Shown: positions 1 through 64,000 of the stretch, in pieces | How the letters are laid out: every line of letters starts with the position of its first letter | Numbering within the stretch: the first letter of the stretch is position 1 | NCBI GenBank assembly: GCA_000091205.1 | Contig: AP006493.2 | Length of the DNA: 64,000 nucleotides | Reading direction: 5' to 3' (one strand) | DNA from: Cyanidioschyzon merolae | Taxonomy: Eukaryota | The notes under the pieces: model-generated | Seen by the model: only the letters and a program-made list of their open reading frames with translations | Databases searched by the model: none | Told to the model about the DNA's origin: nothing | Made by a program: the position numbers and the translations under genes

Positions 1-940
1 AACGGTATATACAATCACCAAAAAGAAACACGAGCACTTTCTGCACCAAGAGATGAACGTCTTGATCAACATCCGCAAATTTCTGTTGCCTCCGGAGTGT
101 CCAGCGGTTTCGTATCTCGCACGAAGTCTCTCACAACTCATTTATTATGCTGTGTGCCTCCATGGTGCTGAAATGCTGCAGACTCGTGATGGAAAGAAAC
201 CGCACGCCAGGAGAAAGTGGATTTGAATGACCCTGGACAAAGGCACTTGTTTGGTACGATTCACGAATCCCGAACGGCTTACGCGCTGGGATGTACAGAC
301 AGGGAACGATCCTCGTAAGCATTTTTTCAGAAGATAACGGGATTTTGCTACGCGACGTTACTATGGATATCGCCATCGGAGAGCAGCCTGCGAGAAACGG
401 AACACCGGACGGGTAGTGTCAAGGCTCCCGACGCGAACAGCCTCTGACGTCCGAACAGACGCCTTCTGAGATCGAGGCCTGGCGTCGGACCGAGTGCATC
501 GCCAACGAGTACCTGGTCGTCACCCGCAAGTGAGGGCATCGAATACCACTATGGATCTCAGTGTTTAGATTGGTAGTCTGCTGGCCTACCGAGCGTTTTC
601 AGTAGCGCTCGAATTTGCACCCGGAGGAGCTCACAAGCTGAACCACTGCCAGAGCGTCACTGCGGCAAGCACGGCCACTGACGGGTCGAGCGCACGCGTG
701 CAGCTTGCTCTCACAGGCAAGCGACTGCTCCTTTTCTACAAACATTACACTCGGTTTGAATTTTAAGCGGGAGAGAAGAGCTTTGAGAGCGAAGACGTGC
801 AAGCTGTAGCCGCTGGAGCAGCTGCATATCCGAGCGTTACGCTTTCCGTGGGCACTGCAGAAGCAGGCGCCCTTGCCAAGCGTCGATGCCGGCGCTCAGC
901 GCTTCGAGCGCTAGCATTATCACCTTCCAGAAGCAAAACT

Positions 941-1777
941 TCAGAGTTTATCGCTAGAAAATGGTCGCGGCATGGTTTTCCATTCATCGTTCTCAAAGGG
1001 AATCTGCAGCTCCTCGCACAGCCGCTTCCATCGATCCGTTGTACCCTCAAAAACAAACGTTACCGGAAGGACGCAAACCCCACTACCTCCGACTCGACGC
1101 AGCTGCTTCATAGCTGAGTATATCTGCGTCTTCTTCACTACCAGTCCGATGGCGTACATGCCGTGGGCGACTCCTCGAGGTGGAATCACGGTCGATATGG
1201 TCGGTCCGTCGAGGCCTCGTAGATCCGTGAACTCGCCAAGACGTCGAGCAACGTCACCAGCGCTTTCACCGCGTATGTTCGCAATGACATTGTAGTGTTG
1301 CTGCGCAGTGAAATGGGCATCCATCCGTTCGATCAGCTCTCGCACGAAATCTCGAAGACGCTCGGCAAATGGATATCGAGTTTGATCCGCTGCTAGGCGG
1401 GAACGATTGCCGATAAGTTGCATTTCCGATTGAAGTATCGTGCCGCCTGGTATTTCTTTGAGATTATTTTCTCGGAGCGTCACGCCGCTGCTGATGAGAT
1501 CAATGATGCAATCGGCGGTGCCAAGCTGGGTAGCGGCCTCTAACGCACCATCCTGGTACAGGAGTCGATAGTTCCGGATGGCGTGAGCTGCCAGGAAAAT
1601 TTCCGACTGGTTCGGGAACTTGGTCACGATGCGCAAGGGTTGTGAGCGAGATTCTGTAAAGCGGCGAAAATCTTCAATGTTGTGGATATCGGTCCAGAGA
1701 ATTGGCACTCCCAGACCCAAACGACAGATACCGAAGCCGAGACTGTCGTGGACAATGACGACATCCGTAGAAGTTCC
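941..1777 (-). CDS. hisG: ATP phosphoribosyltransferase (HisG long form), exon 2 (C-terminal 278 aa, to stop at 941)
   Basis: Translation matches HisG: DVVIVHDSLGFGICRLGLGVP (compare plant DLIIVHEALNFGDCHLS), then LRIVTKFPN, DCIIDLISSGVTLRENNLKEI and a C-terminal regulatory domain. The exon starts straight after acceptor CAG (plus 1778-1780), in frame with exon 1. The upstream part of ORF 941..1918 (MMPLGSHAMPLL...) is intronic read-through. Confidence 0.8.
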   Translation of the reverse strand, partial: GTSTDVVIVHDSLGFGICRLGLGVPILWTDIHNIEDFRRFTESRSQPLRIVTKFPNQSEIFLAAHAIRNYRLLYQDGALEAATQLGTADCIIDLISSGVTLRENNLKEIPGGTILQSEMQLIGNRSRLAADQTRYPFAERLRDFVRELIERMDAHFTAQQHYNVIANIRGESAGDVARRLGEFTDLRGLDGPTISTVIPPRGVAHGMYAIGLVVKKTQIYSAMKQLRRVGGSGVCVLPVTFVFEGTTDRWKRLCEELQIPFENDEWKTMPRPFSSDKL

Positions 1778-3086
1778 CTGAATAGTTCGAATCATGAGCA
1801 GGTTAGTTCGTGTTCTTTCTTGCGCATCCACAGCGTTGAATATCCATATGGAGCGAACAGTTGCTCTAGGTTGAGGCAACGGTAACAGCGGCATCGCATG
1901 CGATCCCAAGGGCATCAAGAGGACCGGTCACGCTCATGGAAATGGTATCTCAAGTCCAGTACAGACTGCCCGGGTAAATTGATGCATATCTCCAGGGTCT
2001 GGATACGGAGTCGATGCATCTGCATCAGATGTTCGGAGCCACGGCATCTCTAGTCCAATCCGGACCGTCCATGGCCGCGGAGACGTACCACCGGCGTATG
2101 GATCCGGAAGCGACGCAACTGCATCTGATGTTCGCAGCAGCAGCAGCAGCAGCAGCAGCAGCGCCTTTGGTCCACTGCTATCCGTTCAGGTCCCTAGAGA
2201 CATCAATCTAGGCTCTGCGTTACCAAGTCGCATGTGAGTGGGAATCGAGATACCATGAACCGTACAACGCGCGACACTCGTAGCGATCACTCGCCGCATG
2301 GCGTGTACTCGGGCAGCGACGAATCATCTCCGTTGATCCGCATTCTAGACCAGTTCATCGACAGGAGCATCTGCACCAGTAACCAACGCGCGCTCCAGTT
2401 CAAGGTATGCACCATGTCGAGCGCGTGTGCGTGCGCCGAGTCACCGCCACCAGCAAACACGCTCCACCGCACAAGACTCACTGCGTAAGAAGGCATTGTA
2501 TTCCATAACACTGCTTGATGCTTTTCGCTCTGACGCCATGGATCAAAGCTTCGAAGCTATCATGTGTCCTATCTGCGGGAGCATCTCGCACTGCATACGG
2601 AGTGATGCTTTGAGCACCTGTTCTCGCATGCAAGTGATTCAATATAGAGCAGCGTTGCTGACAGACGCAGAGCCGGACAGCACGCCCCGTCTACAAAAGC
2701 ATTTGCGCCCATCCGAGCGCTTCCACTCTTGATATCCGACTCGGGTACTGCAGCCAAAATGCACGTCACCGTTACCTCACTACAGGATCATTCTAGAGCG
2801 ATGTCGACAGGCTGGTACTCGTACCACGATCAGCTACCGCTATCTCGCCTGGTGTAGTATCCAAAGCAAAACGACTGATTGGCATGCTACGCGCCTGTCG
2901 CTTCGAGTTTCTCTGGGGATACAGCTTGAGCACCAGCGCCTCAGAGCCGAGCATGCCCATTTGCAGGCATGATCGAGTGCACAGGTGCCTCAATGAATCC
3001 CCGTAGCACACGCAGGTGCCGAGCAACCGATCATGGAGAACGTAGGTCTCGGAACTTGCTCCAGCCTACGCCTTGCACAAACTTAC
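1778..3086 (-). other. spliceosomal intron of hisG (1309 nt)
   Basis: Donor GTAAGT at minus-strand 3086..3081. Acceptor ...CGAACTAACctgctcatgattcgaactattCAG|GG ends at plus 1778. An ACTAAC branch-point-like motif lies about 30 nt upstream of the AG. Joining the exons gives DLVAEYN|GTSTDVVIVHDS, with the same spacing as plant HisG (EYGQENEDLIIVHE). A (CAG)9 microsatellite sits inside the intron. Confidence 0.7.
2135..2162. repeat. (CAG)9 microsatellite inside the hisG intron
   Basis: Direct read of the sequence: cagcagcagcagcagcagcagcagcag. Confidence 0.9.
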
Positions 3087-3548
3087 GTTATATTCCGCAA
3101 CGAGATCATAACCAGCAACCCCAATATCCAAGGTACCATCCTTAACTTTACGAACAATATCCGCTGGGCGTTGAAGCCAGAGCTCAACCTCGGGAAAGTG
3201 CTTGATGCTACCCACGTATTGGCGCGGGTTGCGCAGGTCCACTTCGAGGCCGCAGCTATTCAGCAGCTCAACCGCAGCTTGGTGGATCTCGCCTTTCGAG
3301 GGAATCGCGAGTCGAATCGAGTCACGAGCCTCCGCATCCGCACTCAAGCTCGTAGTTTCATTGCCTAGGTTAGCACTTGCAGCGACCTTGCAACTGCGAA
3401 GCTCACGAACGCCCTGCGCTCGCCGCACTCGCAGGCAGCGACGCGTTTCGCAGCTACCGCCACGGAGCCTAACACTCGTGACAATGGTGCTTATCCGTTG
3501 CCGCTCCTTGATGCTCGAGCGTGAGCACTGCACAACAAACGCCATCAC
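3087..3548 (-). CDS. hisG: ATP phosphoribosyltransferase (HisG), exon 1: about 75-aa presequence plus the N-terminal catalytic segment
   Basis: ORF 3066..3548(-) contains DSIRLAIPSKGEIHQAAVELL...WLQRPADIVRKVKDGTLDIGVAGYDLVAEYN, which is the HisG N-terminus. Directly after the AAC (Asn) codon the minus strand reads GTAAGT, a consensus 5' splice site. The N-terminus MMAFVVQCSRSSIKERQR... is S/R-rich and looks like an organellar transit peptide. The choice of start Met is uncertain. Confidence 0.7.
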
Positions 3549-3786
3549 ACTCCTTTACGAACTTAATCGACCAAGGAGGCTGCGGATCAACAAGCACAGG
3601 TTGATGACTAGTCCTATGAGCGAAGCGGGGGCGCTCGTTCGTCTCCAATGTACACGCGGCCCGGGACCGGCAGCGCTGGGCGCGCATCGCATTCGCTTCG
3701 GCCGGCTATTCGCTGGTGCAGTCGCTTCGCGAATAGCAGACCGCTTTCAAAGGCAGCAAGGGCTCCGACATCACCTGTGCAGCGTC

Positions 3787-5123
3787 AAATAAGGAGACGA
3801 CACTGCTTCCTCCAATGCTGATTTTTAAATCTTTTCCAGAGTTCCTACGCTGTACAGCACCGACGTCCGACGTGCCGCTATGAAGGATAACCGATTTGTA
3901 CGTACTACGTATCGGATGCTCGCGGTGGTTGTTTCGGATTGGTTCATTCGACGCGTCGCCGCCAGCATTCGTTACCATACGAAAATCGTGATGATTCGAA
4001 ATGGGCTCGAGAAACGCACCCTAAAATAACCGATATCAGTATCTAGTGCATACAGGCGAGCCTGCGCTATCCTCCGTGACGTATTGCGCAGGTGTTCGAA
4101 TGCTGGGCTTCGAGGCACCTCGCGGGCGCAGCGTCTCGTGCGGAGAGCTCCACGGCGAGGGAGCCTTGACGTCGTCCCTTATTGGCGTGCTCGTGAGCGC
4201 ATGCCAAAAGCCCGCTCAACCTGTCACGTCAAGTTATCGAGGCCGTCCAAAATTCATCGCCGCCTCGGTTTGTGGTCATCGACGGCATGGCGTGCAGCAA
4301 CCGCTTGATAACGGTTGCGGGAAACGATCCCCAGAGGCTCCCTTGACTTCTGACTGCAGCGGAGAACGCGTATTGGACGCACACTCGAGTCGCCGCAGCG
4401 CTCGCTTCGAGTGCAGCGCGCGTCACCGCTTTGCGAGACGAAAGCGCATTCCGTCCGAGAGTTCTCGGCTTGATCTCCAGCCCGGGGACTTCCCTCTGGC
4501 TCTTGCTCCATCGAAGCGAGCAACGCCTCTCGCAAGCTCCCTATCGAACCTGTGAGCAAACGCGTGCGACAGCAGCGGGCAGAGTGAGTACTCGCCGAGT
4601 GGATCACCCGCACGGAGCCTGTGATCGCTGGGTACACCACCAGCCCCGGTAGCAGAGGAGCGCATCGACGGGAGCCTTCCTGTATCGGTCCATGGCATGC
4701 GCTGAGCAATGGGGCAAGCGCTCGTGAACCAGAGCGTCGCCCGTCGGACAAGACGGGGGCCTCGACGGACATAGCTGCACCTCTGACAGCAGCCCCAAAT
4801 CAGAGTTGCATTGAGCGCACCGGGGCTGTCTCCAGGAAGCAATGGAAACTGCGAGCGAAGCGCGAATCACAGCATTCGCTCGCTCATGGTCTGCTCCGAT
4901 AGCAGCCGGAGGCATCGAAATCGGGACTCGCACGCACTGCCATCAGCATCCTTCGACTGCTGAAGAGAGGCATGGTGGGAAATGAGCGACCGGCGTATTT
5001 GAACCTGGAGATAAGCGAGAGGCGAAGGAAGCACTCGGAGATAGAGCCAGCCACGTCCTATGCTGCCTACTGTGGGAACAGACCAAACCTTTGTCGTGCA
5101 TGAACGAGTCAGAGGATTCGTCC
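3787..5123 (+). repeat. Direct repeat family A, copy 1 (about 1.34 kb)
   Basis: Near-identical (about 99%) to 9972..11308. Every ORF in this span (4046..4555, 4254..4772, 4423..4842, 4604..4933 and others) recurs 6185 bp downstream with 0-3 amino-acid differences. The ORFs overlap on both strands and match no known protein, so the repeat is probably non-coding. Confidence 0.9.
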
Positions 5124-5471
5124 CAATTCAATCTGGTACGCATGCAAACGTTCCGCAAACTCGACGCGACATGCCTCGATTCCGTCCCGCGCTCAACGCC
5201 GCCTACTAGGCGCGTCATTCGACCATGCCGTCCAGAGCGCAATCCTGTGGCCAGCGCGAGCGTTCTAGATATATTCACTGAGGGTGTCGGTCCGCGCCAC
5301 TCGTAAACGCCGTTGCGACCCTTGTCCTGGCAGTATCTCAGCGTTTTGCTGCAAATACGAACAGCTTGAGACTTTCGACGCCGGAGCAGAACGAACTAGG
5401 CGTCCAACAAAGTCGATCGGTGGTGCCCAGATCACGGCGAGTTCAGCGCTGCAACAGCTTGCCCGCAAACC

Positions 5472-6560
5472 ATGCTCGGCGGTTTCGGTGACTTTTTCTT
5501 GCTTGTGGGTGTGACCCTAGGATCCATCCTGCTTAACCTCTTCTTTCTCATTCTGTCCCCGGTGATTGTGCTGTACGTAAAATACGGGGGCGTTGGGAAC
5601 CGTCTGAAGCGGCAGATGCCACTACCACGGGTTCCGCGGTGCGTTTTCATCACCGGCGCGTCATCCGGTGTTGGCGAGGCGCTCGCCTACGAGTATTGCA
5701 AGCGAGCGCGCAAGCAACAGGTTCAGGACCTTGTGCTTTATCTGACTGGTCGAAATGCGACACGGCTCGACCAGGTGTGTGAACGGTGTCGGGAACTCGG
5801 GGCGAGTAAAGTGCATGCCCTAGTCGTGGACGTTGCCGACGAGGCAGCGATGCGTGAGGCGATCACCAAAGCCGACCAAGAACGCCCACTTGATCTCGTC
5901 ATCGCAAACGCCGGTGTATCCGTGACGAATACAGGACTCATGGAGGAAAGCAAGTCAGGCGCTACTGGCTATGAGAGGTCCAAGAAGCTACTTGACGTGA
6001 ACATATACGGTGCCCTGTACACGATCTGGCCGGCGCTGGACTGCATGATCGCACGTCAGCGCGGAGGCCAAATCGCGATTAACGCAAGCATTGCGTCGTA
6101 CATTGCGGGTCCGCTGAATATGTCATACTCTGCGAGCAAAGCCGCAGTTCGATTCTACGGAGAGTCATTGCGCACCGCGATGGCACCATTGGGCATCCGA
6201 GTGAATACGATCCTGCTGGGATTCGTTGAGTCGCGGATGACGGAGCCGTTGAAGAATAGACATGGCCGTTTGCCCTTCGCCAAAAGCGCTGAAGAAGCGG
6301 CTACATCGCTTGCGAATCAAATAGAGCGTGATGTGGGCGTCATCGAATACCCTGCATGGCCATTCGGTGTGCTCGGTGAATGGCTGAATGCCGCCCCGCC
6401 CCTCGTCCGAGAATGGATATGGAGTATGGTGATGGGCCGTATGGTGACGCGCGCGGAACGGAAATTGAGAAAGCGTCAAGCAGCAGATGTGAACATCGCC
6501 GACAGCGGAACCTCGACCAAGTACGCGATCTTGACACGCCTTGTGGAGAAGCTTATCTAA
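5472..6560 (+). CDS. Short-chain dehydrogenase/reductase (SDR), membrane-anchored
   Basis: N-terminal hydrophobic helix (FFLLVGVTLGSILLNLFFLILSPVIVLYV). Rossmann motif VFITGASSGVGEAL, then NAGV, and the catalytic YSASKAAV (YxxxK). Confidence 0.8.
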   Translation: MLGGFGDFFLLVGVTLGSILLNLFFLILSPVIVLYVKYGGVGNRLKRQMPLPRVPRCVFITGASSGVGEALAYEYCKRARKQQVQDLVLYLTGRNATRLDQVCERCRELGASKVHALVVDVADEAAMREAITKADQERPLDLVIANAGVSVTNTGLMEESKSGATGYERSKKLLDVNIYGALYTIWPALDCMIARQRGGQIAINASIASYIAGPLNMSYSASKAAVRFYGESLRTAMAPLGIRVNTILLGFVESRMTEPLKNRHGRLPFAKSAEEAATSLANQIERDVGVIEYPAWPFGVLGEWLNAAPPLVREWIWSMVMGRMVTRAERKLRKRQAADVNIADSGTSTKYAILTRLVEKLI

Positions 6561-7934
6561 ATGCACAGATCAGCATCCTTGACGTGAGCAGGTCGAGCGA
6601 CAACAGCGTTTCCGGGAAAGACGTCCACGGCGATGCGCGAATTCGGCACTGCGCGACCCGGCGGTGATCGCTGCCGGACACGTGTCCACGTATCCGTGGC
6701 TTGCGTGCGCGCGATGCGTGCATCGGGAGCGCTTCCCGTATTGTTCGCGACAAGTTTTTCGACATTGCCATGCGCATGGATACATGCATCATTGCAACTG
6801 CGCATGCCTTCCATGGAGCGGTTACGAGGCGGGACTTGATGGACGTCAGATCATAGACTACGGTTGCGAGGCTGGATCGTGGCGAGAGCGCAAGCGCTTG
6901 TAAGCGTGATGAGATAAATTCAAGTGGTATTGCGTCTGGGCACTTTGGATTCCTCGATAAGCACTGCAGTCAGCGCGATGCTATGTGAACTGGGCCCCCA
7001 TCAAGGGAATTCTCTGACGGTGAGGTCATTTTTATGAAAAGCATCTCTGCACGGTTCTCTTCTCGCGAGCGCTCCTAGGCGTGGATCTGTGCGGTTCCAT
7101 CGAGGTGGCACTGGAACCGTGTTGTTTGCGTTGAAATTTCGGTCGCGGTCAATCCGACAAAAGAACTGCTTTAGGATATCGGTCTGAGCACCGCAGCACT
7201 GAGCATTGACGGTCGTCGGGCGCGAACTTACATGCAGGCCTTCGATTTTTCGATGATGCTCGCATTGGATATGCAGGTAACGAGCCCAAAAGTGGTCTAA
7301 ATAGCGCTGCGGATTTTGCGGGAACTGCAGCGGAAAGCTGCGCAGTGCACGCGGACTCGTGAAAGCCACCTCGTGCCTAATGCTCAAGCCAGCACGCTTT
7401 TTCTTGGAAAAAAGTGCCCGCGTTGCGACTGTTTACCAGAATCGTATCGACGGGCTTTCATCAAGTGTCTGGGATCATTCCGGGCGGCAGCATGCATTTG
7501 GCTGCTTCGAAAGTACTTTTCGTGATACGCGACTACATTCCCATGAACCAAAACCCCCAGCAAGTTCATTCTTTGCGTCACGTTACAGTGCCTGCAGTCA
7601 CAATAATGCCTGAGATCATTGCCACAGTGCTCCGCGATGCATTTTTCTGTGGCGAGTACGCGCCCCGGCAGGCGTCGCAAGTTCCAGTGGCACTCTCGGC
7701 TAGCGTTGTCGACCACCGGCATGCGCTAGACAGCCCCAGGACGGGATCGCCAACCGCTGACGGTTCCGATTCCGAAACATCTGCAGCGATTCCAGGCATA
7801 TTTCATCTACAAGAACGTATCGCCAAGGCGTGCTAGCCCAGTGCCTTCACTCAACGAGGACGAATTATTGTCCAGGATACATCTGGTTTCGTCATGCTTT
7901 CATCTGTACAATCGCTGGTATGCGGGAGACGCTC

Positions 7935-9101
7935 CTACACCGCAGTGTCCTCCTGCATAGCGGAAACATCCAGTCGCATGTTCACTTCCTTCGCGAGCCC
8001 CGTGCTCTCAGGTACGCCAGGCCCGGTGGCAGGTGTGTGTTCGCTTTGGGCATCGGCTTCCGCCGATGCAGTATCAAATTTGGTGCTGGTACTTGGTTGC
8101 TGTTGCCTGTACCGCTGATATAGAAATACACCTACGACGCATACGGCGTAACCGCTGAGGTTCAGCCACGAAATGCGGTTCCGAAACGTTATCCAAGAGA
8201 CGCCGATCACCACGGCCGTCTTTACCGTTCCAAGCACGGTGGAGGTTAGGGCACTACTGCGATCTATGAGCAAGATATCCCCAAAATTCAGCCCAACAGC
8301 GAGCAGGCCACCGGCAATAAGAATCAAAATCGTTTCGATCACGTACAGCGCATCTTTGAGCAGCGCATCGTGACGCATTCGGGTCGTCCCGATGGCTAAC
8401 GCTGCTGGCAGAAGCGTTACAAAAGAGATCGGCGCTTGATAATAGAGAATTTGTATTGGACTAAGGCCCACGGCACTATGCAGTTTGCCCTCGGCACCAT
8501 ACCGAAGAAGCAGCTGCTGTTCAATCAAACGCGCGGAGCCGCATAATACGGCCAGTAATTCTAGCGCGAAACCAACTGGATGAAAGTTCATTTCACCAAC
8601 CGTCGCGACCGCTAAACCGACACTAATGATGACGACGATAGCCAACAAGACACCAGAACGCTGCTCTAGTCCAGCGGCGAGTCCGAAGAGCAAAACCGAT
8701 GCCGGCATGCTGCTCTTAATCATTTCCACGAACGAGGCTTCCAGGAAAAGGTAGCCGGCATTGGTGAACACGATATCAAGCGCGACAAAAAGACCGACAA
8801 GCAGCAAGCGAGGTTTGCGGTACGGCTTGTCGATCGTCGGTCGCGAGCTTGGTACGCACCACATATAGAATTGAGTCGCGAGGGAAAGAAAGAGCATATG
8901 GAAACAGGTGACCACGAGAGGGTACGGGAAGCCCCAGCCGAGGCATCGGCCAGCCGTCCGTGAGGTCTGCCGCTCCTCGGCGGCACAGTTTGTAAACAAC
9001 CACTTGTTGTAGATCACTAGAGAAGTTGAAAACGAGTAAGCAAGCACCACTGCTTTCAGCAGCTGTACAGCTTGCTCACGTCGTGGAGGCGTCGTCATCA
9101 C
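7935..9101 (-). CDS. TPT / nucleotide-sugar transporter family (DMT superfamily) membrane protein
   Basis: Multi-pass hydrophobic protein with the SLVIYNKWLF motif typical of the TPT/SLC35 family and about 9-10 predicted TM helices. Hydrophilic C-terminal tail. Confidence 0.6.
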   Translation of the reverse strand: MMTTPPRREQAVQLLKAVVLAYSFSTSLVIYNKWLFTNCAAEERQTSRTAGRCLGWGFPYPLVVTCFHMLFLSLATQFYMWCVPSSRPTIDKPYRKPRLLLVGLFVALDIVFTNAGYLFLEASFVEMIKSSMPASVLLFGLAAGLEQRSGVLLAIVVIISVGLAVATVGEMNFHPVGFALELLAVLCGSARLIEQQLLLRYGAEGKLHSAVGLSPIQILYYQAPISFVTLLPAALAIGTTRMRHDALLKDALYVIETILILIAGGLLAVGLNFGDILLIDRSSALTSTVLGTVKTAVVIGVSWITFRNRISWLNLSGYAVCVVGVFLYQRYRQQQPSTSTKFDTASAEADAQSEHTPATGPGVPESTGLAKEVNMRLDVSAMQEDTAV

Positions 9102-9971
9102 TAGTCGCCCATGCGTACACGCAATCCTAAGCAGCGTGCGCGCAAACGGAAACCGCTCGCGATAGATGCGGACGTTGTGCGAGCACCTCTAAAACCAAAC
9201 CAGGTTGCACACTCAAAGTGTGCCTGCACCGCCTTGCATAAACTGCCTGCAAGCGCCACCCAAAGCTACAGTGGCTGTCGGGGCGACGCCCTGCCGCTCT
9301 CGCTCCCTGTACGGCGCCGCGGAGTGCAACAGTCCAATAGGCCTCCAACGTTTACGCGCTACTGGAGAGCGTCTTCCCGTTGCAGAGCAAATTTTGAAAC
9401 AGCTTCCCGCCCTGCTGCTGTATCAACCTCGCTTAAGAGCAACTGCTTTGTGCTACGAAGAATGCAGGACGTATACGTCTCCACAGCAAAACCGACGCAT
9501 AGCGCACATGCGGAGCGTCCAGCACAGTCGGCAAATTCTTTTTCATGGACAAAACGTGTCCATGGGCCAGCGGTCTCCGATTGTGCGCTTTTTCCTTTCT
9601 TTTCTTTTTTGTCAGCGTGCGGTGAAGTATCCATCAAACCGCCTGCTTCCAAGTTACATTATCCATACTTCTTCTCGGATATTCTGGTCGTTTGGTTCGT
9701 TCTATTGTGTGCCGAGCGCCTGCTTTGTTGGCCCGCAATGCCGCCTATAGCGCCGGTGCGGTCTCTGCGCCGAGGCAGAACACGGCGTTGCCGTACCACA
9801 CAGAGGACATCGGTTCGGAAGCAGTCGGTCAATGCGTGACGCTTTCGGGTCGTGTGCAAGCAACGAGCGCACCTGCGCTCTTTGGAGCGCATGCTTGCTG
9901 CCTGGTGCGGGATTCAAGGATCGATGGATTCGAGGCAGCACCCGACTCGAATACGCTGGACAAAGGTTGGA

Positions 9972-11308
9972 TGTATGGAAGACGACACTGCTTCCTCCAA
10001 TGCTGCTTTTTAAATCTTTTCCAGAGTTCCTACGCTGTACAGCACCGACGTCCGACGTGCCACTATGAAGGATAACCGATTTGTACGTACTACGTATCGG
10101 ATGCTCGCGGTGGTTGTTTCGGATTGGTTCATTCGACGCGTCGCCGCCAGCATTCGTTACCATACGAAAATCGTGATGATTCGAAATGGGCTCGAGAAAC
10201 GCACCCTAAAATAATCGATATCAGTATCCAATGCATACAGGCGAGCCTGCGCTATCCTCCGTGACGTATTGCGCAGGTGTTCGATTGCTGGGCTTCGAGG
10301 CACCTCGCGGGTGCAGCGTCTCGTGCGCAGAGCTCCACGGCGAGGGAGCCTTGACGTCGTCCCTTATTGGCGTGCTCGTGAGCGCATGCCAAAAGCCCGC
10401 TCAACCTGTCACGTCAAGTTATCGAGGCCGTCCAAAATTCATCGCCGCCTCGGTTTGTGGTCATCGACGGCATGGCGTGCAGCAACCGCTTGATAACGGT
10501 TGCGGGAAACGATCCCCAGAGGCTCCCTTGACTTCTGACTGCAGCGGAGAACGCGTATTGGACGCACACTCGAGTCGTCGCAGCGATCGCTTCGAGTGCA
10601 GCGCGCGTCACCGCTTTGCGAGACGAAAGCGCATTCCGTCCGAGAGTTCTCGGCTTGATCTCCAGCCCGGGGACTTCCCTCTGGCTCTTGCTCCATCGAA
10701 GCGAGCAACGCCTCTCGCAAGCTCCCTATCGAACCTGTGAGCAAACGCGTGCGACAGCAGCGGGCAGAGTGAGTACTCGCCGAGTGGATCACCCGCACGG
10801 AGCCTGTGATCGCTGGGTACACCACCAGCCCCGGTAGCAGAGGAGCGCATCGACGGGAGCCTTCCTGTATCGGTCCATGGCATGCGCTGAGCAATGGGGC
10901 AAGCGCTCGTGAACCAGAGCGTCGCCCGTCGGACAAGACGGGGGCCTCGACGGACATAGCTGCACCTCTGACAGCAGCCCCAAATCAGAGTTGCATTGAG
11001 CGCACCGGGGCTGTCTCCAGGAAGCAATGGAAACTGCGAGCGAAGCGCGAATCACAGCATTCGCTCGCTCATGGTCTGCTCCGATAGCAGCCGGAGGCAT
11101 CGAAATCGGGACTCGCACGCACTGCCATCAGCATCCTTCGACTGCTGAAGAGAGGCATGGTGGGAAATGAGCGACCGGCGTATTTGAACCTGGAGATAAG
11201 CGAGAGGCGAAGGAAGCACTCGGAGATAGAGCCAGCCACGTCCTATGCTGCCTACTGTGGGAACAGACCAAACCTTTGTCGTGTATGAACGAGTCAGAGG
11301 ATTCCGTC
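9972..11308 (+). repeat. Direct repeat family A, copy 2
   Basis: See copy 1. Both boundaries start at gGACGACACTGCTTCC and end at ...GAGTCAGAGGATTC. Confidence 0.9.
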
Positions 11309-12854
11309 AATGGTATTATGACTTGCATGTATGCGTGCATGCAAATAGTCTGATACCAGAGAAGCCGCCATCTTCTCTCTCTAAGTGCGACGACGCTCCG
11401 CTCATTTCTAGAGCAGAATACCCGTCAGGAATGGATGCTCGACCGATCTCGCGATAATCCAGGTGCTGCACCTCTGTCGGGCTCACGCATATGCTTCTAA
11501 TGCAGGCACAGGGCAGCGACTGAAGCGCTTCGCCAGACGCTGGTTGTGCGCTTGCCAGGTCACGCACACTCGTCTCATACGGTGCGAACTCCATGCATTC
11601 ATCGAGCTTTCCCCGGTGTACCCAAATGCTGCTGGTGGCCACACAAGAGACCTCGGGTTCACCATGAGCGTTTCAACGTGTCTCGCACTCCATACTGGTG
11701 CTCTCCTCGGAATTCGAGCTGAGATGTATCCTGTGAGGATTCAGTTGCGGCACCTTACGCGACCACCGATGAATACCTGGTGCTTGCGTAATGCCGTGTG
11801 CGGGCGCTGACACGAACTGCAGTATGCTTCTGTGCGAGGCCAGCATGTGCCGTATTCCTGGAATCCAACAGGATGCGTAGCCAGGATACACTCATGTGCT
11901 ATGCTTTCGTGCCGAAAAGCTTCCCATCGTATATGTGTACCGCTCGCAGTGCCGATCACAAGCGCAGTGCTGTGGCGACAAGGGATCAAACATCGTGCCG
12001 TACTGTCGCGGTTTCGCCTCTGATGTGAACGGCGTTTCCGACTCAACGAGCCGCCGCCAGTCTCCCGTGAGCCGCTGCCTTTCTTCATGCGGTCGAGAGC
12101 CAGTCGCGATCAAGGCTCTTTGCGTACATCGAGGCAATGCCTGATTCTTTTGCAAAAATGCAGTGTGTCGATGACATGCTGGGGCTTCCAACCGCCACCT
12201 ACCGCGTCGGTGTCTGAGTATGTATGTGGTCAGTGATGCAGAAAACGCTCTGCGACACTAGAGCGTAATGATACATACACTTACAGACGCCTCCAGTCCT
12301 TCTTTGACCCGCTGACTGCTATAGATTTTGTTTTATCCAGGCAGAGAACGACCCTGAGAGGCTGCCACACCAAGTCGCATAGCGACAGCTTCCCGGTTCT
12401 CGCCTCGAGCAGTACACTTTACATGATATGGATGGCGGCGTTGATGTCCCGGTTCACGTACTCCTTGCGTTTATTGCCTGGAGTGGAACTCGCCTTTGCA
12501 AGGATTGTTTGACCTCGTGCACTCTGCGCCACTACAAGCTCATCATTATCCTGCCGTGCTGGCACCGTTTCTCGCCTATCTCCTCTCTCTTTTTCTTCGT
12601 CTCCTTCGCTCGATCATCGGTGAGAAGAGGATTTTTCCGTTTTTGTCGAACCCGGCGATGACGGGCATCTAGGATCTTCCACTTCTATGCCCATCGCTTT
12701 CCCTTAGACTTTATATTTCTTCAAATGAACGTACATCGAACCCATCTACTATAAACCGTGAAAAAGCAGTTGGTTACTGTATTCTAGAGGTGGAACACCA
12801 TTGCGTTGAAAGACTAAACGTTAGCCGTCAGGCACTTTCAGTTGAGCGCGCGCG

Positions 12855-15095
12855 TTGCACTCGAACGAATCTTATTCCATTTTAGGTAGCTGCAGCTGCT
12901 GCGGTATCTGTGCAGGCTTTAGAAGCCCGAAGTCCACAAAGGTTTATCAAGGAATGTTGAGGAAAGTGCGCGAAGAGCTTGCATACGATCAAGCGCTGTT
13001 CGCACTGCAGGCTTGGCAGAGCGGGTCCCGCTGGTGGCAGCGCGCTTCTGCAACGCCTTTTACGGAGTGTTCGCGGTGGCCCGGCGGGGGAACGTCGCAC
13101 GCTGGGCAAGCCGCCGTCAAAGTCCGCAAAAGACAGAGAATCTCTGTGCCAAAGTGGCAATGTGCAGCAAAGCGCTCCGTTGAACACGTTTGTCGTGAGT
13201 GTGGCCACACGGAGGCCCGGCGCTACGGGCGTTGTCCGTGCTGCCAGAGCTGGGACAGCATGGTGGAACAGCCTCGCAGGCGGCGTGAAGCTGGCGGTTT
13301 ACAACGCCCACGCGACGATTTCGCCAACCAAAGAAGACACAAGCTCTGGAGCGGTGATGCAAATCTTTGGTCTGGTGACAGCGACCAGCTCAATGACTGG
13401 TTGCAGGGCGCGGGCACCGCGCCGTTGCCACTTGGTATCCTACGGCGCGGGCTAGGTCCAGGAACTGAACACAAGGTTGCGAAGGCGTCCGCATTGGACG
13501 GCAGTTCGAGCGGTAATGCATCGGGGAAGCTTCCGCACGCTGCATCCATGGAATCTAACAGAGCGCAACCAGTTGAGGTTCACAGGTTACTGACCTGCTC
13601 GGCCGAGTTTAATCGAGTGACTGGCGGAGGCATTGTTCCTGGTTCACTGCTCCTGATCGGCGGGGAGCCCGGCAACGGAAAGAGCACTCTTCTGTTGCAG
13701 ATTGCAGGTGATGTGGCCAGCAGCGGCTGCCGCGTCCTCTATGTTTCTGCGGAGGAATCTGTAGAACAGGTAAGTTCGCGTGCCGCCCGTTTGTTTGGAC
13801 TCATGGAACCCCGTCAAGAGGAATCGACGGAAAGGCGTCAAAGCCTCGAGAGAAATCTTCTCATCATGCACGAGGCCTGCTTGGAGGATATTCTCGACAT
13901 TGTTGAAGAGATCCAGGCGGGGCGAGAAAACGCTCCACCAAACAGCGCTCCAAGAGCGACAACGGCGAGCGCATCGACAACACCTACGGCGACTGTGCCC
14001 AGCACAGGTGCTCCGTCGAAAGCAGTCGGCGCTGGACGCAAAGACGCCTCCACGGTGGACAACACTGATGCCCAGTCGCCGCTGGGGTTGCTCATTATCG
14101 ATTCCATTCAGACTGTGTATACGCAGGAGAATGAGCAAGAATCAGCAGCCCCGGGCAGTATCGTGCAGGTGCGGCACTGCACGAACCGTCTGCTTGGACT
14201 CGCAAAGCGGCAACAACAACGGCTAAGAGAGCCGTGGCAGCGCACTGCGATTATGCTGATTGGTCACGTCACCAAATCAGGTGACTTGGCTGGACCCAAA
14301 CTGCTCGAGCACATGGTCGACGTGGTCCTCTACCTCGAATCTGAGCAGGGTCTCTTCCAGCATCGCATTCTGCGCTGTACAAAAAACCGCTTCGGACCGA
14401 CGGATATCGGCATCTTTGATCTCACCTCACGGGGTCTCGTAGATGTTCCGAATCCAAGCCTGCTGTACTTCCAGGCTGCCGAGTCGAGTCTGATGCATGA
14501 CAGTGATGGAGCCGCGAAAGCGCCGAACAACCCATTCCACACCTACGCCCGTGAATCCACTGACGGCACCGCATTCTCCATGGTCGTCGATGGAACCCGC
14601 GCTTTCCTCGTCGAAATCCAGGCCTTGGTTGCAAAGACCTCGCTCACCCAGCCCCGTCGGACGAGCAACGGTTTCGATCTTTCTCGTCTTTACGTTATTC
14701 TGGCGGTTTTATCAAAACGAGCTCGACTGCGACTCGAGACACACGATGTCTATATGAACGTGGTAGGTGGAGCCCGCATCCAAGACCCCGCTGCAGATAT
14801 GGCGGCAGCGGTGGCACTTGCATCCTCATTACTCGCGAGGGCGCCTCGGCCGGATACAGCATTCATTGGAGAGCTCGGCCTGCAGGGTGAAGTTCGCCCG
14901 GTACCCCGTCTCGACCTGCGTCTACGGGATATCGCGCGACTCGGATTCCGCTTCTGTGTTTGCAGCGATCGTTTGAGTTCAAGACAGGAGACTGCTGCTC
15001 GGGAGACGGGCCTCCAAGTCATTCGATGCCGTACTATTTCCCAGGTGCTGCAATTCGGCATTCCCGAAGAGATAGCACCCACGGAGCAGCACTGA
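12855..15095 (+). CDS. radA: DNA repair protein RadA/Sms (bacterial type; zinc finger, RecA-like ATPase, Lon-like C-terminal domain)
   Basis: C4 zinc finger CRECGHTEARRYGRCPCCQSW. Walker A FNRVTGGGIVPGSLLLIGGEPGNGKSTLLLQ. KNRFG motif RCTKNRFGPTDIGIFDL. Lon-like domain VVGGARIQDPAADMAAAVALASS. A low-complexity insertion lies between Walker A and LLIIDSIQ. The N-terminal roughly 100 aa may be a targeting sequence; the start codon is uncertain. Confidence 0.85.
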   Translation: MHSNESYSILGSCSCCGICAGFRSPKSTKVYQGMLRKVREELAYDQALFALQAWQSGSRWWQRASATPFTECSRWPGGGTSHAGQAAVKVRKRQRISVPKWQCAAKRSVEHVCRECGHTEARRYGRCPCCQSWDSMVEQPRRRREAGGLQRPRDDFANQRRHKLWSGDANLWSGDSDQLNDWLQGAGTAPLPLGILRRGLGPGTEHKVAKASALDGSSSGNASGKLPHAASMESNRAQPVEVHRLLTCSAEFNRVTGGGIVPGSLLLIGGEPGNGKSTLLLQIAGDVASSGCRVLYVSAEESVEQVSSRAARLFGLMEPRQEESTERRQSLERNLLIMHEACLEDILDIVEEIQAGRENAPPNSAPRATTASASTTPTATVPSTGAPSKAVGAGRKDASTVDNTDAQSPLGLLIIDSIQTVYTQENEQESAAPGSIVQVRHCTNRLLGLAKRQQQRLREPWQRTAIMLIGHVTKSGDLAGPKLLEHMVDVVLYLESEQGLFQHRILRCTKNRFGPTDIGIFDLTSRGLVDVPNPSLLYFQAAESSLMHDSDGAAKAPNNPFHTYARESTDGTAFSMVVDGTRAFLVEIQALVAKTSLTQPRRTSNGFDLSRLYVILAVLSKRARLRLETHDVYMNVVGGARIQDPAADMAAAVALASSLLARAPRPDTAFIGELGLQGEVRPVPRLDLRLRDIARLGFRFCVCSDRLSSRQETAARETGLQVIRCRTISQVLQFGIPEEIAPTEQH

Positions 15096-16439
15096 TTGAT
15101 CGAGCTGCTTCGGGGTGTGGGTGCGGGTCCCGATGCATTGTACGCATCATGAAAACGCATCCAGACGCTCTGCACTGAGATGGAACCAGAGTCGCACGTC
15201 GCAAGGCATCGAAGGGCGTACCAGACGCTGGCGACGCTGGTGAACGTTGCCGACGCTGTCACGTGCGCTGGGCGCCAGGAGACTGCGTTTGCGCTATTCG
15301 GTATCGACAGCGGTCGTCTGCAGCGCTCAGCACCCCAAAACGTCAATACAGCAGGCGTTTAGGATCTTGAGTTGCTTAGTAGATGGTACTGATTGTGAGG
15401 TGGCGGTGTCCGCGGGTGCGTTTACAACCGCGGCTCCGTGCACGCATCCTCGTGGCTGAGTTTACGTGCCGTTTCTATATGTGCAGTACGCGCGTCGCAA
15501 ATATCCCGGCTGCGGTCATTGCATACTCATGGATATCGTGTCTGGGAGCAGCACGGGCAGCTACCAAATGCCGAAGAAAACTACTTCCATTGTGTAAACA
15601 TGTATATGTGTGTATGCGGCGCTCCAGTGTGTCAGAAATGCTGACCGTTCCACACCAGTTGCTTCGTCGAGGCGGGAATCCAGTCACGTTTCTCCTGGTC
15701 GCTGCTTTCGTTCCTTCCGAAAAGTTGCAATGTTTCCGCACAATGCCTTCGCCGAGTACGAAACGATTCCCATGGAATTCCGCTCGATAGAAAGCCGTTG
15801 GACGCTCAGAAAGCATGCCGCATATCAGGGTATTGACCGAGACGGTCAAGTGCCGTTGCAAAAAGTGTTTGCGGGCGTTGCTGCAGGTGGAATCACGCGA
15901 GAACAAGCCTCTCAACTTCGACTGACTTGCCGTCTGATATTCGATCGGCTCCATGTGCGCGCTTCAGTGCATGTGGCTCTGATACACGCTCTTGGTCTCA
16001 AGCTGTCCTCCCAAGAACACTTGCTCGTGATGCGCGTATACCCTCTTGAACGCATCGATGGGAATCGTGTAGAATCGATTCCTGCACTCCCTGTCTGCTC
16101 AAGGCGACGCCCTGGGATTGCGGTATTCGCACGTCAATGCACATTCACGGCCATAGGCTATCAAGAATCGATGCGACTTGTCGGTCACTTCCTTTTCTGA
16201 CTCTTTGAATACGTTTGCGAATGTATGCCCCTTGCCTCTGTGCAAGAAAAACAGCGGCGACTTTTACGCTATCTCATGTGCTCCTGTCAGGTGTCGTCCG
16301 CATGGACGATTTGGACGCTCATCTAATTTCTGCATGAATCACAAAAACATCCACATTTTCTCGATAGGTTGCAAAACGCATCGAGATGAATCATGACGCC
16401 GTCATCGCCTTTGTTGGTATACCCGCGTTGCGCCGATCA

Positions 16440-16580
16440 TGTCCGACTCTGTTGGTACTACCGAGCCCTGACAAAGCTGAGCGGATTCATCTGCATTCTG
16501 TTCAGGTCCTTGGCGCCGTCCTCTTGACTCAGCGGCCTGGCGACGGCCAGATGCCCCGCAACCCGAAATCCGCACCCCAC
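16440..16580 (+). repeat. Short dispersed repeat, copy 1 (core about 60 bp; inverted relative to the copy at 39290..39425)
   Basis: ccgagccctgacaaagctgagcggattcatctgcattctgttcaggtccttggcgccg matches the reverse complement of 39345..39402 at about 85% identity. Spurious ORFs on both strands share ...GAKDLNR(M/K)QMNPL(S/N)F.... Confidence 0.6.
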
Positions 16581-18135
16581 TACGAAATCGTTCACTGCAT
16601 CCACCAGGAGTCGTTGAAAAAAAATCACCGCGCACTGAGCAGACGTACAGTACAGCGCAGTCCAGAGCATCACTATCTACAGTGATACAATGAATGTCTA
16701 TGTGAAATAAACGGAGCACATCGAACCGAGGGTCAGGGAGGGCGACGGTTCTCGCATTTCGTTTCAATGCTGCCGTGCCCTGGGGGGATCCGTTCAGGAG
16801 CACCTGGTAACCCAAGGCGCAAGGAGAGCAGGCATCAAGTTGGATCCATCCTTTTTATACAAAGTTCGTCGGTCCGATGTCGTGAGTTCCACCCTGAGCT
16901 TGCTCGTTCTGTTGTGACGTTCGCACGCGTTGCTGCATCGCTTCCGAACACGCGACCACGTCGAGCTTTTCCGAGTCCAGCTCGTCATTTGACTCCATCG
17001 ACTCGCGAGCAACCCTTTCTATCAGTCCAAACTTGTCGGATCTAGTAACCATAGGGCAGATAAATACATAAATTCTCACAGAGAGCTCTTCATGAAGCGC
17101 TCGATATTGACCCGCATATGTGTTTTGAGGTGATGATGCGATATATCCGCACTTACGCAATCGAACTTGATCCATCGTGGACGTGGCGTGGCGAATCGCC
17201 AGGCTCTTCATGGACACGGTTCGTAAATTCCCTGATCCTATGCTTATTCCGCACTGGGTCTTCGGTTCCGACGATCACCCGTGCCGTTGCACAAAGGCAA
17301 TGTCGATAAGTACAAACGAAATGTGAACAGCTTGCAGCCCTGCGTCCGAACGATGACAAACCGTTGCTCGATGAGATGCGTCAAGGCGAGCAAAGCAACC
17401 CGGACTTTCCGCAGCTCAGAGGCTGCACCATCCCTGATCGTGTCCTGCATCTCTTGTTTTCGAATATTCTCCCCGTTGATGTTCTGTAGTAGGCAGGGTT
17501 TGGGAACCGAATCACAATGACCATTCCGCTCTGACAGTGTTCGCTCTCAGTCAGTTCCCGCCCGTTTCCAGCAAAATCTTTCTGTTCTTCGTTTGGCGGC
17601 GTCGTATCCTTCATCTCCTTGGTCGTCCAGTGAAGTTCTCAACCATATTTCTGGAAGCGTAAGCTTGTCTCACGGCCACCGTTGGCAGGCGCACTCACAC
17701 TGATGCCCTTCACGCTCGGTATGCGAATGAGCACTGCAAGCGGAGACGAGACTTTTATGCGGTTTTGCGTGAAACGCTCAGCATGAATCGACCAGAAACG
17801 TACCAACACACAATAAGATACAGGCCTATTCGATACAAAGTCTCTCCTGCTACCCAGGACGTCGTGCATTGCTGGAGCACCGGATGCCCAGCATTCTCGG
17901 AAAAGCCTAGAGCCCCGCGCAACGCACTGCGAACGGAAACCTTCTGGTGCGCTCTGTGCTTAGCGATAGCGGAGAGACTGTATCGCAAAGATTCAGGCGG
18001 TATGCCAATGACTAATTTACTGCAAAATCTAGACTTGCTGAAGAAACTGATGGAACTGGGCGTCTAGTCCAGGGTTTATTTGCAACGATATCGCTCTGCG
18101 CTGGCACACTGCGAACATACGCTGCGCCGGTTTCC

Positions 18136-20010
18136 GTGCGGCGGCAGCGTCCTCGGTCGCTATCCGTCTACAAGCGACCGTACATGCTCGCAACCGGAAA
18201 CGCTTCGAAGCAAGAGAAGCGCCCTCCGTCGGGTTCCGCTTTCGAGCGTGGTCGACGAAAGCGGTCAACAACGTATACCTCCCGAACCAAGCTGCGGAAA
18301 CCGGAATCTCCAACCGATGAGTTCGGAACCGCTGAACCGGGCTCATGGGCGTCACTTGTCAAGTCTCGTCCGGGTTCAGTTGCCCTCTGGCTAAAATACG
18401 CCGCATCCGAAACCCAGAAACGTGGTCCCGAAGCCGGTCGAGAAGTCCTGGAGCAAGCCCTCCAGAGCCGGGATCTCTACCGACAGGAGGCATTGTGGCG
18501 TGCCTTGGCCACGAAATATCAGACCTGTTATGAAGCGGCTCTAAAGAAGATACGACAAGCTATTCAGCTCCTGCCAAGAAGTGCGTCGCTCTGGGAACTG
18601 TACACAGAGCTTCGTTATTTTCCATCGGAGGTGCTGGTTCGCTGCCCGCTGGATGAATGCAGCGACGCTGACGATCGTACACAAGTGCCACTCTTTGTTC
18701 ATTTCGAACAAGAATGGCTCACCGCTTTGCAAGAAACACACGCAAGTCTAGAAGAAAAGGAGCATGTGTATCTCATCTGGGCCGCAACCTTGCGGCGGCT
18801 ACAGAACACGCAAGCATCCTCCTGCAGCCGTGCTGAGAACCTGGAAACTGCAGCGCGTGATTTTCCCGAAAAAAACATAGATGCTGTCGCACGGGCGTCG
18901 TCCGGGGAAACGATCGCTCATGCTGTGCTTCTACGTGGAGCGCGTTGTCTTCGTTCAGCTCGTTTATGGAAATACTTCCTGGAAAGCGCCGTATCACTAA
19001 GCGGGAACGACGACCTGGCCCTGCTCGAGGAGGCCATGTGCAGCGTCCCGCCTCTACGCAATGATTCATGGTTCTGCGATGTTCTTCGAGCGCGCCGTGA
19101 GCGCTGGGCTCTTGAACGCGATACAAGGACGCTTGCGAGCCACGTCGAGCGTTTCCCTACAGATCCGGAAGCGTGGCTCATGTTTGCCGAACACTATCGA
19201 TCTGTGTACGCTGATGAAACCCAAGCGGAAGCGATTTTGTTGACTTTCTTGCAGTACGGCTTTTCTCAAGCACCTGGTGACTCGGTCGCCCGCTTCATTG
19301 CTACCTTGCTGGATCAATCTTGGTCCCGTACGAGGAGCCTTGCTCGAGTGCGCGCTTTTCAGGAGAGCGCCCTTGCCTGTGCAAGCGATCGAGCCGCTCG
19401 AGATGCTATTTTTCGGGAATCTTTGCGATTTGAGCGCTACAAAGCAGTCTGTCTGGAGCGATGTAGGGAGCTGTTTCGTCGTTGGCTCGCGGAGGCTCCG
19501 CATTTAGCCTCGGTTTGGGCATCCTGGGCGCAGCTCGAACGCGAGGTGGCGAAGGTGCCGGCCAACGCTGTTCTGGTACTGCAGGTCGCCGTGGATTTGT
19601 TTCATGAGGCATTTGAGCTGCATCCATCCGGTGATGCGATGTGTCGGCAGCGTCAAATGCTGCAGATTCTGGCGCTTTGGAGATCACTGATCGATTCGCG
19701 CCTTGCGGAATGCTCAGATCCGCAGCAGCAACAGGACGCTCTTCGGAGCGCTTACCGAGTCTTGTTGAACAGATATTCCAATTCGCTTGCGGTTGTTTGC
19801 TCGTATGCAGCATTGGAAGCTTTTACTGGCGAAGGAGGCCTTGATTCGGCGCTGGAATTCTTGCGTCAGAGAAGACTAGAGGAGCACTGGCCTCCAGAAG
19901 ATCAGCTGCGACTAACTGAATTCGTAGCGGCGTTACGGAGAACACACGCCGCGGTGAGTCGGCGGATACGAGCTCGTCTCTGGCAAGATATCCGCGATCC
20001 GTCTGACTAG
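18136..20010 (+). CDS. HAT/TPR (half-a-TPR) repeat protein, probable RNA-processing factor
   Basis: Repeated W-L-x-Y/F-A helical repeats (WLKYAASETQKRG, WLMFAEHYRSVYADE, WASWAQLEREVAK) resembling HAT repeats. The specific family is not resolved. Confidence 0.45.
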   Translation: MRRQRPRSLSVYKRPYMLATGNASKQEKRPPSGSAFERGRRKRSTTYTSRTKLRKPESPTDEFGTAEPGSWASLVKSRPGSVALWLKYAASETQKRGPEAGREVLEQALQSRDLYRQEALWRALATKYQTCYEAALKKIRQAIQLLPRSASLWELYTELRYFPSEVLVRCPLDECSDADDRTQVPLFVHFEQEWLTALQETHASLEEKEHVYLIWAATLRRLQNTQASSCSRAENLETAARDFPEKNIDAVARASSGETIAHAVLLRGARCLRSARLWKYFLESAVSLSGNDDLALLEEAMCSVPPLRNDSWFCDVLRARRERWALERDTRTLASHVERFPTDPEAWLMFAEHYRSVYADETQAEAILLTFLQYGFSQAPGDSVARFIATLLDQSWSRTRSLARVRAFQESALACASDRAARDAIFRESLRFERYKAVCLERCRELFRRWLAEAPHLASVWASWAQLEREVAKVPANAVLVLQVAVDLFHEAFELHPSGDAMCRQRQMLQILALWRSLIDSRLAECSDPQQQQDALRSAYRVLLNRYSNSLAVVCSYAALEAFTGEGGLDSALEFLRQRRLEEHWPPEDQLRLTEFVAALRRTHAAVSRRIRARLWQDIRDPSD

Positions 20011-21185
20011 AAACTTGTAGATTTGGGGCAAAAACAGAGACACTAGGAGGTGCATAGTCCCCAGCTTTGGTGAAACGCGTAATTTCCGTGTTTGAGGCGG
20101 GTCATCCAGTGGTCCAAGACCCCGAGTTGCTGTGTGTTGCACAAGTGCCCGGTGCGCGCGGCCACGTAACGACGTGCATGGTCCGTAACTGATATGAGTT
20201 ACACGAATGCAGCGGGACAGCAGTGATGAACTCGGGCGCAGTATCTCAACACCTAACCTGCCTGGGTCTTGTATTCGTCATTTTTACATCAATTGTGCCG
20301 CTGCGTCACGCGGAGAACTTCACAAATCATTCCTCTGCTCCACAAGCAAATCAAAGCGAGAACGATATGCGGAGCGAAAACGGGCAGTAGACGAGTACTC
20401 GCCCGATATCTAACGAGAATCGAAAGCGCCCTGATTCGCGTATCGCAGATCAATGGGAATCCGAGGCCCTGTTTGCTCCGCCCAGGGTGCTCAGTGCTGC
20501 GATGTGCTACAACCGCTCCAGCTTTTCAAGTTTTGTACAGGCGGCAATTTGACATCCAATGCCCCACCAGATCTAGACGCATCTCCATTCATGTACATGA
20601 ATTCCAAAAGGCCATCCCCTGCACTAGGCTTGCAGAACGGCGCACTGCAGGATCGCAAGCGACCAGGTGCTGTGAATGTCTTGTTGTATGCAGAGCAGTG
20701 AACTCTGGTGCACATGTGCCAGGACGTCGTTTTTGTGATCGCTTCGTTTTTCTCGTGAGTGTTCATGAAAAGGATTGTTTCCTGTAGATTGGAGAACGGT
20801 GACGGAATGATTTTATGATGTTTCGGCTAGCTAGAAAAAAACGGACTTGCATCTGCTATTCAATGATTTTCCGCTCAGCTGGTAAATGAACCACCTTTCT
20901 CGTACACGTTATCCTGAACGTCCTGTATTCAAAACAAGACCATTCAATTTCAATGTACAAGACTGTCTGCTCGTGCACCCATTCCACTCCATAAGTTGTG
21001 TGAAAAAGACTCCCAAAAAAGCCACAGGACATGATGAATGTTTTGCTGTTCATTCAAACTGTGACGGATAGACACGGATGGGTAGAGAAAAAAGCACGCT
21101 TCTCGGTGAGGCAGTCATGCGTTGATCAACACACGCTCGATTCCGTGCTGGAACGTAAACGCTTAACTTTTTTGGACTTGGTCCT

Positions 21186-22500
21186 GTGACACCCCCGCTG
21201 AATTTATTCGAATGCCTTCTCGCAGCGTATAGATATGGAGATAGAGACCAGGACGCAGTGTACCGTGCAGATCGTAGACGAATTGCCTTTGGAATATATT
21301 GTTTACTGAATGGCGCAAGCAGGACTGTATTTCTACCTCAGGTCAGTCATAACTCAGTGCGCAGATGTTTGGTGAACACTAAAAGAAGCAAGTACTGGCG
21401 CTCCGCGCCGCACACGAACACTCTTGAAGACTGCTTGCGATCAACGGTAGAAATCAACACGTTGATCAGCTTACGGAAGGCAAAAGCGATGCTTGTAGTC
21501 GCCACGGGCGTCTCTCCTTCTAGTCAGCTTGTTCGTATTTTCCTAGAAACTCTGGGATCCATTCGCCAAGGAAAGAGTCATTGTTCACGAACGGCTCTTT
21601 TCCACCGAAATCGCAACGAAAGCGTTCCTGGAATGCCGCGATGATTATAAAATACAGGAACGTCAGTTTGTTTTTTAGTCGATGTGACTTGCCTCGGATG
21701 AAACAGTCCTTGCGTATATCGATATTCGCGGAGCAGGGCCCCCATGCTACGTACTATCGAACTCGTAGAGAACGGGGAAATCATGTGTTCCCGCTGCATT
21801 GGATTCATTTGGCGGCCGCAATTACGCTCACGGAAAAAGCCTATAGAACAACACCAAGCACTTCGTCGAATCATGGAATACTTTTCCCATGATGTCTGGC
21901 GACGTCCTTCTAGTGGCCAACATGGTATTTCACGATCCCTGTTGCGTTCGAGCTTTTGCCGATTCTATCTTGGAAAAGAGCTACTTTTCATCCCGGCGTA
22001 CTTTTCGAGCTTGAACCGTATCTGAAGGGGTGTATTCTCTCGAGAACCGTAACGATTGCCCCAGGAGGCGAATCGTTCAAGCGCTCAGCACACGGTTATA
22101 CCGGGACGCATGTCGTCTTTCTTCCGCAAATCCCTCTTCCTCCAGAAAGGCCCTCACCTAAGGGTATAAAGAAGTGCGTTGCGATTAGAAAAATTAAGGC
22201 ATGAGCTCGATTATACGCTTCAGAAAGTCGAGATACGGAGAAGGCGAAGAAGGGCCCGGTAGATAAAAAATGCATATCGCAGACAGAGCGATAAATAGCA
22301 GAGAGGGCACGAGTTCGAGGAATCCTCGCACTTTCAGCTCAAACAGAGGCACAGAACGCATGGCATTCATGAACCGAGACTTTAACGCCGCCATCAGTAT
22401 CAGGAGTTGCGCAAGGCTGAAGAAGAGGCCCCAGGAGCTGAAGCTGTCTAACTTTGTGATGCAGCCTCTTCGACTCTCGAAGTTGACAAAGAGAAGCTGA
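21186..22500 (+). mobile_element. Decayed TnpB/Fanzor-like (IS605 OrfB-type RuvC nuclease) element, copy 1
   Basis: C-terminal RuvC-III signature MAFMNRDFNAAISIRSCA at 22360..22401. An upstream zinc-ribbon-like segment reads TIELVENGEIMCSRCIGF. It sits in a lower-GC island. The reading frame is interrupted, so it is not a clean single ORF. Confidence 0.4.
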
Positions 22501-22799
22501 AGCCGATGGCGGGCGGCCGGTCCAAAAACGCTGGGAGGCGTCTGCGTATGGGTATTCATTTACCCTCCAAGGTCGTAGTACATTTAATGTTTCACGGACA
22601 TGTGCAGTTTCCGTCCGTGCTGCAGACTGGTGCAGCTTCCCGCCACCTGCCCCATGCTGGAAAGCATTCGTTACGCTGCGACGCGCCAGCCGCGCAGCGT
22701 CGCCGGATATTCCAGAGCCGCCGCGACCTCGCGCTTGAGAGCGCACGTTCCGTTAGAAACGGGGTTTTTCGTTTTGGAGCGGGTGCAGAGGCCGTAGTC

Positions 22800-23258
22800 A
22801 TGTCGACACCGGCTCGGAGAAGACTCATACGGGACTTCAAGAAACTGCAACAGGATCCTCCTGCTGGTATCTCAGCAGCACCAAGTGAAGCAGACGTCTT
22901 GAAGTGGACAGGAGTAATTTTCGGCCCGGAGGACTCCGTGTTTGAAGGCGGGGTCTTCAAGTTGACCCTAACGTTCAGCGAGGAGTACCCAAATAAGCCT
23001 CCTGTCGTCAAGTTTATAACCAAAGTCTTTCATCCTAACTTTTACTATGGAGACGGAGGAGTCTGTTTGGACTTGCTCCAGAACAGCTGGAGCCCCATCT
23101 ATGACGTTGCGGCCGTCTTGACCTCTATTCAGTCGTTGCTGTGTGACCCCAACCCGAACTCGCCGGCGAATGCGGAGGCCGCCAGGCTATACCTAGAAGA
23201 CCGGCGAGAGTATAATAAACGCGTCCTGCAGTGCGTGGAAGAGTCGTGGTTGACTTGA
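22800..23258 (+). CDS. UBC2: Ubiquitin-conjugating enzyme E2 (UBC2/RAD6 family), 152 aa
   Basis: [30 protein letters not shown]...[20 protein letters not shown]...[36 protein letters not shown] is near-identical across the whole length to RAD6/UBE2A. ORF 22506..23258 is an upstream extension; the true start is the ATG at 22800. Confidence 0.9.
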
Positions 23259-23890
23259 GCGCCGCCGTCACGCCTGCACTTGCACGTGCAAGCGAAAGCG
23301 GTTTGCGCGAGTGAATGTGCCGCAAGGAGCCCGACCAATCTAGACGAGTTCATTTGCGCTGTCTTTGGATCGAAAAAGCGAAATGAGGAAACCGCGAAAA
23401 GCATGCGCAGATCCGCATTCGCAACAGGAAAGCGACGTCCTCGCGAGAACATGGTGTGGTTCCTGCTGGTCCGTAGACAGGGCAGTACGCTAGACCCTTG
23501 CTGGGAGGAAAGCGATGAATGTCGACGTCGAAATCGTTGTCCACGCGCGCTATCTAAGCACAAGCGCAACAAGTTCCACGCTTTGGCAGGCGTCACCCAT
23601 AGCAACTTGCGCCAGCGCAAGAGGCGATGTTACCCTTCTGTCCCCGTCGTCGGGTACGCGAGGGCATAACAAAGTTACCGAGGTGTATTTGTCCAGTCGT
23701 ATGCAAAGCATGTAAACTGCAGATACGATTGATGCTGTAAATTTGCTTGGAGCCGTGATCGAAGTTACCCAGCTGCTTGGCTCTCGAACAAGGAACCCTT
23801 GCATTCCGATGGAGTCAGCACGTTCCCAGGCCAGCGCTGGGCCTGCTAAAAGCGCCAGCATGCTCGAGCGACGCCTTCAAGAGTGCACAC

Positions 23891-24937
23891 TCACAGTCCC
23901 TGCTCGTCGTTCGATGAACTGCTGCTCGCCGAATGACTACTGACTCCAGAGCATTCCTCAGCATCCGATCCGGATATGGACGCATTCCAGTCGGAGCTTT
24001 GAGCTGACATGGCATCAGCATCGTCGTCGTCGTCGTCGTCGTCGTCCTCAGCTGCAAAAGCACCCAACGCGACTGATGCGTCTGCCTCAGGGCCATTGGT
24101 AAGGCTTTGAAGCGCAAGCGCCCGTTCAGCCATCCACAAGTCAGCGGGATTCGCTGGCTTCGCCAGCGGCCCTTGAGCTCGCACTTCGAAAAATGCGACG
24201 ATGCTCCGCTCGACGACAATGATGCGCGCGGAGCTCGGCTCCGCTGCCTCTGCTAGGTGTCGCATCTGCGCAGCCGTCCACACGGGTGCGCTAAAAGGCA
24301 GAACAACTGCCCGAAAGAGCGGCACACCAGGCATGCTGCGCTTGAAGTTGCCCGGTGGCCACACATCGTAGTGGAAGGGGACGCGATCCCCTTGAAAAGC
24401 TGATGCGAATGGAGCCCCAACAATGGCGGCAGCGCGTGTATCTGATAGACTTCGTCGCACATGATATCCCAGACGGCGCAGGTACGCATACGCGTAGTAG
24501 TGCTCCAGCGGGATGCGTTCATAGAGCAAGAGCGCAAAACATCGCTCCACGGAAGTCGCGATGCCGTCAACCAGTAGATCCGCAGAACTGCGATCCACCA
24601 GAAACACAGCCTCCTCGGGGTAGAGCCAGTGTTCAGGACCCCGCACAATACCCAGTGACTGGAAGATCTTACCTCGCGGCTGGCGAACGAGGGCCATATG
24701 GTGAGCAGGGCTCCACTCCAGCACCGCCAGATGTTTCGTCGAAACCGTTTTGGGTGCTCCTGCAAAACGGAAAATCTCATAACGTCGACGGTTAAGTCGC
24801 TTTCGCTGACTAGAGCTCAGCTCAGCGGTATTAATGGGAGCCTGAGCTTCATCTTTCACGCCACGACGGGGCAAACCGCGTTTGAACTGCCACCACAGAA
24901 CGGCGGTGTCTTCAGCGCCACCCCGCTGATTTCGCAT
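23891..24937 (-). CDS. SEN54: tRNA-splicing endonuclease subunit Sen54-like protein
   Basis: LGIVRGPEHWLYPEEAVFLVDRSS matches the conserved Sen54 motif (GIVKG..WLFPEEALYLVERGS). The gene includes a D-run encoded by a (TCG)n repeat at 24021..24046. Confidence 0.6.
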   Translation of the reverse strand: MRNQRGGAEDTAVLWWQFKRGLPRRGVKDEAQAPINTAELSSSQRKRLNRRRYEIFRFAGAPKTVSTKHLAVLEWSPAHHMALVRQPRGKIFQSLGIVRGPEHWLYPEEAVFLVDRSSADLLVDGIATSVERCFALLLYERIPLEHYYAYAYLRRLGYHVRRSLSDTRAAAIVGAPFASAFQGDRVPFHYDVWPPGNFKRSMPGVPLFRAVVLPFSAPVWTAAQMRHLAEAAEPSSARIIVVERSIVAFFEVRAQGPLAKPANPADLWMAERALALQSLTNGPEADASVALGAFAAEDDDDDDDDDADAMSAQSSDWNASISGSDAEECSGVSSHSASSSSSNDEQGL

Positions 24938-26852
24938 TTATCTAACCTGAACCCGAGACCCCTCCAAGTTAAAGAGCGTCTCGACTGATGACTTTAAAGA
25001 ACTCGGCGAACCCTGAACCAGAGCAGACCGGAACTCGTAAAATCGATCGTTTTTGTTGCCGCCCTGCAACCGGGCCAGATGGAAACGTGATATTGAGCTG
25101 GTTGCCCGGTTCCTGCCATCCGATTTCTTTCCGAACTTTTTTTCGTAGATACACGGCCTCGATATTCCAATTCAGCACTAGGGGTTTACGAATCAATATG
25201 CAGGTTTTGAACTGGCGGTCGTGTTGTTGGGGTGGCTCCGTCTACTCTTTGCGGATGGAGTGCGTTAGACCACCGGCATCAGGATGATTCGCGAAGCATT
25301 CGAGCTGCGGTTCCTGAAATAACCGATACCATTATCCCGTTTACATGAACAGGCACCCAGTCTTCTCCATTTGTTCCGTTTACCATGCTCGAATCCCGTT
25401 TGTTTCAAGTTTTCGATCTTTCGCTTCCAAGGCAACTCAAGGGCGCAGCAGTATGCCCTGCAGCATTGACGAGGAAAAAACTCGACGAATTCCCTGGACG
25501 ACATCTGCTAAGGCTTATGCCAAAAGTTCGCTGAACTTTAAATCCTAAGAATCTATATAGGTTGATACACAAACCACTCTCGCTTTGTGTTCATCCATGA
25601 AACGTCATTCAACAGCCACAGGATAACGCTTACGAAACATATTTGGAGAGGCTCCCGTCTCTCCTGTGTGCATGGAGAAGCGTATCGGATACGGAATTGA
25701 GTCGTTACACCGACCGGCCAGTAGTGGAGCGCCCATCACCGCTATGCATGAAAGGAACTAAGACGGACGACAAATTCTCAACTTGTTCTCCAGCCTGGAT
25801 TATCCTTCCAGTATTTTTTATCATCAAGGACCAGCTCGTGCTCAACAAATCCTCTATCGAATGCGACCGCGCGCGCTTAGGTGAATAGCGGACAACATAC
25901 TCGGTGTAGGGATCGCGCAGAAGAGACTCGTTGTCATGATGCACGACGCCGACCGCGGAACCGCAGGAGGTTTTTCATGGGAGTCGTCTGTGGCCGTCAA
26001 TGGCATGTACCTGGCGACAATGAAAGCGCTCACACACCACAGGGTCAGTCTCGGAGGAGGAGGCGTAGGTGCGGTAGACCGACGAAAAAGTTTTGGACGC
26101 AGTCAGCTGGACCGCTGCAAAATGCTCACCGCGGCCGTAAACAAAGAGGACGAACATGGCAACCGAACAGGAGATCGCAACTTCCCCAAACGCATGAAAT
26201 GTATCAACAGCAGCCGGAAGCAGCGAAATAGGGACTTGCACGCTCCCGTCAAGAAGCTTCGATCTCTGACATCAGCGCAAGACGAAAAACAGAAACGGGC
26301 GTGGGTAAAACCGGAGATTAGAGAGAGAAGAGGCAACAGTCGCATCACAAGTCCGCCAAGGCAGATGTTGACACCAGCGGGAGGCGCCTCAAACCTCATT
26401 CTATCTGCCTGCGTTTCTGGACGAATTCCATTTGACGCTGACCTGGTTATAGTCCCTGCGTGCTCGACGATGCTGGGCTTTGCTTACGCGCTGGTGAGAA
26501 TGCGCGCTCTTTTCGAAGTTTGAATATCCAGAACGCAGGAAACTTGGCTGGATGCTACTTGAGAATGTCTGCTGTGGGAAAGCCGGGAATCCACCGAAGC
26601 AGCAGGCAACATTTGTGGCGCATTCACACCTCTGCACCCCAAAGGCAATAATATGTGTATTTACGCTACGGCCGATGTAGAACTGTTTTCTTGCAAATGC
26701 GTCGCAATCTCTGAATCGTTCAACGCCTCAGCTTTCTGTAGCTTGACTTCCCAAACACCATTCCAGTCGTCGAGTGCGCGGGCGCTCGCCACTACTCCAT
26801 GCACAATACAGACCTGCTACTGTCTCGCAGCGTACACTGCACTGCCCTGGGA

Positions 26853-28421
26853 TCAGGTATCCTCGCGTTGGTCTAGTTGCGCAAGCAGCCTATCCATGCA
26901 GACGCTAGTCCAGGCAACGAAACGGTCTCGTTCATGCTTACGGGCGGGAACGATCGCCGCATCCGCCGTCTCGCCCGAGTTTGTGGCGTTCGCAGCACCA
27001 GCGGCTGCCGCTGCCACAGCAGTCGAACGAGTTGCCAGCGAATCGACCAGCTCGAAGGATTCCCCATAGGGTTTCGACTCCAAGGAAAAGCGTGGCGCAA
27101 CCCGCGGTGCATGACGCGTACCACCGGTAGACCACTGGCGTTTCTTTTCGTTCACGTAGACATCTCGCTGCCAGAGCCACCGGGGCACGGCACCGTCGGA
27201 TGGCGGGATACGAGTCACCAAGTAGACGGTTTCGCTGCGGTGCGCTTTCTGGCCCCGAAACTCGGCAACAACGGCGTTACTGTTCAGATGAATCAACCCG
27301 ACGCTACCATTTTCGTTACCGTAGGCAAGTATGGAGCCATCCTCGACGAGAGCCAGTGTGCGAATAGCCCGCTTTTCTGGCACATCCCGCTCGGTGAAGC
27401 CACGAAGCCACGAGGTCGATGTGGTGGCACTATGCCCGTCGCTCTCGAGATTGACTAGCGGTTTCTTGATCAGCAGCGTGCGCGTTGAATCAAGACTCAA
27501 AGACGGCAAACAAATGCGGAGCACATCGCCGGTAATGTGACCCACGTACGCGGCCCTCTCGAAAACGTCATCCACCACCAGGCTAGTTCCTTGCATACTC
27601 AGATGGATGTTCGCCAGCTGCATGCCGGTGGGAAAGTCGAGAATCCGCAATGTCCTGTCTCGCCCGAGGCTATATATTCGGGCGGTATGCAGTTGCCAGG
27701 CAGCGCCCAGATGGAGCGCAACTACTGCACCAGCATGTACCGCAGGGAAACGGCGCCATGGTTGGTGCGTCTGCCCCGCAAACAGCTCCGATGTCGCCCA
27801 AACCGTGATACTCCCGTCTTCGCCTCCAGTTACAAGGAACGCATCATCTAGAGTGAACACCAGCGTTGTCACCGCGAGAAGCTGCAGCTCCCAAGCGGCA
27901 GCCGACTGATGCCCGGTTTCAGTGTTTGCGGCGGCACTGCTTGGTCCCGATCCCGCACTGGGCGCAAGCAGGACTCCAGTGTGCAGGTCCCACAGGTACC
28001 CGAGACCCTGCGCTGTGCCCGCAGCTAGAAAGTGGCCTCCGTGGGAACACGCCAGGGCCGTTAGGTTCTCGCCCAGCGTCACCTGGGCGACTTCCGAGTC
28101 GCGCTCTAGCGTGAAAAATTTAATGCAGCTCTTATGGAGACCGGTGTTCACTCCAAACACATATCGATCCCAGGTAGCAGGCGACGCAAGCACAGGGCAA
28201 AATGTTTGAGCACGTAACGAGCCCGACACCTCAGGGGCCGCAGCGCGTCCTATACCTAGTCGCTGAGCGCCTGTTGGCCGAGTGAGCTGCAGCTCGCGTC
28301 GCACGACTCGCTCTCGCGTGTTCCAGAGGAGTGCCCTGCCGGACGATCCGTCCTCAGAAACGGATACGGAGAGTACATCAGAACCTAAATAGGCACTCAT
28401 CCATGGTTTTCTCAGTGCCAA
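26853..28421 (-). CDS. WD40 repeat protein
   Basis: Several WD-like units: HGGHFLAAGTAQGLGYLWDL, AFLVTGGEDGSITVWA, ILAYGNENGSVGLIHL. The specific orthologue is not resolved. Confidence 0.55.
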   Translation of the reverse strand: MALRKPWMSAYLGSDVLSVSVSEDGSSGRALLWNTRERVVRRELQLTRPTGAQRLGIGRAAAPEVSGSLRAQTFCPVLASPATWDRYVFGVNTGLHKSCIKFFTLERDSEVAQVTLGENLTALACSHGGHFLAAGTAQGLGYLWDLHTGVLLAPSAGSGPSSAAANTETGHQSAAAWELQLLAVTTLVFTLDDAFLVTGGEDGSITVWATSELFAGQTHQPWRRFPAVHAGAVVALHLGAAWQLHTARIYSLGRDRTLRILDFPTGMQLANIHLSMQGTSLVVDDVFERAAYVGHITGDVLRICLPSLSLDSTRTLLIKKPLVNLESDGHSATTSTSWLRGFTERDVPEKRAIRTLALVEDGSILAYGNENGSVGLIHLNSNAVVAEFRGQKAHRSETVYLVTRIPPSDGAVPRWLWQRDVYVNEKKRQWSTGGTRHAPRVAPRFSLESKPYGESFELVDSLATRSTAVAAAAAGAANATNSGETADAAIVPARKHERDRFVAWTSVCMDRLLAQLDQREDT

Positions 28422-30292
28422 TAGAAGCTGGGCCTTTTCAGGACAACGCCTCGCCCCCGGCTATTGACCGCTGGGGGCGTAGATTGTATCGGTGAGCGTC
28501 GCCGCAGCCGCCGGCCTCACGATGGCATCCGACCGTCGCAGTCTTGGCATGATGCCTTGGAAAAGCGACCGCTGGCTGCTGTCTGCAGGACGAACAGACC
28601 AGCGCATTCTGACAGACGCTTCGACGTTGGAGACGCTTCAGTCACGAATTTTCCCTGGGAATAGAGGCTATGTGTCGAGCAATCGCCAGTGTACCGAGTC
28701 GGCCTTGCGCGCTGCGCCCGTGTCAGGGATGCATGGAACACCGAAATGCATGCGCTGTTCCCGCCTTGCGATTCATTATACGAACGATTGTCGAAATGCA
28801 CCGTCGGTATTCCGTGATACAGCAACAAGGGCTTATGGAACGATACGTAGGTTTGGGAATTTGAGTCTTTTTTGTCCGAGCGGCTTCTTCGACTCGTTGG
28901 GGCTGAAATGCGTTACGTCACCGAAATAAAAGGGATTCGCGGCGCATTCGAAAGAACGTTCGTAAATAATCAATACCGATATTCATTTCTCTATGTGGAA
29001 TTCTCTACATTTCTGCTCTTTTCACGTCTGGCATGCCCAAATGACGCATGCGTACGCTGTTTGATCTTTCTTTTTCGAAGCATCTCGTTGATGCAGCAAC
29101 GTGCACCGCTAGATTGTTAACGAAAGAAACTTGACTTCGTTTCCTGGCGGCTTGTCCACAAAATCGATGCAGTAGCTTCACTGAATTCGTCACGAAATAA
29201 ACATCGATTTCGTTCGAAAGACGAGGTCTCCACTATTTCTGACCATCCACCAAGGACATTCGATAGCAGGAGCATGATACCTCTCGAGGCACGTGCACGC
29301 AGAGGCTGCCTTGTTTTCTGTTTTCACGGAAACTTGTCCTGGACTTGGACTTGAATGATCACAGCGATCACTTTCAGTGGAGCATATATGACTAGTCTGT
29401 ACTACGTGAGCCTAGACATATCAAATTCTCTCGACTTGGTCCCCTTCATGGATTTTAGCCTCTGGTACATGTTTCGTCATGGGTGACATCGGGTTTCACA
29501 TATTCTTGTCTATTCGTAAAAACAGCAGGGAACAGAAGGCGGATCAAGTTATGCATTTGAAGAAACGCTTCATCGTTCATTCCGTCTAAGACCGTCTTCT
29601 CGACCGTGAAGAACAGGCTCAGGGAAGCAAAACCAATATTTGGACAACTCAGATTGTCCTTGAAACGAACATGTGGAAAGTGCTTCCGGTGCGTAAACTT
29701 ACCACTAAACAGCGAGGATGGGGAAGAACAACAGAACGGACCGCTAGTTGGTGACTTGTTCATCGATGCTGTCCATCGCCCGCAGCACGAGATAAAACGG
29801 GGCATCATTCACGTCTATTCGGAAGTTCACTTGAGCGGTATAAGATCCCGCGCGCCGAGATTGAGATCTTTTCAGAGAAAAATGTACCCGCCAACCCGAG
29901 CGACGAATCCAACCGCATGCCAGATGCGGCAATGACAGGAACGTCCGGTTCCCTTCTGCTCTGCATAGCATTGCGATCCTGGGAGCCGAATGGCGATACA
30001 AGCGCGCTCCATCGGGCGCCATTGACGGGTACTAACCTACAAGTCACTTGCAGCCTTTCGAGAAAAGATAACGAATTATCAGTACATTAACGAAGAAGGG
30101 ACACCAATAGAGGACTCTACAATAGCGAAAGAGGCCCAACGGGATACAGAAGAAAAGACACAATGGCATCATGATCCACATGCCAGAAGAGTAACCAGAG
30201 AAAGTAGCTCAGGAAAGAGCCCGAAGAAGAAGAAGACCAACAAGAGAAAACAGAAGAATAGAGAGAAGAACTCCCAAACGGGCCCATCACAA

Positions 30293-31575
30293 GTGATCCC
30301 CAGAAAGAGCACCCAAGTGGGAACTCAAGAAAGCTGCCACCAAACCCAGTCACCTACTCACAGCGCTGTAGATCCGAAAAGCCGTGCATACAAATCTTTA
30401 GACCAATTGGCACGCGAGTTTGTAGCTGGGAATCAGAAGATCGCCAGAGAACTGGGACGGCTGGCACCAGAACGCAACAGTTGCAAAGCGCAGAACCTGA
30501 AACGACGTACCAAAACTCGGATTGATGGATGCTACCGACTCAACAAGATCGTCAACCGCACCGCCATACGTGCCAACGCCGGAGACAAGGAAGCGAAGGC
30601 AGCGCTACCGGCGCTATTGCGGGCGATCAGGGCAGGCGCTCGGTGCACGATTTTACGTATGAAACGACCAGAATATCCGAGAAGAAGTATGGGTAATGTA
30701 ACTTGGAGGTGGGCGGTTTGATGGATACTTCACCGCACACTAACAAAAAAGAAAAGAAAAATGCGCATAATCGGAGAACGATGGCCTAAGTAAACGTTTT
30801 GTCAATGAAAACAAAATCGCAATACCCAAGCGTGCGGAAGATGGTAACGACTGTAACTTACGTCAGAAGGACATGCGTCTGTTGAGGTCCTGGAGAGCAA
30901 GATACTATCGAGAATCGGGAATAATGAATGCGAGGACAAAAATCGAGATATGGAATGCAGGAATGAAGGATCACCCCTGGAAGCTAGGAGCGAGGTGACG
31001 AGCCTAGGAGCGGACCTTCAAGCTTTTCGGAAGTTTCATGGAAGTTAGCGTTGTTCATTGGGAGGCGCTGTGGAATGAATATACAAAGCCCCGGTGGGCT
31101 CGTCTGCGTATGAATCTATATTGTGGGAAGCGGCGTGCATTTGACAACTTTTTTAGTTCGTTGAGCGCCTTGAAGGAGAATGAAAATCAGAGGCTCGTAA
31201 TTGCGTATGGAGCAGGGCGCTGGAAGACCCAATAAGGGATTACGCCAGCTCCAACGATGAGAACGTACACGGAGTGTGCACGTCGTTTTGTTACGATACC
31301 TGTAGAAGAGTTCCGAACGTCCTAGACACACCATAATCTGGGGTGTACGCTCCAGCGGGTTGAGATGAAAAAGCGCCAGCGGAGCTCTGAGGATATAAAA
31401 AAGTACGGAGCACTGACGGAAGAGCAAATGGAAAGGAAAGCGAAATTTCGAGGATTGCTTGCATGAGTAAGTACAACGAATGATGGCAAGAAACGTATGG
31501 AGTTTGTGAACCGGGACTTGAATGCCGCGATCAGTGTGCGGAGATATGCGTTGATGGAGACGAGGTCTACAGAGT
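30293..31575 (+). mobile_element. Decayed TnpB/Fanzor-like element, copy 2 (pseudogene with stops and frameshifts)
   Basis: Segments on the + strand in shifting frames: ...RWARLRMNLYCGKRRAFDNFFSSL...ENQRLVIAYGAGRW, then ...RRFVTIPVEEFRTS (the TnpB V.VdEyrTSk motif), then MEFVNRDLNAAISVRRYAL at 31497..31540 (RuvC-III). It is about 70-80% identical at DNA level to the motif regions at 22350 and 43228. Sits in a low-GC island. Confidence 0.5.
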
Positions 31576-32008
31576 AGACAAGAGTGAATTTTCTTGGACA
31601 ACCACGCAAAGTGGATTTATATTGGAAAAAGTTGGAAGTATTAGATGGCCGCTCGAGAACACCTGGAAGGCACCTGCACGTCAGCTGTAGACGTCTTGTC
31701 TAGGGCGGTTTACTCGCCACTACTGTGCACTGCCGGCGGCATCGTTTTTCTTTTCAAGGGCGTTCGGTTTCGGAGGTGATGAACTTTTCGTGTTCCGGAA
31801 CAAAAGCACTAAAACGTTGCCGTTCCCGGAGCTGGGGTATTTGCTTAGTCGTTTTCAACTTTTCCGTGTAGACGACTGAGGTATTACGCGTTATACTGGG
31901 CTGCAGAGGGGAGCACAAAAGCTCCGCAAGCAAACTCGAAGGTATTTTAGGTAGCCTGATCGAAACGCAGAAGCGCTGGTCCGTAACTTCCCGGGTACGA
32001 AAGGAAAC

Positions 32009-35000
32009 TTGCAGCGTATTTCGAGAATAGCAAGCGCTCCGCGTCCGCAGGACATGGCTGGTCGTGCGGGAAGTAACTCGCGTTCAAACTTCAACGGGGA
32101 ACCAGCTGAGCGGTCGCGCCGAACGTCGGCCCGAGGGTACCGCACCACGCTGGACTACGGCGGCGGTGACTGGACCGCACCCGGTCACGCGCCTGATCGC
32201 GACACGAGCCAGAGCCAGGAACCCAGTGTTGAACAAGTTTCAGAGCACGAAGTACACGCCGACGTTATGGCTTCCAGCACTGCTTCCGAAGGTAGCTGCT
32301 CTGCGGAGCAGCGAGAGTTTCTAACCGTAGAAAGTTACCGACAGCAGAAGAACGGGGAGCAAAAACCTGCTTCTGACTCTGGCTGGAATAGAAACGATGA
32401 AACAACGGAGAGAGCATCCAGAGATACGCAATCCGGAGACGCATCTGGCATGAGCGTTACAGCGGGCGGCGCTGTGGCCTCCGTTTCGTCGTCACGGAGC
32501 TCAACGGAGGCGTCGACGCCGAGGTGGCTGCATCTATCAAGGCCGCCTTCGTCTGCGGGTAAGAGTTCTGCGGAATTCTCGGAGCCAAGTGGAGCGGCTC
32601 GGGAGCGTGCGCTCCGCCGTCGACGCGAGTGGAAGCGCCTGGCGTGGCGCCGAGAGGCCATGGAAATGAACCTTCTCGAAGAGCAGTTCAATAGATACTG
32701 TGAGCGGATCCTGAGTGCCCGCGGCTTTTCTCGATCCGAAAGGGGCGCTGCAAGTATGCTCCCCGAATCCATAGCGCTCGCCGAACTGGCAAAGCGCTAC
32801 CAGCGACGTGCCTCGACTGGGCAGCGCCTGCAGGGACTATCACCAGCCGAGATTCGAGAACGCCGCAATGCACAAAAGCGGGAAAGCAAGCAAAGGATCC
32901 AACGATATCGAGAGGAGCGGGCTAGTTTGCTCCGCAGGTTCATCAGTGCATTCAAAATGGAGTTGGGTGAACTGGACGACGACAACGACAACGACAACGA
33001 CGAGATGCCTACCGAAACTGGCGAGCACGGGCGAAGTGCCGACTCCGCATACGGTGTGCATCGCGGCGATCTCTCCATAGCAAGTACCCAAGAGCGGCCA
33101 TTCTCGGAGTATGCCATCGCGGACGCAATGCGCTCGAACGCGAACCATGTCCGTCAGAAAACACGACTGCAGGCAGGTAGCCGATCCACGGCGGAGGCGC
33201 TTCAAGATATGTCAAGTTTTATTGCAGAATATCGGAAGGATGCTCTCGAGGATATGCTATTCGGTAGTCGGCCCCGGAGCGATGCTGCGAATATGGCGAT
33301 CGCAGAGCTTGATGGAAACCTGATGCTGAACCAGCAGCTCATTGGTGATGATGATACTGGCCAGCAGCTGCGAGAAGCGAATCAGATTGTCTCGGAATTA
33401 CTCGCAGAAATGGATGCAAACGGCCCACTGGTGTCGGCCTGGGATCTGAGCTTGTTGAAAACTTCGGGCATGAACACGATCATGGTTCAGAGCCCGAGCA
33501 TGGGTCGGCTTCTTGTCGGCATACAGGTGTTCCAGGGGCTCTTCACGAGCGAGCGAGCAGCCAGGGTTCTGGGGATATCGGCGACTGTCGCGCGCAACGC
33601 GCTCGAACGCCTGCACAACAATGGTTTGCTGTTGGCGATCCCGCGGACAGCGCAGCTGAGTAACGAATACGCCTATCTGGTGCCGGAGCACGTACGTCGC
33701 ATCCCGCCTCACGTTATCCTGCAACTGGCGACAGAACGCCCAACGCACAAGATGGTAACCCTAGTTGACCTGGATTCGCATTCGGTTGCTTCGGAATCCA
33801 TGATGATCGAGGCCAAACAGATCCTCTACCGCGTAGAACATAATTTTGTGCAAGAACTAAGAGAACGTCTCAGTCGCTTGCAGTTGGAGTCTCGCTCGGA
33901 TCAACCGGATGTCTGGGATCGGATTCGGATCTACTTCGACGAGCTCAAGGATGACTTTTTCTACGCCATAGAGGTTGCGCGCAACCATTACGGCATCGTT
34001 GGCGTTTCCGACTTTGTCGCCAGCTTCTCATACCCGATTCGGTACTTACTGAAAGCCGAAGCTCGTACCGGCATCTTCAGGGACATTTACGAGCGATTTG
34101 AGCCAGCGCTGCGCAGCTACTTGACATCACTGAACAGATTGGGACATAACTTGTCACTATGGACAAGAGATGTCGGCACGTCCGCTGGCGACGTCGTCGC
34201 GCTGCAGCGCCAGGTCGAGCACGGCCCGAGCGTGGCCGACTGGCATCGTCTCTACCCGACCTGTCTAGGGAATGAGCATGCAAGCGACGATGCGCTTAGC
34301 TCAGCGTTGCTCCTGGGCGGTACAGTAACGTCGGCGGCGATGCCTTCCCCGCTGGCGGAAGATGCACCCTGTGACTCGCTGACCTTGAGCTTTCCCGACG
34401 AAATCGAGCACGCTATCCTATCCGGTCTGTGTCTGTCTCGAGCTTGCATCGACTCACTCGATTACGAAGAAGCCGAGCGAATCCTGGAACAGTTACTGGA
34501 GGTATGCACGCGGCATTCTCCGATCATTATCCCGAAGAGTCAAAGCGCCAGCAGCAGCGCCCCGAGCAGTACGGCAGTGGCGCCGCTGGGCCCGCGCAGT
34601 TTCTTTCCACATCAAGAAGTCCACCTGTTGATGCATCCAACGATTCATGTGGCAATTCTGGAAAACCTGGGTCGTTCGCATGCGCTGCGGGGTCGAACGA
34701 AAGCCGCTTGTCGCTGCCTGGCGCAGACGCTGGCACTGCGTCGGCAACTGGGCCAAGAGCAATCCATCCCCTATGCGTTGACGCTGATCTCGTTCGGCGA
34801 CTCCTTGATCCGTGAACACCAACTCGAAACAGCGCGTACAGTCTTCGAAGAGGCGCTCTCTATCTTCGATCGCTTCGTACACCGATATGCAGAGCGTTTT
34901 GAGCTTTCCTCCAGAGCCGAAGCGCTCTACTACCTCGCGCTCCTGCACTTTGTGGCCGGCGATGAGCGCAAAGCCATTGAGTTGTTGAACGTGGCCCTAG

Positions 35001-35293
35001 AAGTGCTTGATGCTCGACATAGCAGTAACTTTATCTGCTGTAGTCCGCGCACCGTGCTCACACTCGAGACCATGATTTACAAACTGCTCGCCCAGATCTA
35101 CATCGCTGCCGGGCGACGCGATCGGGCGCTCGTGCTGCTGCAGAACGCACTGAACCTAATTGCTTCCACGTATGCCAGAGGCATCGAAACCGGTATTCAC
35201 GGAGGCAGCCAGTCGCAGGATGAGCGAGCGACCCGAGATCTCGTCGACGTCCTGAGTCAGCTGAGCGTCGACGCGGAATCGAATGCACGTTAA
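32009..35293 (+). CDS. Large TPR-repeat protein (1094 aa) with a low-complexity N-terminus
   Basis: Long uninterrupted ORF. The C-terminal third has TPR-like helical repeats (LGRSHALRGRTKAACRCLAQTLALRRQLG..., AEALYYLALLHFVAGDERKAIELLNVALEV). The N-terminal region is S/R/E-rich. Which Met is the start is uncertain. Confidence 0.5.
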   Translation: MQRISRIASAPRPQDMAGRAGSNSRSNFNGEPAERSRRTSARGYRTTLDYGGGDWTAPGHAPDRDTSQSQEPSVEQVSEHEVHADVMASSTASEGSCSAEQREFLTVESYRQQKNGEQKPASDSGWNRNDETTERASRDTQSGDASGMSVTAGGAVASVSSSRSSTEASTPRWLHLSRPPSSAGKSSAEFSEPSGAARERALRRRREWKRLAWRREAMEMNLLEEQFNRYCERILSARGFSRSERGAASMLPESIALAELAKRYQRRASTGQRLQGLSPAEIRERRNAQKRESKQRIQRYREERASLLRRFISAFKMELGELDDDNDNDNDEMPTETGEHGRSADSAYGVHRGDLSIASTQERPFSEYAIADAMRSNANHVRQKTRLQAGSRSTAEALQDMSSFIAEYRKDALEDMLFGSRPRSDAANMAIAELDGNLMLNQQLIGDDDTGQQLREANQIVSELLAEMDANGPLVSAWDLSLLKTSGMNTIMVQSPSMGRLLVGIQVFQGLFTSERAARVLGISATVARNALERLHNNGLLLAIPRTAQLSNEYAYLVPEHVRRIPPHVILQLATERPTHKMVTLVDLDSHSVASESMMIEAKQILYRVEHNFVQELRERLSRLQLESRSDQPDVWDRIRIYFDELKDDFFYAIEVARNHYGIVGVSDFVASFSYPIRYLLKAEARTGIFRDIYERFEPALRSYLTSLNRLGHNLSLWTRDVGTSAGDVVALQRQVEHGPSVADWHRLYPTCLGNEHASDDALSSALLLGGTVTSAAMPSPLAEDAPCDSLTLSFPDEIEHAILSGLCLSRACIDSLDYEEAERILEQLLEVCTRHSPIIIPKSQSASSSAPSSTAVAPLGPRSFFPHQEVHLLMHPTIHVAILENLGRSHALRGRTKAACRCLAQTLALRRQLGQEQSIPYALTLISFGDSLIREHQLETARTVFEEALSIFDRFVHRYAERFELSSRAEALYYLALLHFVAGDERKAIELLNVALEVLDARHSSNFICCSPRTVLTLETMIYKLLAQIYIAAGRRDRALVLLQNALNLIASTYARGIETGIHGGSQSQDERATRDLVDVLSQLSVDAESNAR

Positions 35294-35541
35294 AGAGACC
35301 GCGCATCTGAGAAAAGCTTTGTAAACGACGCACTGTTTTGTGACCTGTATACTGGGCGTCTCTGTTGCATGGTCGCCTTGCCCCGTGCAGGCGCAATGCC
35401 CAGTGCTCCAGCGGGTGGTGGAGGTGGTGGTGATGATGGTGATGGAGCGCGCTTTGCAAGCGCCGCACCAGGCAGCATGCGCATTCTGCGCCTTGTAGCT
35501 GACTGGCAGCTAGCGTCTCGCAAAGCAGGCGTGCCGCTCAG

Positions 35542-36786
35542 TCAGCTCTCCTGGGTAGCAGACGAAACCGGCGAGACGCTGGTCGATGACGCGATCGCCT
35601 GGAGGTACGGTGGTATCCACCAGGCAAAGTACCAGTTCGCGATGCTGGCTGGACTTCGACCAGAGACCCGCAGCAAGCGCTGTGTTCCCGGAACGGCTGC
35701 ATGGAGGTCGGTGTCCGCTAACGGCACCAGTGCTGTTGCCAGGTTTGCGATAATCGTCCCGAGAGTGGCCACGCTCCGCTTCTGGGTTGCTGCTGATGCA
35801 ACCGGTTCAAGTTGCGGCCGCTCGACGGTATCGCTTTCGACCCTGAGCAGCTGCTGTTTCAGAGCGGGACCTGGCCATGCGAGCACCTCGCTTGGGAACA
35901 GGAGCGCCAGTTCGGGTGGCAACGTCGCGTCTGGAGGTCGCTGCAAAAAAGCGGCAGCCGCCTCGGCACGCTGTAGGGCGTCGGTTGCATCCGGAGACAG
36001 AATGCCTGCAACGGTGCGTTTGCGAATCACACCCGTGTAATGGGTGCGAGCGGTTAACTCTTGTCCGAGATAGCAGCCCTTGTCGAAAGCGATCGCTCCA
36101 AGCTGTTCAAAGTTACATTCGAGCGGTAACGACTGGCCCGGGACCACGTCCTGAATGCCCTGCGGAATCGCATGGAGCACGCGATGTGCCTCGGCAAGCC
36201 AGTATGAATGATAACAACGCTTGTGTTGGCCAGTTCCAGGCATCGTTGTGCAAGCTGGTGTCGACGACGTTAAGCACTGCCAGCGGCGCATACCCAGCAC
36301 GGGGGAGCGCGGGTCGATCGCATGCATCTCCTCGTGACCGGCAGCGGAAACACGAGTTTCAACCTGTTTCACTGTCCCAGAACGAGTATCCGTGTTTGAA
36401 CCGCTCCCCTGGTGTGCGAAAGCTTCCACATACAGCGTCGCAGGCAGGTGTTCCCATGCAACGCGCGCTCGCATTCGGTGCAACGTCAAGTGGCGGAGTG
36501 CGAGCCCCACGACTCGCCCGTCGATGTCCAAGTACACGCGCTCCGGGCCGTGAATCCATACCAGGGCTTCAAAAAGCATTCTGCCACGTCTATCAAGAAA
36601 GCAAGTGCTCGTACAAACCGGTCCCTGCTCGTTCGCATAGCGTGTCAAGTGCGCGGTGCAGAGACCGTGCAGAAACGGGGTTGTGTCGGGGCCACGGACC
36701 AGGACGAGCGCACGTCGCGGCCTTCGCGGTGTTGCTACCCGAGCGAATAAGTGTCGAATCCGCGGAAACCCCTCATTCGATTGCAT
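35542..36786 (-). CDS. IBA57: IBA57/YgfZ (CAF17) family folate-binding Fe-S cluster assembly factor
   Basis: GCV_T-like N-terminus ALVLVRGPDTTPFLHGLCTAHL, and the family signature FDKGCYLGQELTART (K-G-C-Y-x-G-Q-E). Confidence 0.7.
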   Translation of the reverse strand: MQSNEGFPRIRHLFARVATPRRPRRALVLVRGPDTTPFLHGLCTAHLTRYANEQGPVCTSTCFLDRRGRMLFEALVWIHGPERVYLDIDGRVVGLALRHLTLHRMRARVAWEHLPATLYVEAFAHQGSGSNTDTRSGTVKQVETRVSAAGHEEMHAIDPRSPVLGMRRWQCLTSSTPACTTMPGTGQHKRCYHSYWLAEAHRVLHAIPQGIQDVVPGQSLPLECNFEQLGAIAFDKGCYLGQELTARTHYTGVIRKRTVAGILSPDATDALQRAEAAAAFLQRPPDATLPPELALLFPSEVLAWPGPALKQQLLRVESDTVERPQLEPVASAATQKRSVATLGTIIANLATALVPLADTDLHAAVPGTQRLLRVSGRSPASIANWYFAWWIPPYLQAIASSTSVSPVSSATQES

Positions 36787-39289
36787 CGCACGAGTGTCAG
36801 ATCCAGTAGCTGCTTGCGTCGAGCGCTACCCAGCACGTTTGCAATAGACGCTGTTGTCGAGCGTTCGACAGCGTCGCCGCGGCTCGACGCTGCTGCAAGA
36901 CTCGAAGGACTCGCTTACCCAGAGCAGTGAACACTGAACCCCTGTGTACCAGCACAGTCTTTTGGTTCTCCTTCGTTGTTCTCGCAGGTACTCAATAACA
37001 GTTATGGGTTGCGTACCTGGGAGAGACCGGCCGCGCGATGCGTTTTTGACGACAATGCTGGCATGCGAGCATGCAGCTGGACTTGTTGTACGGTCAGCAG
37101 GAGGATACATGACCCTGTGTTTCGTCCTTATCCTGAACGTGGTGCACTGTCAGTGGAACTTGTAAATTCTCTATGTACTTGACTGTCTCATCGTCAATCC
37201 ATTCTGCTCGATACGGTCTCTGAGAAATTCGAAGAAAGCAGCCATAGGATATGAAGTTTCCGTACCTTTCATCTGAGCTGTGATGAAGCGACACAACTAG
37301 CCAAAGAAACAAATGCGATTCTATAGGAACATGTCGCTCGTTGAATAACGGATAATTGATGTCGTACTGAAACAGCAACGCTGATTCCAGTGGGTATGGA
37401 TGCTCGTCGCACCCGATGAGACTTTCTTCAGGAAATATGGTAGGGATGGATACGCGCTCCCAAACAAGAGCAAAACGCTGTCCTCAGAGAAGAGCACAGT
37501 GTGCATTCCGACCACACCAGTATCAGCCGCGATGCAATCGTGTCGTCACTTAGAAATCCCGAAACGAACAGGATCGCTCAAAAGCTCATCCTTCATCGAC
37601 GCAGGTCGTGACTTCTGTTTCCGTTCCTCTTGCCTTCTCTTCGTCGGAATCGCTTTTCTTCGCTCATTAGCGGTCAAAGAGTAGGCAGCCTCGAGAGGCG
37701 TCACTTTGCTCGTTGCCCCAGCATATTCCGTCCAGTTTAATCCCGTCGGAGGTGTCTTCGCTATTGTTAGATGCCACGGCTACGCTTGCGTACGCAATAG
37801 ATGACTCGTGCGCATACGTGAAAACGTCCGTCAACCAATGGTTCTCCAGCTTCACCAGCAGCGAAATACTGTGCTGCAGTCCGGCGTTTGCGTCGGAGCG
37901 AGGCGAAAGACCGCGCTCCTTTCTATGGGCGTGCTCGCGACACAAAAGGTGAACGAAGAGGAACTCGTGGCTTAGTCGACACGTACGTACTCTACGAAGG
38001 CGGACTTTTTTCCTACTGATTATCCAGTGCGTCTGAGTCGCGAGGCAGCAAATGGATACAGAGTACAGCGCTCGCATCCACGTCATCCCGCCATGTGAAT
38101 GTGAGCTGAAACAGCACCGGACGAAGTTGAGGCGATCCTCCCGAAAATGGGATGAGAAAGGACGGCAAGGGAAAACATTCGGAGCGGAAGCAACAATCTC
38201 ATACATTTATCCAGGCCACTTTATAAGAACACATCAACATGGAGAATCTTCCACAAAGTGTGGTTCAGGACGCCATCACGCATCGTGTAGCCTGTTGCTC
38301 CAGGAACGCTCGCACAGCTTCTCCAGTCTTGACGTATCTCGTCATGCAACTGTTTGGACGAGCTCCGGTCGCAGGGATGCCAGGTGTCAACATTCCTCTG
38401 GAATTTCTCGTTCAAATCTTCATACGAAAACTGATACTGGGCACAGAGGATGCAAAACGACCAGATCGTAGGATCAGGGATTCGTATAGATTCACTTACC
38501 AGAATACCTCGACGTTTCGCCGTGTCATCTCAGCAACTGAAATATGGTACACAGTTCAGGTGCCCAGAAGTATCAACCCAATCTCAAGGATCAAAACGAC
38601 ATGCGAGTCAATGTAGTGCGCTTCATGAAACGCACAATGCAGCGATGGTTTCCGTCGTACCCTCATTACATTCACCCAGAAAAGTCGGGACAAACCGAAG
38701 GCGCTGTCCAGCGGTGTGATAGAAGCAAATAGCAGACTGGTGATGGCGGAAGCGATCGATATGGTAGGGAAAGTCGCTTGAGATCGTCCAAGCTCATGGT
38801 GTCACCTCTGACTGCGAGTCGGCGAAGGTTGCCTCTAAATAACGAATGAAACGTGATGCCTCTCTTCCGTGCATCTCTCGCTACAACTCTTTTCTGGACG
38901 GAGCCCGCGAACCCGAAGCGAATTCCCTACCCCAAGTCGGGCGCTCTGGACTCCTCAGACACCTATACGACGTGATGCGCATGCCCTACATCATGAGGCA
39001 TCACATCACTGCAGACACTTTTGTGGAATACTGTACGATCTTTATTGTGAGCTGCGGCTGATCTAAGCATGAAACTAGGAAGCACTCACAAAAAGTTCGC
39101 ATGGAGCATAAGCGATACGATTTCAGTGTTTCTCGTTTCCAGGCACGATGCGGAAAAAGGTTTCCGGACAAGATGAAGCGCTGCGCACTAGCCATTTTCA
39201 TTCACTTTTCTGAAACTCGAGCCTGACCCCAGCAACAGAACTCGCTTTCAACCGATCCGGGGAGAGGAAGAGAAAGAATTCGTGGTAGG

Positions 39290-39425
39290 TATAGATCCGG
39301 GGGTTTCGGGTGGTCGTACGCGTTGCCCCAGGCCCGACATCACAGGCACGGCGCCAAAGACCTGAACAGAAAACAGATGAACCCCCTCAACTTTTCCAGG
39401 GCTCGGTATCATCCCACATCGGGCG
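39290..39425 (-). repeat. Short dispersed repeat, copy 2 (inverted relative to 16440..16580)
   Basis: The reverse complement of 39345..39402 aligns to 16455..16512 at about 85% identity. Similarity in the flanking sequence is weaker, about 65%. Confidence 0.6.
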
Positions 39426-40640
39426 TGACAGACGCCAATTTGCATACGTTCAAGTGGAATGACGGTGTCGGGAACCGTCTCGATGTTCTGCGCCCCGTAC
39501 CGATCGGAAGCAGATGTTATGTGCGCTTTCTTCGGAGCGTCGATGATCGTCCCAGAGGCTCACACGGACGCTCTCTGGCAGGAGCACATGAAACGCGCGG
39601 GGATCGTCGCCTGTTTCTGTCGCATGAATGCAAGCAGCCTGCAATCTCTAACTTGTCCAATGCATTGGAAAAAGGAAATGCCCCATAACTCGCGTCGGTT
39701 GATAGAAGCTTCCAGCGCTGGACTTGCTGGAATGTGCAGGGATTCCACACCCGATCCCTTGACGAGAGCGCAGAACAAGTGCAGGAATTGATGCTGCTCG
39801 ACTCCCATCGTTCGATTCATTGGGATGTATACGCAACACGGGCACAGCTGCAAAATGAAGCAGCATAGGAGAGCGCAAACAGATCTGGATGCTTCAAATG
39901 GCATCCGATAAGCTGATCGAGTCTCAGCTGGCGAGGCGGTAGACGGCAAGCCGCTCGCTACAGTATGCTTGGACGAGCAAGTGTCCACCCGAGCACTTTC
40001 CGCACCGGGCATTGAACACCTCGATCAACACCAGGACGTGTCTTGCTCGTCTGTAATGTGAACGGGTTTGTGCTGAACTGCACTCCAAGGTAATCAATTT
40101 TATCTCTCTATGCACGTATTGTGCGGAGACGCTACTGACTTTCGATTCAAAAATCAGTGCCATGCGAGAAAGAGCACTGGGTTCTCGTTTCGAGCACGCC
40201 ACCGGTACGGCACATTCCAGGATTTCAGCAAGCCTGGAACGCTGCACGCAAAAATGACGTGAACGATTTTGCCCGGTAATTGGAGAACAAAAATGGTGTT
40301 CCACCATTCGATATTACAAAGCATACTGGTGCAGTGGGTTGCGCTATCGATGCACCCTTTCGATGATGAGTGGGTTCCAGCGGGTCAGTTCGTCCGCGAT
40401 GCCGCCACGTAGCGCTCCTATGCAAGGGGTGCGAATGCTCCTGCGTACCCGCGGGCGCCAGATGACGGGCAGACAGGCAAAGTGACCGACCGATTGTCCG
40501 TCCGTCCCGCTGAATGGCTGAACGCGTGACTGTCCGTCCATCTGCCTGTTTGTCTTTTTCATGTTAGGATTGATAGCGCCAGCATCGGGGCGGCAACGTT
40601 GAGGTTTCGGGATCATCATGCACACACAGGGTGATAAACT

Positions 40641-41500
40641 TTACGCAGCCCCACTCTGGAGCGCTTTCATGCCAGCAGCCTCGGATATCTGCTCGTACGT
40701 CGGTACACCATACATCTCTCCGTACAGAACCACGGTCGGGCGTGAGCGCAACATCCTCGTTGCTACGCGGAAAATGTCCTTCTCTGTGACTTTTTCGATC
40801 GCAGCGTACAAAGTAGCTGGTTCTATGTACTGGCCCGCGGTGAGAATTTGCCGTCCGAGGTCCTCGCACACCACGGTGTTACTCTCGAGATTCATAAAAA
40901 CTGAAGCTTTGGTTTGATTCTTGGCTCGCACCAGTTCCGCACGCGTGACCTGCCCCATCTTGGCAATCTCTTCACAGATGATTTCCGCCAACTCCGGCAG
41001 GCGGCCAGACTCCGCACTCGCGTGGATCCCAAACAGACCCGAATCGGTATAGCAGTGATTGAAACCAGTGCATGACTGCACCCAGGGATGCCGATTCAGG
41101 ATACCCGTATAAAGTCGCGAGTACATGCCCTTACCAGGTCCGCCAGCTGAAAAGGACCCGCCGCCTCCCAAGAGGGTGTTCAGCACCGCCACCGGAATGA
41201 GGTCGGGATCCGACCACGAGACCGCCTCACAGGCAACGGCGATCTGGGCAAGTCCGTCGCCGTCAAGGCGCGCTTCACCCCCAGTGTAATGCGACGCCAT
41301 ATCCACCACGGCCTTGTCCGCGGGTGGACGTGGCAACCAGCCCAGGGCTCTCTCGGCAACGCGCAGCAGCTGCTCGTGGCCAATACCGACCGCTGCAACC
41401 ACAATATTGCCTGGATTCTGTAATCGCTCGCTGAGAAAACGTTTGACAACTTCTGGAGTCAATTTCTTTCGCCTTTTTTCGTTCATGAAAAGCGGTAGGC
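40641..41500 (-). CDS. MPPA: Mitochondrial processing peptidase alpha subunit (M16 family, non-catalytic), exon 2
   Basis: Contains the alpha-MPP-specific glycine-rich loop GGGGSFSAGGPGKGMYSRLY and the VVAAVGIGHEQLLRVAE M16 C-domain. It begins right after acceptor TATCTAG| (plus 41501-41502) in phase 1. The ORF's apparent start Met at 41486 is internal to the exon. Confidence 0.8.
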
Positions 41501-41871
41501 CTAGATAATGTCAAAAGATTGGTTAGTATCACGTTCTTGTTTCACGTAACGAAATGTGGGTGCGCTCCGACACAGTCAGAGCCTCGCGACCTTCGAAAAG
41601 GGTTCCACTCTGCCTGCTCTAGCGCGCATCCGATGGATTCTCCGTGAGCTGGCCGGCTCGATATCATCGAGCGACCACGAGGCGACACAGCACGTGCCGG
41701 CCGGTGGCAGCCGACTCACGCTTCTCATCCGAGCGAGAAGCAACATCTTATTCTCCGAAGCGGTACCAGCGGTGCAGGTGGCAAATGCGTGAAAGAAACG
41801 CACACCCCACCGCACTCTCTATGCCGAAGTTGCTTCGGTTGCCACCAGCGAAAATAAATTTCACAACTTAC
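41501..41871 (-). other. spliceosomal intron of MPPA (371 nt)
   Basis: Donor CTAG|GTAAGT (minus strand, plus 41871..41866). Branch point TACTAAC about 25 nt upstream of acceptor ...ttttgacattatctAG|GC. Splicing restores ...AYQGNTL-G-LPLFMNEKRRKKLTPEVVKRFL, collinear with alpha-MPP (..LANPLLAPES..). Confidence 0.75.
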
Positions 41872-42670
41872 CTAGTGTGTTGCCCTGATAGGCAGTCGCG
41901 TGGAGCGCTTCCACCAATTGTAATTGCGTGTCCTTGCCCATCGCGTGTTCCTGTTCGTATTCGATCACTTTGAGCGCGTCCTGCAACTCCGCTCGGATGC
42001 CATCATCGAGGGCGGCGGAAACCTCCCCGTACGCCATGAGCTGCGGACGCACTGCCGCCTCACAGACAAGGTTTATGAGCTCAGGAGCGGCGTCTCGTAA
42101 GCACTCCCCAGTAAAAGCAATAGACTCGCGTGCCGCTGCACAGCCAACAGAACCTCCGGTGCGTTCAATATCCTGCGCAAGTCGAAAACGGGAGCGCTCG
42201 AGCGTTGCCGAACGGAACGCCAGTGTCTCTAGTGCGTGCGTACTCCCAGCGGTGAAAAGATCCTCGTACCGAGATCCAGCATTAAAATAAACGCCGAACG
42301 ACGTCACCAGATCGTTTGCCGAGTGCGCCTTGGGCGAGGCGTTCACAGGCGTCACCACCCGCACGCCATTGTCCAGGAACGACACGCGACATCCGCTGGG
42401 TCGTGGAGTTGCTGTGGCGGCCTCGGGTGCCGGCACACCGGCCAGAGGGCTCGACAAAGGTACCTCAAACCCAAACCAGCCTTGCAACTTGCGCCAAACC
42501 CATGGCGGGCGCCCGCTCTCTGCCCCGCTTTCGCTACTCGGGGAGGTCGCTTTGAGCGTGGAGAAGCGGGCCCCGCGCAGACTTGCAGCAATGGAGTTGC
42601 GCAACCGACCCGACGGCCAGGCCGCTTCTGCGATCCCGCGAGATGCAAAGCTTAACATAACCAAGCGCAA
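41872..42670 (-). CDS. MPPA: Mitochondrial processing peptidase alpha subunit, exon 1 (presequence plus M16 N-domain)
   Basis: FLDNGVRVVT...GSRYEDLFTAGSTHALETLAFRSAT. The HxxEH zinc site is degenerate (HALE), as expected for the alpha subunit. About 90 aa of basic, S/R-rich N-terminal presequence precedes the domain. Confidence 0.7.
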
Positions 42671-42869
42671 AGGTTACTACACGCACCCTCGTTCAGCACT
42701 CGAGGGGTACTTGCTTTTCGAACGCGCCGCTTCTGTAACGCGCTACGAACGCGGCTGCTCAAGCGCGGTGTATCGCCCAGTGCGGCGGCATCGAAGGGCG
42801 CCTCAGCGGCGTCATCGGCTACTGGAATGGTGAGCACATCACAGGGTCTCTTTCTTTTAGTCTTTCAAC

Positions 42870-43145
42870 ACAATTACGTTCCACGTCCAGGTGTGTATCA
42901 TTAGCTGCTTTTACCCGGGTTATAGCAGATGCGTTCAAAGTGCGTTCATTGGAAGAAATAAAAAGTCCAAGGGAATGGGACGGGTACATAAGTCGAGGCT
43001 TTTGGAGGCATAGAGTCACGGCTGCTGGACAAAAAAACGAATAAAATCTTGTTGTCGCTTACTTTCTAACAGATACGAGCACGTGACGACGAAAGAGAAG
43101 AAGCAGATGCGAGATAGGTGAGAAAACGTGTACGCGCCCGACGGG
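42870..43145 (+). repeat. Dispersed repeat family B, copy 1 (about 80% identical to 48425..48725)
   Basis: caattacgttccacgtccaggtgtgtatcattagctgcttttacccgggttatagcagatgcgttcaaagtgcgttcattggaagaaataaaaagtc aligns to 48437..48545. Spurious ORFs on the minus strand share ISSNERTLN..A...DTHLD.E.NCV. Copy 1 lies just upstream of the MPPA start, next to a Fanzor-like relic. Confidence 0.65.
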
Positions 43146-43149
43146 ACAA

Positions 43150-43330
43150 TGACGAGACCGCAGTGGCCCGTCGGGCACGAGTTCGATGAACCCCTACAGA
43201 GGCGAGTTCCACCAGAGGCAATAAAAGCATGGCGTTCGTGAAGCGATACTTGAACGCTGCGCTCAGTATGAGACGATATGGTGTGCTGGAGACGATATGC
43301 GCGGAGCTGAACCGTTCTAACTATGCAGGG
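43150..43330 (+). mobile_element. TnpB/Fanzor-like relic, copy 3 (C-terminal fragment only)
   Basis: MAFVKRYLNAALSMRRYGVLET at 43229..43295. Its DNA is about 70-75% identical to the RuvC-III motif regions at 22351 and 31497. The RDxNAA site is mutated to RYLNAA. Confidence 0.35.
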
Positions 43331-43663
43331 GCAGCTTCTGCTACTCGAATTGTACCTGGATGAGCTGAAACCGATACCAGCCGGCCGGGTCAAAAAGGCT
43401 GGCAGGCATCTGTGACTGTGTGTGTATCTAGAAACTCTATGGTCGCCGAACTTTTTCCGTCTTACTTCGAATCATATTACTCGGGCGTTAACGACTCCCG
43501 GAGAACCCGGGACGCTGCAGTATCCGATCGTCTACCTGTATGTCTATGACTCTATCCGAGATTGAGAGTGCGGGTAGGAGCTGAGGTCTACCCCGACGGT
43601 TATTGGCAGCACTCGTGTGTCGGGCGAACTCTGTACCGAGTCGTCGCTCACATGCCATGGGTG

Positions 43664-43690
43664 TGTGTGTGTGTGGGTGTGTGGAGTGAA
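43664..43690. repeat. (GT)n microsatellite
   Basis: Direct read: gtgtgtgtgtgtgtgggtgtgtgg. Confidence 0.85.
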
Positions 43691-45000
43691 CGCTTTAACA
43701 TTCGGGACGCAGTTGGATCTCATAGCCTGCATTTGTATGTGGGTAGGATCTAAACCAAGTCTTCTCACAGTTTTCCTAGCAGTACTCGTGTTTCGGGCGG
43801 AGTCTAGATCGATTCGTCGCTCATATATCGTAGAGGGGTGCGACGGACGCTTCAGCGCTTGTCTCGCGAACTAGCAGAATACGAAGACCTGGCATGAGTG
43901 GAGAATCTCACCCAATAACGTTGCAAATGCCCACGGTGGCACACACTTACATAGAGTACTTGATAGGATCCCTTTTCCAGTATTTTTTTTTGTATCTTGG
44001 AACAGCAGCTCAAGTTCCATACAGGAGCGGCCTCTTCGTAAAAGCCGCACACGAAACAGCTTGCCCGAGGTCAGATCATGTCATCGGTCCTGCCGAGTTC
44101 ACTTGTGCGATATGTCGGAAAGGTGCTGCTGAGGAGACACTGCGAGCTCTGATCGCGCCCAGGAGAGAAGCGTGAAGGACGCTCTTCGAGGGCAGGCACG
44201 CGGCGACTTGTCAGAGCACTGGTCGATGCGCACTCGCATCAGCCATGCTGGAAGTTTTCTTTTCCGGATAAATTGCGCATAGTATGCAAGCTCGATTCGT
44301 TTCCGTCTATGAAGAGTCTTTCTTCTTCGATGCAAATGTGAGCGCGGCACCGGCAATGCTCAAATTGTCCTCGATCATGCGTACTCAAGGCGGTGTGCCT
44401 GAATTCCTGCTTTTTCGAGTGCATTCGGAGGTCCATCAGCGTTTCGTGTTTGTCGGTACAGACGCATGCCAGAGGTGCAATCGGAGCCGGCGCCGAATCC
44501 GTCGAGAAGCTGCACTTGACGGGCTTGCACTACTGAGTAGCTTTTTGACGCTGCAGCCTCAAGAAATCGATGCTACAGCCCACATACGTCGAGGGCCGCA
44601 TACGCGCTGTATTCTCGACGAGTCCGCGTTAAAAGCGCACACACCTTGGCGTTACGCTCAATAGCTGGTCAGCTGCCTCGCTCTGCGCAGTAGTGTACGT
44701 GAGCGGGGCTCTGGAATGGGCCGCATCTCTGCAACTGAGGCATTCAACACGAAAATGCACCCGTCGGCCGCTGGGGAGCATGACCGGGCGGCTTCAGACC
44801 TCGAATCGATCATTCGATTATCCCCTGAAAGGGTGCTTTCTTTACCCGTAAAGCTGCCTGCTTTCCCTATCCGTTTGGGAGGTTTTTCCCCGAATGCAAG
44901 TACCTCATCCTCAAATGCCACGTGAGAGGCCCAGGTCTCGCGGCATGCCACCGCGGAGTCGCTCGCTGCTGCACATTCTCCGTCGGCCAGGACGCGCCCT

Positions 45001-45618
45001 CTAGCGCTTCTCGAACTCCTGTCGTAAGACTTCGCTCTCCCGAGCCGCCTCGCGCGCCTCTTCCTTCAGCACTTTCGACTCCTTCTCTAATATTTCGTCC
45101 TCCTTCTTTTTATACTCTGGCTCACGTTCCACACGAGGGGTCCGGTACACTTCCTTCTCAGCAGGGTCCGGGTTTTCGTAGAGCTCCTCCTCGTACTTCA
45201 GGCCGCTGACGTACTTGTCGAGCTCCTTCTCGTCATCAATTTTCGGAGCTTCTTCTCCTTTGTCCGTAGGCTTCTCACGTATCTTTGCGATGCTTGGGGA
45301 CGTGCCTGGAATGACCGTCGCGAGCAGGCCTCCCAAAATGATGTGCGCCCCTGCACGGAGTAGCGAACGGCGGTCTGGATCCGGTACCCTAACTTGCATA
45401 CGAATAGGACACTTTGAGCCATTCCAGTGTTTAGGTGCACTCTTCACAATAGCTCCATGACTTACAAACATGATGTTACGTTCTCGCAGATAAAAAACGT
45501 GCAGGTTCCAGGCCCGTGTCCCACGCGAGTCCCCAAGGGTACAAGTGGATCTCGCGACGGCGTGCGCATCGCCCTCGCGCGCTCGCGGATCCACGCGCAG
45601 CGCCTCCGCGAAGGCCAT
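45001..45618 (-). CDS. Hypothetical protein: N-terminal MAF presequence, one TM helix (GAHIILGGLLATVIPG), K/E-rich C-terminal tail
   Basis: ORF with a charged coiled tail (KYVSGLKYEEELYENPDPAEKEVYRTPRVEREPEYKKKEDEILEKESKVLKEEAREAARESEVLRQEFEKR). No confident family assignment. An alternative start is the internal Met at 45399. Confidence 0.4.
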   Translation of the reverse strand: MAFAEALRVDPRAREGDAHAVARSTCTLGDSRGTRAWNLHVFYLRERNIMFVSHGAIVKSAPKHWNGSKCPIRMQVRVPDPDRRSLLRAGAHIILGGLLATVIPGTSPSIAKIREKPTDKGEEAPKIDDEKELDKYVSGLKYEEELYENPDPAEKEVYRTPRVEREPEYKKKEDEILEKESKVLKEEAREAARESEVLRQEFEKR

Positions 45619-45856
45619 GGCCTGCAGCGCACCTCACGGTGTTCGTTGCTCCGTGCGAATTGCGGTGCACGCTTTGCTGGTATGGACTTGAGCCTGCAGA
45701 CACCGTGCACAGCTGACACTCGAACAGAAGGACCAACGGGTGCCCGGTGCGTCGTCTACACGAACGACAGCGCATTGCCTCGCGAGTGTCCGAGCAAATC
45801 GCAGCTTCTGCTTTGCGTGCGCGCTCGATGCATGCACGAACATCGACATCGAGGCC

Positions 45857-46105
45857 GATGAATCTATTGGGACTGTTCGCAGCATTTGCTGATTTGTCTT
45901 AAGGGTACAGGATCGATGAATCTACTGGAAAGGGTAACATCTGTTGCGAATTCGTTTCACGGATACAGAATTCATGGATCAATTGGGCATGCTACCAGCA
46001 TTTGCTCATTTTTTCAAGGATATTGGATTGGTGAATCTACTGGAATCGTTATCATCTGTTGCAGAGTTTTTTCAAGCGTACGATCTATGAATCTACTGGG
46101 AATGC
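45857..46105. repeat. Minisatellite: about 5 tandem copies of a 58-bp unit, each carrying the core (G/A)TGAATCTA(C/T)TGG(G/A)A
   Basis: Core copies at 45857, 45915, 46031 and 46087, with a degenerate copy at 45973. The array lies in the intergenic region between the divergently transcribed 45001..45618(-) gene and the cpcT-like gene (+). Confidence 0.8.
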
Positions 46106-46433
46106 CCCGCGCGATCCCCAGTGGCGTTCTGCACGCGTTTTCGGCACCTCGGGGGCACGCCCCGCTGAGGCGCGCCCTCGCCAGCGATGCCGCCTCGCGC
46201 ACAGGCGTCGGTTGCACCTGGAGCGTGCGAACGCCCCGCCCGCAACACACGGAGCGTGCCGGGTCGAGTGGCGCTGCGAGCGTGTGTCAGCTCTGGTGCA
46301 CAGCCAAGCTCGGTATCTGAAGCTCATTGGACTGCACTGCACGAAAGCGGGCAGCGTGCAAGGCGGTTACTCTCTCAAACGGAGTGGTTCTATCGTATTA
46401 ACCTTGAGGGACTCGGCCTCGACCTGAATTTCC

Positions 46434-47225
46434 ATGGCATTTGTGAACGTTGCAAACACGCGCATCAACAGACTTGATTCGCTGGGGTACAGGCACCGCA
46501 GTTGGTCGCACGCGTTTCCGCAGCGCCGTGCGTGGAGTCGTGCCAGTACACGTCGTGCACAGTGCGAGGCGTCACTGGTTGCTCTGAAACCGTATACGTC
46601 ATACCACCTGGCGCGTTGGTTGGCCAAAGAGTGGGACAACTACGACCAGCACTTGGCAAATCCGCCGTTTTGGGCGCACATCAGGGTGAGTTACCGGCCC
46701 CTACCCTGGGAATTTTTGGAAGGCCACGCCTTTTACGTGGAATCGATTTACACCTATGCACCGAAGCTTCCGTATCGGGCGACTATTATCAAAATCACGC
46801 GAAATAGCGACGGTGCGTTGGAAACGGAGTCCTACAAAGTCGAAGGCGTTGAACAGTTCTACACGGCTGCTTTCGATCGCAGCAAGCTCGCAGAGCTCGT
46901 TCGACAGGCGCATCCCCGGCACACCAATCGATGCGTGAAATTGCCGGAAGCATGCAATGCCGTCTTCGAATGGGTCGAAGCCGAACAGCTGTACCGATGC
47001 AAAACTCGACCTGGATGCAAGTGCATGGTACGACGTGGTGATCGCGACAGCTATCTCGATGCACAAATGACGCTCTCGGAGTCGCGCTGCACGGCACTGG
47101 ATATCGGCCGTTGCCCACAAACGCATGAACAGCTCTGGGGGGCGGTGGCAGGGCCGTTCGATTTTGTGGTGCGAAAGTCGTGGAGCGACGAGGTGCCGCT
47201 GCCACCGGCTGCCATGGACTGGTGA
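46434..47225 (+). CDS. cpcT: CpcT/CpeT-type phycobilin lyase (DUF1001)
   Basis: YHLARWLAKEWDNYDQHLANPPFWAHIRVSYRPLPWEFLEGHAFYVESIYTYAPKLPYRATIIKI matches the CpcT signature (W-L-A-G-x-W/F-x-N..Q...NP..FAHIrV..RPL). The N-terminus MAFVNVANTRINRLDSLGYRHRSWS looks like a plastid transit peptide. Confidence 0.8.
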   Translation: MAFVNVANTRINRLDSLGYRHRSWSHAFPQRRAWSRASTRRAQCEASLVALKPYTSYHLARWLAKEWDNYDQHLANPPFWAHIRVSYRPLPWEFLEGHAFYVESIYTYAPKLPYRATIIKITRNSDGALETESYKVEGVEQFYTAAFDRSKLAELVRQAHPRHTNRCVKLPEACNAVFEWVEAEQLYRCKTRPGCKCMVRRGDRDSYLDAQMTLSESRCTALDIGRCPQTHEQLWGAVAGPFDFVVRKSWSDEVPLPPAAMDW

Positions 47226-48424
47226 ATCGGTCACGAGTAAAGCAAGCTGCTTCGTAAAACATAACGTCCAAGGTTGTTGGATTGCATTGCAAAAGATGGA
47301 TCGTGGTTTCTGTTGAATTCGTGACGGGAATCGTGCCCGAGGATTTGGATGCGTGGGCGAGCATCAGTAGCGGCGAGTGTGCCGCTACCGCTCGAGGTAT
47401 TGATTTGCTGGCGTTCTCACGAACAGCATCAGAGGCTCGCCTCAAAGGGCGCTGCCGATGATAAAACGCTGGACGCCATTGTTCGCTCGGCGGGTCGCCA
47501 CGGCCAGTAGATAACGACGAGCGCAACGCGTACGCTAGTGACTGCATAAAGTCGCTCTCGCAGCACAGTTGCGCTCCTCCGGCAAATTGGCACGCTGTTC
47601 TCGTTGCTCTCATATCGCGTCAACCAGGACGGTAGAGGCGATTTGCTGCGCAAATAGCGGGTTTCAGTTCTCCATCGAAACCACCCGAACGGGAACCGGG
47701 TCACAACCGAATGGCCTGCAGAGTCAACTTCTGCTCCTTCCTGGACATGACATATCGGTTTGCACTGGACAGCAACGACTTGAGTTAGATTCGTGCCTCT
47801 TTGCGTTCTCAGCTGCCATCGCATACCAACAAACAGCGCACCACGATTCGTGCGCATCAAACCGGCATGTCGCTCGATGCTCGGGCGGAAAACCTCCCGC
47901 ATGGAGCGCAGCCGCATCCTCGTCAGGTATCAGCAGCATGAATGCGCGTAGTAAGCAACTTGAGGCGCTGCATGCACCCAGCTGTCCACAGTATGCACCA
48001 TGACATCGAATCGTGAACGGTGCCGGAGCGCTGCATCGGGCTAGCTATCCTGCGAGTACTCGATTGTCGCCATAGACCAGAGCGCCAGCCATGGTAACCC
48101 GGCGCATGCGCCTTCTTGCCTACAGCGCTAAACGATTCTTCTCTTCGATCACAGAGCTGGAGTCGCTCCTACCGCTTAGACTCCCCGGGTATCGAGCGTA
48201 TGAGTTGCGCCTGCCGCGTCGTCGACTACGCAAGTCCATACGCAGCACGCCAGGGAATTGGCCCTTGAAGGCTCGTATAAACGACACATGATTTTGAGAG
48301 AAGAAGCATGGATGATCGTGACTGGTGAAACCACGAAATCTGGTGCAGCACGCAACGCTACGAGACCACCACCACGATCACGACAATTATCGAGATGACC
48401 TGCAACCGACAGCGCGTTTCACGT

Positions 48425-48725
48425 ATGGTCTTCCAACGCAATTGGATTCCGCGTCCAGGTGCGTGTCGTCAACTGCTTTTCCCCAGTTAATAGCAAATGT
48501 GTTGAGGGTGCGTTCATTTGAAGAAATAGAACCTAAGAGAAAGGTACAGGTATAAAAGTCAATAATCCTGGAGGGTCGGTGTCGGCGGGATCGACCAAAA
48601 AAGAAGAGAATGCTCTTTTTGCCGACCATCGAGCGAAGAACATCAAGAAACGACGACGACGACGATGACGAAGAAGAAGCAGCAGCAGCAGCAGCGCGGT
48701 GATAGATGAGAAACGGTGCTTAGCC
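48425..48725 (+). repeat. Dispersed repeat family B, copy 2
   Basis: See copy 1. Followed by a (GAC)n/(GCA)n trinucleotide tract at 48640..48700. It lies about 300 bp upstream of the giant gene start. Confidence 0.65.
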
Positions 48726-49027
48726 GACGACAAAAGTCCGGAAGGCGTCTGTGGCCGGGTGTCTATTGATACACGATACCGCTGTGGTGCATTTTTGGGT
48801 TTTTTCGATCACTAGAAATTACTGAACAATATGGACAACGTTGCTGTCCAGATCGCCCAGCGACGACGTACGCAGCCGGCACACGAGCACTCGAGTCCCA
48901 GAATCCAGCGCGTCCGGGTACCAGCAAAACCTTTGGGGTTCGTTTTGCAAACGTGTGCTTCAAAAACGTTGTGACTGAGCGCTTGTCTCAACTTTATCAC
49001 TAGAAGGTACTGACAGAGGCTCTCAGA

Positions 49028-52000
49028 GTGGTGTCAGTCCCCGGAGTGCGCTGCCTCGTCGCCAACGCCGAAGACTGCTCACGACGGGTCATAAGCAGCG
49101 CACCGCCGGGGAGCACCCGTTGCTGCCACTACAGCGACAGCAGCTCTAGCCCTGACCAACGCATATCCATGCAGCAGAGCGTCTTGGAAGCTTTTCATGA
49201 GACCTTAGAGTCTGGTGCAGATAGAGAGAGAATCCCGAGGCAAACGTCTGTTGAGGAGCTCGCGCTCCTGGACGAGTTGGATCGACTTGCGCGCCTGCGC
49301 TCGTCAACACCGCCGTGCGAGGACGACCAAGGCGGCAGCTCGCTACGAAGACCCGCGGATTGGCCAGATGGACAGCTACGCGAGCGTTCCCCGAGTCAGC
49401 ACGCGTCGCTGGATCCCCGCAGCGAGCGCTCAACCGATCACGGTCATAGCCAACGTCTCGCTACCGAGCCATTGTTCGAGAACGATGCACATGTGCGCTT
49501 CGTTCGAGACGGCAGGGCACATCGCTCGCGGAGGATGCGATTCATCGGCTCGTGCGGCTCACGTGGCCACTTACCTCTAACGCGCTCTACATCGACGCTC
49601 ACGGACCTGGGTCGCCAGTACGCCATCGAGGAGATCACATCGGTATCCGCCCAACAAAACGCTGGCTTCAACGCTTCACCGCGCATACAGCAGCCAGCAG
49701 TAGCAACGCCGCGGCGTCGCGGGTATCTGCGGAGTTTTGCGGCGACGACCAGTTCCGGAGAGCTGGAGCAACGTCAACAGCCCACACCGGATGTTCTCAA
49801 TACAGCGATTATTGGGCGAGTAGCGACCACCGTTGCGGCCGACTGGACTGATGATTTCTGCTTTCCTGATCGCATTCCTCAAGAACAGGTTATGGATCAG
49901 AGGCCCCAGTTGCCAGATCATGCAACCATGGGGCTGCACCCGCTGTTTCGAGTGCCCTCGGCACCGACACTCACTTCGAGCGCCAGCGGCGGTATAACGC
50001 GCGGATCGGGTGTACACCAGTCGAGCCCCAGTGCGAGCCTTCGATCCACATTTCGCAACCAGAGGAAGCCTGATGTCACTGTCAACGGATCTGAAGCACC
50101 CGCATCAAATGAAAAGCTCGTCTCAGGGTCAGTGCCTTTGGCCATGCGAGCGCACGCCGCCGGTCAGGTGCAGCCTTCACCGACAGTCGGTGTTGCGGGA
50201 AGCGCAGCGGGCGGTGAGCGCTCCCCCGCTACAGGCCGCAACCGGTCCAATATGAACACTCCCGAGACACTAGTCGCTGCGTCGCTTTCCCCGCGAACCC
50301 GAATGATCATGCGTACTGGTCGCCTCGCCGACAATCTGTGGCTCGGCGCCCGTGCTCCTGCTCCCAAAGTTGCCCGTGAACTGTCTGCAGTTTTTGATGG
50401 GCAACGCCAAGGAAGGCAGTCAGCGTTTCCTCCAGCGCACCGGAGCCGGTCGCCTGAGCGCAAAAGCCCCGCGTCAGGCGCCGGCTTCCGCGTGGAACCC
50501 GCCTCAGCACCGCCAGCGCTGCGTGGTACTGTGCCGCTTTCTCCGCTGCCTAGTGGGCCTGCAAAACAACCAAGTCCGACCCCATCTCTGGCGTCGACCC
50601 AGAGCACCTCTACGGAGGACTCAGAGTCCGCCTCTGACTCCGACTGGGACGCCGAACTCGGTCACCAGTATCAAACATCGACAGCTGGCGAGGCTGGCGC
50701 TCTCAGCGACTTCATACCCGCGACGTATACGTTTGACGGGAGCGCTGGTGCCCCCAGCACTTTCGAGGACGGTGTGATACCGGCGTTTTTTCGCATTGTT
50801 GATCGTGCTCGTGCGCTATATCGCGGACGAGTCATCATGCGGTATCCACGTCCATCATCGTTGGTGTTTTTACGTCTCCCCGAGACGCGAGCTTCGCAGC
50901 TTGCCGAGAAGGAGCTCGAATTGTGGCTGATCGGACTCGTAACGTCGAGCCTTGGCTCACCCTTTGAGCATCCCCTAATCCCGCCACCAGTGCGTCAGTG
51001 GGTCCAGAGTCCCGCCAATCTACAGAAACTGTCCGGACTCGGGGAGCACTCGAACGGAAAGCTGCTTCGAGCATGCAGTGACCTGCACAGTTACATGCCC
51101 TGGGTACCTCTGGTGGCGCTCAGTATCACACAAGTCAGCGAATGTGTTCGCAGCTGCCGAGCACGGCGGCGAGCCAAACTCGCCTTTGCGAACCTGCAGC
51201 GCTGCCTGCTGCTGGTAGACGCACTTGGCATGCAGCCGGACTGGCTCCCGGTACTCGAACCGTGGCTGGCGTCGTATCTGTTTCCGACGCTCGGCACGCT
51301 CCTATTCCGTGTATATACACAGGCCCGTATCGACCGAGGTGGAATACCGCATCTGGTGACGCTTCTGGACCGAACGCTGTCAAGTCTGAGCTCCCAGGCT
51401 AGTGCCTCGGTTCGGTGGCAGGCGCGTCTGATCATTGCCGAGCTCCTGCTACAGTTTGGCCCCGACTTGGATGCCCCGCTGAAGAAGACCTTCTGGGAGC
51501 GCGTTTGTCGGGACGCGTTGCATTGCCTCGGGCACTATGCTGACGTGCTTACCGCTGAACTCGAGAGCACGACAGCAGACCTGGCACCGGAAGCAGAGGA
51601 CGCGTCGAGTTTGTCAGCGCAGCAGCAGTCCATGGATTTGGTAGCGCCCGATGGACACGGTGTTCAGGCAGCAAGCTTCGGATCCATTCAAGTAATTGCC
51701 AGGGCAGCGTGTTTACTGTACTGGCTACTCCAGGGCGTATCTCCGTTCAACTTAGAGCCGTTGGATTATGACACCGCTGCGTTGTATGATGCATGGGCGA
51801 CGACCTTTTGGCAGCTTCCCCAGGAGCTCCGGCCCTATCTCCACAGCCCGGATGCTCTCTGCGAGTTTCTCATCCAGAAATGTTGTCCGCTGCTTCCGCG
51901 ACACTGTGAGTCTCGCTACCGCTGCTCGACAGTGCTCGGACACCGTGCGAGCCTCACTGGACACTATGGTGAGGCTGAGTCGCATTTCTTTGAAGCACTC

Positions 52001-55000
52001 GTGGTGATGCACGGGTGTCCGCCGTTGGTGGACGCTTCGCCCTGCGTTTCGGAGTTTGCACAGAGCGTACTCGAGCGTTACGCCGAGTGTCTACGACAGG
52101 GAGCCAAGTACCGATACGCTGTTGCAGCGCTAACCGCGGCAGCAGACGCTTTTCTTGAGCGCACGGGGCAGAGTCCGAACCTGCTCCTCCAACGAATCAG
52201 TGAACTGGCACTCTCCGAGCAGGACTACGTTCGAGCGATTCAGGCGAACATCGCGCTGCTCCGAGCAGTCTCCTTAGAAGGACAACTCCTGCAGGCGATT
52301 CACGTCACGCTCCGTCTGGGGTATGTGCTCGTAGAAGCCGGTTGGTTCATTCGTGCTGAACAACTCCTAACCGCTGTATGGCATGCGCTCGAAGATGCCG
52401 CAGCCTCTATAGCATCAGCGACACAGGGCACCAGCTCTGAGCCATTGCTCACCTCGTTGACACGCGAGGAAACACGCATGAACCTCAGTAGGTCAACAAC
52501 GGAAACGCCCTCTCGCACCAATTCAGAGCGCAGTGACTGGTTACCCTGGGACCCTGCGGAGAGACGGGTACCATCTCCGAGTGCTCGTACCGAGAGACGC
52601 ACGATAGAGTCGCATCTCTCGGATATCCTGCTGCTTTTAGCGGATGTTCGAATTCGAGCTGGTCGCTTAGCGTCAGCATTTCAACCGCTCATGCAGCTCC
52701 AGCAGTTACTGCCTCCAGCTCGACAAGCAATCATTCACCGCAAACTGGCTGATATCTGGTTGCGTCTGGGGAATCCGGTCGCCTGTCGACAAGCATATCT
52801 GCGCTATTTGGCCATGAGCTGTGCGGGCACCAGCACCAGCACCAGCAAAGGCGCTGCTGTGGCGACAAGCGCAGCGTCTGCAGGTGCTCCTGCGCCTTGT
52901 CAGGTTCTGATGTCGACTGCGCAAGCGCCGCAGGAGACCAGCAACTACACACCGAAGGACGTTGCATCCGCTACGGAAAGCCGTGCAAACGCGCGAGACT
53001 CACTGCACATGCAGTCCATTGAGGTAGAGCGTCTGCCTGGACATGATACATTTCCCGCTGCTGCTGCTGCTGCTGCTTCGACAGCTGCCTGCATCGACAA
53101 CCTCGATAGAGCGCGAATGTTCCAGTTGGTACGAGGTCGCGCCCCGCCAGAGGCAACGATTCTTGCGTTGCTGTACGAGGAACAGTTCCTCGATGCGCTC
53201 GCCGAAATCGACTGTGCGATGGAAATGACGAGCTTTCGACGGCTCCGTAACTTGGCTCGTCTGATGCACCTTCGTGGACAAGTTCTTCGCGAGATGGCGT
53301 ACCACCTGGACAGTGGGAGCGTTCTACAGGCAGCACTACCCGCGAGTGTGACCATTGAGGTGCTTCCGCAGCTACGTCTCAGTCGATTGCGTTTGGTACC
53401 TCCACTCAAACTTGTGCAGCAACTACCCGATGCAATGCAGCGCACGTGGAAACGATGGTTGGCGGAATCCATCCGGTGGGCTTCCCCAGAGCCGCCATCT
53501 CCAGTCGACGTGATCAAAGCAGCCCGTCTCTCGTTTGCTGCTGCTGCCTATCTCTATAGCGTTATGGCGGATGAAATCTACGCGGCACTATCCACGGTCG
53601 CCGCTCTTCGAATGGGCATAGAGTGGGCGCTTCGCCGCTTTGTGCGAGCTGAACCCGATAGCACGGCGCCTGCAGCTACATACCAGGAAGGTGGAGCGCT
53701 CACCAAGGCTCCCGCCAACGACAACGACAACGACGATGCGGAACAATGCGAAGAACGGCTGCTTGAAGCTGCGAGTATCTTCATGGAGACGAACATGGTG
53801 CAGGCTTCCATGGAAGTCAGCATAACAATGGCGCAACTGATGATCCTTCGCCAGCAGCCCGAGGCTGGCGTTGCATTCCTACGAGAAGCCTGGGCGACCT
53901 TCTCTTCGCTCTATGTTGACGCGCGGAACGGGCGGTTTGCATTTACGCGACTGGCTTCACCGCTGTTGCTGCGGGAGCTGCGTCAGCTGCTCAGTCGGAT
54001 GGTGCTGGTGCTGTATTGTTTGCCCTCAGCGGTCGTGCTGGAGTTGCACGCGATGCTCGATATCCATAACCAGCTGAGTTTGGAAACGGTACTGGCAGAG
54101 GCACGTTCCGCGACTCGCACCGGGTTACGTAGTATGCCGCCAGTGTTGGGGCAGTCATCCGCCCTGGCACGATACCGCAGCTCTACGGACGCGAGCGTAG
54201 AGCGCAGCACCAATGCAACCAACGGTCCAGGCGAGAGCGCTGCGAAAGCATCCGCTTCACGCCACTGCTCCGAAGCTCCCAAGACGACACCTGCTTCATC
54301 ATCATCTTCTTCTTCTAGTGTGACTGCAACGCGCCCAAGGCGTACAGCGCCACCAAGAGCTCGTATTGCAAATGGTCTCGGAAGCAGCGCTCCTAACTGG
54401 ACCGCGTCTGAACTGCCGGACGTAGCCAGCTCCAAGCATCCATGGAAACGTATTGGTGCTTTATGGCGTCAAACAAAGAGGGTATTGGGGCGGGGCATGC
54501 CGCGCTCTAGTCGCCCTGAGCGCCAACCCGAACCCGCAGTCGCACTGGGCACAAACGACGCGGTATCACGGCAGCCGTCGACCTACTCGCCAGTGCTGCA
54601 GCGTCAGCAGGCGCTGCATCCTCAAAGACCCACTGACCATGGACAACAAACTCCATTCTCAAGATCGATTAGAGCGTCGAAGTCGAAACAGACGGCTGCA
54701 GCGCCGGGCGCTCGCGGAGAAGCGGCACCCAGTACACCAGTATCACTTGCATCCAGTGCGCTGCAACGCACAGCGTCCCAGAGAGCGCCTCGGGTGCAAG
54801 TGTCCGACGACAGAGCACCACCACTGCAACAGCGCTCACGCGTGAAGACGCCAACAACACCAGCGCAGGTAGCAGTAGCCACCGAGGTCATGGGTGCATC
54901 GGCAAAGCGCAAGTCGCCCTGGCACCAGATCCTTCGCCAGCAACGCGATATACCCCAGGGTAAGCGTGACGATGCCATGCTTTCGAGTCGCTCGTTGTCG

Positions 55001-57029
55001 AGTGGAAACAAAGCTGCCGGCACCCGTGCTGCTTCATCGGAAACGCGTGATATGTTGTCGTCGTCGTCGTCGTCGTCGTCGACACCTGCGCGACTGGTCC
55101 ACCAAACTACCGCTGCACAAGCACGCCAGCATTGCACCAGCACTAGTACCAGGAGCACGCTGGCAGGCGCTCAACGCGCTGGCACGTCCACAGCAGGGCG
55201 TCTTTTGCTGGCCACGGCATCGAGTAGCCACGCAGGTAGCGTGCCGGGTATCCAGCACGCCGCTGTATCCGAAGCAACTGAACTCGGACCGCTCTTCTCT
55301 CAAGCTTGCAACCAGATCGTCCGCGACGTCCTCGACGATACCAAACGAAGCGAGACAGCACAGTTATACGCGCTGTTGCAGCAGCTCGACTGGTATGAAG
55401 CGCATTCTCCGACGATGTTGAACGCGCTTTTTGGCTCGGATGATCCGGTACAGGTCGCATGGGCCATGCAGCAGCGCTTCGAGATGCAAACCGAGCGCTA
55501 TCGACGAGGTGAGGTCTCCACAGCGGAACTCGCTCTCGCTAACGAGGAATCCCTGGAGATCTGGTTGCATGAAATGGGAAAGCTCTCGGAGGTGCATCCT
55601 GCGGCAGCAGCGCAGTCGATAAGCCCCACTGCACTCGACAATGTCGTTGCTCGGCAGGTCGACAAGGCGCATCGCCACGTGAATGCAGCAAACGCACCGG
55701 TTGCTACAACGAATACGACAAGTGCGCGTACTTCTTGTACTGCTTCTGCTTCTGCTTCTGCTATGCCTCATGATCAGCACGATGGCGAGCGGTCGGCAGG
55801 CGCGAACGTGCACCTTGCGAGTACGCACGGCACGGCAGCGTTTTCCGCTGCTGCTGCTGCTGCTGCCACCAGCGCTGCCGCACCTTCACCGTCGTCGCTA
55901 CCGGCGCTGACCAGTACAGCACCGGATCTGCTCTTCATATGCAATGTAGGAGGCCTCGTCTGTGTCTACAACCTACAGAACGGTTTCCGGTACCTGTTTA
56001 CATGGGAACCTTGTCAGTTTCGGGACGCCGCCAGCGACACCTGCCTCAACGGCTGGTTCCTGCTCCCGCACAGCGCAGCAAGGGATGAGCTTTCCGCGGG
56101 ACATGCGCTTCCGCCTTCGCCACCTGTAGATGCGCTATGTCCCTTGCAGACGCTGCATGCCGCGAGCGCACTCTTCGTGCCTATCACGACCATGGAGGCG
56201 TCTCCTTGGGTAGTTTGCCCGAAAAATCCACAGCCGATACCCTGCTCCACTGCTGATCATCAGCGTCGTGAGCATTCAGCAACGGTTGCTTCGTTATTGG
56301 GTATTCGACGGGAGCACTGGCTTCGAAGCGCATCAGCGCAAGACTTGTCCAATACCTCGACGCCGTCAAGCGGTCTCGGTCTGCTGGTCTGTGATCTGAC
56401 ACTTTCGCTGGTGCCGTGGGAGCTCCTGCTCGAAACACCTTTGATGCGCGCGTTTTCTCTGCGGGATCACTGCGATCGATGCACTTGTCTCGATCACGAT
56501 GCAGCTGACATTGCCCAGCTCGTGGTGTTTCAGTCGCCGCTTCCAGGTCCGATGCTCGCGACGCACCGCACCGAAGAAGCAGTTGGTGATCGTCTGGTAT
56601 TCGCACCGGATGATGTCGATGTCGATGACAAGACGCTGGAAACGCCTCGCATTTCGGCGACAGCAACTGCATCCACGTGCAGTCTCCGCGCTCGCAGCGT
56701 TGTAGCTGCACATCAAGCGGCCCTTACCGGGGATACCGAGATGCGTCCTGAGCGAGACGTTGCGTCCACGAGCGATCACAAGTGTTCAGGGCCTAACCGT
56801 GGCATCTGCTCGGGGTGGTGTTGGTCCGCGGATACGAATTGGGAAACGACGGGAAGCGGAAACCTCATCTGCGCAGCACCAGCAACACCAGCACTGGATG
56901 CAAAAGATCCAACATGGTTGCCATACCAGCTCAGCGACGGTGCAGAGCATCCAGAGCCGCTCCTGTGCATCGATGGTGTTTCGCTGGCGTCGGTTACCAG
57001 CCGTTCCTCAATACACGATGCTCGTGCTA

Positions 57030-57072
<43 letters not shown>

Positions 57073-57880
57073 GAATCGGGGCGTTGCTCTGGAGCCTCTG
57101 GTCCAAGTGCTCCCGCTGACGGCTCGTGAGGCGGCGTTACGAACGGATGATCACGAACGTCCAGGTCTCGGTATTCAAGCACGATCTAGTGCTGGTGCTA
57201 GCCAAGAAGCACATCTTGACCAGCTGACGTCTGTGCTTGCAGCCGGCAATGCTGCAGCGACCTGCGCGCCACCAGCGCCCGAAACAAGCTCGTGTTTGGT
57301 GACTGGTACGCAACAACAGCTACCGCACGTGACGCCAAGTGCTTCCATGTTGCCGCAGTTCTCCGGCCAGTCTCCAGCATGCTTGTCAGCAGCACCGACA
57401 GCTGGTACCACCGGGAAACATCGCCTGCTGCAGCAAACGACCGGTGCATCCGATGCGCCTTTCGGAGATGAGCGGGCACGCCCAGGAACACCACTGACTT
57501 GCAGCGGTGATACCGCACCACGCTCGAGCAGTTTTGGAACCCCGATGGCAACCACGACAACAATGTCAAGTTCGCTGCCTCATGGATCGAACCGGAGCAC
57601 CGCCAGTGACCTAATCGCTGCACTCGGGGTGTTCCCGTTCCACGAGTTGGCGTATCCAGGTCGGGTGCTTCGTGAGATACGCGCAGTCTGTCCGAGCTCG
57701 ATTACCGCTTTTGTGCCGCTGCCGTACTTGCCCTTGTTTGAGCGTGCGGTGCTTCAAGTGCTGCATATCCACGAAGGAAACCGACGGGTGCGTTCTGTTC
57801 AGCAGCTCGTGGAGACCCTGCTGCGTACTTTTCTTGAGCAACAGATTCCAGTGGCTTTTGTACATGGTCATTTCGACTGA
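49028..57880 (+). CDS. Giant low-complexity protein (2950 aa); putative separase (peptidase C50) homologue with a disrupted C-terminal end
   Basis: Uninterrupted 8.85-kb ORF. Near the C-terminus, GLLVCDLTLSLVPWELLLETPLMRAFSLRD resembles the separase motif (LLVLDKDLQKLPWESMP...TRLPSF). The ORF ends ...IPVAFVHGHFD*. The next frame continues ...STEKERRAAEPIALNSCCTARYVD, which could supply the catalytic Cys about 20 aa after a GH(G) His. Many A, T, S and L runs from trinucleotide repeats. Confidence 0.3.
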
Positions 57881-58418
57881 AAAAGAACGAAGAGCGGCCG
57901 AGCCGATCGCGCTCAACTCGTGCTGCACTGCGCGCTATGTAGACTCGCGTGTGCTTGACAACTTGTCCATGCACTGGACGCTGTATAAACCAGAGTGTCC
58001 ATACTGGATTCCCTAGAGCGCTGTGCGCTGTAAACGCGCATATACGCGACGCCTTGTCCGTAGGTGAGTGCGTCTCCTCAACATAGGACGGTGCCCTGGC
58101 ACGAAAGTGCTGGAACAAGCACCCAACGAGCGCGCAAAGACGCGCTTCTTCGGTGCCAGCGCCACAAAACACACACACACACACACAGATCCAGCAACTG
58201 GAACGTGCAGCCAGACTCGTGCAAAGAGCGGGACGCCCGCAGGCGTTGGCCGCTTCACGGAAAACATACACACCTCAGCGTCACCACGGTATTGGGTATC
58301 GATCGATTATCGCACTGCAGGATTCTCGTGACGTCCTGCTTCGGAATGCCGCCTATACTAGACGCTGTGTTCGTATCCTGTCCCCGGACAGGTAACCATG
58401 CATCCCAAATACATGCAG

Positions 58419-59432
58419 TCATTCGGACTTGCTGTTCAGAACAGAGGTGGCTTGCGAACTCGGAGGTCGCTCCGCTGGAATCGCTGCAGATGCGGATCCA
58501 GGAACAACGGGGCCCGCTTGATGGACAAGGAGTCCTCGTTCCGTGGATAGGCTGAGAGAGCTTTTGGTGCTACCATTTAAACCACCACCACCACCACCAC
58601 CACCACCACCACCCAAGGCCCGCATGATGCCCAGAATGAGCATCACCGCTGTGCCGGCAGCGCCAATGACCCACTTGATCACGCGGTTCTCGATTCGCTC
58701 CAACTCGGTGTAGATCTGAGCCATGAACGTTTCGACTTTCTTTTCCACGAGCTGGAGATCACTTCTCAATACAGCAAAGTCTGCTTTTTCAAGGATTTGC
58801 ATCTCGCTCTTGAGAGCTGAGAACTCGGCCTTGGTGGCAACCACCTCGGTGTTATAGGCCAGCGCATCTGCGATGATCTGTGAGAGCGCACTCGATAGCG
58901 CTTCTGCTTGTTTAGGTGTAAACTCTGATGCTTCAAATACTCTGACAAGCTTCAAGGTATCGAAAGCGATCCGTTGTCCAGCTGGAGCGCGCTGCTCGCC
59001 GCAAGCGCGGAACCTCCGCACGTCCACGGGCGCTCGTAAGCGCCCCGCAACAACAAGAGGCAGCAGGCCTGCGGCTGTTGGTAAAGTGCCTGGAACCCCT
59101 TTTCTACAGGTTTGCTGTTGCAGCAGCTGCAGCGAGAGCAGAGGTGAACCTGCCCGTCCGAGTGACCAGGCACTTGGCAAGAGCGTACGCCAGGTACCGC
59201 CCATGAGGACGACAAACCGGGACCGGGTGGAACGCAAACGTACCGGCGTTGGCGAAGCGCGGCTTCTGGTGCGCTTTCCACCACGCGTCCTGGATACACC
59301 TGTGTCGGCGGACAGAGTCGAGTGCACTGGATAGAAGCTGTGTCGGTATGTTTGGATTGTTGGTGATTGTGGTGAACGGCGGGCTTTGCGGGTAGTTCTA
59401 CGAGTTGTTGCTTTTTTATCGACGGTTTTCAA
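58419..59432 (-). CDS. DUF1640 / CCDC90 (MCUR1)-family coiled-coil protein with a C-terminal TM helix
   Basis: FDTLKLVRVFEASEFTPKQAEALSSALSQIIADAL...coiled coil...IKWVIGAAGTAVMLILGIMRALGG matches DUF1640 (FDThalvkrLeasGFt.eQAeai...). Gly11 tract encoded by (CCA)n at 58581..58614. Basic S/R/T-rich N-terminal presequence. Confidence 0.6.
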   Translation of the reverse strand: MKTVDKKATTRRTTRKARRSPQSPTIQTYRHSFYPVHSTLSADTGVSRTRGGKRTRSRASPTPVRLRSTRSRFVVLMGGTWRTLLPSAWSLGRAGSPLLSLQLLQQQTCRKGVPGTLPTAAGLLPLVVAGRLRAPVDVRRFRACGEQRAPAGQRIAFDTLKLVRVFEASEFTPKQAEALSSALSQIIADALAYNTEVVATKAEFSALKSEMQILEKADFAVLRSDLQLVEKKVETFMAQIYTELERIENRVIKWVIGAAGTAVMLILGIMRALGGGGGGGGGGGLNGSTKSSLSLSTERGLLVHQAGPVVPGSASAAIPAERPPSSQATSVLNSKSE

Positions 59433-59451
59433 TACGCCGCTATCTCCGTAG

Positions 59452-59991
59452 TCCCTTGTTCTGATGCCAGCAGTGGACAGGTACGAACGATGGCAGCGAT
59501 ACCCAAGTGCCGATTGCTCTGCTTCCGGTGCTTATCGACGACGCATTCAATGGACCGGCAAAAGATGCGACCCGTGCTGCACTTGCCGTTCCCCATGTCC
59601 TATGCATCAAGCCTTGACGTACCGTTCGCAGTGCCGGCACTTGACTGCTTGCAGGGATTTTCATGCGTCTAGTACATGTCTCATTCTCCGCCGAGGCCTA
59701 CCCTGCGGTGCTCCAAGCCTGGCTACAGAGCGCTCCACTCGATACCCGCGTTCGATTTTCGCACCCAGTGCAGTGTCCTAGGAGCACGCGCTTCTTCCAG
59801 GCGATGCTCTCAGCGAGTACGCGATCCGCTGCATACGCAAGCGCATACTCTGGTAATCGATCGGGGGTTTGCGGACTCCGATGCCGTCCCTGATGACGAA
59901 ACGATCACAGCAACGAAAACAATGCAGCAAGTTGAGAAGTATCGATGCATCGAGGCTCCCGCAGTGCAACGCGGTGACGTACGCTCCACTC
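59452..59991 (+). repeat. Direct repeat family C, copy 1 (at least 540 bp; copy 2 runs off the end of the window)
   Basis: About 99% identical to 63465..64000 (offset 4009 bp). ORFs 59464..59781 / 63353..63790, 59490..59672 / 63499..63681 and 59663..59893 / 63672..63902 are identical or differ by one residue. No protein homology. Unrelated in sequence to family A. Confidence 0.9.
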
Positions 59992-60991
59992 GAGGCGATT
60001 GCTCCAACGACGCTCGTTCGAGTCCGGGTCCCTCGTCGATGCAAACCGCAGAGACTGGAGTCTCCCGGTGCGTATACCGATCGATATATCTCGCTGTTGC
60101 GGAATGCCGTCTCGTTAACCGTCACGAAGCACAGAGGATTCGTCTTTCAAACGGGACTTATGATTGTTCGTGACAAGTCCGGACCACTTTGGGGCAGGCG
60201 CTTGCGGCCAGGTTACCAAACGACGTCGTCGATACTGGTCTTCATGGTCAGTCCAGCGGCGCGACTGGTATTGAAACAGATACATCCATGAACGATAATG
60301 TGTGATGCTCATTTGCAACACGTCAGGAACTGAGAAGCATTGGAGGCTGCAACGTAAGCACTGGGCAGTGGTATCGGGTATTCCAGGATCACGCTTGGTG
60401 GCGGGCGTTGTAACTCATCGTGATTCCAGTGTCGTACCGAATACTTGCGACAAAGCATCGCAGGTCCCGGTCCTGAACCAAGACCCAGAATCCTGAAACG
60501 AGGTATGCATCCGGCATTGCATATGATTTCTCCTCGAGTATCGAGACTGAGCATCCGAGAAAACGGCTGGTAAGATTTGAAGCCAGAATCACAGCGAGCA
60601 TTCCAGAGCTTCACTCTAATCTGAGACGCTTATAGAACGCATTCGTATGCGTTCTAGATGCCCTAACTCCGGTACCAATCTCTGGAGCAGCTCCCGCACT
60701 CGGCAGCATTCCGAACGACACCATGATATCATGAAGCGAACTGGTGCTCGCCCGTTCGCTGCACTGCAGATCGTAAAGAGGCCCTCTTCCCTTCACCATC
60801 ACTGCGCGAGCAAGCAGGCACGTTCGGGCGAGCTCACCATCCACAGATCAACCGAACCGTTGTGGAGTGTGCTCATACGCGGAGCGACTGCATCCGACGC
60901 TTCCCAGGCTTGCGCGCTCGTCTCGGTATCGATGCCTCCGGGGATACCGCCAGCATCTGCTCCCGTCACTCACACAGATGATAACCTGTTT

Positions 60992-62974
60992 CTATGCCAA
61001 GCCAACAACATAATCTTCCTGATTCTTGTCCAGTTGTTGTAGGATGCTTTGTGCAATGTAGTCCGCTGCACCAGCTTGACCCATCACGAGCGCGGCTTGT
61101 TCCCGCAAAAACGCACATATCGACGCTCGCTGGGCGGTATCACGTAGCGCGCTGCAAACTCGGAGCACCGCCTTGGAGACTGCGTCGCCATGCTCTCGCT
61201 GCGGATCCGCGAGGATAACACTCGGGCCAAGGAGACGTCCTTGGGCCTCCCAGAAACCTCTTGTGAACTGAGGTCCTCTCCCCGGTGACGTGATCACTGG
61301 TTTACCCAAACCTACCGCCTGCTCTGTCGCAGTACCGGCACATGCGAACACCAGGTCGGCTCGCTGAAGACAAAGTTTCAGCGGATTTCCTGTCACCAGA
61401 GAAGATTCGCTAGACGATTGCGAACTCCAGAATCGGAGACGATGGCCGCCACTTGCGTACAGCATTTCACCAGTAGATTCTTGGGTAACATCAGCGCTAT
61501 CTCTGGATGCATCTTCCGTCGAGTGGTTTGTCGGATGCCAGCCGAGCTTTTGAGCGAGCCCGCCTAGACAAGCACAGTCCAGTGTAGAGGCAACGGGAAC
61601 CTCCAGCGAGAGCCGGATATCGTCAGCGTTCGTGAGCGCCTGCTCCAGCTCGCTCAGCATCCGTTCCCAGTTTCGATACGCCTCGGGGGCTCGCGAGCCC
61701 GGCAGCACCGCAACCACTAGGAAAGGCTCTGCGTCGTGCACCCGATGCGACTCGATATCCGCGGTTTCCGTTAGATCATCGAGCATGGGATTGAGTGCAT
61801 AGGGCGCCACTCGTGGAACATCTAAGCGCGATAGGTTGCGAGCCGTCAGCTGATCCCGAACGTAAACACCCGCAGTACCGAGACGCCGCATGAGCCAACG
61901 CTCCCACGGCAAATAGACGCTGGATCCTGTTAGGAGCGCTTCGAAAAGCCTCGCAAGTCGCCAGAAGAACGGAGCGCGCCAAATCCTATACCGACGATAC
62001 ATGAAGACTGCATATTGGACATCCAGAAGCAGCAGGCGCAGAAAGCGCCAGCAACCTTGGAGTCTCGCGTGCCAGCCGGGCGCCCTAGCCGCTGCACCCA
62101 GGCAAAAGCGAGACGCTTCGCTTGTGTTCAGGCCGTACACCCAGCGATCGCTGGTCCACCGATGAGGATACGGTTGCATAAATAACCATTCGCCGGCGGG
62201 ACTCTGAAGATAGAGGTCTGATTTTGCCGTCCCAATGAAGACGCCGTGTTGGACGCCGCTCTGGACTGCCAGGAAGAGCGGCCATACATCGCCGACCGCC
62301 AAGACGACGAAGCGCACCGACCGCAACATGTAAGCCGGCACCTGGGTGCTCTTCTCATGCAGCCAATATCGACTGCGCCTCCATTGTCCAATGACGATAC
62401 GAAAAAGACCTGCGGCGATATCGCGGAGCAATGCCCATGGTCGAGCGTAGATGAAGCCTCCACTCGGCAACGTTGCGCGAGGTTGCAGGAGACACAGACT
62501 GGGGACCCTGTTCGGCATCGCTGAGGCGTTGCTTGTCGCGGGCTCTTGATGCAGCTCGAGCGCCAGCTCTTGAGCGAGCCGCATATAGGCACTGCCAATG
62601 CCGACCAGCGGCAGCACATCCACGTGCAACCAAGACGAGGTATGGTGGTAGAGAGCGCGAAGTACCTGGGCAGCAACGAGGTCCTCTCCGTGTCCGTTAC
62701 TCAAACACAGCGCCACCGTGCCTTCAGGAGCGACCGCTTTCCCGTCGACATGGGCACCTGTCTGGGCTCGCAGCAGGTTTCCAGCAGCAGGTCGGGCTCG
62801 TCGCTTTGCAACCCGTTTCTGTGGCGGGTACGTCAAGTTTACGAACCGTCGAGGGGCATGTTCCAGCGGCTTGACCGACACCACCCGCCTCGACTGGCGC
62901 TGGACGGGCACTAGCCAGCCCGTCCCGAGCGAAGCACCTCTTCGGTGGCCTTCGAGTGTCCGGTGTGGACTCAT
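60992..62974 (-). CDS. lpxB: Lipid-A-disaccharide synthase-like glycosyltransferase (GT19, LpxB-related)
   Basis: VVAVLPGSRAPEAYRNWERML (LpxB ALLPGSRxxE motif), CAGTATEQAVGLGKPVI (LpxB ASGTAALE..), and N-terminal LSNGHGEDLVAAQVL typical of LpxB-related proteins. Confidence 0.55.
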   Translation of the reverse strand: MSPHRTLEGHRRGASLGTGWLVPVQRQSRRVVSVKPLEHAPRRFVNLTYPPQKRVAKRRARPAAGNLLRAQTGAHVDGKAVAPEGTVALCLSNGHGEDLVAAQVLRALYHHTSSWLHVDVLPLVGIGSAYMRLAQELALELHQEPATSNASAMPNRVPSLCLLQPRATLPSGGFIYARPWALLRDIAAGLFRIVIGQWRRSRYWLHEKSTQVPAYMLRSVRFVVLAVGDVWPLFLAVQSGVQHGVFIGTAKSDLYLQSPAGEWLFMQPYPHRWTSDRWVYGLNTSEASRFCLGAAARAPGWHARLQGCWRFLRLLLLDVQYAVFMYRRYRIWRAPFFWRLARLFEALLTGSSVYLPWERWLMRRLGTAGVYVRDQLTARNLSRLDVPRVAPYALNPMLDDLTETADIESHRVHDAEPFLVVAVLPGSRAPEAYRNWERMLSELEQALTNADDIRLSLEVPVASTLDCACLGGLAQKLGWHPTNHSTEDASRDSADVTQESTGEMLYASGGHRLRFWSSQSSSESSLVTGNPLKLCLQRADLVFACAGTATEQAVGLGKPVITSPGRGPQFTRGFWEAQGRLLGPSVILADPQREHGDAVSKAVLRVCSALRDTAQRASICAFLREQAALVMGQAGAADYIAQSILQQLDKNQEDYVVGLA

Positions 62975-63464
62975 GGGACGCTACGGGCGCTCGGAAAGCT
63001 TGTTCGAGAAACGCACCCAGTCCAAGAGAGCCGACAGAGGCTCGTACCCGCCCGCTACCAGCCCTACCGCCCGCAACGCTGAGCTTGTCGGAAAACTGCC
63101 AAAGACCGTCGACTGCATGACGCAGCGGTGTCATGGGAACGTGGACTGGATACGATTGCGGAGCTTCTGGTATTCGTTCGGGTCAACGGGGACGATGGAC
63201 TTGAGGATCTGTAGAGTAGATTGAAGGAAGCCCAACTCGAGCGACGGGAGAGTCCAGCATCCTTGCACCGTACTGGTCGCTGTCTCGCAGACTCTTTGAT
63301 AAACTCATGCGATATTAGCGCAGGATAAAACGGGTGCACTTGGGTAACTCGGGTGTACAGACTCCAGTTTGGGCTCTCTTTGCTCTGTCATAGACAGAAG
63401 CTTATGCAGGACGTTGCTTCTCCGGTATCCTCGTCTTCAAATACGACGGTATCTGGGGTGCCTT

Positions 63465-64000
63465 CAGGTCCCTTGTCAGCAGTGGACAGGTACGAACGAT
63501 GGCAGCGATACCCAAGTGCCGATTGCTCTGCTTCCGGTGCTTATCGACGACGCATTCAATGGACCGGCAAAAGATGCGACCCGTGCTGCACTTGCCGTTC
63601 CCCATGTCCTATGCATCAAGCCTTGACGTACCGTTCGCAGTGCCGGCACTTGACTGCTTGCAGGGATTTTCATGCGTCTAGTACATGTCTCATTCTCCGC
63701 CGAGGCCTACCCTGCGGTGCTCCAAGCCTGGCTACAGAGCGCTCCACTCGATACCCGCGTTCGATTTTCGCACCCAGTGCAGTGTCCTAGGAGCACGCGC
63801 TTCTTCCAGGCGATTCTCTCAGCGAGTACGCGATCCGCTGCATACGCAAGCGCATACTCTGGTAATCGATCGGGGGTTTGCGGACTCCGATGCCGTCCCT
63901 GATGACGAAACGATCACAGCAACGAAAACAATGCAGCAAGTTGAGAAGTATCGATGCATCGAGGCTCCCGCAGTGCAACGCGGTGACGTACGCTCCACTC
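63465..64000 (+). repeat. Direct repeat family C, copy 2 (truncated by the window end)
   Basis: See copy 1. Confidence 0.9.

Follow-up and report, generated by a model that had tools for sequence, protein, structure and literature searches.

Does a phenylalanine close to the initiator methionine mark three proteins of this locus as plastid-targeted, and do these proteins really start where they appear to? An initial annotation of the DNA had read HisG as beginning MMAF, the phycobilin lyase CpcT (at 46434) as MAFVNVANTR and a K/E-rich protein (at 45618) as starting with MAF, each followed by S/R/T-rich basic sequence. The early phenylalanine was taken there as typical of red-algal and glaucophyte transit peptides, and both the kind of host and a plastid destination for all three proteins were derived from it. 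Judged from the sequences, it is very probable that HisG and CpcT are nucleus-encoded precursors with Phe-motif, stroma-targeting transit peptides, that the K/E-rich protein (CMK262C) carries the same signal from another start, MFV, followed by a twin-arginine (Tat) signal, and that the MAF at 45618 is accidental.

The window (the whole stretch of DNA analysed, 64,000 nucleotides) belongs to chromosome 11 of Cyanidioschyzon merolae 10D. Exact look-ups of its long open reading frames (ORFs) matched all 17 annotated proteins, a consecutive run (BAM80595-BAM80611), without a difference, and their locus tags, CMK252C to CMK267C, assign them to chromosome 11. The host is therefore a rhodophyte, equipped with a primary plastid, and the guess at the type of organism from its N-termini was right. 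The ORF list followed the bacterial code and counted GTG as a start. Presequence character was judged by simple composition counts (K+R, D+E, S+T and net charge), and the survey of MAF starts took in all 17 annotated proteins and their orthologues. When the entire window was scanned against Rfam, the 1.3-kb intron of the HisG gene included, no family scored at threshold.

The HisG gene lies on the minus strand and displays the following organization:

3546..3640, minus strand: 5' UTR of HisG, 95 nt without ATG (contig L011)
3546..3548, minus strand: GTG codon directly before the HisG ATG, source of a false first 'M' (sequence)
3087..3545, minus strand: HisG exon 1 (ATP phosphoribosyltransferase, XP_005536631.1; sequence, Pfam HisG, TIGR00070, NCBI match, spliced contig L011)
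3318..3545, minus strand: predicted transit-peptide coding region, residues 1-76, with Phe at position 3 (composition, orthologue alignment)
1778..3086, minus strand: HisG intron, 1309 nt, GTAAGT...ACTAACC...CAG (sequence, spliced 431-aa product, contig L011)
941..1777, minus strand: HisG exon 2 through the stop codon (sequence, Pfam HisG, NCBI protein match)

The first exon was listed as an ORF at 3066..3548 (minus strand), where the strand reads TAA-AGG-AGT-GTG-ATG-GCG-TTT; the in-frame TAA (3557-3555) stands four codons upstream of the ATG. The eukaryotic start is this ATG, at 3545-3543, and gives MAFVVQCSRSS. Of the MMAF originally read, only MAF survived, supported by the annotation and by a spliced contig (L011, 2138 nt, from a JGI sample), while the first M is the GTG, an artefact of the bacterial code; the reading of 'MM' as two Met codons was consequently rejected, the sequence being GTG-ATG. 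Contig L011 lacks the intron exactly at the predicted junctions and carries the 95-nt leader, and since this leader is devoid of ATG, MAF is the first ATG of the HisG message. Sequence derived from cDNA is thus present in one JGI sample of the collection at least, and contigs that resemble L011 are termed cDNA-like below. Position 3087 is the final base of exon 1, after which GTAAGT follows, and ACTAACC is found 21 nt ahead of the CAG acceptor; these signals agree with the Cyanidiales consensus (GUAAGU / ACUAACC / AG), and the intron position is conserved in two Cyanidiales relatives (L008 and L009). The spliced translation is identical to XP_005536631.1 ("ATP phosphoribosyl transferase", 431 aa). 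That the N-terminal ORF might be a gene of its own was likewise rejected, because it is continuous with exon 2 in both the annotation and the spliced contig.

The HisG domain starts at residue 77 (IRLAIPSKG), and the TIGR00070 match spans residues 77-275. Ahead of this bacterial-type domain stands an N-terminal extension of 76 aa with no further in-frame Met. Residues 1-76 carry a net charge of +8 (15 K+R versus 7 D+E) and 21% S+T, versus 11% in the mature part; the first of the seven acidic residues occurs at position 14 and the others from residue 33 on. A clear pattern of conservation was observed among Cyanidiales, where HisG starts with MAFVVQCSRSS (C. merolae), MAFLLSMLVTS (L008) and MTFVSNVQAPN (L009, its start set at the final Met ahead of the domain). 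When these three were aligned, M1 and F3 were the sole invariant presequence positions near the N-terminus, and the other ~70 presequence columns contained only five more.

This conservation extended throughout the red lineage. HisG precursors begin with MAFITG in Porphyra, MAAFVTP in Porphyridium and MCAAFQ in Gracilaria, and further ones with MAFVAA, MAFVSG, MLTAFQ, MSYAFQ, MFAFQV and similar. An early Phe, at position 3-7 or, in Galdieria, at position 9, was displayed by all retrieved red-lineage HisG precursors that were full-length and had a presequence. No early Phe was found in any of three green-algal HisG precursors (Micractinium conductrix, M. tetrahymenae and Picochlorum). The proteins of Galdieria and Porphyridium carry a 'chloroplastic' label from their sources, and plants and algae make histidine in the plastid. 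A literature search by locus tags CMK243C-CMK248C yielded nothing on HisG.

CpcT raised fewer difficulties:

46434..47225, plus strand: CpcT/CpeT-family phycobilin lyase CMK263C, 263 aa, start MAFVNVANTR, CpeT domain at residues 59-244 (annotated protein match, domain search)
46434..46598, plus strand: predicted transit-peptide coding region of CpcT, about residues 1-55, with Phe at position 3 (composition, relatives)

The ORF is identical to the annotated C. merolae 10D protein over all 263 residues (100%). A stop codon lies three codons upstream of the ATG, with two open codons between, and CMK263C contains no other in-frame Met ahead of the CpeT domain, so that the start is forced and MAFVNVANTR stands as first read. 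CpcT attaches a bilin to phycocyanin beta, and phycocyanin is located in the plastid. The extension comprises 58 aa before the domain and reaches ~43 aa beyond the N-terminus of cyanobacterial CpcT, a homologue of 204 aa that is devoid of it. Residues 1-55 are again basic (net +8, 10 K+R versus 2 D+E), with 16% S+T versus 10% in the mature part, and the first acidic residue of the HisG and CpcT presequences occurs at position 14 or 15. In an 84%-identical Cyanidiales relative (L005), CpcT starts with MLPFVASTG, compared with MAFVNV in C. merolae. The start of Cyanidium CpcT is ambiguous, as it is annotated as MDAVSP without an extension and an upstream ORF offers MAVWSGGG. CMK263C has been listed as the C. 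merolae CpcT/CpeT homologue (PMC2408579), and a literature search by locus tag found it in that table of homologues only.

The third candidate, CMK262C, required a revision of its start:

45001..45471, minus strand: CMK262C (XP_005536643.1), 156 aa, annotated start MFVSHGAIV, K/E-rich C-terminal part (annotation)
45472..45618, minus strand: in-frame upstream stretch ATG-GCC-TTC (MAFAEAL...), unannotated, unconserved, acidic and outside the cDNA-like contigs
45509..45531, minus strand: putative 5' end of the CMK262C mRNA (start of the match of eight contigs with different upstream partners)

The ORF at 45001..45618 (minus strand) can be read from MAFAEALRVDPR as a 205-aa product, and the annotated ATG (45471) lies 49 codons downstream of the MAF ATG (45618). 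Both orthologues argue for the annotated position: they begin with MFIGSSV (L005) and MFVTSFAL (Cyanidium caldarium, L007), in each case at the first ATG of the ORF, and the codons open above this Met (1 in L005 and 25 in Cyanidium) include no ATG. Eight cDNA-like contigs (L010 and L012-L018, from eight JGI samples) match the window with 99% identity only from 45509-45531 downwards, each being preceded by a different, unrelated sequence, and four of the eight share the same other end (43676-43683). A common boundary together with eight foreign partners has the look of chimeric assembly at a transcript end. The 5' end of the mRNA would then lie near 45527, between the two ATGs, ~56 nt upstream of the ATG at 45471 and ~90 nt downstream of the one at 45618.

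A 205-aa isoform starting with MAF, produced if the ATG at 45618 were used after all, is quite unlikely. This ATG is in frame and in a strong context (gccATGg), no stop separates it from the annotated start, and prokaryote-type gene callers report the longer product on 23 metagenome contigs. They are, however, the only source of the 205-aa form, which is missing from the curated annotation; the extension is absent from both orthologues, and the eight samples agree on a boundary downstream of it. The 49 residues of the MAFAEAL stretch also differ from a transit peptide in composition, with six acidic residues (E5, D10, E15 and D17 among them) and an S+T content of only 10%. The basic, S/R/T-rich sequence that had been ascribed to all three MAF starts thus holds for HisG and CpcT, the MAFAEAL stretch being acidic. 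We conclude that the ATG at 45618 is probably not a protein start but an accidental in-frame ATG upstream of the mRNA, and that the stretch is most likely untranslated and its 5' part, ATG included, most likely untranscribed. The MAF at 45618 does not qualify as an early-Phe N-terminus because it is not the true one, and the view that the K/E-rich protein starts there had to be abandoned in favour of MFV at 45471. This true N-terminus still displays an early phenylalanine, F2.

Both corrections carry a lesson for start-codon assignment. A bacterial-code ORF list supplied HisG with a false GTG "M", and an in-frame upstream ATG may imitate the motif by chance; both problems were settled by the starts of orthologues and by contigs derived from cDNA.

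From its annotated start, CMK262C displays a presequence of a more complex type:

45286..45471, minus strand: predicted bipartite presequence of CMK262C, residues 1-62, with MFV, C-P-I-R-M-Q, RRSLL, a hydrophobic stretch and S-I-A (family alignment, profile matches)

MFV is followed by ~30 basic residues, D-R-R-S-L-L, the hydrophobic stretch and S-I-A, and the predicted Tat signal reads D-R-R-S-L-L-R-A-G-A-H-I-I-L-G-G-L-L-A-T-V-I-P-G-T-S-P-S-I-A. An arginine pair, a hydrophobic core and a cleavage motif of short side chains thus succeed one another in the order proper to such signals. Among nine aligned family members, one Arg of the pair was invariant and the pair itself was present in eight. 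F2 was among only eight invariant columns of this alignment; Cyanidiales members begin with MFVS, MFIG or MFVT, and six of the nine display Phe at positions 3-5 (MAFVGG, MAFIGS, MAFVSG, MWAAFV, MACSFV and MVGFVN), three of them beginning with MAF.

When the CMK262C-family profile was compared with the PDB, it matched through the N-terminal presequence only. In Porphyridium purpureum it hit the PsbU, Psb31-domain and PsbQ' precursors (7y5e; E = 1.5e-5, 3.2e-5 and 3.3e-4, respectively), and in Cyanidium caldarium that of PsbU (4yuu; E = 3.8e-3). PsbU, Psb31-type proteins and PsbQ' occupy the lumenal face of photosystem II (PSII), and CMK262C thereby resembles known lumenal proteins in its presequence. 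The profile aligned to residues 1 to ~63-83 of these red-algal extrinsic precursors, which read M-A-F-V/I, ~20 residues, V/I-R-M-S/Q, ~8 residues, S-R-R-x-x-L and a hydrophobic stretch. CMK262C departs from them in that the likeness is confined to the presequence and in that the C. merolae protein starts with MFV, without the Ala. The V/I-R-M-S/Q element common to CMK262C and the PsbU, PsbQ' and Psb31 precursors could be the place where lumenal precursors of red algae are processed in the stroma.

Since a twin-arginine signal stands behind the early-Phe N-terminus, CMK262C is very probably plastid-targeted and probably routed by Tat to the thylakoid lumen. A wider proposal, put forward tentatively and with somewhat less than even confidence, is that CMK262C and its relatives make up an uncharacterised thylakoid-lumen family restricted to the red lineage and delivered by a Phe-motif transit peptide and then a Tat signal. 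The family is rare, with only 11 cluster representatives in a set of 1.84 billion proteins. Pfam, NCBIfam and PDB gave no match to the K/E-rich mature part of CMK262C. Family members display a C-terminal region that is K/E-rich and probably helical, as well as a conserved core, K-Y-E-E-E-L-x-x-N-P-D-P-A-E.

Taken together, the three proteins display an early Phe at the true N-terminus (F3 in HisG and CpcT, F2 in CMK262C). HisG and CpcT further share an N-terminal extension missing from bacterial homologues and a net-positive, Ser/Thr-rich and acid-poor presequence (with seven acidic residues in HisG), and the Phe is kept in orthologues while the presequence drifts, with the reservation of the ambiguous Cyanidium CpcT start. 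At the level of sequence the three presequences have every attribute of the rhodophyte/glaucophyte Phe-motif class. The plastid targeting proposed for all three is thus supported by their sequences, with MFV instead of MAF as the motif of CMK262C, and a plastid location for HisG, CpcT and CMK262C would follow from function and from published work on other precursors.

An early aromatic residue alone is not diagnostic, as two other proteins of the window show. The alpha subunit of the mitochondrial processing peptidase (MPP-alpha) starts with MLSF in C. merolae but with MLTLLR and MYVAAM in two relatives; its F4 was rejected as a plastid signal, being unconserved and on a protein annotated as mitochondrial. 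In each of the three species, F or W also occurs close to the start of a membrane-anchored short-chain dehydrogenase, within the hydrophobic anchor. Among controls, early Phe was found neither in the TPT transporter (MTTPPR / MATLTR / MATPTV) nor in CMK265C and CMK267C. Two window proteins of bacterial type, RadA and a TIGR03492-like protein, have no early Phe either, so that the motif is not universal or both proteins go elsewhere.

Mitochondrial or dual-targeting presequences, in place of plastid transit peptides, would share the Arg-rich, net-positive character of the extensions, and the MLSF of a mitochondrial protein encoded in the same window is in line with such an origin. Yet, the F4 of MPP-alpha is not conserved, as opposed to the Phe of the three candidates; phycocyanin, the substrate of CpcT, resides in the plastid; and the presequence of CMK262C matches those of lumenal PSII proteins and includes a twin-arginine signal. 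Moreover, in the literature on red algae Phe is described as the feature by which cargo for the plastid differs from cargo for the mitochondrion (PMC7038456, PMC12531127). A mitochondrial or dual destination is therefore highly improbable. A study of C. merolae mitochondrial presequences (Hirata et al. 2024, PMC11298712) mentions neither phenylalanine nor transit peptides.

At the DNA level, the word ATGGCNTTY was not enriched in the window (6 occurrences on both strands versus 4.3 +/- 2.0 in shuffles). Those at 22360 and 43229 head ORFs of 44-46 codons within copies of a dispersed repeat, and that at 20615 heads an ORF of 8 codons. At the protein level, MAF starts were recorded in 2 of the 17 annotated proteins (P ~0.003-0.006 at an assumed per-protein rate of 0.5-0.66%) and in 1 of 511 other ATG-initiated ORFs of at least 30 codons; the two annotated cases are the very proteins for which function, taken independently, points to the plastid. 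Mere coincidence, in which MA- is simply the commonest eukaryotic N-terminus (through Met removal and N-acetylation) and Phe follows by chance without a targeting role, could draw on this chance-level frequency of the word, on the repeat-borne mini-ORFs, on the one accidental MAF among three and on three other annotated window proteins that start with MA- and lack Phe, but it is scarcely credible given that the two MAF starts fall precisely on proteins of predicted plastid function, that the Phe is kept in orthologues with otherwise unalignable presequences and that it is present in red-lineage and absent from green-lineage HisG precursors.

The preferred reading, Phe-motif transit peptides on HisG, CpcT and CMK262C, agrees with earlier work, and the initial view of Phe as typical of red-algal and glaucophyte transit peptides is well founded (PMC2222254, PMC4510345, PMC7038456, PMC9407449). 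Of the known rhodophyte transit peptides, 85% were reported to have an N-terminal Phe (Patron & Waller 2007, cited in PMC4510345). A sequence logo of the Porphyridium motif has been presented and its loss in green plants discussed (PMC7038456). In glaucophytes, cyanelle import of Cyanophora requires Phe, and a link between this residue and an Omp85-type channel has been made (PMC2222254). In C. merolae, Baek et al. 2022 underlined the Phe in the transit peptides of pApcC and pNDH as "characteristic of Rhodophyta Tps" and found that the cytosolic GTPases PTF1 and PTF3 bind the transit peptide, which is needed for this binding (a deletion of residues 2-13 was assayed); import there uses a Tic20-centred complex (PMC9407449). 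The transit peptides of C. merolae ApcC (CMO250C) and NDH (CMM178C) have been used experimentally, in contrast to those of HisG, CpcT and CMK262C, which are predicted from sequence. A search with a cyanobacterial ApcC sequence as query listed only cyanobacterial ApcC and extended ORFs among its matches.

By analogy with these other precursors, HisG, CpcT and CMK262C would be made on cytosolic ribosomes, and their Phe-containing N-termini would be recognised at the chloroplast surface, where in C. merolae the PTF1-3 GTPases may bind the transit peptide and where, in the glaucophyte model, an Omp85/Toc75-type channel would read the Phe. The precursors would then cross the envelope via the Tic20-centred complex and lose their transit peptide in the stroma, and CMK262C would afterwards be exported through the Tat pathway.

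Published work already covers the Phe motif, the groups in which it occurs and, in C. merolae, part of the machinery that recognises it; the feature is thus known, and its finding here advances no open question. Its value is mainly diagnostic: where proteins of cyanobacterial function display an early Phe and then a basic extension, the DNA can be recognised as nuclear DNA of a red alga or glaucophyte, and the products as plastid-targeted.

Two related systems deserve comparison. Many precursors of the glaucophyte Cyanophora paradoxa begin with MAFV, MAFT or MAAF (Table 1 of PMC4510345). HisG and CpcT display the identical MAFV, and in both organisms a basic, hydroxylated presequence follows. 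C. merolae, in contrast, is a rhodophyte whose precursors have no peptidoglycan wall to cross, and its presequences are more Arg-rich, with no Pro/Ala-rich continuation visible. In secondary red plastids (diatoms and cryptophytes), the ASAFAP-type motif likewise places an aromatic residue, mostly Phe, first in the transit-peptide-like domain, and this motif is considered a legacy of the red-algal one (PMC7038456). There, however, a cleaved ER signal peptide precedes the Phe, whereas here the Phe comes directly behind the initiator Met, with no signal peptide ahead of it.

The annotated start of CMK262C, a K/E-rich protein with predicted plastid targeting, lies at 45460-45471 (-) and reads ATG-TTT-GTA-AGT, which places a 5' splice-site hexamer (GTAAGT) directly after codon 2. 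Since orthologues are collinear at this point (MFVS, MFIG or MFVT), the hexamer is presumably not used for splicing. cDNA-like contigs matching the gene extended about 1.3 kb beyond the stop codon (43676-45000, -) and shared a common end at 43676-43683. This 3' region, of unusual length for the compact C. merolae genome, overlaps an unannotated opposite-strand ORF of 126 codons (44284..44664, +). P0011, a chimeric contig partner from outside the window, is one of the foreign sequences joined to that of the CMK262C transcript; its encoded protein starts MAFVCYPLFTSAKF... and has a hydrophobic, Gly/Pro-rich body. The samples that gave the CMK262C contigs thereby contain a further precursor-like N-terminus beginning with MAF.

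The deposited CpcT of Cyanidium caldarium (locus L007, 9785-10672) comprises 223 aa, begins MDAVSPG... and displays no targeting extension. Its ORF remains open for 72 further codons upstream, a stretch that includes MAVWSGGGGGRSR..., and the annotated start is probably placed too far downstream. Early Phe was absent from two bacterial-type proteins of the window, both of which carry long N-terminal extensions (about 200 additional residues in the second):

12954-15095, (+), RadA, N-terminus MLRKVREELAYD...
60992-62974, (-), TIGR03492 lipid-A-disaccharide-synthase-related protein, starting MSPHRTLEGH...

The C. merolae genome reportedly contains only about 27-38 introns. Two spliceosomal introns occurred in the 64-kb window, both included in the NCBI gene models:

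1778-3086, (-), HisG intron, 1309 nt
41501-41871, (-), MPP-alpha intron, 371 nt

GTAAGT, ACTAACC and AG are present in both, and both intron positions are kept in related Cyanidiales. Among loci from such relatives, L008 carries an intron of about 1.0 kb at the HisG position and L009 one of about 0.3 kb. The MPP gene is split in a third (L005), and an intron is implied in L007 by the annotated span of the gene, 2,035 bp for a protein of 538 aa. The C. merolae HisG intron further contains a (CTG)9 run near 2140-2170, and its comparison with Rfam found no family.

Three kinds of repeats were encountered:

3795-5119 and 9980-11304, direct repeat, two copies of 1325 bp, 99.2% identity
59431-59991 and 63440-64000, repeat, two copies of 563 bp, 97% identity
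22305-22544 and 43173-43412, also 12241-12818, 42856-43457 and 48421-48650, intergenic repeat family of low identity (67-76%)

Copies of the first flank the SDR and TPT genes, and in each copy both strands carry overlapping ORFs about 170 codons long. Because HisG, SDR and TPT adjoin without this element in L008 (SDR-HisG spacing of 336 bp) and L009, it seems to be a dispersed or duplicated element specific to C. merolae. The 563-bp repeat flanks the TIGR03492-like gene, its second copy reaching the window end. Short MAF-initial ORFs were found in two copies of the low-identity family (MAFMNRDFNAAISIR... and MAFVKRYLNAALSMR...). Their 'RD-x-NAA-x-(N/S)-I' stretch resembles the final RuvC motif in transposon nucleases of the TnpB/Fanzor type, so the ORFs may be decayed relics.

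Follow-up and report, generated by a model that had tools for sequence, protein, structure and literature searches.

Background

Yeast, Drosophila and human low-copy repeats offer well-known examples of concerted evolution by interlocus gene conversion. In the model alga Cyanidioschyzon merolae, gene spacers have grown by repeat expansion, which accounts for 2.09 Mb (12.7% of the genome) compared to 0.59% in Cyanidiococcus, according to Cho et al. (2023; PMC9812998). A family described as a "novel interspersed repetitive element", or WSV repeat, comprises 253 copies with a mean length of 3.2 kb and carries a truncated ORF weakly similar to the WSSV protein WSV486 (Nozaki et al. 2007, PMC1955436). 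No LTR retrotransposons have been reported in this species (PMC1955436). Loop-out between direct repeats serves for marker removal in strain 10D (PMC13353863, PMC13062707), where intrachromosomal homologous recombination has been shown to excise the flanked DNA (Takemura 2018, as cited in PMC13062707).

Here we describe a locus within 64,000 nucleotides of contig AP006493.2 of C. merolae 10D (hereafter the window, to which all positions refer). The identity of the window is borne out by proteins that match those of 10D exactly, on a chromosome of 852,849 bp. An earlier note, made from the letters alone, had read it as a two-gene cassette, consisting of a short-chain dehydrogenase/reductase (SDR) gene and a TPT-family transporter gene, bracketed by near-identical direct repeats. 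We consider it probable that the repeat, here called R, is a non-coding spacer repeat of 1.25-1.33 kb belonging to the C. merolae lineage, that the pair arose by local duplication and has been kept alike by conversion, and that the SDR-TPT gene pair is ancestral.

Results and discussion

Structure of the repeat pair

Self-BLAST and global alignment of the window returned the two direct repeats R1 and R2 listed in Table 1, spaced 6185 bp start to start. Over 1329 aligned bases they differ by 11 substitutions and a single one-base indel (99.1% identity), which bears out the earlier figure of about 99%. The starts proposed at that time, 3787 and 9972, lie about 8 bp too far to the left, as the outer flanks do not align (the alignment fails beyond 3792/3795 and beyond 5122). 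R1 is indeed close to the start of hisG (3545/3548), at a measured 247-250 bp upstream, and ends 350 bp ahead of the SDR ATG, whereas about 880 bp separate R2 from the TPT start and about 1.65 kb lie between its end and the RadA gene. The 4857 bp between the copies hold two intact convergent genes, as had been claimed, with ORFs of 362 (SDR) and 388 (TPT) amino acids that match Pfam families adh_short and TPT. The two exons of the neighbouring hisG are parted by a canonical intron of 1309 bp.

Table 1 Features of the window discussed in the text
Feature	Position	Strand	Remarks
hisG, left neighbour	941..3545	-	two exons, 3545..3087 and 1777..941
R1, repeat copy 1	3795..5122	+	R family member; hisG/SDR divergent spacer
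Tract free of R1/R2 differences in 10D	4402..5098	+	697 bp; substitution-free gap this large, P ~0.003
SDR gene, BAM80596.1	5472..6560	+	"similar to 11-beta-hydroxysteroid dehydrogenase"; 362 aa; adh_short E 4e-33
TPT-family transporter gene	7935..9101	-	387/388 aa; TPT E 1e-28; convergent with SDR
Family X member (different dispersed family)	9532..9794	+	spacer shared with R2; 83% identical to 30555..30819(-)
R2, repeat copy 2	9980..11308	+	99.1% identical to R1; TPT/RadA divergent spacer
Family Y member (third dispersed family)	12150..12824	+	spacer shared with R2; nhmmer match 42850..43549(-), E 1.5e-61
RadA/Sms-like gene, right neighbour	12955..15095	+	713-aa gene as called on metagenome contigs; syntenic in L025
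C3, diverged full-length R copy	25124..26396	+	Sen54/WD40 spacer; R positions 115..1296; nhmmer E 1.5e-64 vs R1
C4, diverged R copy	28792..29505	+	WD40/TPR spacer; R positions ~45..733; nhmmer E 1.9e-21
C5, diverged full-length R copy	59369..60598	-	CCDC90-like/LpxB-like spacer; nhmmer E 6.6e-47
C6, R copy cut by the window end	63414..64000	-	upstream of LpxB-like gene; nhmmer E 1.8e-22

The first bases of R are AGACGAC and the last GATTCGTC / GATTC(C)GTC, so that the element does not have the TG..CA ends of an LTR. A boundary search around each copy and around the R1-to-R2 composite found no flush target-site duplication. Single copies show only 4-mers near their boundaries, as do 70% of random pairs, and the composite shows one non-flush 6-mer (CGTCAA, offset by 6 and 4 bp) that is matched by 5.6% of random boundary pairs. 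The terminal inverted match extends over merely 4-5 bp (GACGA/TCGTC), short of the terminal inverted repeats with target-site duplication of a DNA transposon or MITE, and inspection of the termini found neither a poly-A tail nor LTR-like ends. As gag/pol is lacking too, the earlier view that a classical LTR retrotransposon is unlikely holds.

Reproduction of the locus and ancestral gene order

The arrangement hisG-R-SDR-TPT-R-RadA is not an assembly artefact, because independent environmental assemblies reproduce it. JGI metagenome contigs L010, L015, L016 and L017 are collinear with the window through both copies at about 99.4% identity, and L022 is likewise collinear for copy 2. Many shorter contigs end precisely at repeat edges, all four repeat junctions were recovered in independent metagenome and Logan contigs, and both copies occupy identical junctions in every assembly examined. 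That the reference contains a misplaced repeat, either collapsed or duplicated, a danger raised in the earlier note and inherent in near-identical repeats generally, has practically no probability in view of these contigs, of a 10D genome finished telomere-to-telomere (PMC1955436) and of the 11 sites at which R1 and R2 differ in that strain. A 22-mer scan of three metagenomes found the near-identical repeat in two 3' contexts only, R->SDR and R->RadA, and in no third.

In Cyanidiococcus yangmingshanensis (contig L025) the order hisG-SDR-TPT-RadA is kept and the repeat is absent. The spacers there measure 341 and 384 bp vs. 1924 and about 3857 bp in the C. merolae window, and coding DNA alone aligns between the two. 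A more distant Cyanidiales contig, L026, retains hisG-SDR-TPT. The SDR orthologues occupy the same position in Cyanidiococcus and L026 (74% and 63% identity), the TPT orthologue is syntenic in both, and SDR-TPT is present in every C. merolae-like contig examined. The locus of the copies C5 and C6 (Table 1) is also syntenic and repeat-free in contig L029; nhmmer with the R family found no match in L025 or L029, whose spacers are 341, 384, 872 and 778 bp long. Judged from these comparisons, the gene order hisG-SDR-TPT-RadA is ancestral and the repeat arrived later.

A mobile or composite cassette and a horizontal arrival were both considered for SDR and TPT, and were rejected because synteny is conserved across three Cyanidiales lineages. 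The pair was also ruled out as the interior of an LTR, TRIM or LARD element, since Cyanidiococcus has it in the same place, flanked by hisG and RadA, and in L026 it follows hisG. The notion of a cassette travelling with its repeats therefore has to be abandoned: when relatives are compared for its presence, as the earlier note had proposed, the two genes are found in Cyanidiococcus and L026, and the newcomer is the repeat, absent in Cyanidiococcus.

A dispersed family in gene spacers

Four further, diverged R copies (C3 to C6 in Table 1) occur in the window, with 51-58% identity and nhmmer E-values of 1e-21 to 1e-64. They are collinear with R for up to 1.2 kb and detectable by profile-level DNA search only. 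The family amounts to about 6.5 kb of the 64 kb, copy counts covering this window and the orthologous contigs. The six copies lie in six different spacers and form three neighbour pairs of the same orientation, with one or two genes inside each. In every physical pair the partners are mutually closest relatives: R1 and R2 at 99.1%, C5 and C6 as a second near-identical pair (99.6% across 59465..59991), and C3 grouping with C4 in 947 of 1000 bootstraps. The limits of R1/R2 identity match the limits of family homology to within about 10-40 bp.

By profile search, then, R1 and R2 are members of a diverged, dispersed, non-coding family that extends beyond this locus. The earlier note had named a high-copy LTR or TRIM family as a ground for refutation; multiple copies do exist, but they are not LTR or TRIM elements and lack target-site duplications. 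The presence of multiple diverged spacer copies and their absence from the shorter orthologous Cyanidiococcus spacers are the features of the repeat expansion of the C. merolae lineage. No description of this R family was found in the literature. The R2 spacer also holds members of two other dispersed families, X and Y, the latter matching in addition 48404..48719, 22227..22604 and 31448..31621.

Two lines of argument were dropped. By position alone the six copies are not significantly clustered (P=0.17); with orientation included P falls to about 0.02, in a test that was post hoc. A first nhmmer pass gave homology from 9895, as if R1 were a truncated form of a longer element at the R2 site, but the alignment was not significant vs. 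shuffled controls.

Coding and functional signals

Nothing points to a protein or a known RNA encoded by R, which evolves at about the background rate. Its ORFs had been described as lacking homology, and this is upheld: Pfam matched neither the long ORFs nor any of the six reading frames, codon-usage scoring of R was negative, substitutions between family members lack a 3-base periodicity, and a search of 5.8 billion proteins with the 172-aa ORF returned its own cluster only. The Rfam search suggested in the earlier note found no structured RNA, whether the cut-off was the gathering score or E<=1, and ARAGORN found no tRNA in R.

Selection on a promoter, insulator or long non-coding RNA serving the flanking genes might also keep the copies identical. 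A same-strand gene lies downstream of five of the six copies, four copies face the start of a divergent gene, and transcription from C. merolae interspersed repeats has been reported (Nozaki et al. 2007, PMC1955436). However, family members are just 51-58% identical and share no conserved block >7 nt across three lineages, between-strain polymorphism in R is at background level, Rfam is silent, and Cyanidiococcus has the same genes with spacers of 341-384 bp. A selected module of this kind is very unlikely.

Probable gene conversion between R1 and R2

The differences between the copies are unevenly placed, with 10 of the 11 substitutions falling within 3821..4401, inside the first 607 bp of the repeat, and the tract that follows being free of them in 10D (Table 1). 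This tract is variable between strains, at 4728, 4732, 4880 and 5025, and is likely the most recent gene-conversion tract. Position 4181/10366 is A in both 10D copies and G in every other strain sequence, and in junction-phased contigs R1 and R2 segregate for the same pair of alleles at 3821/10006 and at 5099/11284. Clustered differences (P ~0.003), lineage-private shared alleles and polymorphisms common to both copies thus support ongoing gene conversion between R1 and R2, which the earlier note had suspected. The argument draws solely on junction-phased sites and lineage-private alleles, a handful of positions, since the metagenome assemblies collapse the R copies and leave internal sites unphased; polymorphism shared by R1 and R2 could also be mimicked by recurrent mutation or mixed strains. 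R1 equals R2 in every long contig, an identity rejected as proof of concerted evolution because loop-resolving assemblers reuse one collapsed repeat sequence.

One possible alternative is a one-off segmental duplication, in which a single copying of a 1.33-kb piece shortly preceded the split of the sampled strains, and the 0.8% is plain divergence, with no conversion. The R1/R2 divergence of 0.83% is near the between-strain value of 0.5-0.75%, and just two contexts were found for the repeat. Nevertheless, we regard such a history as unlikely, given the strong clustering of differences, the private A at 4181 common to both 10D copies and the alleles that segregate in both copies across strains. 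In the C5/C6 pair, moreover, near-identity begins at 63474, inside the element, and similarity to R extends to 63414.

Origin of the pair

We return to duplication followed by conversion. The R family is specific to the C. merolae lineage, at least relative to Cyanidiococcus, sits in gene spacers and is probably part of the known repeat expansion enlarging the intergenic DNA. One copy most likely derived from the other by a local, same-orientation duplication of the whole element, a step that we infer; since then intrachromosomal gene conversion, a step supported by the population data, has probably held R1 and R2 about 99% alike. As a by-product, 1.3 kb of direct homology would leave the 4.9-kb SDR-TPT segment open to deletion by loop-out or to amplification by unequal exchange, as experiments in this species imply.

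R could instead be a non-autonomous transposon with its master copy elsewhere, R1 and R2 being two independent recent insertions. The unit of near-identity is the whole family element, and the family is a dispersed one that the sister genus lacks, all of which would suit an active mobile element. We nonetheless think this very unlikely: the termini offer an inverted repeat of at most 4-5 bp and no target-site duplication, poly-A tail or LTR-like end, the 22-mer had no third context in three metagenomes, the other family members are about 45% diverged and do not indicate recent bursts, and independent same-orientation insertions 6 kb apart would have had to occur three times in 64 kb.

Possible excision or amplification of the SDR-TPT segment

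The earlier note held the bracketed segment to be prone to excision or amplification. The geometry permits this, but the assemblies examined yielded neither a deletion nor an amplification allele, and no hisG-R-RadA deletion contig occurs among the contigs examined. Pop-out or amplification in nature appears plausible because direct-repeat excision works experimentally in C. merolae. In contigs L018 and L019 the TPT flank is joined through R to SDR, which an assembler resolving the R-B-R graph loop would also give. L018 was considered as a closed circle and rejected, as it lacks a terminal overlap and its far end departs from the window after 9490.

It is conceivable, though highly improbable, that the R family spreads through a dedicated mode of local copying that preserves orientation and brackets genes, that the resulting near-identical pairs act as built-in recombination handles for reversible loop-out or amplification in C. 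merolae populations, and that the junctions in L018 and L019 are real. If so, the bracketed membrane SDR and TPT-type transporter might be looped out or amplified as circles or tandem arrays under stress. Such behaviour would resemble the repeat-mediated gene amplification known in Leishmania.

Implications and comparison with known systems

What appeared to be a repeat-bracketed cassette is better read as an ancestral gene pair with a lineage-specific repeat that has invaded its spacers, a correction that guards against taking such structures as mobile or horizontally acquired. R may serve as a concrete case, defined by its sequence, of the otherwise anonymous repeats behind the doubling of C. 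merolae spacer length, one in which an element's closest relative is its physical neighbour. Natural 1.3-kb direct repeats offer a handle on rates of intrachromosomal conversion and loop-out in a haploid, efficiently recombining and genetically tractable host. For C. merolae engineering, near-identical spacer repeats are possible sources of off-target homology and instability.

Like the repeats of the expansion treated by Cho et al. (2023; PMC9812998), R is lineage-specific, non-genic, located in spacers and absent from the shorter syntenic Cyanidiococcus spacers, and its density here (about 6.5 kb per 64 kb) is of the same order as the 12.7% given in that study. The excerpted account deals in RepeatModeler totals, and the R family, gene-bracketing pairs and near-identical neighbours are not described there.

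R also resembles the WSV repeat, compared here by published description only, in being dispersed, C. merolae-specific, unclassified and intergenic, and the spacer between TPT and RadA holds an X+R+Y mosaic of about 3.3 kb, beside a published mean of 3.2 kb. In contrast, R itself is only 1.25-1.33 kb long and showed no ORF or protein similarity in any frame, and its six copies in 64 kb represent about six times the density that 253 copies would give.

With LTR retrotransposons, TRIM and LARD elements the R pair shares two long direct repeats around an internal region, but it lacks TG..CA ends, target-site duplications and gag/pol, and its internal genes are in ancestral synteny. The marker-recycling loop-out of C. 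merolae likewise involves a chromosomal segment flanked by direct repeats, although the natural R repeats are longer and the bracketed DNA consists of two native genes.

Interlocus gene conversion of dispersed or segmental duplicates similarly leaves near-identity limited to the paralogous tract, clustered differences and shared polymorphisms, and the R copies are also close, in direct orientation and in a host proficient in homologous recombination. Here, however, conversion would act on non-coding spacer repeats, in an algal genome that is very compact and poor in repeats, and the data come from partly unphased metagenomes.

The repeat pair and the genes between its copies

In this region, self-comparison of the window gives a single long direct repeat, whose copies R1 and R2 (see table) differ by 11 substitutions and one 1-base indel over 1329 aligned positions; the resulting 99.1% identity bears out the value of about 99% in an earlier note on this DNA, while the repeat starts proposed there (3787 and 9972) lie about 8 bp too early, the flanks beyond the limits in the table not aligning. 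The 4857-bp interval between the copies carries two intact, convergent ORFs, as that note had also proposed, with matches to short-chain dehydrogenases (SDR) and to TPT-family transporters. The distance from R1 to the hisG start codon is 247-250 bp. No TG..CA termini were found on the repeat (R), whose terminal inverted match is merely 4-5 bp, and no flush target-site duplication surrounds R1, R2 or the whole pair; as suspected earlier, this is not an LTR element.

Coordinates of R-family copies, bracketed genes and other dispersed repeats in the window
Feature	Position	Strand	Description
R1	3795..5122		near-identical direct repeat
R2	9980..11308		near-identical direct repeat
SDR ORF	5472..6560	+	362 aa; adh_short match E 4e-33
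TPT-family transporter ORF	7935..9101	-	387/388 aa; TPT match E 1e-28
C3	25124..26396	+	nhmmer E 1.5e-64; R positions 115..1296
C4	28792..29505	+	nhmmer E 1.9e-21; R positions 62..734
C5	60598..59369	-	nhmmer E 6.6e-47; R positions 12..1248
C6	63999..63414	-	nhmmer E 1.8e-22; window end cuts copy
Family X	9532..9794; 30555..30819(-)		short dispersed repeat, 83% identity, unrelated to R
Family Y	12150..12824; 42850..43549(-); 48404..48719(-); 22227..22604(-); 31332..31680; 15819..16241		dispersed, non-coding

An assembly artefact, the alternative raised in the earlier note, is excluded, as the junction structure recurs in environmental assemblies that represent close relatives at 99.2-99.6% identity. 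Four JGI contigs (L010, L015, L016 and L017) follow the window collinearly through hisG, R1, SDR, TPT and R2, two of them (L010 and L015) extend on through RadA, and L022 covers TPT, R2 and RadA. Dozens of shorter contigs (4.5-5.5 kb) hold exactly the unique interior and end 100-540 bp inside the repeats, the behaviour expected of a true repeat. Six proteins of the window are exact sequence matches to C. merolae 10D entries (BAM80596, 80600, 80601, 80605, 80608 and 80611) on a chromosome of 852,849 bp, and the 10D genome is itself a finished telomere-to-telomere sequence (PMC1955436).

The neighbouring hisG gene contains a canonical spliceosomal intron of 1309 bp (1778..3086, minus strand; GTAAGT ... 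CTAAC ... CAG), giving a spliced CDS of 431 aa, and the Cyanidiococcus hisG model likewise includes an intron, about 1 kb long. Introns are present in just about 27 C. merolae genes.

Diverged members of the repeat family

Standard BLAST detects R1 and R2 alone. Sensitive searches (blastn with +1/-1 scoring, nhmmer with R1 as sole query and three rounds of profile iteration), all of which agree, add four homologues, C3 to C6, and yield no further match elsewhere in the 64 kb. Pairwise identity across the lineages of the family is 51-58%, with alignments collinear along the entire element. The edges of R1/R2 near-identity match the edges of family homology within about 10-40 bp, so that the near-identical unit corresponds to one whole element. 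An 85-bp extension of homology at the R2 site failed a shuffle control and was dropped.

C5 and C6 form a second near-identical pair of direct repeats (59465..59991 and 63474..64000, 99.6%), bracketing an LpxB-like gene of 660 aa (60992..62974, minus strand). The orthologous Cyanidiococcus locus (L029) retains the order big ORF, CCDC90-like, LpxB-like with spacers of 872 and 778 bp, and no R-family match was found in it. The giant ORF in the window (49028..57880, plus strand, 2950 aa) yielded no Pfam domain at E<=0.001; its counterpart beside the CCDC90-like gene in L029 measures at least 2674 aa (the model is partial at the locus end) and has no Pfam match on record. A 31-nt exact inverted match between this ORF (57045..57075) and a (GCA)n microsatellite in the hisG intron (2134..2162) is simple-sequence similarity only.

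The six copies make up three physical neighbour pairs, (R1, R2), (C3, C4) and (C5, C6), whose partners share orientation and are mutually closest relatives; in bootstrap analysis C4 grouped with C3 in 947 of 1000 replicates, and the reciprocal placement of C3 next to C4 was recovered in 676 of 1000. Positional clustering of the copies is not significant (P=0.17), and a post hoc test that includes orientation gives P about 0.02. As the simplest reading we infer local duplication: the family would grow by same-orientation duplication of whole elements into nearby spacer, and the pairs would differ in age or in extent of homogenisation. No termini, target-site duplication or enzyme betraying the duplication mechanism was found. 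When three metagenome samples were scanned with a 22-mer lying close to the R 3' end, the sequence downstream was in every case one of the two known contexts, which is evidence against a further near-identical copy acting as master elsewhere.

Two other dispersed families, X and Y, are also represented in the R2 spacer, where the X copy separates R2 from the TPT start. Of family Y there are at least five copies; several immediately precede the starts of genes (RadA, M16 peptidase, UBC and a TPR protein), and the family might be promoter-associated. The M16 peptidase (minus strand) is split into two ORFs 375 bp apart (40641..41486 and 41861..42670), with M16 in one and M16_C in the other, which may represent another intron or a frame shift.

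Ancestral gene order

SDR orthologues were found in Cyanidiococcus yangmingshanensis (74% identity) and in a more distantly related alga of the Cyanidiales (ENA contig L026; 63%). In the Cyanidiococcus locus L025 the order hisG(-), SDR(+), TPT(-), RadA(+), PRP39-like, UBC, Sen54 is that of the window apart from the PRP39-like HAT-repeat gene, which is inverted (18136..20010 in the window, 16508..18337 in L025) between flanking genes unchanged in order and orientation. The hisG-SDR spacer measures 1924 bp in the window versus 341 bp in L025, and the TPT-RadA spacer about 3857 bp versus 384 bp; in L026 hisG, SDR and TPT are likewise adjacent, with spacers of 16-240 bp. Alignable DNA between the genera is coding only, and neither alignment nor profile search found R-like sequence in L025 or L026. 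The conserved order and the repeat-free relatives indicate that SDR and TPT were not carried in between two repeats, leaving the repeat-bracketed cassette of the earlier note unsupported; rather, each of the two spacers beside an old SDR-TPT gene pair has gained 1.33 kb.

After the Cyanidiales orthologues, the next matches of the SDR are bacterial SDRs of about 260 aa (38-48% identity), and those of the LpxB-like protein are cyanobacterial 'lipid-A-disaccharide synthase-related' proteins, at about 45% query coverage only. Both genes may be of bacterial or endosymbiont ancestry.

Probable gene conversion between the copies

Of the 11 substitutions between R1 and R2, ten occur in the leading 607 bp, and a tract of 697 bp (4402..5098) shows no difference (P about 0.003 for such a gap). 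Strains do vary within this tract (at 4728, 4732, 4880 and 5025), so its identity is not due to constraint. The duplication is common to all strains seen. Site 4181/10366 is A in both 10D copies and G in every other sequence. Two sites are phased, that is, near enough to a junction for unique flank to assign the copy, and at each of them R1 and R2 share the same pair of alleles. At 3821/10006 (A/C), 10D has A in R1 and C in R2; among the contigs, L002 has A in R2, and L011, L020, L024, L007 and L008 have C. At 5099/11284 (C/T), R1 carries C in L003, L005, L006, L011 and L020 and T in L001, L004, L012-14 and L024; for R2, L021 and L023 show T and L022 shows C. The near-identity of C5 and C6 stops at 59465/63474, and each copy still aligns to R for 60-70 bp further, a pattern that fits a conversion tract or edge decay in long-homogenised duplicates.

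Young duplication alone might be thought to explain two such similar copies, but the clustered differences, the 10D-private allele at 4181, the alleles common to both copies and the C5/C6 edge all speak against it and make gene conversion, which the earlier note had offered as an option, the likely source of the near-identity. Inside long metagenome contigs R1 equals R2 exactly; this was not counted as evidence, since it is attributed to the assembler reusing one collapsed repeat (an R-B-R graph loop).

Possible excision and amplification

Homologous DNA recombination is very efficient in C. merolae. Direct-repeat loop-out has been used for marker removal in strain 10D (PMC13353863; Takemura 2018, cited in PMC13062707). 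Deletion of the 4.9-kb SDR-TPT segment, or its amplification by unequal exchange, is therefore plausible in mechanistic terms. The direct-repeat geometry thus permits the events to which the locus was earlier said to be prone, but neither was observed: no contig with a hisG-R-RadA deletion was seen, and both genes are retained in every strain. In two contigs, L018 (6176 bp) and L019 (5632 bp), TPT-side flank (9596/9660..9979) is followed by R and then by SDR (5123..), as it would be where a circle closes or where units of 6185 bp adjoin in a tandem array; an assembler walking the R-B-R loop gives the same path. L018 has no terminal overlap and its last 95 bp do not match the window after 9490, and an assembly-graph loop or chimera is the more likely source. 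It seems to us very improbable that R pairs act as handles by which the bracketed genes are reversibly excised or amplified.

Nature of the element and comparison with known repeats

No Pfam domain was found in the long ORFs of R or in any of its six frames, the codon-usage signal present in neighbouring genes is absent from all of its frames, and substitutions between family members have no three-base periodicity. A search of 5.8 billion proteins gave no homologue of its 172-aa ORF beyond the 99% cluster to which the ORF belongs, in line with the lack of protein homology reported earlier. The Rfam search suggested for structured RNA returned no family at any threshold, and no tRNA was detected. 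Blocks longer than 7 nt conserved across three R-family lineages are absent, and differences between strains amount to 0.5-0.75% in R versus about 0.5-0.6% in surrounding DNA. From the coding and RNA null results, the lack of long conserved blocks and the background-level strain differences we conclude that R appears to be non-coding and to evolve roughly neutrally.

R1 and R2 are a homogenised pair of spacer repeats, one on either side of two genes whose linkage is ancestral; the repeat is non-coding, lineage-specific and unclassified. Compared by description, R differs in size from the 'WSV486-like' element of Nozaki et al. (253 copies, 3.2 kb; PMC1955436) and lacks any ORF similarity, which argues against simple identity of the two. 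According to PMC9812998, C. merolae spacers average 1890 bp versus 930 bp in Cyanidiococcus because of repeat expansion, which accounts for 2.09 Mb or 12.7% of the C. merolae genome versus 0.59% in Cyanidiococcus; the R family and its lengthened spacers agree with the expansion as described there. The R1/R2 pair is a newly and concretely defined instance of two known phenomena, the repeat expansion of C. merolae and interlocus gene conversion.

Follow-up and report, generated by a model that had tools for sequence, protein, structure and literature searches.

The stretch at about 21170-22600 of the DNA analysed here, which had been flagged for a RuvC-III-like peptide, is in our estimate (about 93% probable) one dead, ORF-less and internally deleted derivative of the Fanzor1-carrying CMe-1 transposon family, and the other copies of the peptide are remnants of the same family. 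The window, by which we mean the whole 64,000-nucleotide stretch of Cyanidioschyzon merolae DNA, contains at least six protein-bearing Fanzor remnants. Those outside the flagged region are a 5'-truncated CMe-1A copy, two ~0.6-kb ORF-less derivatives and two much older full-length pseudogenes (Table 1). Every copy in the window is disrupted and no copy is able to encode a nuclease. The original prediction of decayed TnpB/Fanzor-like (RuvC-type) transposon remnants is thereby supported, and what had been flagged as a motif is RuvC-III of the Fanzor1 protein CMe-1.

Genomic setting and verification of the motif

The products of four ATG-to-stop ORFs in the window match exactly the C. merolae 10D proteins BAM80596, BAM80601, BAM80605 and BAM80611, and the window is therefore red-algal nuclear DNA, in agreement with the prediction of a eukaryotic nuclear contig. 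Further large ORFs belong to ordinary host genes without introns (RadA-like ATPase, PRP39-like, WD40 and TPR), and these host genes also include a short-chain dehydrogenase and a triose-phosphate transporter.

Peptides of the form M(A/E)F(M/V)NRD(F/L)NAAIS had been reported at 22360, 31497 and 43229, and at all three positions the translations read as claimed. A degenerate DNA pattern for the RuvC-III motif matched the window at four sites, namely 12430-12460 on the minus strand, 22366, 31503 and 43235, compared with no match in 100 shuffles. All three copies originally counted are thus real, but the number of motif-bearing copies is four, and to these come two older copies at 15754-17564 (-) and 38131-40042 (+). 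The similarity between the copies had been overestimated: instead of 70-80% DNA identity we measured 53-69% over approximately 235 aligned bases, and self-BLAST between the copies first noted detects only the pair of copy 1 and copy 3, at 69% identity. Their location in lower-GC islands holds modestly, with GC contents of 0.49-0.52 for the copies and 0.554 for the window as a whole.

Table 1 Transposon-derived features in the window, with coordinates relative to its first nucleotide.
Feature	Position	Strand	Basis and extent
Solo TE-N2_CMe-like fragment	9548..9819	+	consensus 5-255; nhmmer E 9e-26
Copy 4	12239..12822	-	consensus 782-1069 joined to 2840-3123
Old near-full-length Fanzor1 pseudogene	15754..17564	-	about 30% amino-acid identity to CMe-1; tblastn to CMe-1 residues 424-700, E 6e-24; nhmmer; HMM
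Copy 1, 5' module	21170..22197	+	non-coding; 5' boundary set by alignment A7
Copy 1, 3' module	22199..22600	+	consensus 2735 to ~3150; 3' boundary set by alignment A8
TE-N2_CMe-like fragment	30607..30804	-	consensus 4-190; nhmmer E 6e-23
Copy 2, 5'-truncated CMe-1A	30814..31761	+	consensus 2221-3168, running to the 3' end of the element
Second old near-full-length Fanzor1 pseudogene	38131..40042	+	N-terminal to RuvC regions covered, 22-34% amino-acid identity
Copy 3	42856..43414	+	consensus 786-1068 joined to 2834-3085; nhmmer E 4e-18 and 3e-21
Solo 5'-region fragment ("repeat B" of the original prediction)	48376..48658	+	consensus 722-1004; nhmmer E 2e-15, self-BLAST, alignment A6

The window also holds repeats and compositional oddities of its own. 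A 1325-bp direct duplication with 99.2% identity (3795-5119 and 9980-11304, 6.2 kb apart) brackets the dehydrogenase and triose-phosphate transporter genes; it has a GC content of about 0.6 and no clear ORF, and looks like a recent segmental duplication. A 561-bp direct repeat of 97.3% identity is found at 59431-59991 and 63440-64000, the second copy running off the end of the window, and a perfect 31-bp inverted match connects 2131-2161 with 57045-57075 at a distance of 55 kb. The region 25001-26000 is lower in GC (0.497), gives no match to the CMe-1A consensus and contains only low-complexity mechanical ORFs.

The copies are remnants of the CMe-1 family

CMe-1A is the Fanzor1 element of C. 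merolae described by Bao & Jurka in 2013 (Mobile DNA 4:12, PMC3627910), and it belongs to the single Fanzor family given for this organism (PMC3627910). Approximately 150 copies were reported, each about 80% identical to a 3169-bp consensus that lacks terminal inverted repeats and encodes the 734-aa Fanzor1 protein CMe-1; some genomic copies still encode intact proteins, and the 5' 635 bp of CMe-1A are common to a second element, TE-N2_CMe (PMC3627910). The consensus DNA and the CMe-1 protein were taken from the supplementary files of that paper and mapped onto the window with blastn, tblastn and nhmmer.

Copy 2 is 85% identical to the consensus over 951 bp in blastn (nhmmer E 5e-215), a long match that exceeds the roughly 80% DNA identity expected at family level and places it within CMe-1A, and its translation is 73.5% identical to CMe-1 residues 440-734 (tblastn E 4e-136). 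It had been said to keep further segments of the TnpB/Fanzor core, and ENQRLVIAYGAGRW and VTIPVEEFRTS can indeed be read in its translations. Four in-frame stops and a frameshifted stretch document its decay, and RuvC-I is missing. The TE-N2_CMe-like fragment at 30607-30804 is inverted and abuts the truncated 5' end of copy 2; by self-BLAST it is 83% identical to 9540-9753.

With no more than 62-69% identity to the CMe-1A consensus, copies 1, 3 and 4 are related older or sister subfamilies and not CMe-1A sensu stricto. Copy 4, which the original prediction missed, carries the RuvC-III motif as KEYVNRDINAAIHIM*, and in copy 3 the RuvC-III Asp has been replaced by Tyr (VKRYLNAALS). Copy 3, copy 4 and the metagenome locus L010 have one junction in common (alignment A6). 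Since the junction of L010 is identical, the ~0.6-kb ORF-less derivative has propagated as such, and the two window copies do not stem from two independent deletions. The contact between copy 3 and a dispersed "repeat B" that had been pointed out is real, but "repeat B" turns out to be the 5' half of copy 3's own short element, and it also occurs as a solo fragment (Table 1).

The two older copies show approximately 22-36% protein identity to CMe-1 and its relatives, the best relative of the copy at 15754-17564 being P0172. Neither contains an ORF of at least 250 aa, though the RuvC-I region is spanned. They are remnants of a much older lineage or of a second family. A 61-bp inverted match of 87% identity (16459-16519 versus 39348-39408) links the two, consistent with both being members of one older family. 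At the very edge of the window, positions 17-172 (+) give a weak tblastn match (33%, E 8e-7) to the C-terminal part of the relative P0191 and may be another old Fanzor remnant.

The shared motif could instead belong to an ordinary host gene family of paralogous cellular genes. The copies do stand between normal host genes, and a mechanical ORF at 22506-23258 goes from the tail of copy 1 into the gene of a ubiquitin-conjugating enzyme. However, all copies contain stops, frameshifts or large deletions, they match the published transposon consensus of about 150 copies including its non-coding ends, and the same units are present at non-syntenic metagenome loci, while the ORF in question is explained by read-through (see below). 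We therefore regard paralogous cellular genes as a very unlikely source of the motif, and take the copies to be remnants of the CMe-1 transposon family.

The flagged region is a single ORF-less element

The original prediction had proposed to align the three loci in order to find the element boundaries. Alignments A7 and A8 placed the ends of the copy-1 element at about 21170 and about 22600, respectively. Within the 3' module, 22199-22549 corresponds to consensus 2735-3088 (nhmmer E 3e-35), while the rest of copy 1 is without a consensus match. The module aligns with CMe-1 residues 611-726 in tblastn, and it contains the RuvC-III remnant MAFMNRDFNAAISIR at 22360-22404 followed by a decayed C-terminal tail.

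The 5' module (21176-22197) gave no Pfam match, and it is 66-71% identical over 0.9-1.0 kb to three metagenome segments, L042:918-1815, L009:5847-6870 and L001:11648-12579. The L042 and L009 segments are positioned directly upstream of consensus 869/870, just before the Fanzor ATG, and in L001 the 5' module is joined to consensus 2737, which is the same 869-to-2735 junction as in copy 1 of the window. Given the shared ~1-kb module and the L001 junction, copy 1 is therefore a single ORF-less element of approximately 1.4 kb, in which an alternative ~1-kb 5' module leads directly into the final ~400 bp of the Fanzor unit.

A C-S-R-C stretch at about 21786 had been described as a zinc-ribbon-like part of copy 1. 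It is situated some 400 bp upstream of the point where Fanzor homology starts (22055-22199), inside the non-coding module, and a permissive HMM search of 19900-22400 detected no Fanzor homology upstream of the 3' module. Without any Fanzor signal there, the C-S-R-C is not a zinc ribbon and is a chance match in non-coding DNA; CxxC is absent altogether from the consensus of the CMe-1 family. The same search excluded an old full-length Fanzor copy underlying the whole low-GC island.

The mechanical 250-aa ORF at 22506-23258 (+) begins inside the tail of copy 1, and 13 of its residues there equal the Fanzor C-terminus. A fusion of the copy-1 tail with the E2 gene was considered and ruled out: the UQ_con domain (E2 ubiquitin-conjugating) begins only at residue 106 and is preceded by an internal Met, so that the upstream extension is read-through and not a fusion. 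The start of the E2 gene is probably this internal Met, approximately 250 bp downstream of the element.

CMe-1 is a member of Fanzor1

The conceptually translated window copies had no match in Pfam or NCBIfam, phmmer against PDB sequences returned only noise for copy 2 and for the full CMe-1 consensus, and a narrow family profile (A1) against the PDB was noise as well. It is clear from these blanks that a library HMM search, which the original prediction had proposed as a test, gives a false negative when it is applied to the window copies, and that a tie to the solved Fanzors requires a broader profile or a comparison of folds. At the level of the family, profiles and fold do match Fanzor1. 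Comparison of A1 by hhalign with alignment A2, which is made up of the published CRe/CVu/VCa/PUl Fanzor1 proteins from green algae and Pythium, gave 99.3% at E 2.4e-20, with the alignment running from the post-RuvC-I region via DEFRTS to NRD-NAA. When all 1.84 billion representatives were scanned with HMMER, 1272 relatives were retrieved, of which many measure 600-740 aa, and a profile of 24 relatives (A3) matched 9cf0, the PpFz1 of Parasitella parasitica, in the PDB at E 4.4e-18. Weak matches to Pfam PF07282 were seen for 11 of these 24 relatives, which are distant and full-length (best E 5.6e-5). An AlphaFold model of a metagenome member of the family (pLDDT 77) had SpuFz1 8gkh as its best Foldseek match (E 2e-10, TM 0.54), followed by PpFz, GtFz, ISDra2 TnpB 8h1j and Cas12 proteins.

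At the family level, both the consensus and the metagenome relatives possess the RuvC D...E...D triad (GADPG, DEFRTS and NRDFNAA), in alignment with the Fanzor1 motifs, and the peptide that was first flagged aligns with the RuvC-III Asp segment of Fanzor1 proteins. The CCCC zinc finger is included in the defining Fanzor motif by Bao & Jurka (PMC3627910) and is conserved between SpuFz1 and TnpB according to Saito et al. (PMC10432273). Between the [TS][TS] motif and RD, where Fanzor1 proteins have CxxC...CxxC, the CMe-1 consensus reads TSYTHHELGC...LALVSTT and lacks this finger, and throughout the CMe-1 clade (alignments A1, A3 and A10) at most one of the four zinc-finger cysteines remains. Due to the missing CCCC finger, nuclease activity of an intact CMe-1 is not guaranteed.

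The homology between Fanzor and TnpB, and the presence of ISDra2 TnpB among the fold matches, could suggest that the remnants are of prokaryotic TnpB (IS200/IS605 or IS607), brought in by contamination or by a recent bacterial transfer. Such an origin is highly improbable, because the genes on either side match C. merolae nuclear genes exactly, Fanzor1 proteins (SpuFz, PpFz, GtFz) outrank TnpB in sequence as well as fold matches, no model of the prokaryotic NCBIfam library matches, and the 734-aa consensus protein has the long N-terminal half typical of Fanzor1. Carriage by a multi-copy eukaryotic transposable element is evident from the remnants in the window, the metagenome loci described below and the ~150 reported copies, and we retain the Fanzor1 assignment.

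The presence of at least one live Fanzor system in the window, with an intact nuclease gene and an omega-RNA carrying out RNA-guided cleavage, is extremely improbable. The context of the RuvC-II Glu is kept in copy 2 and the RuvC-III Asp in copies 1, 2 and 4, and some genomic copies are stated to encode intact proteins in the 2013 paper (PMC3627910). Against this, no ORF of at least 250 aa overlaps any copy in the window, so that an intact ORF with all three RuvC motifs is absent; RuvC-I is deleted or truncated in all four motif-bearing copies, copy 2 and copy 3 have the lesions described above, and shuffled sequences fold at least as well as the 3' region of copy 2 (z +0.67).

The family in metagenomes

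Searching for homologues of the translated copy 2 yielded 153 metagenome proteins of about 70-80% identity, in which the motifs GADPGNTN, VVAYGAGRW, DEFRTS and NRDFNAAINIRR are found. We confirmed 381 metagenome loci of the CMe-1 family, and a near-full ORF was seen in one out of 80 loci. Across 71 copies, conservation was 0.93-0.97 at codon positions 1 and 2 compared with approximately 0.78 at position 3, and it follows that the protein was under selection while the family diversified. Most copies of the family are dead today, and none in the window keeps the ORF.

Just upstream of RuvC-I (consensus 2117-2196), a 78-bp unit of 26 codons is present in tandem from one to about six times across the metagenome copies L002-L081, and the number of repeats gives rise to a variable acidic/lysine-rich linker in the protein. 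In seven loci (L027, L035, L041, L043, L054, L055 and L076) the 3' ~1.1 kb of the element forms a head-to-head palindrome, and the breakpoints fall at consensus ~2060-2110, close to the tandem repeats.

The 5' ends are variable in another manner. TE-N2_CMe can adjoin the Fanzor unit at its 5' end in both orientations, and many copies begin at consensus ~645 behind a different upstream module (L047, L050, L061, L071 and L079 versus L009, L019, L024 and L051; in the window 30607-30814). The alternative upstream modules and the two orientations of TE-N2_CMe make the published CMe-1A consensus look composite. From these sequences the 5' region looks modular, with at least three alternative modules.

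A retained 3' module in the ORF-less derivatives

Both classes of ORF-less derivatives, the one represented by copy 1 and the short one of copies 3 and 4, retain the same 3' module. Over the final ~150 nt of the ORF the codon-position signature described above disappears, and conservation is flat across the codon positions. At the 3' terminus a hairpin was read from the alignments (unscored), the sequence of which varies between variants while the pairing is kept, and it is preceded by an invariant GGCG...CGCC stem with a free loop, likewise read from the alignments. The hairpin variants occupy the last ~35 nt (alignment A5; for example L041 versus L013 versus L030), such as CGTTTTTC/GAAAGGCG and CGTCGTTCGA/TCGAACGGCG; in L030 the stem is a perfect 12 bp, and a G/T-rich stretch follows the hairpins. 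A Helitron2-like class was considered on account of these 3' terminal hairpins but was not adopted.

It had been suggested that the 3' flanks could hold omega-RNA-like structure, and folding lent this no support, with z -1.74 for the 3' 182 nt of the consensus and the positive value for copy 2 given above. RNAalifold returned essentially no consensus structure or covariation, either for 51 copies or for 20 copies of greater diversity, and Rfam reported nothing in the whole window at gathering thresholds. On the indirect hints of its retention, the flat codon-position conservation and the hairpins, the 3' module is a possible omega-RNA or right end.

The ORF-less derivatives could be seen not as debris but as "ghosts" kept mobile by a functional cis element, the 3' module of approximately 300 bp comprising the omega-RNA and the right end. 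Two independent deletion classes keep the consensus from ~2735 or ~2833 to the 3' end, and their junctions recur at unrelated loci; the flat codon-position conservation and the terminal hairpins of differing sequence point in the same direction. A precedent exists in the 134 ORF-less ghost Spu-1 loci, which retain the inverted repeats flanking the gene, and in the SpuFz1 omega-RNA, which is transcribed from the 3' inverted repeat (PMC10432273). Weighed against the absence of consensus structure and covariation, single-sequence folds that are no better than shuffles, and the heavy decay of the window copies themselves (62-69% to the consensus), we find a functional module of this kind possible but rather doubtful, and for the copies in the window we keep to the description as dead derivatives of the CMe-1 family.

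Discussion

The original prediction was right, yet it is no discovery, since the CMe-1 family was published in 2013: from that year not only the family has been known but also its copy number, the Fanzor1 protein that it encodes and the absence of terminal repeats, and the remark that such elements are not routinely annotated does not apply to a family that is already in print (PMC3627910). The copies in the window agree with CMe-1A in that they stem from the same organism, all map to defined intervals of the consensus and are accompanied by TE-N2_CMe fragments. They differ in that copies 1, 3 and 4 have a different and shorter 3' tail, and in that the ~1-kb 5' module of copy 1 is missing from the published consensus. 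Two ORF-less deletion derivatives and two old copies of ~30% identity are not found in the paper by Bao & Jurka.

The RNA-guided nuclease activity of Fanzor was demonstrated in 2023. With SpuFz1, PpFz1 and GtFz1 (8gkh, 9cf0 and 9cer) CMe-1 has in common a homologous RuvC core with its D (GADPG), E (DEFRTS) and D (NRD), carriage by a multi-copy eukaryotic transposon, and the existence of ORF-less "ghost" derivatives. Unlike these systems, the CMe-1 clade is devoid of the CCCC zinc finger of the NUC/TNB domain and CMe-1A lacks terminal inverted repeats, and the identity of CMe-1 to the solved Fanzor1 proteins is only 12-18%. Bacterial TnpB (IS200/IS605 and IS607; ISDra2 8h1j) resembles CMe-1 in its RuvC fold, D-E-D logic and a C-terminal RD followed by NAA, but it is a protein of about 400 aa with a CCCC zinc ribbon and a TnpA partner, and it is recognised by Pfam and NCBIfam, whereas the window copies are recognised by neither library.

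As in known Fanzor and TnpB systems, the intact ancestor would have encoded a 734-aa RuvC nuclease, which by homology with SpuFz1 (PMC10432273) would have been guided by an omega-RNA from the 3' end of the element. Cutting of DNA beside a short target-adjacent motif would then help the element to persist, and the ORF-less derivatives could spread using proteins from intact copies, a route that we propose because loci unrelated to each other have identical deletion junctions (window, L001 and L010). To view the CMe-1 lineage as a zinc-finger-less Fanzor1 clade, whose cis-acting ~300-bp 3' module is the omega-RNA and right end, is a speculative and on balance unlikely proposal. That module may, as read from the alignments, consist of the end of the ORF and a short tail with the variable terminal hairpin, and two independent ORF-less "ghost" families, one of them including copy 1, retain precisely this part of the element and appear to have spread along with it.

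As a discovery the finding carries little weight, and its practical value is in annotation. The intergenic lower-GC islands of C. merolae studied here are transposon debris and not genes, the window copies doing nothing beyond taking up intergenic lower-GC DNA, and mechanical ORFs should not be called as genes there, for example 21186-21644 or the upstream extension of the E2 gene. Three minor points may be of use to transposon specialists: two classes of ORF-less derivatives recur and retain the 3' module, the 5' regions are modular, and the clade has no CCCC zinc finger. Should the proposal of a cis-acting 3' module be true, C. merolae, a genetically tractable alga whose genome is very small, would offer a natural system in which to study how non-autonomous elements are maintained with the help of Fanzor.

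Follow-up and report, generated by a model that had tools for sequence, protein, structure and literature searches.

The window (the whole stretch of 64,000 nucleotides that was analyzed) is from Cyanidioschyzon merolae 10D, is about 55% GC, and carries long ORFs free of introns; one of these, the 388-amino-acid ORF 7935-9101 on the minus strand, encodes a protein 100% identical to one that NCBI lists for strain 10D. Between positions 30066 and 31765, pieces of repetitive DNA follow each other on the plus strand: an N-terminal coding fragment of a retroelement, a 5'-truncated copy of a repeat module that we call R-B, and the 3' part of an element coding for a Fanzor1 protein. Fanzor1 proteins are eukaryotic, TnpB-like, RNA-guided RuvC nucleases carried by transposons. 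The stretch from 30816 to 31765 is very probably the relic of a Fanzor1 element that is dead and truncated at its 5' side, and a member of an old, multicopy family of the CMe-1A type. The first-pass annotation had described a single inactivated Fanzor/TnpB-like gene, with the remnants of a whole protein in canonical order from ORF 30293..30721 to position 31575. That description holds for the pieces between about 30816 and 31575, which are collinear with intact relatives at about 70% amino acid identity, also in a frameshift-aware alignment, and fails for ORF 30293..30721. The features of the locus are collected in Table 1.

Table 1. Features of the locus, with positions in the window. Lesions are given relative to a consensus of 68 relatives.
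Feature	Position	Strand	Remarks
N-terminal coding fragment of an RT-encoding retroelement	30066..30616	+	tblastn matches to P0290, P0281, and P0316 at 64–84% amino acid identity, E down to 1e-58; homology ends at 30616
Repeat module R-B, 5'-truncated	~30597..30818	+	83% identical to window 9753-9540 (minus strand); 3' end …GTCAATGAAAACAAAAT adjoins the Fanzor fragment
Fanzor1 (CMe-1A-type) coding relic	30816..31703	+	C-terminal ~40% of the protein, beginning 8 residues past the RuvC-I DPG and reaching the family stop
CC insertion	30974..30975	+	+2 frameshift; absent in the 68 relatives, shared with the orthologous locus L086
T insertion	31034	+	+1, restores the original frame; absent in the relatives and in L086
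LVIAYGAG, canonical RuvC-II strand position	31194..31217	+	Aligns to family 'VVaYGsA' and to SpuFz1 'TVVMGDW'
In-frame stop TAA	31233..31235	+	AAA (Lys) in 51/68 relatives
VEEFRTS box with the alternative catalytic Glu	31302..31322	+	Family form VDEFRTS; same frame as ORF 31038..31235
In-frame stop TAG	31323..31325	+	TAT (Tyr) in 58/68 relatives
In-frame stop TGA	31464..31466	+	TTA or CTA (Leu) in 51/68 relatives
GTAAGT	31467..31472	+	Val-Ser codons GTA AGT; identical hexamer in 40/68 relatives, alignment ungapped
NRDLNAAISV, RuvC-III motif with the catalytic Asp	31509..31538	+	Aligned to the NRD of PDB Fanzor1 chains; PF07282 faint in relatives
TAG	31575..31577	+	Also in 13/68 relatives, sense codon in most; coding homology 42 codons further
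In-frame 3-nt deletion	after 31636	+	Residues present in relatives
Non-coding 3' terminal segment	31704..31765	+	Decayed hairpin remnants: GGCG...CGCC at 31704-31718, terminal hairpin at ~31743-31762
Insertion of 3 nt within the 3' terminal segment	31737-31739	+	Absent in relatives

The conceptual translation of the relic (about 30790-31575) had 225 homologs at E <= 0.01, all of them JGI or ENA metagenome sequences, and the best was about 70% identical. A six-frame HMM scan of the window placed the relic at 30813-31700. The close-family profile A1, which was built from 16 close homologs, matched over its positions 63-358 (E = 3e-151), and the broader profile A2 matched over positions 388-603 of 617 (E = 1.3e-62). 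When the close-family profile was used for an exhaustive HMM search, 1343 relatives were retrieved, many of them 600-700 amino acids long. A2 is an alignment of 61 sequences, in which wider relatives stand together with the close homologs P0002 and P0019. When A2 was compared with the PDB, it matched the solved Fanzor1 proteins of Parasitella (9cf0, E = 7.8e-20), Spizellomyces (8gkh, E = 5.8e-13), and Guillardia (9cer, E = 4.7e-6), and the alignments superposed the DPG motif of RuvC-I, the DEFRT motif of the alternative Glu, and the NRD motif of RuvC-III. Therefore, the family of the relic is Fanzor1, and the homology to the RuvC/TNB core of characterized Fanzor1 proteins runs from the relic to A1 and from A2 to the PDB. 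The broader profile was needed, as the narrow 16-homolog profile had no meaningful match in the PDB. Scans of the single-sequence translation of the relic against Pfam and NCBIfam gave no match. Close relatives showed a faint match to PF07282 (Cas12f1-like TNB) on their NRDFNAAINIR motif that stayed below threshold (best E = 5.6e-5), and no match of the relic or its relatives reached the Pfam curated threshold.

CMe-1A is a Fanzor1 family of C. merolae with about 150 copies of about 3 kb that are about 80% identical to the consensus; it has no terminal inverted repeats (TIRs), its target site duplications (TSDs) were left undetermined, and its 5' 635 bp are common to a second repeat, TE-N2_CMe (Bao & Jurka 2013, Mob DNA 4:12; PMC3627910). 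A Fanzor1 family in C. merolae has thus been on record since 2013. In pairwise comparisons with about 80 related copies taken from metagenome contigs, the relic was 74-83% identical (mostly 77-83%), and its identity to our own consensus was 85.6%. The HMM map of the window shows at least five more Fanzor1 relics in the same 64 kb. The assignment is based on the organism, the behavior of the copies, and the protein class, set beside the description in the 2013 paper, and the family is called CMe-1A-type in this sense.

The N-terminal side of the protein is missing. In the HMM scan, no match to A2 positions 1-387 of 617, the part that holds the N-terminal REC/WED domains, was observed upstream of 30813 in any frame. 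Nearly all of the related copies aligned to the window from 30815-30817 and the rest started within ten bases, and most of them extended to about 31730-31788. By tblastn, the window covered residues 39-290 of a 290-amino-acid relative. The protein homology of the relic begins with IAIPKRAEDG, 8 residues past the RuvC-I motif VGADPGNTN of the relatives, and therefore RuvC-I and the REC/WED half are absent; the catalytic Asp of RuvC-I (xDPGxxN) is present in the relatives and deleted here. A weak extension of a dynamic-programming alignment upstream of 30816 ('IIGERWPK' against 'VVGAD-PG') was rejected, since this is R-B/retroelement DNA with strong homologs of its own and the HMM finds nothing in it. 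Remnants of a whole protein were thus not recovered. The frameshift-aware alignment, which had been set in advance as the test for collinear RuvC-I, RuvC-II, and RuvC-III segments, returned RuvC-II, the alternative Glu box, and RuvC-III and did not return RuvC-I.

On the other side, the relic is longer than the first-pass annotation had it. The coding homology does not end at 31575: it passes through the TAG at this position (…E*TRVNFLGQPRKVDLYWKKLEVLDGRS…) and stops only where the family does, at 31701-31703. In a profile of 61 3' ends, the conservation of the family falls off past about 31765, where the element ends. What survives is the RuvC-II strand, the Glu box VEEFRTS, a TNB region without cysteines, the RuvC-III motif NRDLNAA, and the tail of the protein, followed by about 62 nt at the 3' terminus.

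The DNA upstream of 30816 has other sources. P0316, one of the proteins matched by the retroelement fragment, has a PF00078 (RVT_1) domain that lies about 270 residues downstream of the match, and the DNA of the fragment was 87% identical to positions 3585-4135 of locus L085 by blastn. No further RT homology was detected elsewhere in the window by tblastn, so 30066-30616 is an isolated retroelement fragment, and the idea that the Fanzor piece had been inserted into a retroelement continuing downstream was rejected on the same result. A composite RT-Fanzor unit was also rejected: in L085, L009, and L017, the retroelement and the Fanzor element stand head to head, and the orientation in the window differs from theirs, so the two pieces are independent here. 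R-B matched L053 (1614-1832), L082, L025, and others, and was found at many metagenome loci in either orientation; it lies directly 5' of the end of the Fanzor core in some copies and is inverted in others. Its 3' end is defined (…GTCMATGAAAAARAAT), and the flanks beyond this end differ among copies.

The retained 3' end was considered with regard to RNA structure, as the place where the structured guide RNA (omega/fRNA) of a Fanzor1 element would be encoded. In most relatives, two hairpins lie close to the 3' terminus, GGCG…CGCC and CGTCGTTCGA…TCGAACGGCG. Over 59 3' ends, 76.6% of the cells in the two hairpins were paired, compared with 35-63% when the partners were slid. The covariation at these hairpins was not above that of shuffles (101 of 500 reached the observed score), RNAalifold on the 3' ends of the family gave only a 3-bp stem, and Rfam had no match at the 3' end. 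The 3' end of the relic itself folded no better than shuffled sequence (z = -0.02). Pair counts, Rfam, and the single-sequence fold gave no support for an RNA-level role of the 3' end that the relic retains.

The junction between R-B and the Fanzor piece bears on the origin of the truncation. In relatives, the Fanzor core starts with ATCGCGCTCGGTGAGCGC…, which forms a 6-bp hairpin, and in L053, L082, L025, and L061 the end of R-B is followed directly by this 5' end. In the window, R-B instead runs into ATCGCAATACC…, which lies about 1.56 kb inside the core, and the partners of the junction share ATCGC. A microhomology-mediated deletion in a copy with R-B next to the core would be the simplest reading of the truncation. 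The starting copy would have resembled L053, L082, and L025, in which R-B immediately precedes the Fanzor core; a deletion of about 1.56 kb would then have produced the 5' truncation, joined via the 5-nt microhomology ATCGC between the first bases of the core and the internal breakpoint. However, the left breakpoint lies 0-5 nt from the natural 5' end of the core, and it is unlikely that a deletion at random within the core would fall there by coincidence.

For this reason, a second explanation was kept, which we regard as possible although distinctly less probable. The element could have been integrated in 5'-truncated form, or copied in by gap repair or homing that aborted; the copy would have been started from its 3' end at a favored site adjacent to R-B, and microhomology would have sealed it to the left flank. 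The 3' end of R-B is indeed the immediate 5' neighbor of full-length cores in the four loci named above, the breakpoint falls at the R-B/core boundary within a few nucleotides and with the ATCGC microhomology, and the window contains other Fanzor fragments that consist of the 3' end only (12526-12275 on the minus strand, and 22182-22550 and 43160-43342 on the plus strand). However, these other fragments do not adjoin R-B, most full-length relatives have 5' flanks other than R-B, and neither an empty site nor a target motif has been demonstrated, whereas one microhomology-mediated deletion in a copy with R-B next to the core yields the same pattern. A wider version of this explanation is improbable: the relic may record how these unclassified Fanzor1 elements, which have no TIR and no TSD, propagate, each copy being started from the 3' end at a favored target. 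A possible route would be the repair of, or homing into, a Fanzor-triggered break, which would sometimes abort and be sealed by microhomology, leaving 5'-truncated copies. This suggestion was made because IS200/IS605-like hairpins occur at both ends of the core, fragments with the 3' end only are present, and the abutment on R-B is shared with full-length cores.

The deletion in a copy with R-B next to the core remains our preferred reading, and such a deletion derivative might be thought to be non-autonomous and still mobilizable, with both termini kept. The relic does retain the 3' terminus of the element, and it adjoins R-B, which precedes the core in some full-length copies. Against this, no more than 3-5 nt are left from the core's 5' end, the 5' subterminal hairpin GCGCTCGGTGAGCGC is absent, R-B is itself truncated at its 5' side by the retroelement fragment, the sequence has diverged by 14% from the consensus, and the terminal hairpin has decayed. 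No second such architecture was found in the window, and among the fetched loci only L086 has it, being this very locus in a strain that is 99% identical. Mobilization of the relic is therefore very unlikely.

It is equally hard to credit that the region from 30293 to 31575 is a complete but inactivated Fanzor-like gene, with all parts in order from a basic N-terminus through RuvC-III. The C-terminal motifs are present and collinear, as this reading would have it, and ORF 30293..30721 (GTG start, 142 amino acids) is basic, as the N-termini of Fanzors often are, with 21.8% K+R and a pI of 11.2; the first-pass annotation was right on this composition and not in taking the ORF for a TnpB/Fanzor segment. 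The Fanzor profiles match upstream of 30813 in no frame, the relatives align only from 30816, and the RuvC-I DPG, which stands 8 residues upstream of the breakpoint in the relatives, is absent. The first 108 codons of the ORF were 84% identical to the N-terminal region of RT-bearing proteins, and the last 34 codons come from R-B, a non-coding repeat. The ORF is a chance read-through of retroelement and repeat DNA, unrelated to Fanzor.

Within the surviving part, the catalytic motifs are those of a Fanzor. Fanzors have an inert residue (Gly or Pro) at the position of the canonical RuvC-II Glu and an alternative Glu downstream (Jiang et al., PMC10530073), and this rearranged RuvC-II was found in the relic. 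The column of the alternative Glu is invariant in 61/61 family members. ORF 31038..31235, which ends in …LVIAYGAGRWKTQ*, had been said to carry RuvC-II; it does hold the canonical strand position, and the catalytic Glu sits in what had been called the TSK box, that is, in VEEFRTS. This box was found where it had been reported, with a TAG directly after it. It is not frame-shifted: 31038-31703 is one frame, and the sole frameshifts (+2 at 30974-30975 and +1 at 31034) lie upstream of ORF 31038..31235. The catalytic Asp of RuvC-III (NRDxNAAxNI) is present.

A zinc ribbon of the form CxxC...CxxC is absent between RuvC-II and RuvC-III, where the relic reads THHNLGC...LLA*VSTT and close relatives read TSYTHHELGC…RGLLALVSTT. 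In the wider family, the interval from the Glu box to RuvC-III contained 0-3 Cys, usually one (the Cys of 'LLWC'), in the 27 of 61 A2 members in which it could be delimited. The missing cysteines are therefore a trait of the whole clade and not a lesion of this copy, and the interval, which had been taken for a degraded zinc finger, is in the state of its clade.

Lesions were called against the open frame of a 68-relative consensus, which represents hot-spring metagenome relatives and not C. merolae paralogs. Each of the stops at 31233, 31323, and 31464 arose from a single transversion. In total, the relic differed from the consensus by 136 substitutions over 947 aligned nt (14.4%), which were spread over the whole relic. 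A RIP-like mutational bias was considered and rejected, since 74 transitions stood against 62 transversions. With the 5' truncation, two frameshifts, and three private stops, the locus has the disabling lesions of a transposon relic and no sign of constraint. The loss of RuvC-I and the N-terminal half, together with the frameshifts, the private stops, and the divergence of about 14%, means that no nuclease can be made. The stretch is open in only 11 of the 68 relatives, so decay is the norm for the family; a fully intact close relative was not found, and the longest ORF within L009 was 503 amino acids.

That the stops are only apparent, and that the gene functions through introns with GTAAGT as a donor, through stop-codon read-through, or through a variant code, is next to impossible: the lesions downstream of 31038 are all in-frame substitutions and a consensus-like donor does follow the TGA, but the relatives are ungapped over every stop, with Lys, Tyr, or Leu codons in its place, long ORFs in the standard code flank the locus, and RuvC-I and the N-terminal half are missing regardless. 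As the hexamer GTAAGT is a conserved Val-Ser codon pair in the relatives, it is not a splice donor, and its earlier dismissal as an intron boundary was correct. C. merolae has only a few dozen introns, which also counts against the intron reading. The last segment, MEFVNRDLNAAISVRRYAL (31497 onward), does follow a stop as reported, namely the TGA.

The age of the relic was judged from L086, a 2224-nt hot-spring metagenome contig that was 99.0% identical to 29874-32098. L086 has the same patchwork with the same truncation, and both the CC insertion and the three private stops occur in it, but not the T at 31034. Therefore, the relic is older than the split of the strains and is still gaining lesions. 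The T is a recent change, being absent from L086, and the locus has drifted neutrally since the truncation.

On its own, the relic matters little, as one among the roughly 150 decayed copies reported in 2013. For annotation, we advise against gene calls at ORFs 30293-30721, 31038-31235, and 31584-31703 and recommend that 30816-31765 be masked as the relic; the upstream ORF should be recorded as a retroelement/repeat chimera. The clade-wide loss of the zinc-ribbon cysteines and the hairpin-bearing element ends without TIRs are perhaps of more interest to Fanzor specialists.

Bacterial TnpB (IS200/IS605) differs from the relic's family, whose catalytic Glu shows the Fanzor rearrangement (PMC10530073), which comes without a TnpA-like gene, and which has a eukaryotic host. 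The RuvC-III/TNB motif of the relatives nevertheless matches PF07282 below threshold, and the relatives resemble IS200/IS605 in having no TIRs and in carrying subterminal hairpins at both ends of the element. With the solved Fanzor1 proteins (9cf0, 8gkh, and 9cer), the likeness is closer, and the family profile aligns over the DPG, the Gly-type RuvC-II, the DEFRTS Glu box, and the NRD. In contrast to these proteins, the clade of the relic has lost the zinc ribbon (CxxC...CxxC) in the interval from the Glu box to RuvC-III, and the relic itself lacks RuvC-I and all N-terminal domains and is broken by stops and frameshifts. The relic differs from CMe-1A in being only a fragment of about 950 bp, without the 5' 60% of the element. 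In other respects, it agrees with the published description of CMe-1A: the organism and the Fanzor1 class are the same, the copies are many, old, and about 80% identical, the element is 2.5-3 kb long with no terminal inverted repeats seen, and a separate repeat module stands at or beside the 5' end, which is TE-N2_CMe in the paper and R-B here, the two being likened by description.

Besides copy 2, the dead 5′-truncated Fanzor1 relic, at least five further Fanzor1 relics were found within the same 64 kb, comprising two long relics and three fragments. The two long relics were much more diverged, with ~26–30% amino acid identity to the close family. None of the five other relics in the window showed DNA similarity to copy 2 beyond ~48 nt; they are thus older or of different lineages and not copies of the element that gave rise to copy 2. 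The 3′ end of copy 2 lies only ~250–290 bp upstream of the start of a 1094-aa ORF (interval considered, window 31765–32060).

Coordinates of the features (window positions unless a metagenome locus is named)
Feature	Coordinates	Strand	Remarks
Long Fanzor1 relic	17561–15763	−	N-terminal profile matches kept
Long Fanzor1 relic	38140–39863	+	N-terminal profile matches kept
Fanzor1 fragment	12526–12275	−	3′ end only
Fanzor1 fragment	22182–22550	+	3′ end only
Fanzor1 fragment	43160–43342	+	3′ end only
1094-aa ORF	32009–35293	same as copy 2	
Direct repeat pair	3795–5122 and 9980–11308		1329 bp, 99.1% identity, spacing 6185 bp
Second direct repeat pair	59465–59991 and 63474–64000		≥527 bp, 99.6% identity, spacing 4009 bp
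Head-to-head Fanzor/retroelement pair	L085 375–2970 and 2968–6038	− and +	also in L009, L017, and L019

Two direct repeat pairs were also present in the window. The 1329-bp repeats enclose a phosphate/PEP-translocator-like gene (7935–9101) and a copy of the repeat module R-B (9540–9753), and this pair resembles a tandem segmental duplication of recent origin, not LTRs. The length of the second pair is a lower bound, as the repeat continues past the window end.

With regard to the protein, the zinc ribbon in the TNB domain was missing its four cysteines across the whole Fanzor1 clade that holds the C. merolae family (DEFRT–NRD interval in A2, the alignment of the wider Fanzor1 family, n = 61), and some members of this cysteine-less clade still had long open reading frames. 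The relatives also carried ~25-aa tandem repeats (KDEEKEEAGPATQEVEDNDLVV…) inserted directly before the RuvC-I motif (e.g., metagenome proteins P0001, P0008, and P0016; locus L002, 1466–1700), the copy number of which varied from element to element.

A full-length Fanzor element lay head-to-head with, and immediately next to, the RT-encoding retroelement in several metagenome contigs. These pairs could be one conserved locus sampled repeatedly or a recurrent association.

The Fanzor core of the relatives started at its 5′ end with a 6-bp hairpin, GCGCTC GGT GAGCGC (L053 1830–1850; equivalents in ~20 loci), and terminated at its 3′ end in two hairpins equivalent to window 31704–31765; no TIRs were found on this core. 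Apparently not mentioned in the 2013 description of CMe-1A (Bao & Jurka, PMC3627910), this architecture of hairpin ends without TIRs is similar to that of IS200/IS605 elements.
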